Program-made: the position numbers and the translations under genes
Assembly: GCA_964016885.1 (NCBI GenBank)
Contig: OZ024741.1
Location: 101,308,001 to 101,372,000, forward strand
Source of the DNA: Eledone cirrhosa
Taxonomy: Eukaryota
Direction: 5' to 3'
Length of the DNA stretch: 64,000 bases
In this document: piece by piece, positions 1 through 64,000 of the stretch
Numbering within the stretch: position 1 is the first letter of the stretch
Layout of the letters: every line of letters begins with the position of its first letter
Notes under the pieces: generated by a model
What the model saw: the letters and a program-made list of their open reading frames with translations, nothing else
Databases searched by the model: none
What the model was told of the DNA's origin: nothing

Positions 1-637
1 TAATTCTCAGAGCAGGCAGAACGTACTTTTGAACAAAAACACTTAATTTCATTTTGCTCCAGTCCACTCATCTGAAAATGAATACCAGCAGCAACATATG
101 GGAGGAGGGTTGAACTCTACGATGGACAGGCGTGGTTGAGTAAAATCTCATACTCTTTCTTATAAACTCCAGGCTGAAACTCTGGGTTTTGGATAGACTT
201 TAACTTTCTTTTAAAACTAACACACGCATACATACAATTTTTGAACGACACCTCATTTAAATTTGTGAAACAATTCAGGGGAGACAATTTAATTTCAAAA
301 CTAATGAGATTTTGTGTCGTTCATGCCGCTCTCAATGACATTAATAACCCCCAGTTGAAGTCAAGCTGCTATAACTAGGATGAAAACCGAGGTGATCGTT
401 TCAATTTACCGAACGCTTATCTCGATCCCGATCATCAAACCTGGGTGTCCTTAACTTGTGAAGGACGAAAAGGATACAAGTGGAAGAGCAACAAATTAAG
501 AGTTAAAACAATTGGTTTTCCATTTATGAGCACATATTTACACTATCTTAAAACATATTAAGAACAATAAAGTAGTAGCATCTGCAGAGTTCACATTTCA
601 CACACATCAGTTGTATGTTCTGTATTACGTCGCTCAC

Positions 638-1165
638 CTGTGGTGCAACGTTGCTGTAATAAAAAGTTTCTTGAAGGTTTTTTCGTGATTGTAGATTATT
701 CGATGCCGCAGCCATATGGCCTCTGTCGTAACCACTCCCAGCGAAATCTTTGTCTGTCGCCCTAAAATATGCATGGATTGAAGGATCTTCCTCAAAACTA
801 CACAATTTCCTGTTAGCGTTTCTTTCCTTCAAGCTTTCAGGCGTCAGATGTTCAAATACCCAATTTGGACATCGAGTTCTTTGGTCGTAGGATAAAACGT
901 AATTGCCATACGAACGAAGGTTGCTCATGCTGGGAAAGCCGAATTTCATTATCTGGGCAACCCTATTTCCAGGCATCGGTCCGCTCGGAGTGATGCCGGC
1001 ATCATTATGTGTAGCCGGCAGTTCCCTAGCCTGGAGGGACGGAATTGGCAAAGGAACATCACATAAGTTTTTGTGCGATCGCACTTTCTCGAAACATACT
1101 CCCAAGCTGGTTCCAAGTGCCAGAGATATTCCTGACACAGTTACTAGTAGGCGATGGCTTCTCAT
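638..1165 (-). CDS. ENDOG: Endonuclease G (mitochondrial), coding exon 1; remainder lies beyond the left edge
   Basis: Translation MRSHRLL...IMKFGFPS...YVLSYDQRTRCPNWVFEHLT...GSGYDRGHMAAASN...TFYYSNVAPQ contains the DRGH beta-beta-alpha-metal nuclease motif typical of EndoG. First in-frame ATG at 1165; donor CAG|GTGAG after NVAPQ at 638/637. Confidence 0.93.
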
Positions 1166-1218
1166 CGCATCAAAAACATGAATACCAAAAGGTAACACAG
1201 AAGATAGGCCGCCGACAT
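1162..1218 (-). other. Upstream ORF (18 aa, MSAAYLLCYLLVFMFLMR*) whose TGA overlaps the ENDOG ATG
   Basis: ATG at 1218 reads to TGA at 1164-1162, overlapping the ENDOG start as ATGA. It is in the mRNA only if the TSS is upstream of 1218, which is unknown. Confidence 0.45.
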
Positions 1219-1266
1219 GAATGTTTACTGGCCGGATATTTACATAAGATTGTAGTAACTATGATA

Positions 1267-1380
1267 AGAGTGATCTCCCCTGATCTGAATACATGTTCTG
1301 TATTGAATTAGATATTTAAAAAAACAACAAAACAAAAAACAAAAAAAAAAAGCAGAAAAAATTGCTAATAAGACGGAAGT
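1267..1380 (-). promoter_or_regulatory. Putative ENDOG proximal promoter
   Basis: ETS-like CGGAAGT at 1374-1380 and AGAGTGATCTCCCCT (1267-1281), the latter shared with the NOP53 upstream region. Confidence 0.5.
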
Positions 1381-4300
1381 TTTTTTGTTTTTTTTTCAAC
1401 TATTTGGTATTTATATAAAATAGAGCCGGATATGTCCGACAATAAAATCAAATTGAAAGGTAATGAAAGTGAATGCTAAAAAGTCTAACTCTCCGATGGT
1501 TGTCGAACCTATGACAAATCTCCATCTCCACTGTTCATTTGTGTTCCCTACTGATACCAGTGTAGACACATAGTATATTGAAAATATATGGTAAACAAAG
1601 AAACAGCTCAAAGATTACAGCTGAATCGTTCGGAATTTGGTTAAAATTCAAGTAATTTTCAATTTCATTTTATTACCAGCTATACCCCCACTCTATTCTA
1701 TACGAATACCAACTATTTATATAATTCATTTTAGCTAATAGCAATGGAAGTACGTACGCACACGCTTCTACTCGTTTCAAGGATTTTGTTGATTACATCA
1801 ACCTTAGTAAGAGGAAAAGCAAAGGCGACTTGGGAGGGATTTAAACTCAGGATATAACCAAATATAACAAGGTGTTTTATTCGACGCTCTATCGATTCTG
1901 ATACCCACTCCCAATGTATAATGTGTATAATTGTTTCCATTGACAAAATTGCATTTTCGAACTTTAGCCAACTGAATGTTATGGCGTTACGCAGTGAAGT
2001 CAAACCAGGAATCACACAAATACATAGTAAAATTCTTAACAAAGCAGCAACATTTGCACCCACACATGTAGATCAGAGATCAGCTTACAATCTATTCAGA
2101 GTCTATAAGAAGAGAAGGTACAGTAGAATATCAGTTCAAGACTTGGACAGCATTAAAAAAAAACAACTCCCAGTCAGCTTGAAATGTGAGAGAAACTTCC
2201 ACTTTAATGGGCCTCCTAAAAGTAGTTTGACCAACCTTACAAAATTTATCAGAGGCCCTGTCTCTTGTAAATGAGGTATTAATGGATGGCCCTCACTGCT
2301 GAGATTAATAATGCACAGTGTGAAGTCAAAAACAAAAGGGCAATGTTGTCATTAGACTATCAAATTAAAGCATCCCCAAAGCCTGGAGGTTCTTCAAGCC
2401 AGAGCTTATCCCAGATTCATTGTTATTTAAGTCGCTGAGAGGACAAGATTTCCCCAGGGACAAAATGCCAGTCCAGCACAGAGTTAACCGCCAGCTGCTG
2501 CTGATATTTGTTTTCAGCATAGTGGAATGGAGCAACATGAAATGCAGTTTTGCTCCAGAACGCCATGCAATTTAACCAACCCACAATGACCATGAGCCTA
2601 ACACCCAAACCATTAGGCAGCACACTTTCACAAGTCTATACATGGTTAACAAAGAAAATCGGTCAGGAAGAAAAAAGACTGGGGACTTCTTCAGTGGGTT
2701 GGGTTCCTACTACAAAGGCATCAGATATGGTTCAGAAAGCAGAAGTGATCATTGTAGCGTGTTCAATATTTTGCCATTCCTAAGTCTGAGCACAATGAAG
2801 TCAATATCAGTAATATAATTGTTTCTACATATGGCACAATGCCATCAATTACTACCCAGTATATTACTGGTACTTTATTTTATCGACCCCATAAGGATGA
2901 AAAGCAAAGTTAACTTCGGCGGGATTTGAACTCAGACTGTAAAGGGACGTAACTATGCTGGAAAGCATTATATTACCAGTAATATAATGATTCCTTTGAA
3001 AAGCAAAGGTGACATCAGCAGGGTTTGAATTCAGAATATAAAAACCCAAAACAAATACTACAAAGCATTGTCTGCTAACCTACTGCTCTGATACCTGTAA
3101 TACGAGTCTTTGTGACAACGAACTCCAGTTCATACAGCTTTGTATTTTGTTGACCTGGTAGTGATAAAATTGTTAAAATTCACACTTAGAATGTAGAATC
3201 ATCATCGTTTACTGTTCATTTACCACATTTGCATGGATTAGACAGGTTGTCATGTTACGAGACATTTCGGGTCAGGAGACTGTGTCTTGTTCATTTGGAC
3301 CTGCATTCTGGCTTAGTTTCTACAACTGGATGTCCTTCCTAACACCTATGTAGAATGGTGAAACTAAATCATTTTACCAAAGTAAGTGTTAACATAATTA
3401 ATGCTTGGATAACCAAAACGCTAAGTAAATATATTTCGAAGAAAAAAACCATTAGTCAATAAGTAATATTTTAATTTTGTTAAGTACAGAAGACAATTCT
3501 GGAAATATTTTGGTCTTAACTGCTTATCAACAAATCATAGCCTTTAGTGTTCTGAACAAATTATTGATAGAATCATTTTGTAGATGTAAATAAAACATTA
3601 AACAGACCAATCTGAATAAATAAAAAGCAGTCATATCTGGGGTTCTGCTGTCCCAAATCCATGTTTACGGTGTCTATTAATTATTTGATATTGCTCATAG
3701 TTCTGTCTGAGGAATTAAATTTCACACTTTCTGACATGACAGTATTTGGTTGTTGTTGTTTATCCCCAAGTGTCCTGATTGAGTAAAATTTTGATAAAAT
3801 GTCTTTCAGCCATAACCTTTTTTTTTAAAAAGAGAATAGATCAAGGGTTACATTAATCCAAGATGTCCTTTTCAAGAGGGTAGGGTATGATTTGGCTGTT
3901 CTTTATAGCTTGCCAAGCTCCTTCATTAGTTTGTCAATGGTTATACAATGTGTTATGGTAGTCAAACAATTAAACCACTTATTGATTATAGTGCTCTGGT
4001 TATTTATAGCAGTAAACTGCAACTCTTCAGGTTCCTATTTACAGCTAAATGAACCAGCCAAACACCGATTCAGTCAGTCAGTTCTAGATCTTCATTCACA
4101 TTTAATTTACCATGTTTTTTTTTGTTTTTTAATAAATATTCTTTATTCCATATAAGCAAAGGAGGGAAGAATTATATTTTATTGCAATCTAGGTTGATCA
4201 TAGTTGTTTTTTTTATCCACCTTTTCATTAGTCAGATGGAATTTATCCACCTTTTCATTAGTCAGATGGAATTCCCAATGCCAACCTTTATTTTTTTTTT

Positions 4301-5208
4301 AAAAGTATGATATATATCAGACTTGTTGAACCACTAAGCAGTGGTACATACCATCACATTGTTTTAAACAGTACCGATATGGAAACATATGCAGAGATAA
4401 ATACACACACCTATTTCTGTGAATGTATGTGTGTACATATATATATTATATACATACACACACACAGCAGTTTCTATTTACCAATTCCACTCAAAGTCAT
4501 TGACTGGCCCGAAGTTATAGAAGACATATGCCTATGGTGCTGTGCAGTGGGATTAAAATGGAAACCAGATGACTGTAAAGCAAACTTCTTAACCACATAA
4601 TCATGCCGGTTCTTTAACAAATAAATAAAATAAAACAGTTTAAACTAGAGGACACTGCTGCTGTTGCTTAGTTTGATGATTATAGCAACAAAACAATAAT
4701 AATTGTTTCTACTTTTGGCACAAGGCCAGCAATTACCCAGTGGTACTTTATTTTATCGACCACATAAGGATGAAAGGCAAAGTTAACTTCGGCGGGATTT
4801 GAACTCAGAATGGCAAGGACCATAACTATGCGTCAAAGCATGGCGTCCGACCCTCTACTGATACTGCCAATCCACATAGTTTCAAATTTAGGCACAAGGA
4901 CAACAATTGTAGAGAAGAGAAAAGTTGACCATGTGACTTGAGCACTTCACTGATACTTTATTTTATTGATCTCAGAAATATGAAAGGTACAATTGACCGC
5001 TGTGGCATTTGAACTAAGAACACAAAGAGCTGTCTGTAACAAAGATTGCAAATCATTTGGTCAGTGCTCTAATGATTCTGCCATTCCACTGCACTCACAA
5101 AACAGCAATAATAATGACACATAAGACAACAAAAATAACACAAAACCGATTTAGAAACATGGATTTATTAAAATTTTCACTGAAAGAAGTTTTTCTCTCT
5201 CTGGCAAA

Positions 5209-5215
5209 TTATTGC
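5209..5215 (-). CDS. NOP53: NOP53 exon 14 (terminal; G CAA TAA)
   Basis: Acceptor atattttacag|GCAATAA is in phase with the exon 13 donor CC|gtaagt and gives ...KEDPQ*. AATAAA at 5169-5164 lies ~40 nt after the stop. Confidence 0.7.
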
Positions 5216-5319
5216 CTGTAAAATATAAATATGAAAAATAATTTGTAATGATTGTCAACAATTGATTAAGAAACAAAATATAACTGTCAGGGCTATATTA
5301 ATTGAATAAGATTGAGATA

Positions 5320-5990
5320 GAAGAAATAGTTTAAAGTGAAGTGTCACTGTTAATAATGTAGCAATTGTTAGACTTATTCATCATGAACTGCAGAGAATGA
5401 TGGGAATAGAGTCAGAGATGAATGTTGTGAAGTGAAATGAGATGGTTGGGTCATGTATTGAAGAAGGATGAAAGTGACTATATAAGAGGAGTGAAGGGAA
5501 TAGAGCCAGTGACGAATGTTGTGAAGAGAAGGAGAATTAGATGATTAGGTCATGTATTGAGGAAAGATGAAAGTGATTGGGTCATGTATAGTGGGAGGAT
5601 GCAAGTGACTGGGTGATACGAATAGAACAAGTAATGAATGTTGTGAAGAGTAATGGAATTAGATGATTGGGTTATGTGTTGGAAAAGGATGAAAATGGCT
5701 GGGTGAAAGGAGTGTTGGAAACAGAGTTAGTGAAAAGAAAAAAAATGAGATGGTTGCGTTGTGCATTGAGGAAGGATGAGAGTAAAGTCAATGATGAATA
5801 TTGTGAAAAGAAATGGAATGAGATGTTTATGTCATGTGTTGATTTAGAGTGAAAATGAGTGGGTGTGAGGGGTAACGAGAATAGAGCTAATAATAAATGT
5901 TGTGCAGAGAAATTGAATGAGATGGTTGGGTCATGTGTTGAAGGATGAAAACTACTGAGTGAGAAGTGATAGAATGAATGTGGAACAAAG
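5320..5990 (+). repeat. ~80-bp degenerate minisatellite built from an RTE LINE C-terminal coding segment
   Basis: Repeated units like gaatagagtcagagatgaatgttgtgaag...agatggttgggtcatgtattgaagaaggatgaaagtgact; translation resembles RTE (R)LRW.GHV.R.DE..WV. Confidence 0.7.
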
Positions 5991-7268
5991 TAGAAGACTG
6001 AGAAAGATGGCTAAAGATGATGGAGGAGGAAATGAAAGCTAGTGGGGGTGATGAAGGGAGGATACAGACAATAGGATAAAATAGATAAGCTTTTCATGGG
6101 GCCCCATATAAAGCTAACCCTTGGTATTATTTTTAGACATACAGCTGGCTAAGTGGATATTGTGTTGCCCTACAGATTTAGCAACCGATAGTTCACAGCC
6201 CTGTCACTTAACTCTTGCTAAATGTAAATAAGTAAGCTATAAATGTCCATAAGACATCATTATCCTTTTACACCTATTTCCCATACTGGTATGGGTTAGA
6301 TAGATCATCACAGACCAAGACAAGACATGGTCAGATAACCACATATAGCTCATACATTACATATTTTAGCATGGTTTCTACAATTGGATGCCCTTTCTAA
6401 TGTCAATCACATTACAGAATGTAAGGGGTGCATTTTATCATGACACTAGCACTCCCACTTTACAACGTACACAGGGTGCACTTAATTGCGGCACTAGCAC
6501 TATAGAGTGGCCATGTGCTTGGCCAGATTGAAAAGTCCTCTCTACTCTTTTCAAAATAGCTGTCATTTGGTGTGCTTTGTTAAAAGTTCACCTAAAGTCA
6601 AATATCACACTGACTATAACATGTTTTTAAATTACACCACCCCACCTGTATCTTAACATCACAAACTTTGTGCCTGAAACATTCATTTGTAACATTTGGA
6701 AGATGGGAAATTGACTGCAATATTCAACTGATACTTACTTATTCTATTGAAGTTTTGACCCTTTCAATACTGTATTTTGATTAATTAACCATTTCTTTAT
6801 TATGATGGTATTTGTAACATAACAAATATGTTGGGACATTTTAATTTAAATAGGAATCCTTTAAAATGGGTGATTTTGTTTCATAGAAAGAGAGGTTATT
6901 TTGGGCAGGTTAAAATCAAAATGGATATTGATGAAAAGCAAAATTGACAGCTGTAGAAATTGAATTTAGTAGATAAAGAGATATAATCTATACAGCAAGA
7001 TGTTTTGTCTGACACTAGTAATTTCATCAATTCATTTTTGCATCATATCTAAGATATTTATATATAATATCCTTTATGATTTAGCAGAAAACATTTAAAA
7101 ATAAGATTCTTAAATTCAAATTTTCAAAGTAACTTTACTAGTGGACAGATCATAGTGAAAATTAGCAGAAAATTATATACTTATTTTTAATGTAATCATA
7201 TGATACTGGATGTTAAAAGTTAAATATTTTTAACAACCAAAGATGAATTAGATGCAAATATTACTTAC

Positions 7269-7325
7269 GGATCTTCTTTGTGAGTACGTTTAACGTAGAC
7301 CTTTCGTTTGTATTTCTTCTGGTCC
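7269..7325 (-). CDS. NOP53: NOP53 exon 13 (R)DQKKYKRKVYVKRTHKED(P)
   Basis: Acceptor ttttacag, donor gtaagt; matches the NOP53 C-terminal KYKxK.V.KR pattern. Confidence 0.9.
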
Positions 7326-7834
7326 CTGTAAAAAATAGAGTTGTACACATTATTAATGAATTTTCAAACCAAAGCTAAACTGCTGACTTAAATTTTCACT
7401 AATTTAATTCACTAGAAGAATATCTAATTAACAAGGTTCTTGTGAATGTAAATAATAATTTCTTCTCTAGACACAAGGTCAGTAACTTTTGGAGGAAGGG
7501 AAATTTGATAAAATCGACTCCAGGACTTGACTGGTACTTATTTTATTGACCTCAAAAGGATAAAAGGCAAAGTTGACCTCAATGAGATTGGAACTCAAAA
7601 TGTAAAGAGACGTAACAAAATCCTTTGAAGCATTTTATCTGTCAATCCAACCACCCTTGTGAATATAAATAATAACATCTTCTGCAGATAGAAGGCATGA
7701 TTTATTATAGCTATAGCATTAGGACTAATGCCTGTATTCTTGGAATTCATTTTCCATGTTACACTTGCAATATCTTTTTCTAACAATTATAATTTTGAAG
7801 GTGAAAAAAAGAAAAAGAAAAACAACAAACAAAC

Positions 7835-7917
7835 CTTTTCTTGAAGACTTGTCGAGGTTCAAGGATATTTCTACGTTGTAAACTGGTAAATCGATCTTCT
7901 AAAAGATTTCCTTCCGG
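7835..7917 (-). CDS. NOP53: NOP53 exon 12 PEGNLLEDRFTSLQRRNILEPRQVFKK(R)
   Basis: Conserved NOP53 motif PEGN(I/L)L.DRF.S.QRRN..EPR; canonical AG/GT. Confidence 0.95.
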
Positions 7918-8564
7918 CTGACAAAAGAACATAATCAGAGTTTACGTTACCTAAATGTGTTGATTAGGTACAAGAGAGCAACATTTATGTAGGAGTAAAT
8001 GTTTCTGATATGTACCTTTCCTAAAGGACATAGCAACATAAATGGAAGCAAGCACAAACCACCCATCAAATAAACTGTGCAGTCCTTGAACAGTATTTTT
8101 TTTTCAGTTTCAGAATTACAGAAAAAAACAGGACACTAAAGTAACCTAGTTTTTTCTTAGTGAAATCAGCAAAATAGTTGAAACTAGAAGAAAAAAAAAC
8201 TAAGCAGAATTTTACATTTACCTATTGATATTTGCTGCAATATTAGGAATTAATAAAACAATAAAAATTATTGTGTTTCGCTGTAAGCATTATGAAAATA
8301 TAGATAAAATCAAATAATGGTTTTTGATTTAGGCACAAGGCCAACAATTTTGGGGGAGTGGAAAGTTGATTAAATCAACCCCAGTGTGTTGCTGGCACTT
8401 TATTTTATCAACTCTAAAAGGACAAAAAGCAAAGTTAACCTCAACGAGATTAGAACTCAGAACGCAAAGAGACATAACTATATGCCGCAAAGCATGTTGT
8501 CCGATGCTATTAATACTGCCAATCCACTGCCCTTATACAAAAACAAATAAAATAGCTTACTTAC

Positions 8565-8631
8565 CACAACCCGACGGAGGGAATCTGGGAGTTCATTGGA
8601 GAGTTTTATATCCAGTCCAGGTTCAACAAAA
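8565..8631 (-). CDS. NOP53: NOP53 exon 11 (T)FVEPGLDIKLSNELPDSLRRVV
   Basis: Matches the NOP53 DV.LS.EL.DSLR motif; donor gtaagt; acceptor is preceded by a U12 branch site. Confidence 0.93.
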
Positions 8632-9516
8632 CTATGTCACTATTAAGGAATTAACAAAAAAAAACTCAGACTCTCTTATTCCATGTTGTAGCAGGTACAG
8701 CTCATCTATGTGGGTTTAGCTGACCACATATGAGGTTTCTTGAATGTTTTAAGGGGCTCCAGTTTCATCATGAAAAGTCTGGGTGCCAGTTTGTTGTAAG
8801 TTAACCCCCAGCTGCTCCTACTGGTACTCATATTCTTCCAGATCAGTAAACTGGAGCAATGTGAAATGAAGCATTTTGATTAAGGACACAATGTGCTGCC
8901 AGGTCCAGAAATCAAACTCATGACCCTTTGATCATGAGCCCCACATTAGGCTAGGTGCCTTCATTCCTAGATACACTAGTATAATTTTCTGGCTGCAGCC
9001 TCTCCCACATCATTGTTTAATGTCCACTTTCCCTGCTAGCAAGGATTGAACGGGTCAAACATAAACCAAGTCATCCACTTATTCCACGATATTTTGTGTA
9101 AACATTATTCCATGATATTTTGTGTAAACATTGATACAACACAATGTGTCATGACCTATCCCCTACTGCCAGAGTGTACTGAGTGTGTTTTGTCATGGCA
9201 CCAGCACTAGAGAAGATGTTATCATATCTTTGACAATATTAATAAGCTGACTTTATGCTTTGTTCTATCACCAGCCACTTTATATAGTGTATAGGGTGCA
9301 TTTTTTCATGGCAAAAACACTAACTCTTTACAAGGTGTAGTTGTTACATGCTCATCTTGACTGAAGAGTCTTCTCAAACCTGATATTGCCTTTGTTTGAT
9401 CCCCAACACTGTAGCCTCCAGGCTCTCACCACATTTTATTTTAATGTCACAGTGCTTACAAATTTCTGACTATGCACTAAGTTAAAAAAAAATTTTGTTT
9501 TTGATTTTAAGGATAC
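8632..9516 (-). other. U12-type (minor spliceosome) GT-AG intron, NOP53 intron 10
   Basis: 5' splice site GTATCCTT (9516-9509). Branch site TTCCTTAAT (8650-8642), with branch A ~12 nt from the terminal AG and no polypyrimidine tract. Reading frame is preserved across the junction. Confidence 0.92.
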
Positions 9517-9639
9517 GTAGTTTTGCACAGTCTCTTAGTTCTTGTTTTCTCAATTTCTTTCTTCTTGTTTTTCTTTGCAATTTTCTTCTGTTCAACTTCA
9601 GTATCAAATTTTTTTAATCCTTTAATTATACTCCGTACT
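9517..9639 (-). CDS. NOP53: NOP53 exon 10 (R)VRSIIKGLKKFDTEVEQKKIAKKNKKKEIEKTRTKRLCKT(T)
   Basis: Phase-consistent; acceptor ttctcag; basic segment ending in KRL.K as in NOP53. Confidence 0.9.
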
Positions 9640-10071
9640 CTGAGAATATAAAAAAAACAAAATGTTTTTCAAATTTGAAAACTATTTTATTGTCTTGGTG
9701 ATGAAGCTACAGAATAACTGAATAGTCATAGTTAAAATCTTTCCTCATTGGAGAGAGAGAGAGAGAGAATGGTGAAGTAAATGAAAGTGTAAGATTCAGT
9801 AAAGACATACATATAATGTATATAACATATACTATAGACACTATAAGGCATATGCTATAGATATACTATGACATTTACTGTAGATATACCATATGACATT
9901 TACTGGAGAGACACCATATAACATTTACTATAGAAAAGTTGAAATGATTGACTAAATCCCTTGCAAGTGATGTCTCTGAATGGCTGCATTCTAATAACTG
10001 AAACCAATAAATGAATAAAAGAATGTAGAACAGAATGACAACAAATATTTTCTTATAGAAAACATCTTTAC

Positions 10072-10127
10072 CTGAAAACATCATGTTCTCGTATCGTTAG
10101 TAACTTCTTAGTTTTCCTTGTTCTTTC
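10072..10127 (-). CDS. NOP53: NOP53 exon 9 ERTRKTKKLLTIREHDVF(R)
   Basis: Phase-consistent; tttatag acceptor and gtaaag donor; parallels human RHQELFR. Confidence 0.88.
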
Positions 10128-11919
10128 CTATAAAGAATAAATAACAAAGAGTAAAACAAATAAAATTACTTTTTGGTATGTGTTTCATCATTTTTATGTC
10201 TGTTTTTCCTTCTCATCTCCTCTGTTAGTCTCAGCAATTTGAGATCAGCTCACACCACCTCTGCCCAGGCCTGCCTTGGTCTACCTCTACTGCAACTTCC
10301 TACCACTAAGATTTTGTGGCACTTTTTCACCCAGTGATCATTATCCATGTCATCAGCATCACATGTCTGTACTAACAGTCTTCTCGGATTCTTCTTAAGC
10401 TTAATTTCAACCTCAGCTCATCCAAGCTCTGCTTTTCTCTCACATTTACATTGCATATTCAATGGAGCATGATTGATATATTTCTCTCCAGTCTACACGT
10501 CTTCTGCACTCACTGTCCATGTTTCACTACCATGCAGTATCACACATTGCACACAGGCGTCCTTTTATATGTAGGGTAAAAACGATTCATTAGTCTTGTA
10601 GGGGATATAACAACCTTATTTATGTTAGTGCAATGATGAAATGCACCAAATACACCCAGTAAAGTTGTTGATGTTAAGAAGGGCATCCAGTTGTAGAAAG
10701 CAAGTAAAAATGGAATGAATGACCGACGCTTGGTCCCTGGCTGGACTAGATATTCAGTAACTTTGAATAAGAACCAACTTTGACCATCTTCATTGAACTA
10801 CAGTGACAGCATACAATGGACATTTCCTCATTGTATGTCTGCTTTTCTATGCTGGCATGAGTTGGACAAAAGTAGATGGTTACAGTACCTGTATTTTTCA
10901 AAACATCACCTAAGTTCTAACAAGGATCAATGTTGTTGAACCCTTTTGTTACTATATATCTAATGACATGCATTGCCTAGATATTACAATTAATTTTGAA
11001 AATCTAGAATTTGGAGGAATTTAGTAAAGTAACTTTTTCATTGTTAAGCCGATGCTTGGGGAAAAAGTTCTTATATAAAATTATGATAAAAGGCTTTAAT
11101 ATAATTATGAACACTTTAAAAAAGCCGTTTGCATCATAAAACTAGGCAGGTTGGTATCAAGCAGGTTAATTTCAGTAAACAGATTAGAATCAGTTTTTCA
11201 GAGTAATATAACCATGAGCAAATAATTCATATGCATCAACTGGGAATACATTCACCATTGTTTTTACATCTGCTTACATCCAGTCTTACTCAATCCATGT
11301 TTTATGGTTGGACACACTTCCTGATGCTAATGCTTTAAGTCACCCCTTATGCAGTGCACTTATTCTAAAAATTGGGATACATATAGTATTTGGAATACAC
11401 AAAGTAAATAATGTATTTTATTAGAAGGCTAAAGCAATGCAAATGGGATATTTAATGTTAAAAGGAATGATAAAGACGTTGGAATATTATCCTAGAGTTG
11501 TTTAATAGTACTAAATATTTCAGGATAAAATCCCTTCATCAAAAGAAGAATGGAGGAAACTAATTCAGAGCAGGATATGTTGTATTGTCCTTATGTTGGA
11601 GCACCATATAAGAACAACACAAGATACCATGTTCCAGACTTCTAATAATTGTTTCTACTTTTGACTCAAGGCTAGCAATTATCCCAGTGCATTACTGGTA
11701 CTTTATTTTATCGACCCCATAAAGACGAAAGGCAAAGTTAACCTCGGTGGGATTTGAACTCAACTCAGAATGTAAAGGGACGTAACTCTATGCTGCAAAA
11801 CTTGGCGTCCGACTATCTACTGATACTACCAATCTACCAGTCTTCTAATAATGCATACTATTTTCTACATTTTACACAATGCTTCAAGTGAACTACAGCA
11901 CATAATAGTAAATATTTAA

Positions 11920-13698
11920 CCCTTTCATTACCTTATGTTCAATGAAAGAAACTGACTAAAATTTTTCAAATTATTTTGAAAATAATTCAGAATTTGAAGG
12001 GATTTTCTAATATAATTTTCTAAATATTTATTTGGTGTTGGGTGAAGAAGTGCCAAGAAATCCCAGTGGAAGGAAGCTGCAGCAAAGGAAAACCTGGGTG
12101 AAAGTGTTGAGAACTGATCTAAAATGGCTGAAGTTTATGATAGAGATGACAAAGGATCATGATGAGTGGAGAGATGCTGTGCTGAAAAGGACCCATCTAG
12201 TCCATGCAAGCATGGAAAATCAGATGATAATGATGATGATGTTTAGAGCACAACTAAAAATTATCATGAAAAGTTTTTAGATAAATATAAACACTTTATA
12301 ACCCTTTAGCATTTAAACCAGCCGTATCCAACCAGAATTCTCTCACCTCTTTCTGTTCAAACCGGCTGCTCATACTGATGTTAAGGTATTGTTCTCAAAA
12401 TATCATAGATTCAAGCACAGCTCCCATGACTTTCGTAGACATTTTTTCACGCTCCGAGTTGCTGAAGCATGGAACAAACTGCCTGCGTCAGTTGTTAGCT
12501 GCCGAGACACTGCATCCTTTAAGACACTCATGCTTCCCGAAATACGTCAAAACTACACCTGATGTACCCCTTCCATACACATGCACACGTGTGTATCATG
12601 ACTCGTGCACTGTTCATTTTCCTGATGTTTGTGCATTGCCCTATGTACTGTACATGCACTTTTTGATGAGTTGTGGTGCACCTGGGCACTGTACACAATA
12701 TTTCATTATTATTATTATTATTATATCATGACTCATACACTGTTCATTTTCCTGACATTTGTACATTATTCTATGTACTATACATGCACCTTAGCACTGT
12801 ACACAATGGATCTCAGACTGGCAACTCAAGCTAGCTGTGGACAAGTGCACCACCATGCATTTTGGGAGTAAAAACCCAGCGTCCACATACTCCCTCCACA
12901 GCACTAATATCAAGAAGTCTTCCTGTGAACGTGACCTGGGCATTACGGTCAGCAGCGATTTGCGTTGGACGAGGCACGTCTCTAAAATTGTCAAGAGGGC
13001 CGAGGGTGTCTTAGCATCACTCAGCAAGACCTTTGTCAGCCGCTCTCCAGATATCTATTTAAGGCTGTATACAGCTATGGTGCGACCGACCACACTTAGA
13101 ATTTGCATCACCAGTCTGGAACCCCTATCTTGCTCAGGACATTGACCGCCTGGAAACTGTTCAGAGACGTACAACCAAGCGAATACTCTCCATCAGGCAT
13201 CTACCATACTCTGAGTGCCTTGCTTCCCTGGGCATGGATTCATTGAAGCTCCGACGCCTGGCAACTGACTTGGTAAACACCCACAAAATTGTTAACCATG
13301 TTGCCAACAACAACCCTGAGTACCTTTTTGATTTCCATGTGTCTAACACACGTGGACATGCCCAAAGTAAGAAAACAGCACAGTTCCCATGACTTTCGGA
13401 AACATTTTTTCACGCTCAGAGTTGCTGAAGCATGGAACAAACTACCTGCATCAGTTGTTAGCTGTCGAGACACTGCATCCTTTAAGGCCTCCATGCTTCC
13501 CGAGATCCGCCAACACTACAGCTAACACATACACACATGTACTTCCCTGACATTTGTGTATTATTCTATGTACTATATTGACGAGTTGTAGTGCACCTGA
13601 GCACTTTACACAATAATTTCATTATTATTATTATTTATAAAGCCATTACTGTTGTATCATAGAACTGGTTTTGGGCAGTTTAGTCTCAAAAGAGTTAA
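11920..13698. mobile_element. piggyBac-like MITE relic interrupted by nested insertions (RTE 3' fragment, MITE fragment, CR1 copies)
   Basis: Starts ttaa|ccctttc at ~11920 and ends aaagag|ttaa at ~13698. The interior resembles the MITE relics at ~10938-11168 and ~6757-6920. 12301-12415 matches the MITE at 56469. Confidence 0.45.
12412..13635 (+). mobile_element. CR1/L2-group LINE 3' fragments in tandem (short copy ~12412-12722, longer copy ~12805-13635)
   Basis: Translation ERDLGITVSSDLRWTRHV..IVKRA...YTAMVRP.LEFASPVWNPY...LETVQRRTTKRI and FFTLRVAEAWNKLP; both copies end in (ATT)n tails; frameshifted. Confidence 0.88.
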
Positions 13699-13733
13699 AA
13701 TAAATTGACAGACTGAATGAAAACTTCCTTTAC

Positions 13734-13904
13734 CTCAACTTTACGTTCTTTTGCTTTACGGTGTTGTTTCTTAGTTTTAGCCTTTGGACGTTTTGTAACT
13801 GTTTCATGTTCCTCTGTTGTTTCTTCCTCTTTCTCTTTGTTTAACTTTTCTTTCTCTCCTTCTTCTTCCTGAAGACCAGCTGACATCTCTTTTATCCAAG
13901 ATTC
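13734..13904 (-). CDS. NOP53: NOP53 exon 8 ESWIKEMSAGLQEEE...KAKTKKQHRKAKERKVE
   Basis: 57 codons, phase 0/0, acidic then basic tract as in NOP53; AG/GT boundaries. Confidence 0.92.
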
Positions 13905-15530
13905 CTTTAGAACAAACACAGAACAAAAGTAAATAAATAAACATTTCCAAACAAATGCATTGTTTGTTTGACCAGTTGACAACTGTACAAGTCTGGCAGT
14001 CACAGGAATAATGGTTCATACTTTAACATGAGTATTGATCAAAATAATCATTGATAAAAATAGTTGTTGCTGCTACATATCATAACTGTATAAGTTTAAC
14101 CAGCCTCCTATAAAGTTATATGTGACAGGAGGATTCTTAAGTGTTTTAATGATAGGGAACTTATAATGATTCAGTCCACTAAGCTACAGATATAGCCTAA
14201 AACTATATAATGAATAGGTATCTACCATATGTACTCATAGTTAAGTCGGTCTTTTACTCAGAAAACCAGATATGATAAAATACATGCACACAGATAAATG
14301 TTTAAGTATGCAGGGCAAGTTGGTCGTGTCAATGTTCACTCTATACAAATATCGATGTTGCAAATATATAATTGATGATGTCTTGCACAAAAACAAAAGT
14401 GACTTCCATGTGTGTGAAACATAAATGTATAGTTTCCTATAAACCAACTATAATCCTAATGCTCATTAATCCCATTAGATGCCACATATATTGTCAGTCA
14501 ATTGGAAGTAGCAGTTTAAAAGTACCAGTTGATCAGTTCATTTCAGGAACAAAAGCACATTGCTATATTGGGATCATTTTAGTTAAATGTTTTCTTATAA
14601 ATTAAACACAACCGCAAATAAAAATTGCAAATAGATTTATGGAAAGCAAGATGGGCAAAAGTGAAACCAAAATATGCTATTCATGAAAATGCTCTGTGAT
14701 TTATCTACCACTATGAATTGAGGTCAGCCTCATGCTAAGTTTCTGAAGCAGTTTGTAAAGACACGAATCTTAGAAAGAATAAAGTCATGCTGGATAGAGA
14801 CAAGTGGGAAGGATAATTATCAATGTTGTCCAAGGAAACTCAACATGATGAATTACATACAAAGTAATTAACTTACAATGCCAAATTCAAAACCCACTAT
14901 AAAGAGCCCACCGTGTATCACCTTGAGAAAATTCTACCTGTCTTGGGTCACCGCAAGCCTTGTAAATGAAACTAGGTGAACTGTTCTTGTTTTTGGTTAG
15001 TAGACTTAATGCCTCCCTGTTTACACCACCACCTGAGATAGATATAATCTGTCTCCCTGTTTAACACCACCGCTACAGAGTATAATTTGTATATAGATCT
15101 CTGGTTTGAGGATGACTGAAAATCATGAAGTGCTGCTTCATACTGCAGCTTACCATCATGTGGTTTCTTCTTTTCCCCACCCTCTACATACTAGTCTTGT
15201 GATTCCTGAAAAATGTCATGGGTGTTACATTTCTCTCCCTCTACCAATAAACCACTATAAGGTCGATGAGTCAGCTTTGGGTTATAGACATTACATTCTA
15301 CAATATTTTCACAACCAACAAAGACAAACTTTTTGTAAATGTCAAAAATTCACAGCCACTTATTTAAAGCGATGCAAACTACATTCCCCATCACCAAAGC
15401 ACGCCCTCTTATATTTATTCACAAAAAAGAAAAAAAAAAAACCCACTGAAAATCTGTCTTTGTACTGAGAGACACTAGATTTAAAAACAGAGAGAATAAG
15501 TGAACAAAGAAGCTATAGTTGAAAACTTAC

Positions 15531-15641
15531 CGCAGTCGGTGCCTCTGCTGCTGTTGGGAACATAGCATCCAGAGCTCTTGTCAACTTATTCTGCATTTTA
15601 ATATATCGTGTTTCTTCTTTAGTAGCAAGTTGTAGAAGCTC
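15531..15641 (-). CDS. NOP53: NOP53 exon 7 ELLQLATKEETRYIKMQNKLTRALDAMFPTAAEAPTA
   Basis: 37 codons, phase 0/0; tttgtag acceptor and gtaagt donor. Confidence 0.92.
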
Positions 15642-16249
15642 CTACAAACCAGAAAATATTGGACAATGTTTAACGAAAAACAAGATGTAAATCTTTATAG
15701 CTTTTATCAATTTTTGTTTACGTGTCTGTTTGATAAAGGCTAACTCAAAAATACGCTCACACTTAACTATTTGTAATGACATTTTTTTCTTCATGGCTGA
15801 AAAAAATCAGTAACATATAGGTACAATATAGTGTTTGATTCATGATAAGGTCTTGAGTTAACTTAGTGGCAGTGCATTAATTCCTTGAGGAAGACGCTTC
15901 ATTTCACACAGCTCCAATTCACTCATCATCATCATCGTTTTTACATCGACTTATCCATAGTAGCACGAGTTGGACGGGATTTTCTGAGGCAATGTTTTAC
16001 AGCCAGATGCCCTGCCTGCCACCATCCCATTTTGTCACTCCATATGACACCCATATCTATTCTAAACTGGACACATATGGTGAAGAAAATGAGTACCAGA
16101 AGCTAGAGGTTAACCCCTGCAATGTACTGGCGTCTAACCCCTGATAGGACTGGTAAATTTCTTATGAGATGCAACTACACAGGAGGCCAGCTAAGCATAA
16201 ACAGAACTGTAAACATATATAACCTATGAAACTACTGGAAATTTTAGCA

Positions 16250-17300
16250 GCACTCTTAACTGTGGCAATATGGCCAGGTTTGGAATTTCTTCTCTAGTTC
16301 CACCATAGACTCAGCTATGAGTGTAAGATTATCTGTGTACAGGAATTCTCATGGGCAGCCAGTCTTAAACTCCTGTTATAGCCTGCAATACGATAACAAA
16401 CAGGAGAGGGCTAAGAACAGAGCCCTGGTGGACACCAACCTGCATGCTAAATTCCTCGTTATAGTCGTTGTTAATCCTAACTTTGCTGACTGCACCCCTA
16501 TATATGGGTTGTACAGTCTTCACAAGCCACTCATCTACTCCTAGTTTTCTAAGAGCCCACTAGATTATGGCACGGGGCACTCTGTCAAAAGCTTTCTCCA
16601 GATCAACAAATGGCAGGTAGAGCAGCTTACATTAGCTAGGTACTTTTCCTGTAGCTGCTTCACCAGGAAGAGAGCACCTGTGGGGCTTTTATCTGGTACA
16701 AATCCAAACTGCATCTCATCTAGATTTATCCGGTCCCTAATCAGCTGTGCTACAACACTTTCTGTTACTTTCATGACATGGTCCATCAACTTGTAAAACC
16801 TATCTTTCAGTTTGACAACCCCGACTGGGGTGTGTATGCATATATAATTGTAGTCATTGTTCTCTTTAGGACTAGTCCGAGTTTAATGATTCTCGCGTTC
16901 ACTCTGTTTATGGAGATTACCTTATCTACCCCTTTGTCAGCTAATAAGATACCTACTCTCTTTAGCCCATTATCATTTTCCACCCAGAATAGTTTGCAGC
17001 ACTGTTCTTTGCCTAAAAGGAGTCTAGCTAACTCTTCCCTCCATCTACTCTCTTTCACACAGCATACATTCTCTTCCACTCTAGCATATCTACAATTTCG
17101 CCTGTTCTTTTCATAGTGCTCACATTGATGGTGTTAATTTGGAAGTTTGGGTATTTGCGGTCAGTGGTAAAGGAGGAAGATAGGGGTGGGCGTATGCTTT
17201 CTGTATCTGAAATAAAGAAGGTTCGCATGGTCGCCTGGAAATGCGTTGATTCATATTTATATTTAGGGTTGCTCCATCATTTCAGCCCGTCCATAATAAA
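16250..17300 (-). mobile_element. RTE-clade LINE relic with a large internal deletion (APE N-terminus joined to RT)
   Basis: APE-like KLFWVENDNGL..VGILLA...YAYTPQSGL abuts RT-like MDHVMKVTE...LDEMQFGFVP...KQLQEKYL; similar to the element at 61960-64000. Confidence 0.88.
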
Positions 17301-17659
17301 CAAAAATCTCCAAGAAGAACAGAAAAGATAGTAGCAGTTATTGCCACAGATACTGAATGAAGATATCTTTGTATTGCTGTGGTTTGATTGGCCTGAGAGG
17401 CTAAGGTGGTGTGCAGGGGTGGATGGGAGAGAAATGGCGAGGTAAGTGAATGTTACGGCTGACTAGCGCCATCCGTTGTTTATAGAAAGCATGAAACAGA
17501 AACATGAAATAGGATACAACCGTTGTTTATAGTAAGCTGTGTAAGTACTTGTTGATAGGAGAGAAAAGAAATTTGTGAGTTAGTAAGTTACAAACAGGCT
17601 TTGAATGATTTTGGAGAAGTCTACATATGTGATGGAGTCAAGCAATATGTTCTACCAAT

Positions 17660-17925
17660 ATACATAATTGTGGTCACATGTAACAACATCCTTAATTGTG
17701 GTCATATGGTCAATTGGTGGGACTACTGTGATCACATGTAAACAACCTTAACTATGGTTATATGGTCAATTAGTGGGAGTACTGTGGTCACATATTAACC
17801 CCTTTAACTGTGATTATATGGTCAGTTAGTGGGACTATTGTGTTCATATGTATCAACACCCTTAACTGTTATTACATCTACCAAACCCATAATTGTTGTT
17901 AATGTGACTACTGTGGTCACATGGT
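17660..17925. repeat. Degenerate minisatellite (tgtggtcacatg / tgtggtcatatggtcaattagtgggactac units)
   Basis: Visible tandem recurrence of ~25-55-bp units. Confidence 0.7.
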
Positions 17926-18081
17926 CAATAAATGTCAAGATAATTCTGACAAAAAACTGGTAACAGAACAAAATCAAATTAATAAAAACTGACCATGTCA
18001 CACTAATGACACCAACAAGTGTCAAACTAATTAACTACACAACAACAATAATCAGTATAGTATAACAATGTTAAAACTTAC

Positions 18082-18177
18082 CTGGTGATCATCAAAAGCT
18101 GGATTGTAAGAAGCTCCAGCATGGGGCAGCTCAATAGCAGGTAACTCAGAACGTTTCTTTAAATACAATTGAGGTGT
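18082..18177 (-). CDS. NOP53: NOP53 exon 6 TPQLYLKKRSELPAIELPHAGASYNPAFDDHQ
   Basis: Diagnostic NOP53 motif GASYNP.F.DHQ; canonical splice sites. Confidence 0.96.
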
Positions 18178-19777
18178 CTGAGAAATAAGAAAATAAATTT
18201 TATATTTATATACATACATACATCATCATCATTTTTACATCCGCTTTTCCTCACTCGCATGGGTTGGACGGGTCCTTTTCAGCACGGCAACTCTCCACAC
18301 ATCGCGATCCATTGTCATCGCCTCTGTGATTTAAGGTCCGCTCTCACAACCTCTGCTTAAGTCTTTCTTGGTCTACCTCTACCATGAATTCCTTCCACTG
18401 GCATTTCCTGGTACTTCTTTAACCAACAATCATTGTCCATGCACATCACATATCCAAATCAATGCAGTGTTCTCTCCTGCACACCACCTTGAATTCTTTT
18501 CAAACCCAGCTTCTCCTTCAACACGTCCAAGCTCTGCCTCTCTCTTAAAATTACATTGCACATCCAATGGAGCATGGTTGCTTCGTTTCTCTCTTTGTTT
18601 CACTACCATCATACAGTAATCCTTTGTACATAGGGAGTAGCTCTCTGAACTGTAAGGGGGTTGGCGTTAGGAAGGGCATCCAGCCACAGTAAACCAAACC
18701 CAAAATGGAGCGTATGAGCAAGACATAGTCACCTGACCAGTTAGTCCTCATAAAGTGACAACCTGTCTAACCCATGCAAGCATGGAAAATAGACATTAAA
18801 CAGTGATTATAACGATATAGATTGTGAAAAATGTAGATAGTTTCTGAGAGAGATTGAAACTTGAATCAAGCTGTTTATTTTTTTCAGTCTATGGAGAAAC
18901 ATGTAAATAAATTATGTTTACATGCTTAAATAAACAAAAGGTGTTTACACACACAATTGTTGCAGATTCAGTTAAATACCTGTACTGTTCATTGAGATAT
19001 GAATTTATAATATCATCACCATCATCATTCAATGCCTGTTTTCCATGCTAAAAAGTGTTGAATGGGTCTTCACAAACTGAGTCAGTATTCAAGCAGAGTT
19101 ACTGACCTCTAAGGAGCTTGGAGTCTGCATCTCTCTTACAACCAATCCAGCAATCTAGTGAGTGCATTTTGTCTTGACAATAGCCTTCCCAACCTTTGGT
19201 AGACAGTGTTTAGCATGTAAATTACCAACATTGGGAAGGTTGTCATGTCGCTGACACTGAATAGTCCATTCTAACTTTTTTTGGTGTGGTTTCTACAGTA
19301 GGAGGCCTTCCTATCGCCAACCACCTTATAAAGTGTACTGGGTGCATTTTTGTGGCACCAGCAGTAGAGAAGTTGTCAATTATTGTCTCAACAGAAGAGC
19401 CCTCACTCTCCTACAAGGGGTGGAGAACATGAGAGAGAGAGAGAGAGAATAAGTGTGATGTTATGGATGCCTGGCAAGTGTGGTGAAATTTGACAGTGAT
19501 GACTAGGAGTGCCACAATAAAATGCACTCGGTACACCCTGAAAAAACACCCATTATGCTCTGTAAAGTGGTGGTTGTTGTGCTATGAAAAAAATGTATCC
19601 AGCACACTCTGAAAGGTGATTGGTATTAAGAAGGGCATCCAACCATAAAAACCATCTGAAAAGAAGGTGACTTCAACTTGAGACAACACATCCAACCCAT
19701 GCCAGCATGGAAAATAAATGTAAAATAATAATGAGTAATTATGATGATGAAATCAATAAACATAGGAGTTTTCCTAC

Positions 19778-19854
19778 CTTTACTCTAATATTGTTGGTAT
19801 ACTCTAAATAATAGGGATCTGCCTTTTCTTCTTCATCTACATCTTTCTTACTAT
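19778..19854 (-). CDS. NOP53: NOP53 exon 5 (D)SKKDVDEEEKADPYYLEYTNNIRVK
   Basis: Phase 1/0; ttttcag acceptor and gtagga donor; parallels human DEFFLEQTKKKGVK. Confidence 0.9.
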
Positions 19855-20192
19855 CTGAAAATTAAACAACCATGAGAGAAAATATATTAGTAATTACAGC
19901 GCTGAATTGGCAGAGTCAATAGAACATTGAGTAGTATAGCATTTGTTCCAGTGATTTGTACCCTGATTTCAAATTTCACTGAGGTCAATTTTGCTCATCA
20001 TTCTTTTGGGATTGATAAAATAAAGCACCAATCCATAATGGTAGATTAGCAGAATTCTTAGAACCAATCTAACATCCAAAGGAAACATTATCATAAGTGG
20101 CTGAGAACAAGAGACATTTAAAATGACAAAAAACAACAGTGCCCATAGACACAGACATAAACAGATAGAGAAAAAAAATGTAATCATCTAAC

Positions 20193-20368
20193 CATTCCAC
20201 AGATCGTAATCAATAATTCTTTCTGAAAAATATTTTGCTTTCTTCTCATTATAGACTTTAATAGCTGTTATACGGTCTTTGATGGTCTTTTCTTCCTTCT
20301 TGCTGAGTTCTCCCTTGAGTAAACGTTCCAGTTGGAAATCTGACACTTTTTTCACAACTCGGTTGGGT
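20193..20368 (-). CDS. NOP53: NOP53 exon 4 (K)PNRVVKKVSDFQLERLLKGELSKK...IIDYDLWN
   Basis: YDLW motif as in NOP53; phase 2/1 consistent with its neighbours. Confidence 0.9.
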
Positions 20369-20789
20369 CTGTAAGAAAAACCAAAACAAAACCAAAACAC
20401 AAATATTAAATAAATTTCATAGTTGCAAATAAATTGAATGCATAACCCCATGAGATGGAAACAAATGGATAATGGCAAATTATCCACCTTTTTCTACCTC
20501 AAGGGTTACACCTTCAATTTAATTGTAACTATTTTAAAGTGATAATTCATGTCATGATTCTTTGCTTGATAGCAAAAGCACTTTGAAATTTCAATCTCTC
20601 ACATACATCATGGATTTTCTATTGTATTAATTTATGGATAACATAGGTGCAGGCATGGATGTGTGATTTAGAGATTTCCTTCCCACTGACAAACTGTATG
20701 GCACTTTGAACAAATGTCTCCTACTATAGTTGTGGGTTAAACAAAACAGAAAATGTAAGGAAGCCAGTTTTGTCTATCTATGTATATAT

Positions 20790-21180
20790 ACAGAGGTTGC
20801 TGACAGCTTTTGTAGCCTAGTTGACCTAATCAGCAATGGGGGAGGATGTTTTAAAAACTTGGTAATGAGGGTAAGAACAGGCTGGAAGAAGTTGAGAGAA
20901 CTAGAACCTCAGTTGACAACAAAGGGCTTTTCTCTCAGAGTGAAGAGTAGATTGTATGATGCTTGCTTGTGAACTGCAAAGTTACATGGCAGTAAAACAT
21001 GGGCTTTAACTGCAGAAGATCTATGAAGCAAGAATGCTCTGATGGGTGTATAATGTTAGTGTGCATGAACGACATAACATAAGCAAGTTGAGAGAAAAAC
21101 ATGGCATAAGAGGAATTGGATGCAGTGCGTTGGGATGGATATGTGATGCATATAAAATGACAGCTGTATAAAGTGTCCCT
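20790..21180 (+). mobile_element. RTE LINE 3' fragment (similar fragments at ~10190-10560 -, ~12040-12242 +, ~18215-18620 -, ~23520-23830 +)
   Basis: Translation RVRTGWKKLREL.PQLTTKGFSLRVKSRLYDAC; related fragments end in (GAT)n/(CAT)n tails. Confidence 0.75.
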
Positions 21181-22369
21181 CACCATCCACTATTACTCTT
21201 TAGTAGCTATTCTCACCATCACTGTACAACCACACCCCTATTTCACCCAGGATCACCTTCACACCCTGTAAATCCTAACAACCACATTACTGAGGACCAC
21301 CCCAGCTCTAAATTTCTAACATACTAGTCATAAACCCTGCTTCTCAGTACCTCTCATCATACCCCACCAGCATGGAGAGGGTTCTTCAGTTGAGTCAATG
21401 ACCAAAACCTAGTGTTGGAGCCATGAGAAATGCACCTATTACAGCCTGTAAGGTGGCTGGCAAAAGGAAGAGCAACATGCTGAAGAAACCATGTCAAAAA
21501 GGATAAGGGGACTCTTCAATTGTGTCAAGGGCACAATAACCTCTCTAGTGGTGGTGGTGATCTATATAACAAATGCACCCAGTACACTTTGGAAAGTGGT
21601 TGATGAAAGGAAGAGCATCTAGCTGTAGAAAACATGCCAAACAAAATATCAGGAGGACGCTTCAGCTGTACCAAAGATATGAAAACGTCCATAGGGCTGG
21701 TGCCACAATAAAATGCACTTGGTAAGCATGGGAAAGTTTGTGAGATGCAGGCCCCTGGCCTACCTGGAGGGTAGTGGCTTCATTTGAGTATACATATACC
21801 TTTGGTTAAGCTACCATGCTTCTATCTCGTCCATTCCAGTTGAAGTACATAGGTTTGTAGTATATTTTTGTCATTATTTATGTAAAGGCTAACTTGTCCT
21901 GTGTATCCTTGTTTTGTTGTGCACCAAAGCTACAGTGATTTCCAAAGGTTGACTGAAGAGAAGGGACTGTTTGCTGTTTGTTTTTTTCCGTTATCTATCC
22001 CCCCCCCCCGCCCCCAATTTATATCCAATATTCTTAGCCATGTGGCCCTTTTTTTTACACCTATCAAAATATAGATTTTACACCACCTGATATCTATCTT
22101 CCTTTTCACTGCATCCCTGTCATTCCTCTTTGTCTTCATACATACGACTGTCGTCCAAATATATTTTCTATTCTTTTCCTTTCTAATTTTTTCTCTTTTT
22201 GGCTAACTACGGTGCACAGCATTTCTATCTTTTCCCTTTCATTGTGTAATTTGCATTGGAATAAATACTATCAACCTTAATCCATCAAAACTAGTGATTT
22301 CCAAAGGAACCTCTAGAAACCACTATAGTTTTGATGTGCCTCCCGTTTTTTGTACCTCTCCTTTTTTAT

Positions 22370-22447
<78 letters not shown>

Positions 22448-23293
22448 CATTTTTATCAAGTTTTAAGGCCTTAAATACTTATTCTTTCCCTTCCAATTCA
22501 CATGCTAGCATGTGTCAGACAAGTTGTCCTGTTGTGAGAAATGCCAGGTCAGGTAACCATGTCTTGTTTATACAGAACTGATTTTGGCTTGGTTTCTACA
22601 GCTGGATGCCCTTCCTAATATCAACCACATTTACAAGTACTAGGTGCTTTTTGTTGTGACACTTACACAACTACTTTACAGGGTGAACTGGACGCTTTTT
22701 ATCCTCTTCCTCATCATCATTTAATGCCTGTTTTCCTTGTTAGAAAGTGTTAGACATGTGACCCAGACCAGTCAGTACTCAAAAGGAGCCTCTTACCACT
22801 AGATGGGCCAAAAGGCCCAAAATATAATTCTGAGCTCTACTCAGTGCATTTTATTGTGTCACCAACACAAGGGACGATGTCAAAGTACCAGTCCATGATA
22901 ATGGATTGGTAGGATTCTTAGAATCCAATCCATCATCCAAAAGAAGCATTATCACACACACACGCACGTGTGTGTACATGCTTGTTTTCCCCCTCCTGCC
23001 ATTTCAAGCTCATGAGAACCTCTCAAGTGGTGGTGTTACAATAAAATGTACCCAGTAAACCCATTCAAGTAAGTGATTGGCATTAGGAAGGACATCCAGC
23101 CATTGAAACCATGCAAAAGACAGTAGTTCTGATTAAATACTGACTTTGTCTTTAACCACCCCACCAACCTAAGTCAGTGTGGAAAAATGTAAGGAAAATG
23201 ATGATGCTCTCAGTTGAAGATGACCATCAAGACCTATTGAATGTCTGTAAAATATTACAAGTGGAGAGTGCAAATCTAATTAAATTCACTTAC

Positions 23294-23384
23294 TTTATTG
23301 GACATGCAATTTTGCCCTTTCGGTACAATTGTGAATGACATTTTAAAGGTTGGTCCGTTTGCCTTCGGCGTCGTCTTTCAGCAG
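23294..23384 (-). CDS. NOP53: NOP53 exon 3 (T)AERRRRRQTDQPLKCHSQLYRKGKIACPI(K)
   Basis: Phase 1/2; tcttcag acceptor and gtaagt donor; PL...L....K...P pattern. Confidence 0.88.
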
Positions 23385-23969
23385 CTGAAGATAAAAAAGG
23401 ACAGTAATGATGCCAATATTAATAGACCACTCCAAATTACGTCACAATATTTAAAATATCTATTTAGACACACATACGAGCCCGTACACATACACACAAA
23501 TATATGATATGTGCATACAAACAGCAATGCTACAACAAAGTGAGATTTGAAGATAAACTGGGCATGAGAGGGGTCAAATGCAGTGTGCAAGAGAGGCGAT
23601 TGCAATGGTATGGAGATGTGATGTGTATAGATGACAGTTGTATAAAAATGTGCAGGGTGCTCAAACTTGATGGAAACTATGGAAGGAGACTTAGAAAAGT
23701 TTAGGATACAGTAATGAAAGCTGACCTCACACAAACCTCTCATTGTTGACATAGGATTGAGATCTCTGGTGATATGCTGTACTGCAGAAAACACACTTTC
23801 CCACATGCACAGGATGAAACTATTAAGTACTCACCAACTAAGTATCACACCTTCCCCATCCCCATCAAATATACTTGCACCCTCCAACCCATGCTTTCTA
23901 CACCCCTGATATACTTCTCCTGTTCAACCCATACATGGAAATGCTCCACACCTGCTCTCCCACAGGGGT

Positions 23970-24400
23970 GCTGCCATGACAAAAAGCACAAAATCCACTC
24001 TGTAAAGTGATCGTGCTGGTAACACGACAGAAAGAGCCCACTCCACCCTGTAAGATGGTCATGCTGGTAACAACAAAAAGCACCCAGCCTACCCTGTAAG
24101 GCAGTCATTTTGGTGCCACAACAAAAGCACCCAGTCCACTCTGTAAGGTGGTCATGCCGGAAACACGACAAAAAGTGCCACGTCCGCCCTGTAAAGTGGT
24201 CGTGCTGGTAACATGACAAAAAGCGCTCAGCTCACCCCTCATGTGGTCATGCCGGGACTACAAAGAAAAGTCTACCCTTTAATGCGGCTGGAGTTAGGAA
24301 GGGCAACCAGCTGTAGAAACAAACCAAAAAGAGAACTGTACAAGCAAAACAACTTGCCTAACTCATGTAAGCATAGAAAACAAGTTAAATGATAATGATC
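23970..24400 (+). repeat. ~39-bp minisatellite array inside an RTE-tailed SINE-like repeat
   Basis: Units acaaaaagcacccagtccactctgtaaggtggtcatgctggtaac, followed by the conserved aggaagggcaaccagctgtagaaac block and a (GAT)n-like tail. Confidence 0.75.
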
Positions 24401-26638
24401 ATCATCATCACTGTTTAATGTCCATTTTCCATGCTGGCTTGTGTTAGACGAGCTGTCTCATTGTGAGACAAGTCAGGCCAGATGACAAAGTTTTGCTGAT
24501 CCAGAACTGATTTGGGGTTGGTTTCCACGGATGGATGCCTTTCCTAATGCCAACCACATTTACAGTGTGTACTGGATGCTTTTTGTCATGACACCTACAC
24601 GACCAACATAGTGTGGACTGGGTGCCTTTTGTCGTGAAACCTACATGACCCCATTAGTGTGCAGAGGAGCTGGGTGGGATTTTATGATATACAAGGTGTA
24701 TGGGAGGGGTGATAGAGGGAAAGATGGCGCAAGTCTTCCAACTCCATTGCTTCCATCAACTCTGAGCTCTCTGCACCTTTTTATACAGCTGTCATCCTTC
24801 ATATACATCAAATGTCCATACTAACGCAATCTCTCCTGCACACTGCATTTGATCCCTCTTATTTCCAGTTCATGTATATTATTATATATTTATACATATA
24901 TGATGGGCTCCCTTACAGTTTTCATCTAACAAATTCACTTGCAAGTTATTTTGTCAACCCAAAGCTATATTAGAAGGGATTTTCCCAATGTGCCACGCAA
25001 TGGGTTGGAACCCCATACTAGGTGGTTGCTAAGCAAATTTCTTAACCACAAAGCAATCTCTGCACCTACTCAAACCTTAGATTAAAACTAAAATTCTATA
25101 TAAAGTAAACAAAATACAATACTGAATTATACAAATTACCTGTGATTTTTTTCTTTGATTTGGAATCATCTTTATCAACAAAAAATAAAATTTCATTGGG
25201 TTTTTCTGAAATAATTCCTCTGAAAAATTCAATTTTAATAGATAATTATAAATTGAAGCTATTGGCAGAATCATTAGATCATTAGATTAAACACTTTGAG
25301 GTATTTAGTTACAGCTCTATTTACTATGCACTCACCATTCTGAGAAGTTGATAAAATAAAAGTACCAGTCAAGTACTGGGGTTGATTTAATCAACTTTTG
25401 CCTCCTCCAAAATGAGAAAACAGTATTCCTTCAAAATTTGATATGCATTTTTTAGCTATTATGATTAAAAATCAATCTTCACATTTCAGGCGCTAGCTAT
25501 GAGCAAATGGAGTGAGCTTATCAGTTGGTTTAAAATTTAAAGAAAATTACATCACCACTACACTCCTCACTGCACACACTCACACGTTCCTAGATGCTGA
25601 CCCCTTGTGAAGTGGTTGGTGACGAGAAGGGCATCCAGCCATGGAGGGCTTGCCAGACAAAGAGTTGGGAGGACCCTTCAGGCTCCCTACTATTTGGTGA
25701 TCTACACGATAAACACGCGCAGTACTCGCAGTAAAGTGGTTGGTGATAGGAAGAGCATCTAGCCGTAGAAAGTTTGCCAAACAAAGGGTTGGGAGGACCA
25801 TCAGTTGTACTACAGACACAACTTCCTCCTTTGCACTCGGTAGAATGTAACACCATACATAAGCAAGGCGATAGATCCCTGGCTTGTCTGGGAGATCTGT
25901 AGCCACCGCTTCAGACCTGTACAACCTTTGCTAGGAGGGAGATAGGACGATGATGATAACGAACTACAAAATCAAGGAACCTAACTTGAGGTATAACCAT
26001 AGCACTTACGTTGATGACGGTTTTCAAAAAAAAAAAAAAAAAAAATTTTTTTTAGTTTCATTAACCCTCATGCAGAACATCCTAATCAAGTGCCTTCACA
26101 GAGAGAACATATTGTATAACATAATCCTGGATAAATTGTTTGAAATTGATGAGGTAGTCATATTTGGAACTCTTACATCATAGGTCTTCTGGTTCAGAGC
26201 TGACCTATAGTTAAACAACATAACCCTCATCCATACTGTGCTAACGTAAACATTATCATGAGAGGATTTTTCCACAAACTCTTCACGATAAAATAATGCT
26301 TTCTAATTCAAACACAAGGCCAACAATTGACTAGTATTTTATTTTATCGACCACGGGAGTATAAAAGGCAAAGTTAACGCAGAGTCGTAACTGCATGCCG
26401 CTAAGCATCCTGTCCTTCGCACTACCAATTCTGCAAACCCGCCACTTACATAGTAATTATATTCTCTTGTATTCCTTCGTCTTTCTGCGAGACACAGAAG
26501 TGCTAAAATCGTCACCGAGAAGGTAAGAGGACAATTAAATGACCTTTCGGTTATTAAACTCTCTAAAGAACGAATTAGTTACTTGATTAATAATGATTTC
26601 TTTATTAGCTATGCAGGGCTAACCTAAGTGTAACTCAC

Positions 26639-26673
26639 TTGGTGTTTCAAAATACAATTTCACATCAAGAATC
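26639..26673 (-). CDS. NOP53: NOP53 exon 2 (35 nt) (G)ILDVKLYFETP(T)
   Basis: ttttgcag acceptor and gtgagt donor. It is the only exon I found that bridges phase 2 (exon 1) to phase 1 (exon 3), and it sits where human has KLFFVD. Confidence 0.8.
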
Positions 26674-26937
26674 CTGCAAAACTAATACAAAACAGAAGAG
26701 CTGATCAATTGCGAAACGCGCGTCACACCTGAATAAACAAACGTAATGAAAATTTGACTGCCCGTCCATACTTATAATTATTGTTATATATATATTTACA
26801 TATAACCAAAGATTAATACAGTTCATTGATTACTCAATGAATATAGTTTTACAATAGTTTAAAAGCACTCTACAAAGAAGTTTTCTGATTAATATTATTC
26901 AGAATATTAATAAATGAAGACATTCACATAATCAAAA

Positions 26938-27010
26938 TATGTTTTATTATATATATTTCGAAGGTACTGTGCTGTTTTTTTTCAGTACGTCCTCGTCAGA
27001 TAAAATACAT
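26938..27010 (-). ncRNA. Type I minimal hammerhead ribozyme (Penelope-type), NOP53 sense strand
   Basis: Minus strand reads AUGUAUUUUAU-CUGACGA-GGACGUACUG(loop)CAGUACCUUC-GAAA-UAUAUA-UA^AUAAAACAU. It has an intact core, a G10.1-C11.1 pair, a palindromic stem III, and stem I of 6+3 bp. Confidence 0.7.
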
Positions 27011-27023
27011 GAATTAATAATTC

Positions 27024-27093
27024 ATGTATTTTATCTGACGAAGACGTACTGAAAAAACAGCACAGTACCTTCGAAATATATATAATAAAACAT
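27024..27093 (+). ncRNA. Second hammerhead copy on the + strand (A10.1.C11.1 mismatch)
   Basis: CUGACGA at 27035-27041, GAAA at 27073-27076; the first stem II base is A rather than G. Confidence 0.5.
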
Positions 27094-27439
27094 ATTTTGA
27101 TTGTGAATGTCTTCATTTATTAATATTGTGAATAATATATATTTACATATAGATATATAACCGTAATATGCGAAATGAATACAGTAAATACTGCAAGATA
27201 ATTTAATTTTCTTATTCCGAAGTTTATTGTTAGTTACACACTTTTTGTCGTAATTATTAAATTACTAATATTAAGTGTTAACTAGTTTTCTTTTGCAATC
27301 AAATGAATATTTTCGGTTGTTCGCTCTACACGGAATTTAAGGAGCAAATAAACACGTGTCACACTATATTTGAGCATACACACAGGAAGCGATGTATAGA
27401 ACAATATAAACAATAATTTTGTAGGTGTCAAAAACTTAC

Positions 27440-27582
27440 CCAGTTCGTTCCTCGTGACTCACATCTTCCAAATATTCTTCTACATCTTTAATATCAGTTT
27501 TCCTCCAAGATTTCTTTTTATTTTTAGAAATATGCAAACGCTTTTTTTTACCTGAGACGTCTTCCATAATCATGGTGGACAT
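27440..27582 (-). CDS. NOP53: NOP53 (GLTSCR2/PICT1) ribosome biogenesis protein, exon 1 MSTMIMEDVSGKKKRLHISKNKKKSWRKTDIKDVEEYLEDVSHEERT(G)
   Basis: N-terminal NKK..WR...V..(F/Y)LEDV...ERT motif of NOP53; donor gtaagt. The start codon could be any of three in-frame ATGs (27582, 27573, 27567). The 14 exons sum to 1293 nt including the stop. Confidence 0.94.
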
Positions 27583-27595
27583 TAAAAGGCCGACT

Positions 27596-27670
27596 AGAGT
27601 TATCTCCCCTTGGTTTTTCCGGTTCTGAAATTTAAGTGGAAAATTCTTATACTTTCTTCGTATTGTAAGT
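27596..27670. promoter_or_regulatory. Putative NOP53 promoter (possibly bidirectional)
   Basis: AGAGTTATCTCCCCT (27596-27610, shared with ENDOG), ETS-like TTCCGG (27617-27622), and a + strand gtaagt donor-like site at 27665. Confidence 0.5.
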
Positions 27671-29050
27671 TTATCTAGTTTGATACGAAACTGCTTTGTA
27701 AGTTCTTTTTCATTATTAATATCAAATATATTATTAATTCAATAATCTATTAATATTGATGACTTTATCGTACAAAGGTAGCCGGTTGCGTTTAACATGA
27801 TTGCTTAATTTTTTTCGATTTACTAAAACAAAAGATTATTAACTATGGCATATTTCTATTTTAAAATAATACTACAAACTAGTAGGAACAATTCAGGTTG
27901 AATCAAAGTTAAGAAAATATATAAGAATTATACTTGTTTATACCCATACAGCTATATTTACAGGATAGAACACCGATTAATTATTGAAAGCGTCCCAAAT
28001 ATAGTATGTTTTTGTCTGTGCTACAGACATGCATTTTTCACTGTCCAGTGTTTTCTCATGCTTGTTGTTGTACCCATGCTTAACCTTAGTTAAGCATTTA
28101 AGGTATGACCATTTTGTATAAGTATAGTACCCTTTTAGGACAGTAGAGTTTCTCTTGTGGTAGACTTTAGTCGAAGATGGGTCGATTAAATGGAAAATAA
28201 CCACGAAAACCATTTGGGTGAAAAGTGATTATTTAAAACGTAGTAGGTATCTGCATTAGTTCAGTGCCAAATAAAATGCCTTATGGTATTTATGGCTTTT
28301 TACCGCACTAGGAAAATATGTCTTTCACCGTTCTGCCGTTGTTTAACCCCAGGTCACCTTTACTGAAGAAACCTGTGATCAACGGGTTCATCCTCTGTGT
28401 GTGTGTGTGTGTTTTATCATTTACTAACATGTCATTTCTTATGACAGTATGTAGGGTGTGATTCGAGGACGTTTTACTTTATGTATATAAAATAAGACAA
28501 TAATGTACACGCCTTGTTAGAGTCCTAAGATGATTTTAAAAAATATGAAACTCATATCCTACTGATTCGTCTTGTTAAGCTAATTTATTGGTAGGCGACA
28601 ATTGAATGTAAAGAGACTGTTGTGATGAAGCAAGTTAGAATCAATAAAAATGCAGAAGTTTATCATTCAGAAAAATATTTTCACAAATAAATCTTTCCGT
28701 TTATCAATTAACAAAAATTGAAAAATGCTGAAGATCTACAACGCAAAAGGAGGTTACTTTCATTTTCGTTCACTGTCATTTGTCTGCCATTTTATATATC
28801 TAAAAACGAAACCTCCTTGATACTTCTTGCAGATTGAGTGACTGCTTAGAGAGCTCGTTATGGACAGAGCCTCATGTATTTAGAGAAAGTCTTCTTCTTA
28901 GTCCATTAATTCCTGATTGTCGTGGAAGCAGAGTCATCAAAACTTCCAACGGGCCCTGTCAGAAGCAACCGTCTCCAACTTTTTCGGAGAAGTCATCATC
29001 ATCATCATTTTACGTCTGCTTTTCCCTGCTTGCAAGGGTTGGACAAGTCA

Positions 29051-29090
<40 letters not shown>

Positions 29091-29096
29091 AATACA

Positions 29097-29180
29097 TAAT
29101 TATTTCATCTGATGAACGAGTTGGACCTTTCTGTAAGAATCGTCTAGTTTCTTGAAACCTTTGGTAAATAGAATAATTAT
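29097..29180 (+). ncRNA. Degenerate hammerhead ribozyme-like motif
   Basis: CUGAUGA (29109-29115), G-U-rich stem II, GAAA (29154-29157), stem III ACC-UUU-GGU with A at the cleavage position. Stem I pairs only with a 1-nt offset. Confidence 0.45.
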
Positions 29181-29282
29181 ATTGTTATTTATTATGTAAT
29201 TAAATAGCTCTGTACAATACATAGAGCACTCTTCTTTCCTTTATCTTTTCTACGGAAATACTTAACAGACATATATATATTC

Positions 29283-29960
29283 TCAAGAGAGCTTTGGCCC
29301 GTACGAACATCCCTCAATCTTAGAACCATCTGGGTTGTCCAGAAGTGACGGCAAAAGACCTGACGGCCTTACCCCGTGCCCCTGGTCGAGAGGCAGGTGC
29401 CTTGTCTGGGACGTCACTGTTAGTGACTCTTTTGCTTCCCACATCCTGGATGCTGCGGTTAGGACGAGAGCCACAGCTTCCGCAGCCGAGCGGAGTAAGG
29501 CCCTCAAATTCTGTGATCTGTCGGCCAGCTACATTTTCAGCCTGTGGCTTTCGAGACGTTTGGAGGAGTCGGGCCGCTGACTGCGAGATTCCTCTCTTCA
29601 CTCGCGGCTCGCCTAATAGAGGTAATTGGCGAATCTCGCGAGGGCGCTTGGTTGTTCCAGCGCATTAGCCTCGCCATCACCCGAGGCAACGCTGCGAGTG
29701 TGCTGGCTTGCCTCAAAAATCATTAGAGAGGTTGCCCGGTACTCCTCGCGACGCTACTGTCTTTTGCTCTGGTGTTGACTCGGTTGTTCACCCCTCCCTT
29801 TACATTTTCTTTAATGTTGCAACATTAAAAGACTATATCCTTCTGAAAGAATCGCTAGCAATTTATAATGTTATCTAAGCATTTGTAATGTTATTTATGT
29901 ATATATTTAAAACATATTTGTTATGTTATTCTACTGTAAATTTATTTATGTGCTTTGTAT
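29283..29960 (+). mobile_element. CRE-clade non-LTR retrotransposon, 5'-truncated (restriction-like endonuclease domain plus 3' UTR), family A
   Basis: [45 protein letters not shown] and, after a frameshift, AFETFGGVGP...WLFQRISLAITRGNAASVL. This is the RLE PD..D motif; flanked by (TA)n. Confidence 0.88.
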
Positions 29961-30008
29961 ATATAATATATATATATATAGAAGTGGTTACACAACAGTT
30001 AGTTGACC

Positions 30009-30073
30009 ATACCGAGAACAATTGTTTCACCTTAGCGGAGGATCCGCTAAGGTGAAACAATTGTTCTCGGTAT
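30009..30073. repeat. Perfect 31-bp-arm hairpin (loop GGA)
   Basis: ataccgagaacaattgtttcaccttagcgga / tccgctaaggtgaaacaattgttctcggtat. Confidence 0.95.
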
Positions 30074-30434
30074 AAATTATGCGGCATGATTTGCATATTA
30101 GCAGACTGGCTGATCAGTCAGATCTGCATATTAGCAGATATATATATAAATATATATATAACGAAGGAACCAGGTGGACCATAACGCATTAGAGTACTCG
30201 ATACCATGAGTAGTAGAGTGGGTAATAGGAAAAGAGTCAGGATCCCGACTCCTTTTCCTATATATATATATATATCATCATCATCATCACCGTTTTACGT
30301 CCGTTCTTCCACGCTAGCATGGGTTAGACGGCATATATACATATACACACACTCACAAAACGCCAGCATCCACAGTTTTCCAAGAGATGGCAACACGACT
30401 CAACCTGTTATTTTTCTCTAAATAAATATATATA

Positions 30435-31205
30435 ATCACCGTTTAACGTCCATTTTTCCACGCTAGCATGGATGAGATGGGTTGTCCTGCTGTGAGACAA
30501 GTCAGAAAAGATGACCGTGCCTTGCTTATTCAGGACCTTTTGGGAGCTGGTCTTTACGGCTTGATACCCTTCCTGACGACAATCACATTCACAGTGTGGA
30601 CTAGGTATTTTTTATCGTATCACAAAAACGACCACTTTACAGTGTGGGCTGGACTCGTTTTGTCGTGACACTAACACGACCACTTTACAGTGTGGACTGG
30701 ACGCTTTATGTTGGGGTACCAAAATGATCACTTTACATGTTGGGTTGGGTGTGTTTGTCGTCTCACCATCACGACCGCTTTACAGGGTGGTTTAGGCATT
30801 TATTGTGACACATGTGTCACTGGCATGACCCTTAACAGCGTGGGCTGGGTGCTTTTTGTCATGTCACCGTCACAACCATAGGCTTACAGGACAAACTGGC
30901 TACTCTGTCGAGTCACTTACCTGACCATTCCACATGGCGAATTGGACAGTTTCTGTTGTACCACTAACACGACCACTTTGCAGTGTGGGCTGGGTGCTTC
31001 CTGTCATGTAACCGACATGACTACTTCAATGGAGATTGGGTGCTTATTTGTCATGTCTCCAGTACGACCACCTTATAGGGAGGGTTAGGTGCTTTTTTGT
31101 CATGACACCAACATGAGCATCTTACATGGTGGACTAGGGGCTTTAGTTGTGTCACCAGCGTGATCACCTTATGGGGTCGACTGAGAGCTTTTAGCCATTT
31201 CAGCA
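30435..31205 (-). repeat. RTE-tailed SINE-like repeat with an expanded ~39-bp minisatellite
   Basis: Many units cacgaccactttacagtgtggactgggtgctttttgtcgtgacac; same family as 23970-24400 in the opposite orientation. Confidence 0.75.
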
Positions 31206-31489
31206 GCATTGTAGGAGAGCATGCACAGCTTTCCATACTTGTATACATGGCTTGATCAAGTGAGGTGCATCAAAGTGGGTTAATGCAACTCTACAAATCA
31301 TGCCACGCCCATCAAATGAAGCAGGCAGAAAATTTACCTGCATATTATGTGACATGACATATAAATCACTTACGGATTTGATGAATCGTCTAAGGCGACA
31401 TCAATGAAAGCAACACAAATAACACATTTTTGCCAATATCTTTTTTTTTTTTGTCAAAAAAGTGGTCATCTCCTTATAATATATAACTA

Positions 31490-31900
31490 GCAATTCCTCT
31501 GTCTGTCTGTCCGACAGTGGAAACACGTGCGCGCGTGGTTGCTATCTCTCTCTCTCTCTCCAGCTATCCCTCTCTTTTAGTCTGTCTGTTTCTCTCACTC
31601 TCACTCTTTCTCTTTGTAACACACTAACATTCCTCCCCTCTATCGCTGTGATGAATGGGGAGATGGAGGAGGAGGAAGAGAGAGTCACTTCGTCACTTCA
31701 CCTCTGCCTTTCTTTCTCTTCCCTCTCACTCCCTGCCGTCGACCACTGATTCCAACAACCAGCGTTCTAGGCCAGCACGTAACACCTGCGTTCCCAGCCA
31801 TGGCACGCGCGACCTTGGAGTAGTTACCATGGAGATCTAGCCAGACACAGCCGAGTTCTTTGAATTTACAGACGACAACTTTAAGACTGGCTTTTGTGTT
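31490..31900. promoter_or_regulatory. CpG-rich promoter-like island (second copy ~43670-44080)
   Basis: CACGTG (31524-31529), GCGCGCG, (CT)n tracts and an RFX X-box-like GTTACCATGGAGAT (31823-31836) in otherwise CpG-poor DNA. Confidence 0.45.
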
Positions 31901-32439
31901 TTAACAAACTCACTGGGGCTGAGCATATAATATATATATATGTGTGTATGCGTGCGTGTGTGTGTGTATGCGTGTGTATTATATGTGTGTGTGTTATATG
32001 TGTGTGTGCGTGTGTGTGTTATATGTGTGTGCGTGTGTGTGTTTTATATATGGGTGTGTGTCATCATCATCATTATTTCATTTTACGTCCGCTTTCTCCC
32101 TGTTTGCAAGGGTGGGACGGTAACTGATTTTGGCTTGATTTCTACAGCTGGATGCCCTTCTTAACACCAACCTCATTTACAGTGAGTGCTGGGTGCTTGT
32201 TTCTGTGGCGCCTACACGTCCACTTTACAGTGTGGGCTGGGTGCTTTTTTGCCGTGGCACCTCCACGACCACTTTGCAGTGGAATGATAGGGACCCCAGT
32301 CCCTATCATCTCATTTCTACAGCTGAGTAAACTGGAGCAATGTGAAATAAAGTGTCTTGCTCAAGGAAACAACACATCACCCGGTCTGAGAATTGAACTC
32401 ACAAGGCCAATCCTCTAACCACTACGCCATGTGCCTCCA

Positions 32440-32510
<71 letters not shown>

Positions 32511-32912
32511 ATATATATATTATATATGTATATTATGTGTGTCTCTCTATATATATACATATATATAGGTTTAAGTGTGTATATGTGTGTATGTATGAGT
32601 GTGTGTTAGCGTATGTGTCTGTATGCGTGTGTGTCTGTCTGTGCGTGTGTCTGTGTGTATCTGTGTAAGTGTTTGTGTGTGTGTACAGGAATTCATAAGT
32701 TTCCAAAAATATGTCTATGCTTAATTTTTCTTAAAAATTATATACTGGTTCTTCCTGTCAGAGATAATAATCTGATTTGAGAATAATGAATCTCAAAATA
32801 TGAACATGGGTGTATATATATATATATGTATGTGTGTGTGTATCTGTGTTTGTGTGTGTGTTAAATATATATCGACTAGCAGAAAACCACCCACCGGGTG
32901 GTTTTCTGCTAG

Positions 32913-34193
32913 TCTATATATATAAAACTGAGGATGTCTGTCTGTGGGTGTGTGAGTTTGAATCCGTAAAACTAGAGAAGCACCCAACCGACTGTTTTCA
33001 AACTTTACACATGTAATACTTATGTTCCAGGGAGTGTTCTGAGCAAAAGAAATTTCAAATTTTCAATGCCCTAGAGACAGCATCAGGTGATTTAGCGATC
33101 TCTCTCTATAATCCTTAGTCTTTCTCTTTTTAGATAGATACATACATATAACGTCGCGCCCTTATAATATCTGTCTGCATTACGTCACTTCCTACAATTC
33201 GCTCTTCGTCTAGAACGCACCCTTATAATATCTGTCTGTATGTCTGCATCGCACTCGGCGCGTCAATGTATGGCTGTTAAACGGGCTACCAGTGGAAGCA
33301 ACCGTAACACCCTCCAAGGGCCCTTGAAATAACTGATGGTGACCCTTTCGTTTAGGGCTGCCAGTGAACACACACACGCATCGGGGCCCATTTTATTGCA
33401 CCATTCCTCTTTAAATTTGTTAAATTATACCCAGTTTGGTAAACGTTTGTCCAGTTGCGTTTATTTACTAAGGTGCGGTGGACTCCTTCGAGAAGGTTCC
33501 ACATGCTGTCTGATTGCACGTCATGCCTTGCTCAAGCATTGCAGACTTCCCTCTGACATAAGTGGTGACATCTGTCCTGCTGACTCGTGTCACTTTATTA
33601 AAGTACAAAAGCACCAAGCCGATTTTCTCCAGAAGGAGAAGCATACCTAATACTAATTGCATCAGAGCATTCGGTTTATTTTCTTTACATATTGTCCATC
33701 ATGCAGTTTTTCCACGATTAGGTCTGTTGGCGGCCCGCGTTATGTTTCAGGGAGTGTTATGCACATAAAAAATTCAACTTTTTGATCCCCCAGGGCCCGC
33801 ATTAGGTGAAAAACTGCGTTTTTTCAGCTTTTTAGGGGTATTTTGAGGCGTTACGTCAGACCGATTTCCTTGAAATTGTAACTATGTATTAGTCAGTCTC
33901 TTCTTCATAAGAGCAAAAAAAATCCAACTATTTTATGGCCTAGGGCCCGCATTAGCTGAAAAACTTCATTTATTCAGCTTTTTAGGCGTTACGTCTAGCC
34001 GATTTTCCCGAAATTGAAAACCTGCATTTTTCCTGCTTCACCGAGGAAAATCTTAAAGATTATCCAGCCAACAGAGTATTCGGTTTATTTTCTTTACATA
34101 TTGTCCAGGCATGAAGTTTTTCCACGATTAGGTCTGTTGGCGGCCCGCGTTCCAAAATACCTTATCCCGTGCAACGCCGGGTACTACTGCTAG
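32913..34193 (+). mobile_element. Non-autonomous Helitron (1281 bp)
   Basis: 5' TCTATATATATAAAA...tgtctgtctgt; 3' GC-rich hairpin cccgtgcaacgccggg followed by CTAG|T; internal direct repeats (33664-33740 vs 34073-34150); no Rep/helicase ORF. Confidence 0.85.
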
Positions 34194-35242
34194 TACTATA
34201 TATGTATATATGTATTTATAGACGTCTGATCACACACACTTTGCTCGACAATAATTGTTTTAGCTCCGATCGAGAAAAACTAATCAGAGGCATTCCAGTC
34301 GTGGTTACATGTTTCTTTGTTTTGTGTATGCGTGGCAACTGCAAGATTACACCGAACGTGATGTTGCCGATAGCGAATGATGAAAAACAACAAACTAACA
34401 TAAAATTAAGAAATATATAAGTATTAAAACACACATTAAGTGAGTGGTAGAATATTCCTTCCTTTTAAATTATCTATACTATGGGTGTAATATGTTTTGT
34501 TTTGGAGATTATAATATATTGTCTGCAGTATTTGTATTTTCTCTACAGTTTTGTTTGTAGTATAAATATGTTAAATGTCATATGTTAGTATTAAACGTGT
34601 TTTTGCGGCTGAGTAATTTGTATTTACGTGGCCAGTGTTGGTTTGTTTACTCGATTATCTTTATTTCGATGTTGGGTGGGGTTAAGAGACTCCCTCAGGC
34701 GCGCGCGCACACACATATAAGTTCATGATTGAAAAGGGCGTACAAAGCAATGCAAAAAGTTTTATTATTTTCATTTTTGCCCAATTCCAGTACGTTATTC
34801 AATATACACACGTATGATATAATAATTATAGTTTTCATTTTACTTGTAAATTCTGAGAAATTACTTTCTCTTTCTAAGAATAACGCTTATCCTTTTATGG
34901 GAGGTTTTCTGACCAATTACTATGATAAAATAAAGTGATAATGAAAATACTCGATGCGAGAACATCATTGTGAGTTGAGAACATTTCTCTTCATTCTTTT
35001 AATTTTTGCCTTTCAAATTGTACCCTTGTTCATTCAAGATATTTCGAAATCACCGGTCTGTTTCTCTCTGCAAGAACATCCGTGGTTTTGTTTGTTTTTC
35101 TCTCTCTACAGAACAATTGAACTCGGTAAATATCCACAGTATTATCTTTCTTAAACTTTATTATGCAATGTATTTCTAGTTTGAATTTAATATTTGTATA
35201 TAATTTGTAAGTATTATCAGCATATTCCTCATTACTCTAAAC

Positions 35243-35287
<45 letters not shown>

Positions 35288-36304
35288 ATACTTGGGGAGG
35301 GTCATATTTGTGTAATAATATTGCCAGAATTAATAACAGAACACACTCATATATATATATATAGTGAATGATGACAAAAAAAAAAGAAAAGAAAAACAAA
35401 TCCCGCCGAGGTTAATTTTGCCTTTCATTCTTACGGGGGCGATAAAATAAAGCACCAGTAATGTACTGGGATAATTGCTGGCCTTGTGCCAAAAGTAGAA
35501 ACAATTATAGAATACCCACTTCGATTTCAGTGTGAAAAAATATTTTTTGTGCGTTATTAACTAATCTCACCTACAAGATGCTCGCAATTGACTTTTTCCC
35601 CAGGAGTGAGTGGGGTAAGTATGCCCCCTGTATCTCGGAGTTTTCTCTAGGATTTTTTTTTTCGTGTTATCAACGAATATGACCTCCAAGCCATTTGGAA
35701 ACGAGTAGCTTTGTAGAAAAAGGAGCGGAAAGATTATCGGAATTTCGCAGATCGACATGCCCTCGCGTTTGACGGGAAATAATTAATTTTCTTGTGTTTT
35801 TTTCACGTGTTATCAATATCAACTAATCTGACCCCAAGATACTCGCAATCGATTTTTTTTCACGGATTAGGGTTAGGATTTCCGTTTTTATATTATTGAA
35901 TGATTTTATACTTGTAGATGACTTATTAATATAACTGAGTGAGATTACGATCTATTTGGATTTTGCCGGCTGAAAAAATGGCATTTTTCGGGCTTTATCT
36001 TTTAATGTTGTTTTTTTTTTTAGTCAACTAGGGGAAAAGGCAGTGCTCATGACTCTTTTCAATACATCTAAAACTGGTAGAAGGGACCATTAAAACCTGG
36101 AGACCTGGCTCAATACTTGCAGCGGAGTGGGCACCGCCAAAATATTAGATGGTGACGGTATTGAACCAGGCGACGGGTTAAATCTAGGTGCTGTGGGAAA
36201 CCCTAATCAAACGGACGTATGATTAATGGCTTTCTAGCTGTAATCATCCCATAAATTTGTATGTATGTGTATATATATATATATATATATACATACATAT
36301 ATAT

Positions 36305-36560
36305 ATTCAACTTTGTTTTTATTGAATGATTTAAATTATTATAATTATAATCATGTTTCACATAAAAGTGGAATTCATGGAACCTTATAAAAATATACAA
36401 AGCGAAAAAAACAAAACAGTTCAACAGTAAGTGCATCAATCGGTCACACACCACAAGGGGTAAACGGAACTTCCTTCTAATACTTTTTGGGACAAGCCAA
36501 CACGCTCGCTGCATTACCATCAGTGATAGCTAGGCTAAGGCGCTGAAACAGCCAATATTT
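36305..36560 (-). mobile_element. CRE family A short 3' fragment (copy at ~48450-48705)
   Basis: Minus-strand translation WLFQRLSLAITDGNAASVLACPKKY*; the 3' UTR ends at (TA)n. Confidence 0.8.
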
Positions 36561-37212
36561 GTATGTTACAGACTACATTGTCCAATATATAATTTAAAAA
36601 AAAAGAATGTAGGTTGTATTTGGTGAAATTTGTTACTATTTCTAGTACACATATCTATTTATTGACTGCGTACATGCTTTATTCGTTGACTCTAGTTGAT
36701 ATTGCTGAATTGACAAAGATAGTGCAGTTCATTGATAAAATAAATACGTGTAATAATTTATCTGGCAAATCCGAAACCTCAACCCACTTTCTTTGCAAAT
36801 TCACACAATCTTTCCAGATATAGCGTTTGCTGATAGTAAATAGATCTGATTAAAAGCATTAAATTATTTGTCAGTGACGTGTAGCAAGGCTTCTCAGTTC
36901 TTTTTTCACTCCATTCTCTCCATTTCCGGCCACTCACATGCTTGCAGTACTTAAAAAGGTTTTATTATATTGAAATAAACGATGTACATGAAATTACCTA
37001 ATAGCAAAGTTCACATTTTTCCCCGAAACAAAAATGCTAACAATATAAATAACTTCAAATCACAAACGCAAAAGCCATAACTGTTAAAATTTAGCACACT
37101 ATAACAGAGTGGAGGGGACTCTTGAATTTAGTAAGACAACCTCTTTAATTAAAATCATGCAAGGTCAATAAGATAAATAGTTTGTTTTCAATATACATAT
37201 ATATATACATAT

Positions 37213-38610
37213 ATGAATCACTACCTCCTTACGGACAACTGACACTGCACACCAGGTTCAAACAGACGAGCCTGCCATCGCCTCCATCTCTCTGTATTAT
37301 GAGCAAATGGGTCCCCACATGTTGGCCGCCCAGCGTTCAGAATGGAGAAGGCTCTTCCCCAGAGGATGGTAAGGGAGATGCACTGGAAGAGCCATTCCAT
37401 CTCGCGAGGCCTACACCTGTGGCTAGCCAGCTCAGCACCTATGGTGTTAAGTAGGGAGGTAGCCCTAGGGCCAAGGACACCAGAAGTCCAATGCTAGGGG
37501 CTCGACTGCAAACCTGTTGGAGAGCCACCGATAGTTGGAGAGTTTACCCTCATCAGCCCGAAGTGTAGCAGAACCCGGGTTAGTCGCAGACCGCACCAGG
37601 TTGCGGCTGGAGAATGTGTCGCTGCAAGTGACATCCTAGACGAGGAGTTTTTCACTGGAGCGGGAAGATTGTCATACCACCTGGCCTTTTGCCATCCCCT
37701 CGGTCCAGCCTCACCAGCTCGAGCTGGGAGGGGAAGCCTGCAGCATCCTAGCCATTCTTTATGACCTCGTTGAAGGCAGCATGGTGTGGATGGTGGCCAG
37801 CACTGTAGCGACAGCAAAGTAGGTGGAGGACAAAAGTGTCCACGGTGGATCCGCAGCGACATTTGTGTGGCTTGCAGATCCGGAGGTCAAGCCTCAGGGA
37901 AACCCCGGTGTGTAGGTTATCATTGTCCAGCTGCATGCCAGTGAAGGAGGGTAAGGCATGGAGCCAGGCACCGCTGTAGGGTTGTGTGGCTGCGTGAAAA
38001 CATGCAAAGCTGTGCTGGTGAGCTAGCCTGTCTGAGGCCAGGTTGCACTAGATGGCATCCCAAATACTCTGGGGGGACTTGACGTCAGCAGGGGGAGAAG
38101 GAGGGACGTCTACTGGGCTAAGTCCAAGCCAGTTCCATGTCTCAGGCGCCTCACGTTCCTCGATCACAGTGGGTTTCATTGTGTTTAGGAAAACCTTGTT
38201 GACGAAGACGCGGCATGAGGTTACTGACTAAAGAAATGCTGGCAAAGCCAGTGAGATCAGGGACCGGAAGCCAAGGCCACCATATTTAACAGGTAAGGTG
38301 GCCTGTTGTCATCCAATGTCAAACCTGATGTTGCATAACTTCTCAGCTGTCGCTCGGATACAAGTGTCGAGGTCAGCAAGGAAAGTTGCATGGCTGTAGC
38401 ACTCACTGAGCACTATGAAGAGTATAGAAGAACTGCAGCATGGCGAAGCAGTTCCTCAACAGAAAGAAGACTGGGTGGGCGTCAATCATACCCAGTTGGC
38501 TCGTGAGGGTCTTATGATGCTAGAGCAGATGGCCGGCGGGATCGGTGACCCGAGGATGAAGACATCCTCTTTACTGGAGATGTAGGCTGCAAAGCACTCA
38601 GAATCATGGT
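37213..38610 (-). mobile_element. CRE-clade LINE relic, family B (post-RT region, CCHC finger, RLE) (copy at ~49358-50755)
   Basis: ILGSPI, then LRLDLRICKPHKCRCGSTVD...HLLCCRYSAGH.PHHAAFNEVIK (CCHC), then GVLGPRA...EWLFQCISL; multiple frameshifts; ends at (TA)n. Confidence 0.85.
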
Positions 38611-38689
38611 GGTGGCACGAATAATGTACCCACTCCGCGCTGTAAAGTAGTTGGTGATAGGAAGGGCATCCAGACAAAAACCCAGCTCC

Positions 38690-39420
38690 CAAAAAATGAA
38701 ATATATTTAATTAAATATTTAACATAAAAATATAGAATCAAAACAAAAGAAAATATTAAGTCAAGTGTGTTAATCGGTCACACGCTACAAGGCGTGGTGG
38801 ATCTTCCCTGTAATACTTTTGAGGCAAGCCAACACACAGGTAGCGTTATCACCAAACACCCTCATGAGCATCACTTAATATCTCGGTACGGCGAGTTGCC
38901 AATGATGGCACTAACTCCATTGTCAGTGGCCTGGCTCCTCCAAACGTCTTGAGCACCACAAGGCTGGAAAAATACTTTGTCGATAATTCTTGGTATTTTA
39001 GAATTTACCACAGTATCCAGGGTGTGGGAAAGAGCAAAAGAGTCACTGACTGTGGTGTCTCAAATGAGACATACCTCTTACCCAGAAACAAAGGGTAAGA
39101 CCATCTGCTTTCTTCCTATCAACTCTGGACAATCCAGCTGTCTCCAAAATTGAGGGAATTATTACCTGAGCTAGGGCCCGCTAGTCACTAACAATTTGCT
39201 CTAGGCATCGATGATATTACTAAGATAGGAGCTGACCTGGATTTGAATATCTGGTATCTTGATGATGCTTGTTTCAGAGTGCTCTAGATAAGGTCCTTGC
39301 AACTGCGCAGACGATGATTAAGAAACTTGGTTGTAGGAGTCTCCACGTCAGCAGCTCCAAATGCGAGCTCTGGCTCCTCAAACAACCAGCTTCACATCAG
39401 CAGACTATAGACCTGAGAGC
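38690..39420 (-). mobile_element. CRE family A element with a 5' inversion: RLE/3' end on - (38690-39182) joined to an RT fragment on + (39171-39420) (copy at ~50837-51567)
   Basis: Minus strand: RALAQVIIPSILETAGLSRVDRKKADGLT...TVSDSFA. Plus strand: LGPA...FALGIDDI...LDLNIWYLDDA...SKCELW. Confidence 0.8.
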
Positions 39421-40123
39421 AAAATTATGGAACAAAAGTATTCAAATGTGCAGTAGAGTTCTGTAGCACCTGAGGATCAATTTTTCACCATATTTCATAG
39501 ATCTAGCTAAACATGCAACTAGAAACCATGGGATTGTGCAAAAAGAATTAAAGGAGACATTGGTAATCATTGCACACAATTAGATAACATTTTTTATTTA
39601 ATAGAATTTATGTGATGTATTGATAGATCCATTTATAATTTGTTATAAATAATGTTGGATTTGAGTTGGAAATGGCTGACTATAAAATGAAATTGAAAGA
39701 AAATAAAACTGACAATAAAATGAAAGTTAATTTAACAAAATGGTTGCCACTAACCCTAAAATCTTTTGTTATATTTCTAATGAAATATACTGCATCAGAA
39801 TTTAAAATAATTTTCAAAATAATCAACAATTTGAAGGGATTTAATAATATAATTAACTTTCTCATTATTAAGCTAGTAGTTAGAACAAAGCTTTAAGGTT
39901 CTTAAATAAAATTATGATAGAAGGCTTTTAAATAAATACAGATATTTCAAAGTAAACAGTTTTTTATCATTGAACATTTAATACTTGTCTGGAATTTGTC
40001 AAAATATCAGATACTTTTCAGTTTCATTTTATTATTGTCTATATCTAACTTGATTCTGTATGAATGCCTAATTATTTTAAAATAACAGAACTATGGTTAT
40101 AAAGGTTGGGTTGGGGTTTCACC

Positions 40124-40359
40124 ACTCTGCAGTAATAATTGTTTCTACTTTTGGCACAAGGCCAGCAATTATACCAATATATTACTGGTACTTTATTTTA
40201 TCGACCCCGTAAGGATGAAAGGCAAAGTTAACCTCGGCGGGATTTGAACTCAGTCTGTAAAGGGACTCTGCAGTAATAATTGTTTCTACTTTAGGCACAA
40301 GGCCAGCAATTACACAGTGCATTACTGGTACATTATTTTATCGACTCCGCAGTAATAAT
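40124..40359 (-). mobile_element. Two truncated Deu/Nin-domain SINE copies separated by a triplicated target sequence
   Basis: actctgcagtaataat at 40124 and 40265 and actccgcagtaataat at 40344 bracket two SINE pieces. Confidence 0.7.
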
Positions 40360-40699
40360 ATTAGGTGGTTACCATTCTGTATTGATGATAAACACACACT
40401 ACCAATTTCTGTAGTAATATGTTGGGGGTCTCCAATTTATGTAGTGGTAATAATATATGGTCACCACTAAATATATAGAGGTTAATGTGCAGAACCAATT
40501 CAGAAAACCAAAGTAGGGTACACCAAATAAGAATACCTGTGTATTAAAATATTTCATTTCTAATTTATTCTCCATAAGATTAACAACAAAATGACTAAGA
40601 TATTTGATCAAATTATAAATAAATAAACTAATGTATGCATGTTTATATGTAAATGTGTATATATGTAGAACCAAATTATAAATAAATTGTTAGAGCATT

Positions 40700-41620
40700 G
40701 ATATGAATGGCCAGCTAGTTACCTGGCTCAAGAAACTATTCCAATCTTAGTCTAAAACAATTCTGAAATCAGTGATAAAAATATCACCAAAACAAAATTG
40801 CATCCATCATGACTGACAATGTCAAGGGAGGTTACTGACAGCACATCAATTTTTCATTACATTCACCCACACTTGAAAATGTTTCATAAATCCAGTCTTT
40901 CTGGTGTTTTTCTGATTCTCTGGTATCAACACAGTTGAGGGGATTCGTCTTGTTGTTCTAGAGGGTCATCTCTATGAGGTGGATGCATTCCAGTTAGATT
41001 TCTGTCTGGCTCTTGGGAGACCACTGGTGTCAGTTAATTTGTTGGTAGGATTGATTTTCCCCAGTGACGCTAATTGTTTGGTCGATACTGTTGTTTCATG
41101 ACCGTCTGGATAACTAATCTGTGAATATTGGGAGTCAGCTTTGATTAAATCAACTTGGTCAACGAGAGGGTCATATTTGCTAGTTTAAGAACTGGTCAAG
41201 AGTTTCTCTTGGTTTTTGCATTCTTGTAGCCAAAAAGTGGCATGCCAGTATGGTGTTCTTTGGTTTAATGTACACATTCTTTAGAGTTTGTACAGCTTGT
41301 TCATAACTAATCACTGACAGCATAGCAATTTTCCATTACAAGCATAATTCTTTGTATTAACAACATAGTGTCTGAAGGAACATAGTTAACACAAGAAATT
41401 ATTGGCGGGAAGAGACTTGCCAGATATGATTCCAAAGATCATTGAATCAGGAAGGATATCTAAATTAAATTAAGTTAGCTTACGATTTCATTAAATTTTA
41501 TAACTAGCTGTCACGGACGAAAAGTTTCTGGAATGTTCTTAATGTATTCATAAACTATCTAAATATGTAGGAGTAGAAGTAGGATCTGATGATGGATGAG
41601 ACTTACTTCATGTGTCTAAA
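40700..41620 (-). mobile_element. Internally deleted Gypsy/Ty3 LTR retrotransposon relic (copy at ~52847-53767)
   Basis: gag-like YEQAVQTLKNVYIKPKNTILACHFLATRMQKPRETLDQFL is fused to integrase C-terminal SKYDPLVDQVDLIKADSQYSQISYPDGHETTVSTKQLA...RIRKTPERLDL*. A purine-rich tract follows, then TGTAATG (LTR start, 40861). Confidence 0.75.
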
Positions 41621-41697
41621 GATAGAGTGAGTCTATTCTAAAATATGCTACAGACTTAGTTATCTTGTGTATTTAAAAAAAAAAGTAAGAGTCTATG

Positions 41698-42333
41698 TAG
41701 CCGGTCCCGGTAAAATTATTTAGCCGGTAAGAGTGTCAGACACCATGAGTTGTGGCCCGAGTTAAGACAATTTGAAATCTTTTCCACCATCAATTGTTAA
41801 AAAACAAGTTAAAATCATTTAGTCATCATCTTATAATTCTGCTTGTGTTTCGTCCATTCATAACGTACATTACTCTTTAGTTACAGACACGCACATCTAG
41901 TGAGTGCCATGGCTTAAGAATTTTAACAGAGTCAAATATTTTTGAAATTAACAATTTTAGCAGAAAATCACAACCTGGGTTAAAGAGAGTAGTGTTACCT
42001 GGGTTCTAAAATACTATTTATTATTTAGTAGGGCGGTGGATTGGCAGTATCGGTAGAATGTCGGACACCATGCTTTGCAAGCAAAGAGTTTTAGCCCTTT
42101 ATGGTCTGAATTCAAATCCCACTGAGGTTAACTTTGCCTTTTCCCCTTACGGGGTTGATAAAATAAAGTACCAGTAATACACAGGGATAATTGCTGGCCT
42201 TGTGCCAAAAGTAGAAACAATTATTTGGTGGTAAAATAAACTTCCAGGACCCCAGCTAGAGTTGCGTCCCTTTAGGGTTTACCAGTAAAATAAGCTTAAA
42301 AACCATGTTTGTTTATTTTGCCAGGACCGGCTA
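41698..42333. mobile_element. MITE / non-autonomous DNA transposon containing a nested SINE (copy at ~53845-54480)
   Basis: TIRs tagccggtcccggtaaaat / attttgccaggaccggcta; duplicated flank (ATGT or TATGTA depending on where the terminus is placed). Superfamily not resolved. Confidence 0.6.
42030..42225 (+). mobile_element. Full-length tRNA-derived SINE with Deu/Nin-like central domain (other copies at ~2812-2980, 4697-4875, 7453-7655, 8313-8530, 11643-11840, 35400-35510, 57860-58165)
   Basis: A box TGGCAGTATCGG, B-box-like TTCAAATCC, core gaggttaactttgccttt..ccttacggggttgataaaataaagtacc, tail gccttgtgccaaaagtagaaacaattatt. Confidence 0.85.
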
Positions 42334-42854
42334 TGTAGCCTATTCCTAAAAAATATGGATTTGAACAATTATTTAAAGATATTGCAACTGTATATCATTT
42401 GTATTTAGAAAAGAAAAACAAAATCAACTTTCCACATAGGAAGACACTTTTACTTTATACTCTATACCTTTTCAAATTTATCTTATAAAAGAAAAGCTGA
42501 TCTCTGGTTGTTTGTAGGAGGAAGAAGGAGAGGAGAAAAAGTTATTGTTGAGAGAGAGATTTCACACACACACACTCTCTCTCAACCACTTTTCCCTCTT
42601 CCCCCTTTCCTCTCCTACATATATATGTGAAACGTTGTCAGTGAAAGAGAGAGATAGAGTGTGTGTGTGAAAGATAGATTGTGTAATTCAACAAAGATAC
42701 TATATGATGAACAAATATTTTTACTGTAGCTATGTGGTTTTACTAGTACAAATTAAAATAATCTCAATGCAAATTAAAATATGCTTGAAGCCAAATCTCC
42801 CAAAGAAAACAATTATCAACAATGAGATACTAACTGAGCAGGAAATCATGTTTT

Positions 42855-43320
42855 AGTGGTTAGAGTATTCAGTTCACAATCATAAGGTTGTGTGTTTGAT
42901 TCTCAGTGTTGCATTATTTCTTTAAGCAAGACACTTTATTTCATGTTGATCCTGTCTCTTAAGCTGGAAAAAATATATTTTGTAATTGTGATTCAGAGGC
43001 ATCAGTCCAACACATACACATATTAGGGTGCTCATGAGCACATGGTTGTGAGTTTGATTCTTTGTGGCACATTGTGTTCTTGAGTAAGACACTTAATTTC
43101 ACATTGTTCCAGTCTATTCAGTTGAAAAAAATTTGTTGTACCAGTAATTCACAGGGACATCCTTGTTACGCACTGTGTCATGCCGATTCTCCCTGAGAAT
43201 TACATTAATGGGACATGTGTCTTGAATGTTCATCAACCTGCATGAGGAGGCTGTCCTGTTGATCAGACAACCAGAACAACAAGACTTATCAGAACCAACA
43301 GCGATCCAACATGCATACAC
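42855..43320 (+). mobile_element. Second tRNA-derived SINE family, tandem partial copies (related copies at ~8770-8960, 32285-32440, 56090-56225)
   Basis: tRNA-like head agtggttagagtattcag...ggttgtgagtttgattc followed by cttgagtaagacacttaatttcacattgttccagt. Confidence 0.7.
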
Positions 43321-43354
43321 ATTAGAGTAAGTAGGATTTCTAAGTATAGATCTC

Positions 43355-44607
43355 ATCACCTTATGGGGTCGACTGAGAGCTTTTAGCCATTTCAGCAGCA
43401 TTGTAGGAGAGCATGCACAGCTTTCCATACTTGTATACATGGCTTGATCAAGTGAGGTGCATCAAAGTGGGTTAATGCGACTCTACAAATCATGCCACGC
43501 CCATCAAATGAAGCAGGCAGAAAATTTACCTGCATATTATGTGACATGACATATAAATCACTTACGGATTTGATGAATCGTCTAAGGCGACATCAATGAA
43601 AGCAACACAACACATTTTTGCCAATATCTTTTTTTTTTTTTGTCAAAAAAGTGGTCATCTCCTTATAATATATAACTAGCAATTCCTCTGTCTGTCTGTC
43701 CGACAGTGGAAACACGTGCGCGCGTGGTTGCTATCTCTCTCTCTCTCCAGCTATCCCGCTCTTTTAGTCTGTCTGTTTCTCTCACTCTCACTCTTTGTAA
43801 CACACTAACATTCCTCCCCTCTATCGCTGTGATGAATGGGGAGATGGAGGAGGAGGAAGAGAGAGTCACTTCGTCACTTCACCTCTGCCTTTCTTTCTCT
43901 TCCCTCTCACTCCCTGCCGTCGACCACTGATTCCAACAACCAGCGTTCTAGGCCAGCACGTAACACCTGCGTTCCCAGCCATGGCACGCGCGACCTTGGA
44001 GTAGTTACCATGGAGATCTAGCCAGACACAGCCGAGTTCTTTGAATTTACAGACGACAACTTTAAGACTGGCTTTTGTGTTTTAACAAACTCACTGGGGC
44101 TGAGCATATAATATATATATATGTGTGTATGCGTGCGTGTGTGTGTGTATGCGTGTGTATTATATGTGTGTGTGTTATATGTGTGTGCGTGTGTGTGTGC
44201 GTGTGTGTGTTTTATATATGGGTGTGTGTCATCATCATCATTATTTCATTTTACGTCCGCTTTCTCCCTGTTTGCAAGGGTGGGACGGTAACTGATTTTG
44301 GCTTGATTTCTACAGCTGGATGCCCTTCTTAACACCAACCTCATTTACAGTGAGTGCTGGGTGCTTGTTTCTGTGGCGCCTACACGTCCACTTTACAGTG
44401 TGGGCTGGGTGCTTTTTTGCCGTGGCACCTCCACGACCACTTTGCAGTGGAATGATAGGGACCCCAGTCCCTATCATCTCATTTCTACAGCTGAGTAAAC
44501 TGGAGCAATGTGAAATAAAGTGTCTTGCTCAAGGAAACAACACATCACCCGGTCTGAGAATTGAACTCACAAGGCCAATCCTCTAACCACTACGCCATGT
44601 GCCTCCA

Positions 44608-44659
<52 letters not shown>

Positions 44660-44951
44660 TATATATGTATATTATGTGTGTCTCTCTATATATATACATA
44701 TATATAGGTTTAAGTGTGTATATGTGTGTATGTATGAGTGTGTGTTAGCGTATGTGTCTGTATGCGTGTGTGTCTGTCTGTGCGTGTGTCTGTGTGTATC
44801 TGTGTAAGTGTTTGTGTGTGTGTACAGGAATTCATAAGTTTCCAAAAATATGTCTATGCTTAATTTTTCTTAAAAATTATATACTGGTTCTTCCTGTCAG
44901 AGATAATAATCTGATTTGAGAATAATGAATCTCAAAATATGAACATGGGTG

Positions 44952-44982
<31 letters not shown>

Positions 44983-47375
44983 TTGTGTGTGTGTTAAATA
45001 TATATCGACTAGCAGAAAACCACCCACCGGGTGGTTTTCTGCTAGTCTATATATATAAAACTGAGGATGTCTGTCTGTGGGTGTGTGAGTTTGAATCTGT
45101 AAAACTAGAGAAGCACCCAACCGACTGTTTTCAAACTTTACACATGTAATACTTATGTTCCAGGGAGTGTTCTGAGCAAAAGAAATTTCAAATTTTCAAT
45201 GCCCTAGAGACAGCATCAGGTGATTTAGCGATCTCTCTCTATAATCCTTAGTCTTTCTCTTTTTAGATAGATACATACATATAACGTCGCGCCCTTATAA
45301 TATCTGTCTGCATTACGTCACTTCCTACAATTCGCTCTTCGTCTAGAACGCACCCTTATAATATCTGTCTGTATGTCTGCATCGCACTCGGCGCGTCAAT
45401 GTATGGCTGTTAAACGGGCTACCAGTGGAAGCAACCGTAACACCCTCCAAGGGCCCTTGAAATAACTGATGGTGACCCTTTCGTTTAGGGCTGCCAGTGA
45501 ACACACACACGCATCGGGGCCCATTTTATTGCACCATTCCTCTTTAAATTTGTTAAATTATACCCAGTTTGGTAAACGTTTGTCCAGTTGCGTTTATTTA
45601 CTAAGGTGCGGTGGACTCCTTCGAGAAGGTTCCACATGCTGTCCGATTGCACGTCATGCCTTGCTCAAGCATTGCAGACTTCCCTCTGACATAAGTGGTG
45701 ACATCTCTCCTGCTGACTCGTGTCACTTTATTAAAGTACAAAAGCACCAAGCCGATTTTCTCCAGAAGGAGAAGCATACCTAATACTAATTGCATCAGAG
45801 CATTCGGTTTATTTTCTTTACATATTGTCCATCATGCAGTTTTTCCACGATTAGGTCTGTTGGCGGCCCGCGTTATGTTTCAGGGAGTGTTATGCACATA
45901 AAAAATTCAACTTTTTGATCCCCCAGGGCCCGCATTAGGTGAAAAACTGCGTTTTTTCAGCTTTTTAGGGGTATTTTGAGGCGTTACGTCAGACCGATTT
46001 CCTTGAAATTGTAACTATGTATTAGTCAGTCTCTTCTTCATAAGAGCAAAAAAAATCCAACTATTTTATGGCCTAGGGCCCGCATTAGCTGAAAAACTTC
46101 ATTTATTCAGCTTTTTAGGCGTTACGTCTAGCCGATTTTCCCGAAATTGAAAACCTGCATTTTTCCTGCTTCACCGAGGAAAATCTTAAAGATTATCCAG
46201 CCAACAGAGTATTCGGTTTATTTTCTTTACATATTGTCCAGGCATGAAGTTTTTCCACGATTAGGTCTGTTGGCGGCCCGCGTTCCAAAATACCTTATCC
46301 CGTGCAACGCCGGGTACTACTGCTAGTACTATATATGTATATATGTATTTATAGACGTCTGATCACACACACTTTGCTCGACAATAATTGTTTTAGCTCC
46401 GATCGAGAAAAACTAATCAGAGGCATTCCAGTCGTGGTTACATGTTTCTTTGTTTTGTGTATGCGTGGCAACTGCAAGATTACACCGAACGTGATGTTGC
46501 CGATAGCGAATGATGAAAAACAACAAACTAACATAAAATTAAGAAATATATAAGTATTAAAACACACATTAAGTGAGTGGTAGAATATTCCTTCCTTTTA
46601 AATTATCTATACTATGGGTGTAATATGTTTTGTTTTGGAGATTATAATATATTGTCTGCAGTATTTGTATTTTCTCTACAGTTTTGTTTGTAGTATAAAT
46701 ATGTTAAATGTCATATGTTAGTATTAAACGTGTTTTTGCGGCTGAGTAATTTGTATTTACGTGGCCAGTGTTGGTTTGTTTACTCGATTATCTTTATTTC
46801 GATGTTGGGTGGGGTTAAGAGACTCCCTCAGGCGCGCGCGCACACACATATAAGTTCATGATTGAAAAGGGCGTACAAAGCAATGCAAAAAGTTTTATTA
46901 TTTTCATTTTTGCCCAATTCCAGTACGTTATTCAATATACACACGTATGATATAATAATTATAGTTTTCATTTTACTTGTAAATTCTGAGAAATTACTTT
47001 CTCTTTCTAAGAATAACGCTTATCCTTTTATGGGAGGTTTTCTGACCAATTACTATGATAAAATAAAGTGATAATGAAAATACTCGATGCGAGAACATCA
47101 TTGTGAGTTGAGAACATTTCTCTTCATTCTTTTAATTTTTGCCTTTCAAATTGTACCCTTGTTCATTCAAGATATTTCGAAATCACCGGTCTGTTTCTCT
47201 CTGCAAGAACATCCGTGGTTTTGTTTGTTTTTCTCTCTCTACAGAACAATTGAACTCGGTAAATATCCACAGTATTATCTTTCTTAAACTTTATTATGCA
47301 ATGTATTTCTAGTTTGAATTTAATATTTGTATATAATTTGTAAGTATTATCAGCATATTCCTCATTACTCTAAAC

Positions 47376-47420
<45 letters not shown>

Positions 47421-48402
47421 ATACTTGGGGAGGGTCATATTTGTGTAATAATATTGCCAGAATTAATAACAGAACACACTCATATATATATATATATATA
47501 TAGTGAATGATGACAAAAAAAAAAGAAAAGAAAAACAAATCCCGCCGAGGTTAATTTTGCCTTTCATTCTTACGGGGGCGATAAAATAAAGCACCAGTAA
47601 TGTACTGGGATAATTGCTGGCCTTGTGCCAAAAGTAGAAACAATTATAGAATACCCACTTCGATTTCAGTGTGAAAAAATATTTTTTGTGCGTTATTAAC
47701 TAATCTCACCTACAAGATGCTCGCAATTGACTTTTTCCCCAGGAGTGAGTGGGGTAAGTATGCCCCCTGTATCTCGGAGTTTTCTCTAGGATTTTTTTTT
47801 TCGTGTTATCAACGAATATGACCTCCAAGCCATTTGGAAACGAGTAGCTTTGTAGAAAAAGGAGCGGAAAGATTATCGGAATTTCGCAGATCGACATGCC
47901 CTCGCGTTTGACGGGAAATAATTAATTTTCTTGTGTTTTTTTCACGTGTTATCAATATCAACTAATCTGACCCCAAGATACTCGCAATCGATTTTTTTTC
48001 ACGGATTAGGGTTAGGATTTCCGTTTTTATATTATTGAATGATTTTATACTTGTAGATGACTTATTAATATAACTGAGTGAGATTACGATCTATTTGGAT
48101 TTTGCCGGCTGAAAAAATGGCATTTTTCGGGCTTTATCTTTTAATGTTGTTTTTTTTTTTAGTCAACTAGGGGAAAAGGCAGTGCTCATGACTCTTTTCA
48201 ATACATCTAAAACTGGTAGAAGGGACCATTAAAACCTGGAGACCTGGCTCAATACTTGCAGCGGAGTGGGCACCGCCAAAATATTAGATGGTGACGGTAT
48301 TGAACCAGGCGACGGGTTAAATCTAGGTGCTGTGGGAAACCCTAATCAAACGGACGTATGATTAATGGCTTTCTAGCTGTAATCATCCCATAAATTTGTA
48401 TG

Positions 48403-48440
<38 letters not shown>

Positions 48441-51400
48441 CATATATATATTCAACTTTGTTTTTATTGAATGATTTAAATTATTATAATTATAATCATG
48501 TTTCACATAAAAGTGGAATTCATGGAACCTTATAAAAATATACAAAGCGAAAAAAACAAAACAGTTCAACAGTAAGTGCATCAATCGGTCACACACCACA
48601 AGGGGTAAACGGAACTTCCTTCTAATACTTTTTGGGACAAGCCAACACGCTCGCTGCATTACCATCAGTGATAGCTAGGCTAAGGCGCTGAAACAGCCAA
48701 TATTTGTATGTTACAGACTACATTGTCCAATATATAATTAAAAAAAAAAGAATGTAGGTTGTATTTGGTGAAATTTGTTACTATTTCTAGTACACATATC
48801 TATTTATTGACTGCGTACATGCTTTATTCGTTGACTCTAGTTGATATTGCTGAATTGACAAAGATAGTGCAGTTCATTGATAAAATAAATACGTGTAATA
48901 ATTTATCTGGCAAATCCGAAACCTCAACCCACTTTCTTTGCAAATTCACACAATCTTTCCAGATATAGCGTTTGCTGATAGTAAATAGATCTGATTAAAA
49001 GCATTAAATTATTTGTCAGTGACGTGTAGCAAGGCTTCTCAGTTCTTTTTTCACTCCATTCTCTCCATTTCCGGCCACTCACATGCTTGCAGTACTTAAA
49101 AAGGTTTTATTATATTGAAATAAACGATGTACATGAAATTACCTAATAGCAAAGTTCACATTTTCCCCCGAAACAAAAATGCTAACAATATAAATAACTT
49201 CAAATCACAAACGCAAAAGCCATAACTGTTAAAATTTAGCACACTATAACAGAGTGGAGGGGACTCTTGAATTTAGTAAGACAACCTCTTTAATTAAAAT
49301 CATGCAAGGTCAATAAGATAAATAGTTTGTTTTCAATATACATATATATACACATATATGAATCACTACCTCCTTACGGACAACTGACACTGCACACCAG
49401 GTTCAAACAGACGAGCCTGCCATCGCCTCCATCTCTCTGTATTATGAGCAAATGGGTCCCCACATGTTGGCCGCCCAGCGTTCAGAATGGAGAAGGCTCT
49501 TCCCCAGAGGATGGTAAGGGAGATGCACTGGAAGAGCTATTCCATCTCGCGAGGCTCACACCTGTGGCTAGCCAGCTCAGCACCTATGGTGTTAAGTAGG
49601 GAGGTAGCCCTAGGGCCAAGGACACCAGAAGTCCAATGCTAGGGGCTCGACTGCAAACCTGTTGGAGAGCCACCGATAGTTGGAGAGTTTAGCCTCATCA
49701 GCCCGAAGTGTAGCAGAACCCGGGTTAGTCGCAGACCGCACCAGGTTGCGGCTGGAGAATGTGTCGCTGCAAGTGACATCCTAGACGAGGAGTTTTTCAC
49801 TGGAGCGGGAAGATTGTCATACCACCTGGCCTTTTGCCATCCCCTCGGTCCAGCCTCACCAGCTCGAGCTGGGAGGGGAAGCCTGCAGCATCCTAGCCAT
49901 TCTTTATGACCTCGTTGAAGGCAGCATGGTGTGGATGGTGGCCAGCACTGTAGCGACAGCAAAGTAGGTGGAGGACAAAAGTGTCCACGGTGGATCCGCA
50001 GCGACATTTGTGTGGCTTGCAGATCCGGAGGTCAAGCCTCAGGGAAACCCCGGTGTGTAGGTTATCATTGTCCAGCTGCATGCCAGTGAAGGAGGGTAAG
50101 GCATGGAGCCAGGCACCGCTGTAGGGTTGTGTGGCTGCGTGAAAACATGCAAAGCTGTGCTGGTGAGCTAGCCTGTCTGAGGCCAGGTTGCACTAGATGG
50201 CATCCCAAATACTCTGGGGGGACTTGACGTCAGCAGGGGGAGAAGGAGGGACGTCTACTGGGCTAAGTCCAAGCCAGTTCCATGTCTCAGGCGCCTCACG
50301 TTCCTCGATCACAGTGGGTTTCATTGTGTTTAGGAAAACCTTGTTGACGAAGACGCGGCATGAGGTTACTGACTAAAGAAATGCTGGCAAAGCCAGTGAG
50401 ATCAGGGACCGGAAGCCAAGGCCACCATATTTAACAGGTAAGGTGGCCTGTTGTCATCCAATGTCAAACCTGATGTTGCATAACTTCTCAGCTGTCGCTC
50501 GGATACAAGTGTCGAGGTCAGCAAGGAAAGTTGCATGGCTGTAGCACTCACTGAGCACTATGAAGAGTATAGAAGAACTGCAGCATGGCGAAGCAGTTCC
50601 TCAACAGAAAGAAGACTGGGTGGGCGTCAATCATACCCAGTTGGCTCGTGAGGGTCTTATGATGCTAGAGCAGATGGCCGGCGGGATCGGTGACCCGAGG
50701 ATGAAGACATCCTCTTTACTGGAGATGTAGGCTGCAAAGCACTCAGAATCATGGTGGTGGCACGAATAATGTACCCACTCCGCGCTGTAAAGTAGTTGGT
50801 GATAGGAAGGGCATCCAGACAGAAAAACCCAGCTCCCAAAAAATGAAATATACTTAATTAAATATTTAACATAAAAATATAGAATCAAAACAAAAGAAAA
50901 TATTAAGTCAAGTGTGTTAATCGGTCACACGCTACAAGGCGTGGTGGATCTTCCCTGTAATACTTTTGAGGCAAGCCAACACACAGGTAGCGTTATCACC
51001 AAACACCCTCATGAGCATCACTTAATATCTCGGTACGGCGAGTTGCCAATGATGGCACTAACTCCATTGTCAGTGGCCTGGCTCCTCCAAACGTCTTGAG
51101 CACCACAAGGCTGGAAAAATACTTTGTCGATAATTCTTGGTATTTTAGAATTTACCACAGTATCCAGGGTGTGGGAAAGAGCAAAAGAGTCACTGACTGT
51201 GGTGTCTCAAATGAGACATACCTCTTACCCAGAAACAAAGGGTAAGACCATCTGCTTTCTTCCTATCAACTCTGGACAATCCAGCTGTCTCCAGAATTGA
51301 GGGAATTATTACCTGAGCTAGGGCCCGCTAGTCACTAACAATTTGCTCTAGGCATCGATGATATTACTAAGATAGGAGCTGACCTGGATTTGAATATCTG

Positions 51401-54400
51401 GTATCTTGATGATGCTTGTTTCAGAGTGCTCTAGATAAGGTCCTTGCAACTGCGCAGACGATGATTAAGAAACTTGGTTGTAGGAGTCTCCACGTCAGCA
51501 GCTCCAAATGCGAGCTCTGGCTCCTCAAAGAACCAGCTTCACATCAGCAGACTGTAGACCTGAGAGCAAAATTATGGAACAAAAGTATTCAAATGTGCAG
51601 TAGAGTTCTGTAGCACCTGAGGATCAATTTTTCACCATATTTCATAGATCTAGCTAAACATGCAACTAGAAACCATGGGATTGTGCAAAAAGAATTAAAG
51701 GAGACATTGGTAATCATTGCACACAATTAGATAACATTTTTTATTTAATAGAATTTATGTGATGTATTGATAGATCCATTTATAATTTGTTATAAATAAT
51801 GTTGGATTTGAGTTGGAAATGGCTGACTATAAAATGAAATTGAAAGAAAATAAAACTGACAATAAAATGAAAGTTAATTTAACAAAATGGTTGCCGCTAA
51901 CCCTAAAATCTTTTGTTATATTTCTAATGAAATATACTGCATCAGAATTTAAAATAATTTTCAAAATAATCAACAATTTGAAGGGATTTAATAATATAAT
52001 TAACTTTCTCATTATTAAGCTAGTAGTTAGAACAAAGCTTTAAGGTTCTTAAATAAAATTATGATAGAAGGCTTTTAAATAAATACAGATATTTCAAAGT
52101 AAACAGTTTTTTATCATTGAACATTTAATACTTGTCTGGAATTTGTCAAAATATCAGATACTTTTCAGTTTCATTTTATTATTGTCTATATCTAACTTGA
52201 TTCTGTATGAATGCCTAATTATTTTAAAATAACAGAACTATGGTTATAAAGGTTGGGTTGGGGTTTCACCACTCTGCAGTAATAATTGTTTCTACTTTTG
52301 GCACAAGGCCAGCAATTATACCAATATATTACTGGTACTTTATTTTATCGACCCCGTAAGGATGAAAGGCAAAGTTAACCTCGGCGGGATTTGAACTCAG
52401 TCCGTAAAGGGACTCTGCAGTAATAATTGTTTCTACTTTAGGCACAAGGCCAGCAATTACACAGTGCATTACTGGTACATTATTTTATCGACTCCGCAGT
52501 AATAATATTAGGTGGTTACCATTCTGTATTGATGATAAACACACACTACCAATTTCTGTAGTAATATGTTGGGGGTCTCCAATTTATGTAGTGGTAATAA
52601 TATATGGTCACCACTAAATATATAGAGGTTAATGTGCAGAACCAATTCAGAAAACCAAAGTAGGGTACACCAAATAAGAATACCTGTGTATTAAAATATT
52701 TCATTTCTAATTTATTCTCCATAAGATTAACAACAAAATGACTAAGATATTTGATCAAATTATAAATAAATAAACTAATGTATGCATGTTTATATGTAAA
52801 TGTGTATATATGTAGAACCAAATTATAAATAAATTGTTAGAGCATTGATATGAATGGCCAGCTAGTTACCTGGCTCAAGAAACTATTCCAATCTTAGTCT
52901 AAAACAATTCTGAAATCAGTGATAAAAATATCACCAAAACAAAATTGCATCCATCATGACTGACAATGTCAAGGGAGGTTACTGACAGCACATCAATTTT
53001 TCATTACATTCACCCACACTTGAAAATGTTTCATAAATCCAGTCTTTCTGGTGTTTTTCTGATTCTCTGGTATCAACACAGTTGAGGGGATTCGTCTTGT
53101 TGTTCTAGAGGGTCATCTCTATGAGGTGGATGCATTCCAGTTAGATTTCTGTCTGGCTCTTGGGAGACCACTGGTGTCAGTTAATTTGTTGGTAGGATTG
53201 ATTTTCCCCAGTGACGCTAATTGTTTGGTCGATACTGTTGTTTCATGACCGTCTGGATAACTAATCTGTGAATATTGGGAGTCAGCTTTGATTAAATCAA
53301 CTTGGTCAACGAGAGGGTCATATTTGCTAGTTTAAGAACTGGTCAAGAGTTTCTCTTGGTTTTTGCATTCTTGTAGCCAAAAAGTGGCATGCCAGTATGG
53401 TGTTCTTTGGTTTAATGTACACATTCTTTAGAGTTTGTACAGCTTGTTCATAACTAATCACTGACAGCATAGCAATTTTCCATTACAAGCATAATTCTTT
53501 GTATTAACAACATAGTGTCTGAAGGAACATAGTTAACACAAGAAATTATTGGCGGGAAGAGACTTGCCAGATATGATTCCAAAGATCATTGAATCAGGAA
53601 GGATATCTAAATTAAATTAAGTTAGCTTACGATTTCATTAAATTTTATAACTAGCTGTCACGGACGAAAAGTTTCTGGAATGTTCTTAATGTATTCATAA
53701 ACTATCTAAATATGTAGGAGTAGAAGTAGGATCTGATGATGGATGAGACTTACTTCATGTGTCTAAAGATAGAGTGAGTCTATTCTAAAATATGCTACAG
53801 ACTTAGTTATCTTGTGTATTTAAAAAAAAAAGTAAGAGTCTATGTAGCCGGTCCCGGTAAAATTATTTAGCCGGTAAGAGTGTCAGACACCATGAGTTGT
53901 GGCCCGAGTTAAGACAATTTGAAATCTTTTCCACCATCAATTGTTAAAAAACAAGTTAAAATCATTTAGTCATCATCTTATAATTCTGCTTGTGTTTCGT
54001 CCATTCATAACGTACATTACTCTTTAGTTACAGACACGCACATCTAGTGAGTGCCATGGCTTAAGAATTTTAACAGAGTCAAATATTTTTGAAATTAACA
54101 ATTTTAGCAGAAAATCACAACCTGGGTTAAAGAGAGTAGTGTTACCTGGGTTCTAAAATACTATTTATTATTTAGTAGGGCGGTGGATTGGCAGTATCGG
54201 TAGAATGTCGGACACCATGCTTTGCAAGCAAAGAGTTTTAGCCCTTTATGGTCTGAATTCAAATCCCACTGAGGTTAACTTTGCCTTTTCCCCTTACGGG
54301 GTTGATAAAATAAAGTACCAGTAATACACAGGGATAATTGCTGGCCTTGTGCCAAAAGTAGAAACAATTATTTGGTGGTAAAATAAACTTCCAGGACCCC

Positions 54401-55505
54401 AGCTAGAGTTGCGTCCCTTTAGGGTTTACCAGTAAAATAAGCTTAAAAACCATGTTTGTTTATTTTGCCAGGACCGGCTATGTAGCCTATTCCTAAAAAA
54501 TATGGATTTGAACAATTATTTAAAGATATTGCAACTGTATATCATTTGTATTTAGAAAAGAAAAACAAAATCAACTTTCCACATAGGAAGACACTTTTAC
54601 TTTATACTCTATACCTTTTCAAATTTATCTTATAAAAGAAAAGCTGATCTCTGGTTGTTTGTAGGAGGAAGAAGGAGAGGAGAAAAAGTTATTGTTGAGA
54701 GAGAGATTTCACACACACACACTCTCTCTCAACCACTTTTCCCTCTTCCCCCTTTCCTCTCCTACATATATATGTGAAACGTTGTCAGTGAAAGAGAGAG
54801 ATAGAGTGTGTGTGTGAAAGATAGATTGTGTAATTCAACAAAGATACTATATGATGAACAAATATTTTTACTGTAGCTATGTGGTTTTACTAGTACAAAT
54901 TAAAATAATCTCAATGCAAATTAAAATATGCTTGAAGCCAAATCTCCCAAAGAAAACAATTATCAACAATGAGATACTAACTGAGCAGGAAATCATGTTT
55001 TAGTGGTTAGAGTATTCAGTTCACAATCATAAGGTTGTGTGTTTGATTCTCAGTGTTGCATTATTTCTTTAAGCAAGACACTTTATTTCATGTTGATCCT
55101 GTCTCTTAAGCTGGAAAAAATATATTTTGTAATTGTGATTCAGAGGCATCAGTCCAACACATACACATATTAGGGTGCTCATGAGCACATGGTTGTGAGT
55201 TTGATTCTTTGTGGCACATTGTGTTCTTGAGTAAGACACTTAATTTCACATTGTTCCAGTCTATTCAGTTGAAAAAAATTTGTTGTACCAGTAATTCACA
55301 GGGACATCCTTGTTACGCACTGTGTCATGCCGATTCTCCCTGAGAATTACATTAATGGGACATGTGTCTTGAATGTTCATCAACCTGCATGAGGAGGCTG
55401 TCCTGTTGATCAGACAACCAGAACAACAAGACTTATCAGAACCAACAGCGATCCAACATGCATACACATTAGAGTAAGTAGGATTTCTAAGTATAGATCT
55501 CATCA
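43355..55505. repeat. Tandem segmental duplication, unit 2 (~12,150 bp)
   Basis: Junction tctc|ATCA|ccttatgg at 43355-43358; the unit ends tctcATCA|gaaaa at 55505. Confidence 0.97.
45046..46326 (+). mobile_element. Non-autonomous Helitron, duplicated copy
   Basis: Same termini and length as 32913-34193. Confidence 0.85.
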
Positions 55506-55716
55506 GAAAAATTCCTACAGTCCTATATAGGCAGACACAACACAGAAGGAACAGAGAGAGAATGAGAAAACATATATATACACACACAGACACACACATA
55601 TATGTACCAACTTGATCTAGTGATGGTTTTGAATATATATATTTTTTAATTGATTTATTTTGATTACATTGTTTGCAATTGTTTTTTTTTCATTGTTTAA
55701 ATAGAGACTCTAAAGA

Positions 55717-55989
55717 AGCAGGTTGAGCAAGTTATAACTTGCTCCCTCATGATGGTCAAGATGAGATCGAAAATGATAGCAGTTGTACAACAATTATTGG
55801 AATAAAATGTACACATTCACACACATGCACATGCACATGCATACATATATATATGTGTGTGTGTATATACATGTGCACATGCATGTGTGTGAATGTGTAC
55901 ATTTTATTCCAATAATTGTTCAACTGCTATCATTTTCGATCTCATCTTGACCATCATGAAGGAGCAAGTTATAACTTGCTCAACCTGCT
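55717..55989. repeat. Inverted repeat (~115-bp arms around a CA/TA microsatellite), Penelope-like with decayed hammerhead cores
   Basis: agcaggttgagcaagttataacttgctc...gaataaaatgtacacattcacacacatgc is mirrored at 55878-55989. Confidence 0.9.
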
Positions 55990-56468
55990 CCATCAAGTTG
56001 GTATACATCAGGTGTGAGAAAGGAAAAAGAGTGGAGCCGATTATCAAATTGGACCAACAAAACAATTCCATTGCTGACACTGTATATATGTTGTAAATCC
56101 TGCCAGAAGAAGCAATGTGAAATAAAGTATTTTGCTTAAGAACACAATGCACCACCTGCTATAGGAATCAAACTTGTAGACTTATGATCCGGAGTCCAAC
56201 ACACTAACCACTTGGCCATGAACCTTCAAGCTGAAGGTGTAAAACATGAGATCCAAATAATTAAAGAACGAGTTTATATCTATATGTGTGTGTTTAGCAG
56301 AAAGAAACTGGGTGACTTAATTAGCAGTGGGGAAGAGTAATCTGGAAGTATAGTAGCTAGAAGGAGAACTGGGTAGAAAAATATCTGGTAGCTTTTTTTG
56401 TTGGCCACAAGAATGAAACACCTATGTGAGAACTGTGATGCTGCATGTAAGTAAGATATGAGCCTTAA

Positions 56469-56687
56469 CCCTTTAGCATTTAAACCGGTCGTATCCAGCC
56501 AGAATTCTCTCACTTCTTTCTGTTCAAACTGGCTGTAACAGGCCACTCATACTGATGCTAAGGTATTGTTCTCAAAATAAATAATATTAAAATCTCATAG
56601 ATTCAATATTATGTGAGATAATTATATAAGATAGTGTTTACTGTGAAAATATAATACTATATATAGAGTAATGTAAATGCTAAAGGG
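56469..56687. mobile_element. piggyBac-like MITE (219 bp)
   Basis: TTAA target duplications (56465-56468, 56688-56691) and TIR CCCTTTAGCATTTA / TAAATGCTAAAGGG. Confidence 0.9.
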
Positions 56688-58645
56688 TTAAATGAAGAGA
56701 ATCTGAAGATTGGAAAGGAATGAGACAGCAAGAAATTGTGTTGAGAAATTATTAATAATAGAATTTATATATATATATATATATATGTATATGCAGCTGT
56801 AAAAACCCAGCCAACACATAGTCCCGATTTGTGCAAGGTACGGCATGGTCATCTGGCCAGACTCATCTTATAACGGCCACTGAGCTCCACACTGTAAATA
56901 GTGAGGCTGTGTTTGGGCTGGGTTTTTATGGCTGAATGCCCTAAAAACCCAGCCCAAACACAGCCTCACTATGAGCAAGGAATAGTGTGGTAAACTGGTC
57001 AGACCTCCCTCATAATGAGACCACCCAGATCCCAAAACACAGTAACAGTCCCAATATGTGCAAGATACAGCGTGGCCATCTGGCCAGACTTGGCTCATAA
57101 CAGGACCACCCAGTAACACGGCTCCACTATGAGTAAAGCTTGGCATGACCAACTGGCCTGACCACCCTCATAATAGGACCACCCAGCTCCCAAATTATGG
57201 TTCTGATGTGAGCATCCAGCTGTAAAAATCCCAGCCAAAATAGTTTTGTCTGAGCAAGATAAGGCATGGCCAGCTGGCCAGACTTGTTTCATGACGTGGG
57301 CGACACATCTAAGCCATAACAGTGATGATATATATATATGTATATACACACTATATATAATATATTTATATATGCACACATATCCATTTAAATATATATA
57401 TATATACATACACACACACACGTCTGTATTGTCATGAATGTCAGAGACTCCATTTTTAAAAGGAATTATGATGTTCATTTATATCCTTCATAAGTGACAC
57501 ATTTTGCCATGCAGTAGTTTGATGAATGTCAGCTCCATGTATACCATACTTTAAAAAATTAAACTATAGGTTGTCATCAGGAATGGAAAATTGTTTCAAA
57601 AGTCTCATCCAACCCATGCTAGCATGGAAAAAACAACCTTAAGAACAATGATGATGGTATATTGGCATTTTTACCTATTTAGATATGTGTATAAATTGTA
57701 TAAAACCTCCATTTGATGTGACCAGGAATCATTCTGCATCATGGCAGCTGATACCTAGAAAGTGGTATTCATGTTATACAAACATCTATCACTATAATCT
57801 CTCGGCGATGTACTGATATTTTCAAACACCACAGTATTCATAAGAGTATTTTATTGGCTGTATCAGTAGAGCATCAGAAATGCTTTGAGGCATATAGTTA
57901 TAGCCCTTTACATTCTGAGTTCAAATCCCGCCAAGGTTAACTTTGCCTTTCATCCTTACGGGTTCGATAAAGTTATGCCCCCCCCCCCCCCCCCCAAAAA
58001 AAATCTGTTGGCTTAGTACCTAAATCAGAAACCATTATTATCTCTCATAATCAGTACTATCAATCATCACAGTCTTTTATGATACTAATCATTTCGATAA
58101 AATAAAGTACCAGTAATGTACTGGGTAATTGCTGGCCTTGTGCCAAAAGTAGAAACAATTATTATTATACATGCTGGCTCTTTGAAGTACTTTGGCAATG
58201 AGTGCAGAGTGAAATGTGTAGACGGGATCCTGTACTGATTTAGCAGAGAATATCTAAAAACAGTTTTATTAATTCAAATATTTACAATATCTTTATTAGT
58301 GGACAGATTGTTGTGAAAATTTGCAGAAACATCAATTTTTCATGTGATGCAGTCATATTGCTACTTTGTACTTTTCTAGAGTGTCTTACTAATGTTGTTT
58401 CATGTGGTACAGGATGTTAAGAGTTAAAGCATTGTTTGAATATAAACATTAATTAAATGTACAGGAGACAATGTAGAGGAATGCAGAATACAAGACAATA
58501 TCACTAGTGTTAGTGCCACAATAAAATACACCCAGTACACTCTGTAAACTGGTTGGGAACACATTGAAAATGATATATATTATTAATATTCTGATTTTGT
58601 AGCATATTATGTAACTTGCTTGTCATTCTTTTTTTTATTTTTAAG

Positions 58646-58681
58646 GAAAATTCTGCGTTTAAAATGATGAATCAAAACAAG
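58646..58681 (+). CDS. Candidate 36-nt exon of an unidentified + strand gene (ENSAFKMMNQNK, or 5' UTR plus MMNQNK)
   Basis: Long T-rich acceptor ttcttttttttatttttaag|, donor AAG|gtaaat, open phase-0 frame; no recognisable homology. Confidence 0.45.
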
Positions 58682-60000
58682 GTAAATATATTGTTACTTT
58701 ATTACGTTTCTCAAATAATAAATTTTTGTTTCATTTGCTCAGCATAGAAACTTGGCAAAATAATTTACATTGTTGATAAAAGATGTGAAAGATGAGTCAC
58801 ACTTATTTTCCATACAACATTTCTAGCTCAGTACATGATTTGAATAAGGGTTTTGTAAACCTAGTAAGATGCATGCTGGCTTTTAAATATAAAAAAAAAA
58901 CAACTTATATATAAGTGTACCTGATTGTTTCTTTGTACCTCAAGATATCTATGGTACAAGGAGAGGAGGAGGAAACATCACTCACCTATTTTGTGGGATG
59001 TCTCACTGGTTGAGCTTGTCCAGAATGAAGTTTATCTGTGGGCCTAAGAACCAAGCCTGACAATATCTTCTGGCCTGAAAATATAACCACATAACTCTTT
59101 AACCCCAATGCATAGAGCAAACTACAAACTGCTTCCCTAACCAACTGTTGATGAGGGAGAGAGAGAAAGCCTCCAACTCTGCTGCTGCTTCCTGCTACGT
59201 GATGTCAGTGTGCCCTTCTGCTTTCAACAAGGTTCTCTGACCCCATGTCACTAGCTCTTATACTTCCAGCAAGGCTTCCTGCCCTACAGTATCGCATGAA
59301 ACTTTTAGGTATGAGGAAATAATCTAGCTTACTAACATACAATTATATTAGATTCTACACAAGGGTGTACTGTGTATTTTGCATTGTTTCATGAAGATAC
59401 AAGCATCATCATCATTTAAAGGTTAGAGCACCTGGCCAGAATTTGAGAGATAGTAAGTTCAATTCTCCGAAGCAGTTGTCTATTATTTATACCAATCAAC
59501 TATTGTTACAGTTATTTTCTGCATTAGCGATTCCTACATTTCCTAAAGAATTTAAATTACCCAGCACTTCAATAGTTTTATATAAAAGGTTGTTTACAGC
59601 CCAGTTGTTCTGTATAGCTATCGTATTCAGATGGGATCTGTGACCAGAGGCTCCTTAGCTAAATGGTTAGAACACTCAAATGGAAATTGGGATACAGTTT
59701 GATTCTCTGTAGTGGCTGTTAAACTATTGGAATTTTTTACTCGATTTTCTAAGCTATTATTTATAGCAATCAACTGTTATAGTTATTCTCTAATTTGGAA
59801 TTCAAAGAATTTCAAATCAGCCAGTGCTTTATTATATATATATATATATATATATTTATTTATTTACGTTTGTTGGTTCACCACTGGATAGAACTGGTCA
59901 TTCCGTATGGTCAACCTCGATGTAATATTATGGAGAGCACTCAACGTAATGCAACTCACCCGTCTTCGTATGTGTAGTTGGTGGTGCGAGTACGGAGTTA

Positions 60001-60117
60001 ATTATAAAATAACAGGAGGCTGGACTGGTGTAAATCCTTGAAAGGTTTATTATACTATGACCATTTAATAAACCTTTCAAGGATTTACACCAGTCCAGCC
60101 ACCTGATATTTTATAAT
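60001..60117. repeat. Near-perfect hairpin (~52-bp arms) abutting (TA)n
   Basis: attataaaataacaggaggctggactggtgtaaatccttgaaaggtttatta / taataaacctttcaaggatttacaccagtccagccacctgatattttataat. Confidence 0.93.
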
Positions 60118-60689
60118 ATATATATATATATATAATAGGAACTATGTAATATAATGGCTGCAGCCCTAATGATAGCTATTGTCTTCATACCAGTAATTGT
60201 TGCAGATGATGATGATATATATATATGTAGTGAAAAAAGCGTGGATGTTAGAAAACATTCTATACAGATAATGTTATATAAGGAAAATGACAAAAAAAGG
60301 GATTGAAAATGCACCTGGTAATATATATAAAGGATTGATGTTAACAAAGCCTGCTTTACAAAAATTGATGTTAGCAAAGCCTGCTTTCTTCATTTTGCAT
60401 TATTAAAACATTTGTTATTAGGTTAAATTGTTTTTCGTTAAAACTCCTGCATGCTAATTCTTGAGCATATTGGTGTAGGTCGCTTCTGTCCTTGCTAAAA
60501 TAAGGGATACAACTGATTATTTTTGGTGTCGCTTGTGTGTAAAAATATTATAGTCTGTGGTAATGGGCATAACTCTACTTTCCTTTAGTGTTGAAAAATT
60601 ATGTTGCAAGTGAGTTCAATCTTGGTTTAAATTTTCTGATAAAGATTTTATCTTTATTAATTCGACCTTGTTCTGTGATTTCATAACTA

Positions 60690-61295
60690 CATTGGTACAA
60701 TGGGAAAACATCGAAATTTGGCAGCGTTTTGCCTCTGCATTCTTCTATATGTTTGCTTAGAGGGATCTTCAATGCCACTGGCTAGATATAGTCAGGGTTC
60801 CTCTACAAAGTTCCGTGGCTCTGATACTATAGATTTGGATGGAGGATAGAAACTCCACTATTCAGGTGTGGCACCAGAAATGACTGCACAGGTGAGAGTG
60901 GGGATACTCATAAGCCCCTGGCTGTCAGAATGCGTTATGGACTGGATCCCATTAAGAGGGAGAATTTGCCTCTTAGAGCTTAGGCTGAAAGATAGGTCTC
61001 TGTGGGTGGTGCAAGTTTATGCACCAAACTAGGAATCCGAATACAGACCCTTCCTTGAGGAAGTCACTGCAGCGTTATATGAGTTACAACTGAGTCATAT
61101 ATCCTGATGGGAGACTTCAATGCACATGTTGGTACAGACCACCTGACATGGATTGGAATGGTGACCCCCCCATTTCAAATATGAATGGAAAGGCCATATT
61201 AGACTTCTGTTCTAGCAATGAACATCTTCCAGTACAGAGACATCCATAAATATACATTGTATAAGGAGAATCAGGGACAGAGATCAATAATTGCA
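60690..61295 (+). mobile_element. Degenerate APE-endonuclease fragment of a different RTE-group LINE
   Basis: Remnant motifs VVQVYAPN*ESEYRPFLEEV and YILMGDFNAHVG, with stops and frameshifts. Confidence 0.75.
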
Positions 61296-61959
61296 CACTA
61301 CATCTCATTCCTCCTATACACAGTTTTTCTTTCAGCTCATTTCTAGATATGTTAGAGGAGAAGCAGAAAAGAAGTTTGTACATGTTGTACGTCTTCATTG
61401 TATGTTCCTGTTATTCAAACAAAATACTTCCTTTGTTATCATGTTTGTATAATTGAGGTCTAATTATATATATATATATATAACCTTACCTTCTCGCTAA
61501 CCTTAATTCTGTCGTATTTTCAAAACAAAACAAATCCTTCTTATATATTCTTTTAAATATATTTTGTTATGCTGGTTAAATTTTATGCCAAATTTTGAGT
61601 GCTTTATTTAAACTCTTAACCTCTGCTCCATCCTATCTTCTCCCCCCCCCCCTCTATACATATAAGGTAAACCCTACCAAGTACGAAAAATTCAGAATCG
61701 CCAAATCCCTTTTCTGGTATGGCTGTTTCCATCGTATAATGTAACATACAAATATTTTCTCCATTCTCCTCTCCATTTTAATGCATTAGTCCATCCATTC
61801 ACCATTCTCTATCATATTTTCCAATCTTTGTCTTTCTACTCGATACACTGTCGTATTTTCCAAAACAAATCTTGTGTTTTTGTTTATGCTTGTTAAATTA
61901 TGCCCAAAATACGGAGATCCTATTTATAACCTTACCTTCTCGCTAACTACCCAACATCC

Positions 61960-64000
61960 CTCCCTCCCGCCCCCACGCACCACCATTATTACGTGGACCA
62001 ATCATAAGTCAGAGGCCTATACTATCGCTTACCTGGTTGCCTTTCGATATGACTACGGAATTCTGGAGAGTTGAAGAGAGAAAAATCTGGACGCTCAGTG
62101 ACAATGCCAAAGACAAAGTCACCTCGTGGACGAGAATGCAAGCACTCCTCCTTGTTTCGGCCACGGATGGCTAACATAACCCCCCCCCCCCCCCCCCCCT
62201 CCCACCGCCCCCACCCTCCAAACGCAATCCAAAACTTCAGAGTTGGTACCATGAATGTAGGCACCTTAAAGGGTCGTTCTAACGAGGTTGTAGAAATGCT
62301 TGAACGTAAGGAGGTTGATGTTTGTTGTATTCAACAGACCAGGTGGAGGGGAGGGTCTGCTAGATTCATCGTGGGTAAAGAACGATGCTATAAGCTTTTC
62401 TGGGTGGGAAATGACAATGGGCTGGGTGGAGTAGGAATCATGGTAGCAGAAAAGTGGGCAGATAAGATAATAGACGTAAATAGAGTGAACGACAGAATAA
62501 TTAAAATAAGACTTGTCCTCAATAGAACTACGGTGACAGTAATATCTGCGTACGCACCCCAATCCGGACTGTCCGGCACTATAAAAGACAGATTCTATGA
62601 GACACTGATGCTCGTCACCTCCCAAATAACCGACAGTGACTATATAATTATTGTAGGTGACCTAAATGGTCACGTTGGACAACATTGTGACGGCTATGAC
62701 GGAATCCATGGAGGCTATGGTTTCGGTACTAGAAATGAGGAAGGCTCCAGAATCCTGGAATTCTGTGACGCAAATAACCTAACTATCTGTAACACTAACT
62801 TCAAAAACGAGACAATCACTTGATCACCTATAGATCGGGGGAACACACAAGCTAGGTAGATTATATCCTTACCAGAAGACGTGACAGAGTGTCTGTTGTA
62901 AACACTAAATCCCTCCCCCATGAAGAATGCACCTCCCAACATAGACTGATAATTAGCGACCTCATAGTCAGGACGAGACGTACTAGACAGCAGAAGAGGA
63001 CTATCCTCAGGAGAAAAATATGGAAGCTAAAGGACCCCACAACCAGAAATAAATTTCAAAGCATATTACTTGATGCTTTCGACAGTAAGGAAGAGCAATT
63101 AGAGTCGTATAATATAGAGGAACAGTGGGAATTCCTGAAAGCAAACCTGCTGACGGCGGCAGACAAAGTCTGTGGCTGGAGCAGGCCTGTAGGTAGGAGG
63201 AGAGTAATATGGTGTTGGAACAGTAAGGTGGAGGAGTCAATTAAGGCCAAAAAGCAGGGCTTGGAAAGTATGGCGGGATGGGGGAAGTAGAGAAGACTAT
63301 CAAGTGGCTAGGAGACCAGTGTACTTCGCAAGAAGGGAAGCAGAGGAAAGAAAGTTCAAGCATGTTCTACAACATGAGGACCAAAAACGTGAGGTGTTCA
63401 GGATTGCTAGGCAATGTGTCAAGGGAAACTGTGATATTGTCCGGGAGAAGTGTGTACTTAACGATGATGGCGTACTTGCCATCACTGACGCTGATAAGAA
63501 GGTAGCTTGGAAGTGTCACTACGAAAGGCTGCTAAATGAGGAGAATAAATGGGAGAAAGACAGTCTCCCCCACATCGACCCAATAGAGGGACCAGCAGTG
63601 TTAGTCGAAGGTAATATAATAAGTAAGGCAATCAAAGATATGAAGACGGGTAAGGCGGCTGGGCCTTCGGAAATAGTTGCTGAGATGCTGAAAGCCTCTG
63701 GAACGGTGGGACACACCATGGTCACCCGGATAGTAAACCAAGTCATACAGAATGGGGTTGTTCCGAAGGACTGGCGTAGCAGCATCATCATTAACTGTTA
63801 TAAGGGTAAAGGAGATGCCCTAGATAGGAGTAACTATAGAGGCATTAAATTAATTGACCAGGTCATGAAGGTCACGGGAAAAGTAATAGCACAACTAATC
63901 AGAGAGAGAATTGATCTAGATGAAATGCAGTTCGGGTTTGTGTCAGGCAAAAGTACCACAGACGCTCTTTTCGTTGTACGACAACTACAGGAGAAGTACC
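61960..64000 (+). mobile_element. RTE-clade LINE: 5' UTR, APE and RT N-terminus; disrupted; continues beyond the window
   Basis: APE GTMNVGTL...CIQQTRW...SAYAPQSG...GDLNGHVG. RT MKTGKAAGPSEI...YKGKGDALDRSNYRGIKLIDQVMKV...MQFGFVSGKSTTDALF. Frameshifts and stops near 62810-62860 and 63255-63320. Confidence 0.95.

Follow-up and report, generated by a model that had tools for sequence, protein, structure and literature searches.

Dual hammerhead ribozymes on opposite strands, 100-700 bp apart, have been described by Cervera and De la Pena 2014 (PMC4209133) in metazoan Penelope-like elements (PLEs), whose hammerheads showed low activity in vitro. The arrangement of copies as inverted pairs is already published for PLEs of the Hydra clade. 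The account of this clade in Craig et al. 2021 (PMC8557442) includes inverted 5'-truncated copies, one-sided tails and a member from Octopus bimaculoides with a different hammerhead, and its supplement gives Penelope-13_HM, where an inverted copy, truncated at its 5' end, goes with hammerheads on both strands. Among other PLEs, Penelope of Adineta vaga has palindromic junctions and a TATA/TCACT promoter (PMC3846280). In the Anolis Poseidon element PAc, two start sites of reverse transcription make the tail, and cleavage was unnecessary for insertion in vitro (PMC11167929). Palindromic Harbinger repeats are a source of double-stranded RNA (dsRNA) and hyper-editing in frog (PMC5625713). Further context is given in PMC13282606 and bioRxiv 10.64898/2026.07.22.740005. 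The main text of the O. vulgaris repeat paper (PMC13282606) contains neither 'hammerhead' nor 'Hydra'. Our literature search retrieved no publication on the family described below or on an intronic ribozyme in NOP53; Repbase or Dfam may already list the family.

The locus analysed here belongs to a family that resembles the Hydra clade (PMC8557442) in its C-terminal GIY-YIG, its DKT, CxCX5C, CxxC and CxH motifs, its (TA)n targets and its 3' hammerhead. The family differs in several respects. The hammerhead listed for Hydra-1_Obim in PMC8557442 has another sequence, and stem II of this family comprises 3 bp, a C.C mismatch and 6 bp, with an AU palindrome as stem III. The tail is ~94 nt long, against the usually cited 30-40 bp, a ~1.1-kb 3'UTR brings the unit to >3 kb, and the RWK position reads QWR in the one copy read. 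Like the metazoan PLE hammerheads of PMC4209133, those of this family are of type I, with a long helix II and a short palindromic helix III, and they lie in the terminal repeats (pLTRs), with thousands of truncated copies and dual motifs on opposite strands; unlike them, they need no bulged base before stem II. Inverted pLTRs, palindromic junctions, target-site duplications, a tail at one end, a TATA box and TCACT initiator in the pLTR and two discrete 3' ends are shared with Adineta vaga Penelope (PMC3846280) and Anolis PAc (PMC11167929). These two belong to other clades, and unlike them the copy studied here lacks both ORF and promoter.

This copy lies in a 64,000-nucleotide stretch of the genome of Eledone cirrhosa (the window). 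An original prediction, made from the sequence alone, had placed a palindrome with a hammerhead on each strand in intron 1 of NOP53, had linked it to PLEs and had proposed that it may act as a self-cleavage/dsRNA switch of the gene.

A retroelement insertion in NOP53

The gene lies on the minus strand (Pfam PF07767, E=1.6e-7). It has a single locus in the genome, where ten coding stretches were mapped with cephalopod homologues; the closest named homologues of the first exon are those of Argonauta (80%) and Octopus (77%). The first coding exon (27440-27582, minus strand) is followed by a GT donor at 27439. The second (25140-25219, minus strand) has AG before and GT after it, and exon mapping thus gives a first intron after the start codon of 2,220 bp (25220-27439, minus strand). 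Since NOP53 is on the minus strand, the insertion sits in this intron, as predicted. It starts ~300 nt past the donor, and the hairpin is 1.6 kb from the acceptor.

The predicted near-perfect foldback of ~247 bp (26892-27138) is real: as minus-strand RNA it folds at -167.5 kcal/mol, and an alignment of its arms (124 columns) shows 2 substitutions and 2 two-base indels. These boundaries describe the foldback, but they miss the full unit, in which the minus arm runs on for ~87 nt to 26805 as a tail. The whole insertion measures 330 bp (26805-27134) and lies in a TA-rich site between exact 17-bp target-site duplications (26788-26804 on the left, 27135-27151 on the right). Its two parts are pLTRs of a Penelope-like retroelement, each truncated at the 5' end, which meet 5' to 5'; neither an ORF nor a promoter is present, only the two pLTR ends. 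We placed the arms against a natural family copy and counted positions from C3 of the hammerhead. The pLTR on the strand of NOP53 (26805-27016, minus strand) covers family positions -18 to +201 and ends in a tail outside the foldback (26805-26891, minus strand) that matches the 3' extension of family copies. The other, without a tail (27019-27134, plus strand), covers -15 to +107. Both are truncated downstream of the promoter-like TCACT site of the family.

At the arm junction (27012-27022), a self-complementary 4-mer stands on either side of 3 extra bases. Most inverted pairs have a looser junction than this one, whose sequence occurs at a single locus of the genome. Measured against the family majority, the minus arm is free of substitutions over its ~125-nt foldback part, where a 2-nt loop insertion is the sole change. 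The plus arm has 2 substitutions and a deletion; in the minus-arm tail, whose family length is ~94 nt, there are 3 substitutions and a 5-nt deletion. The lack of substitutions in the foldback part leans toward the original prediction, although the counts are too small to test.

Other inverted repeat pairs are also present in the span of NOP53. In intron 2 (24000-24660), 48-nt tandem repeats form an inverted pair, a possible further source of dsRNA, and similar arrays occur at 30590-31220. Upstream of the gene, the window holds a 12.2-kb tandem duplication (31163-43358 and 43355-55505) of 99.2% identity, which is either a recent segmental duplicate or an assembly artefact. Two open frames at 62053-63999 (plus strand) presumably resemble the endonuclease and following region of an RTE-type LINE.

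Hammerhead motifs on both strands

Each arm contains CUGACGA, stem II, GAAA and UAUAUA-UA, as well as a strand that can pair with the bases preceding CUGA. We found the type I core complete on both (C3 U4 G5 A6 N7 G8 A9, G12 A13 A14, A15.1-U16.1, H17), as predicted. The motif on the minus strand (26938-27010) has C3 at 26999, the pair G10.1-C11.1 and a predicted cut at 26948/26947, after AUA. Its counterpart on the plus strand (27024-27094) has C3 at 27035, N17 at 27084 and an A10.1.C11.1 mismatch at 27042, where most family copies have G; this exact variant occurs 33 times in the genome. The cut site and the state of pair 10.1-11.1 on either strand agree with the original prediction. The same holds for type I and for the short palindromic stem III, but not for the description as minimal, since stem II is long. 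A second register of stem II, with one bulged base after A9, fitted the subfamily sequences worse by eye than the direct register and was rejected.

The Rfam search suggested in the original prediction gave weak support. For the 1.3-kb region 26400-27700 it returned 22 matches, all below the gathering threshold, most of them to generic miRNA hairpins and none to a hammerhead, and Hammerhead_1 scored 17 bits on the isolated minus arm (gathering 34, E=0.065). We discarded a miRNA reading of these matches, as generic matches to miRNA hairpins are a by-product of any long hairpin. Our covariance model R1, which is bound to find the two arms from the way it was built, detected only two other sites in the window, both weak.

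A high-copy family of inverted pairs

The genome-wide copy count proposed with the original prediction describes a dispersed repeat. The arm used as a query yielded 1,163 first-look candidates. A 22-nt pattern of the core has 8,118 exact matches in the genome and its reversed control none, which excludes a chance origin of the motif. A pattern for a sister subfamily has 6,635 matches, and a 27-nt pattern specific to the subfamily of the NOP53 copy has 920 exact ones.

Inverted pairs were present in 35 of the 56 loci that we examined, a share that applies to young copies because these loci were best matches. Close inverted pairs numbered 7 in the first 100 of the 8,118 core-pattern matches and 18 in the first 100 of the 920 subfamily matches, always minus-then-plus. 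Scaled up, we infer that the palindromes of this family number in the hundreds genome-wide. TA runs flank most paired loci, the targets being (TA)n, and the position of the symmetry axis differs from locus to locus. Over the 35 pairs, the mean arm divergence is 0.021 per site, and the NOP53 pair, with its 2 substitutions in 124 columns, is average. Hence, the NOP53 palindrome is the usual insertion form of the family and nothing sets this copy apart. A ribozyme motif in a pre-mRNA intron recalls the HDV-like ribozyme of CPEB3 and the vertebrate intronic hammerheads. Those are single-copy and conserved across species, whereas the NOP53 motif pairs with its own antisense and has thousands of recent copies beside it.

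The 3' ends of the copies fall at two sharp positions. Among 101 aligned pieces, 44 end at +100 to +119 (around +107) and 47 at +190 to +201, and 39 begin at -70 to -61 (near -67). The commonest 5' end of short copies is an initiator-like TCACT site, which a TATA-like box precedes by ~30 nt in all eight copies examined for it (L008, L014, L016, L030, L046, L054, L055 and L072). These ends suggest that a short, non-autonomous RNA of ~270 nt may be made from the downstream pLTR. Uncut RNA started at the pLTR promoter is the probable source of many short copies, because they span both sides of the cut. No inverted pair among the aligned pieces had a tail on both arms. In three loci (L007, L013 and L024) the inverted part is the whole or part of a tail only and the other arm is a tail-less pLTR, each piece occurring once, an arrangement that resembles twin priming.

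Ends did not pile up at the predicted cut, with 4 starts and 3 ends within +40 to +59 among the 101 pieces. The first 30 loci had been selected for whole arms, where ends defined by the cut could not show. Of 29 loci selected by their tail, 25 were examined: the start of one (L083) is no more than 3 nt from the predicted cut, and another (L081) folds back beside it. By a rough estimate, 2 in 25 is about what scattered truncation would give. Copies are solo or in inverted pairs rather than in the head-to-tail tandem units of non-LTR retrozymes, and the hammerhead sits inside the copied unit and not, as in a retrozyme, at its ends.

Link to the reverse transcriptase-endonuclease ORF

Longer copies of the family continue through a ~1.1-kb 3'UTR into an ORF. 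Two of them, interrupted by stops and frameshifts and hence read in each frame separately, have the orders inverted pLTR, pLTR, ORF, 3'UTR, pLTR (L046) and reverse transcriptase (RT), endonuclease, 3'UTR, hammerhead (L048). Their motifs are YRDD, DKT, CxCX5C, YIG, CxxC and CxH. DKT stands in place of DKG, in L046 as SDKTNNL in frame 2, and likewise in Hydra-1_Obim. CxCX5C is in the linker, and CxxC and CxH stand around a conserved E and N, with G at the third C in L048. No CCHH was found in the ORF alignment, judged by eye, and the N-terminal RWK position reads QWR in L046 (RRVQWRA), a single degraded copy. The RT fragment matched RVT_1 with 24.7 bits (cut-off 29.6, E=2.2e-5); the endonuclease had no Pfam match. 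The RT part has 23 longer homologues at E<=5e-40, and all six that we read also carry the endonuclease. The family further shows the traits of pLTRs, namely direct and inverted order, 5' truncation, a tail at one end and target-site duplication.

The retroelement is Penelope-like (EN+), and its motifs, which match those listed for the Hydra clade in section 11 of PMC8557442, place it tentatively in that clade, the RWK reading and the Pfam results weighing against a firm assignment. The Penelope-like origin and inverted termini of the original prediction are borne out, as the repeat continues into an RT-endonuclease ORF in L046 and L048 and inverted pairs are usual. The linkage to an RT/GIY-YIG ORF that it had suggested looking for is seen in these family copies, the copy in the window having no ORF.

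Other observations concern related elements. A 799-aa frame in L050, considered as a candidate ORF, was mostly TA repeat. Asparagine-rich stretches flank the thumb-linker region of the ORF on both sides in four copies (L032, L048, L054 and L057) and recall the N-rich inserts of rotifer Penelope elements. The endonuclease fragment, used as a query against the whole genome, gave 54,573 first-look candidates, of which 150 were scored, and related elements may therefore be very abundant. The window itself holds a second repeat between TA runs (29090-29285, plus strand), ~1.5 kb upstream of the start of NOP53, whose hammerhead-like motif at 29109 is weak (20.6 bits, E=0.065). Pieces related to this repeat were found at five loci, with an inverted pair in L033, and it probably represents another Penelope-like family.

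Conservation of the hammerhead fold

We collected 55 motifs from three families with one pattern, one misparsed row (L100) included. In stem II, standard pairs occupy the first three positions in 50, 52 and 53 of the 55, respectively, and the C.C mismatch follows in 51. The pair 10.1-11.1 is G-U in 26, A-U in 16 and G-C in 8, so that G-C is a subfamily trait. Covariation was studied in 30 of these motifs, hand-picked for diversity; the rows are related, and double changes are not independent events. Stem positions were paired in 96.1% of 510 cells (98.3% in stem I, 94.1% in stem II and 98.3% in stem III), against 37-59% in slid controls, and none of 500 shuffles reached as high a value. Double changes occurred in 11 of the 17 pairs, none of them in stem III. 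CUGA, G8-A9 and GAAA were invariant over the 30 rows, which agrees with the conservation of the core among genomic copies on which the original prediction depended. Since stems I and II covary across sister families, the alignment indicates that the hammerhead fold was probably kept in the history of the element, although, the rows being related, the shuffle result is not to be read as a probability. A third hammerhead family (L095:1334-1424 and L130:409-499 on the plus strand, L053 near 8171 on the minus strand) shares the AU-palindromic stem III but differs in stems I and II, and its cut would follow AUC.

Folding and editing of the hairpin

In our folding models, which are without helicases or proteins, the hairpin constrained to form the hammerhead has -80.9 kcal/mol against the -167.5 of the free fold, a cost of ~87 kcal/mol. 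The active fold is not the best one outside the hairpin either: the lone minus arm has -3.9 kcal/mol in the active fold and -11.8 in the best (~8 apart), and a double-hammerhead dimer has -20.4 against -27.4 for an alternative fold. When the growing transcript was folded, a near-perfect duplex of ~120 bp zipped up once the sense arm appeared, before the core was complete. The models thus reproduce the dsRNA-locked ribozyme, made antisense arm first, of the original prediction. They do not make it a special trait, as the order 'antisense arm first' holds in any 5'-to-5' pair on either strand and is therefore a matter of geometry, not design.

Simulated editing never closed the energy gap to the active fold in 320 runs. 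The gap was 49-86 kcal/mol when edited adenosines were read as G and 7-76 kcal/mol when they were left unpaired; the smallest value (6.8 kcal/mol) came at 80% editing with edited bases unpaired. The four core adenosines were intact in 2-3 of 40 runs at 50% editing and in none of 40 at 80%. Modulation of the switch by A-to-I editing, as had been proposed, finds no support in these simulations, where the gap persisted in every run and core adenosines were removed.

Discussion

We consider it very probable that the insertion is a back-to-back pair of 5'-truncated pLTRs of a PLE with Hydra-clade motifs, its hammerheads predicted to be locked in a hairpin, and a likely neutral passenger removed with the intron. 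The element's endonuclease would have cut a TA-rich site on both strands, and target-primed reverse transcription would have begun at +201 and +107, the two 3' ends seen across the family. The two cDNA products would have stopped early and been joined at the self-complementary 4-mer; alternatively, a single cDNA folding back on itself by self-priming would give the same outcome. During transcription of NOP53, the antisense arm would come first and pair with the emerging sense arm, so that the catalytic core would never form. ADAR probably acts on the hairpin, but the core would lose more from editing than it would gain by release. As the hammerheads are predicted to be locked in the hairpin, the insertion is likely neutral rather than a gene switch; this neutrality is deduced from a lack of signal in one genome.

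The switch itself would require that editing, a helicase or a protein opens the hairpin, so that the minus-strand hammerhead cuts the NOP53 pre-mRNA and tunes its output. If true, it would be a dsRNA-gated ribozyme acting on octopod ribosome biogenesis, and a new way in which a retroelement controls an essential gene. The copy in the pre-mRNA does have an intact core with G10.1-C11.1, the mismatch being in the other arm, and the motif lies close to the first donor. In the literature, hyper-editing is very high in octopus (PMC5625713), an intronic ribozyme is reported to affect its host gene CPEB3 (PMC10919898), and one PLE hammerhead is protein-assisted (PMC11167929). However, the palindrome is in the usual form of its family, as at 35 of 56 loci, with average arm divergence, and from the pair counts one would expect equivalent palindromes in the hundreds. 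The active folds of monomer and dimer both lie above their alternatives in the models, simulated editing kept the gap while mostly losing the core adenosines, and animal PLE hammerheads are poor cleavers in vitro (PMC4209133). Co-option as a switch thus seems highly improbable to us. We see a small chance, somewhat larger than for the switch, of an unselected side effect in which hyper-editing of the hairpin, or its binding as dsRNA, alters the splicing speed or nuclear retention of intron 1, with no role for the ribozyme. The long duplex predicted to form co-transcriptionally would allow this, and PMC5625713 describes palindromic repeats as strong ADAR targets in frog and dsRNA as abundant in octopus. 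Yet NOP53 contains further inverted repeat pairs in its span, and the hairpin stands off from both donor and acceptor by the distances given above.

The least credible reading, to which we give almost no weight, is that the palindrome derives from a MITE or other DNA transposon, or is an assembly artefact, with an incidental likeness to hammerheads. A short, inverted, TA-flanked repeat of high copy number whose Rfam hammerhead score is below gathering would fit this, but the arms are of unequal extent, their symmetry axis is not at a fixed place in the repeat, and longer copies run into an RT-endonuclease ORF. Against an artefact, the arms differ at 4 places, and contigs of a public run, possibly of the source sample, cover both flanks (26061-26727 and 27092-28386), no listed contig spanning the junction. 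Over 17500-28500, the contigs of three runs (1 sample, 1 study) have repeat-inflated depth and were uninformative on editing, expression or an empty-site allele.

The NOP53 locus itself, as one copy of an insertion of known kind, is of little weight. Taken together, the self-folding copies, which number in the hundreds, may account for some of the excess dsRNA and hyper-editing noted for octopus in PMC5625713, although by rough length the share of these subfamilies in octopus dsRNA could be only minor. The value of the family is modest: this high-copy element of Hydra type ends sharply at two 3' positions and starts just as sharply, on the 5' side, at a promoter-like site. These ends make it good material for studying how Penelope-like elements form inverted ends.
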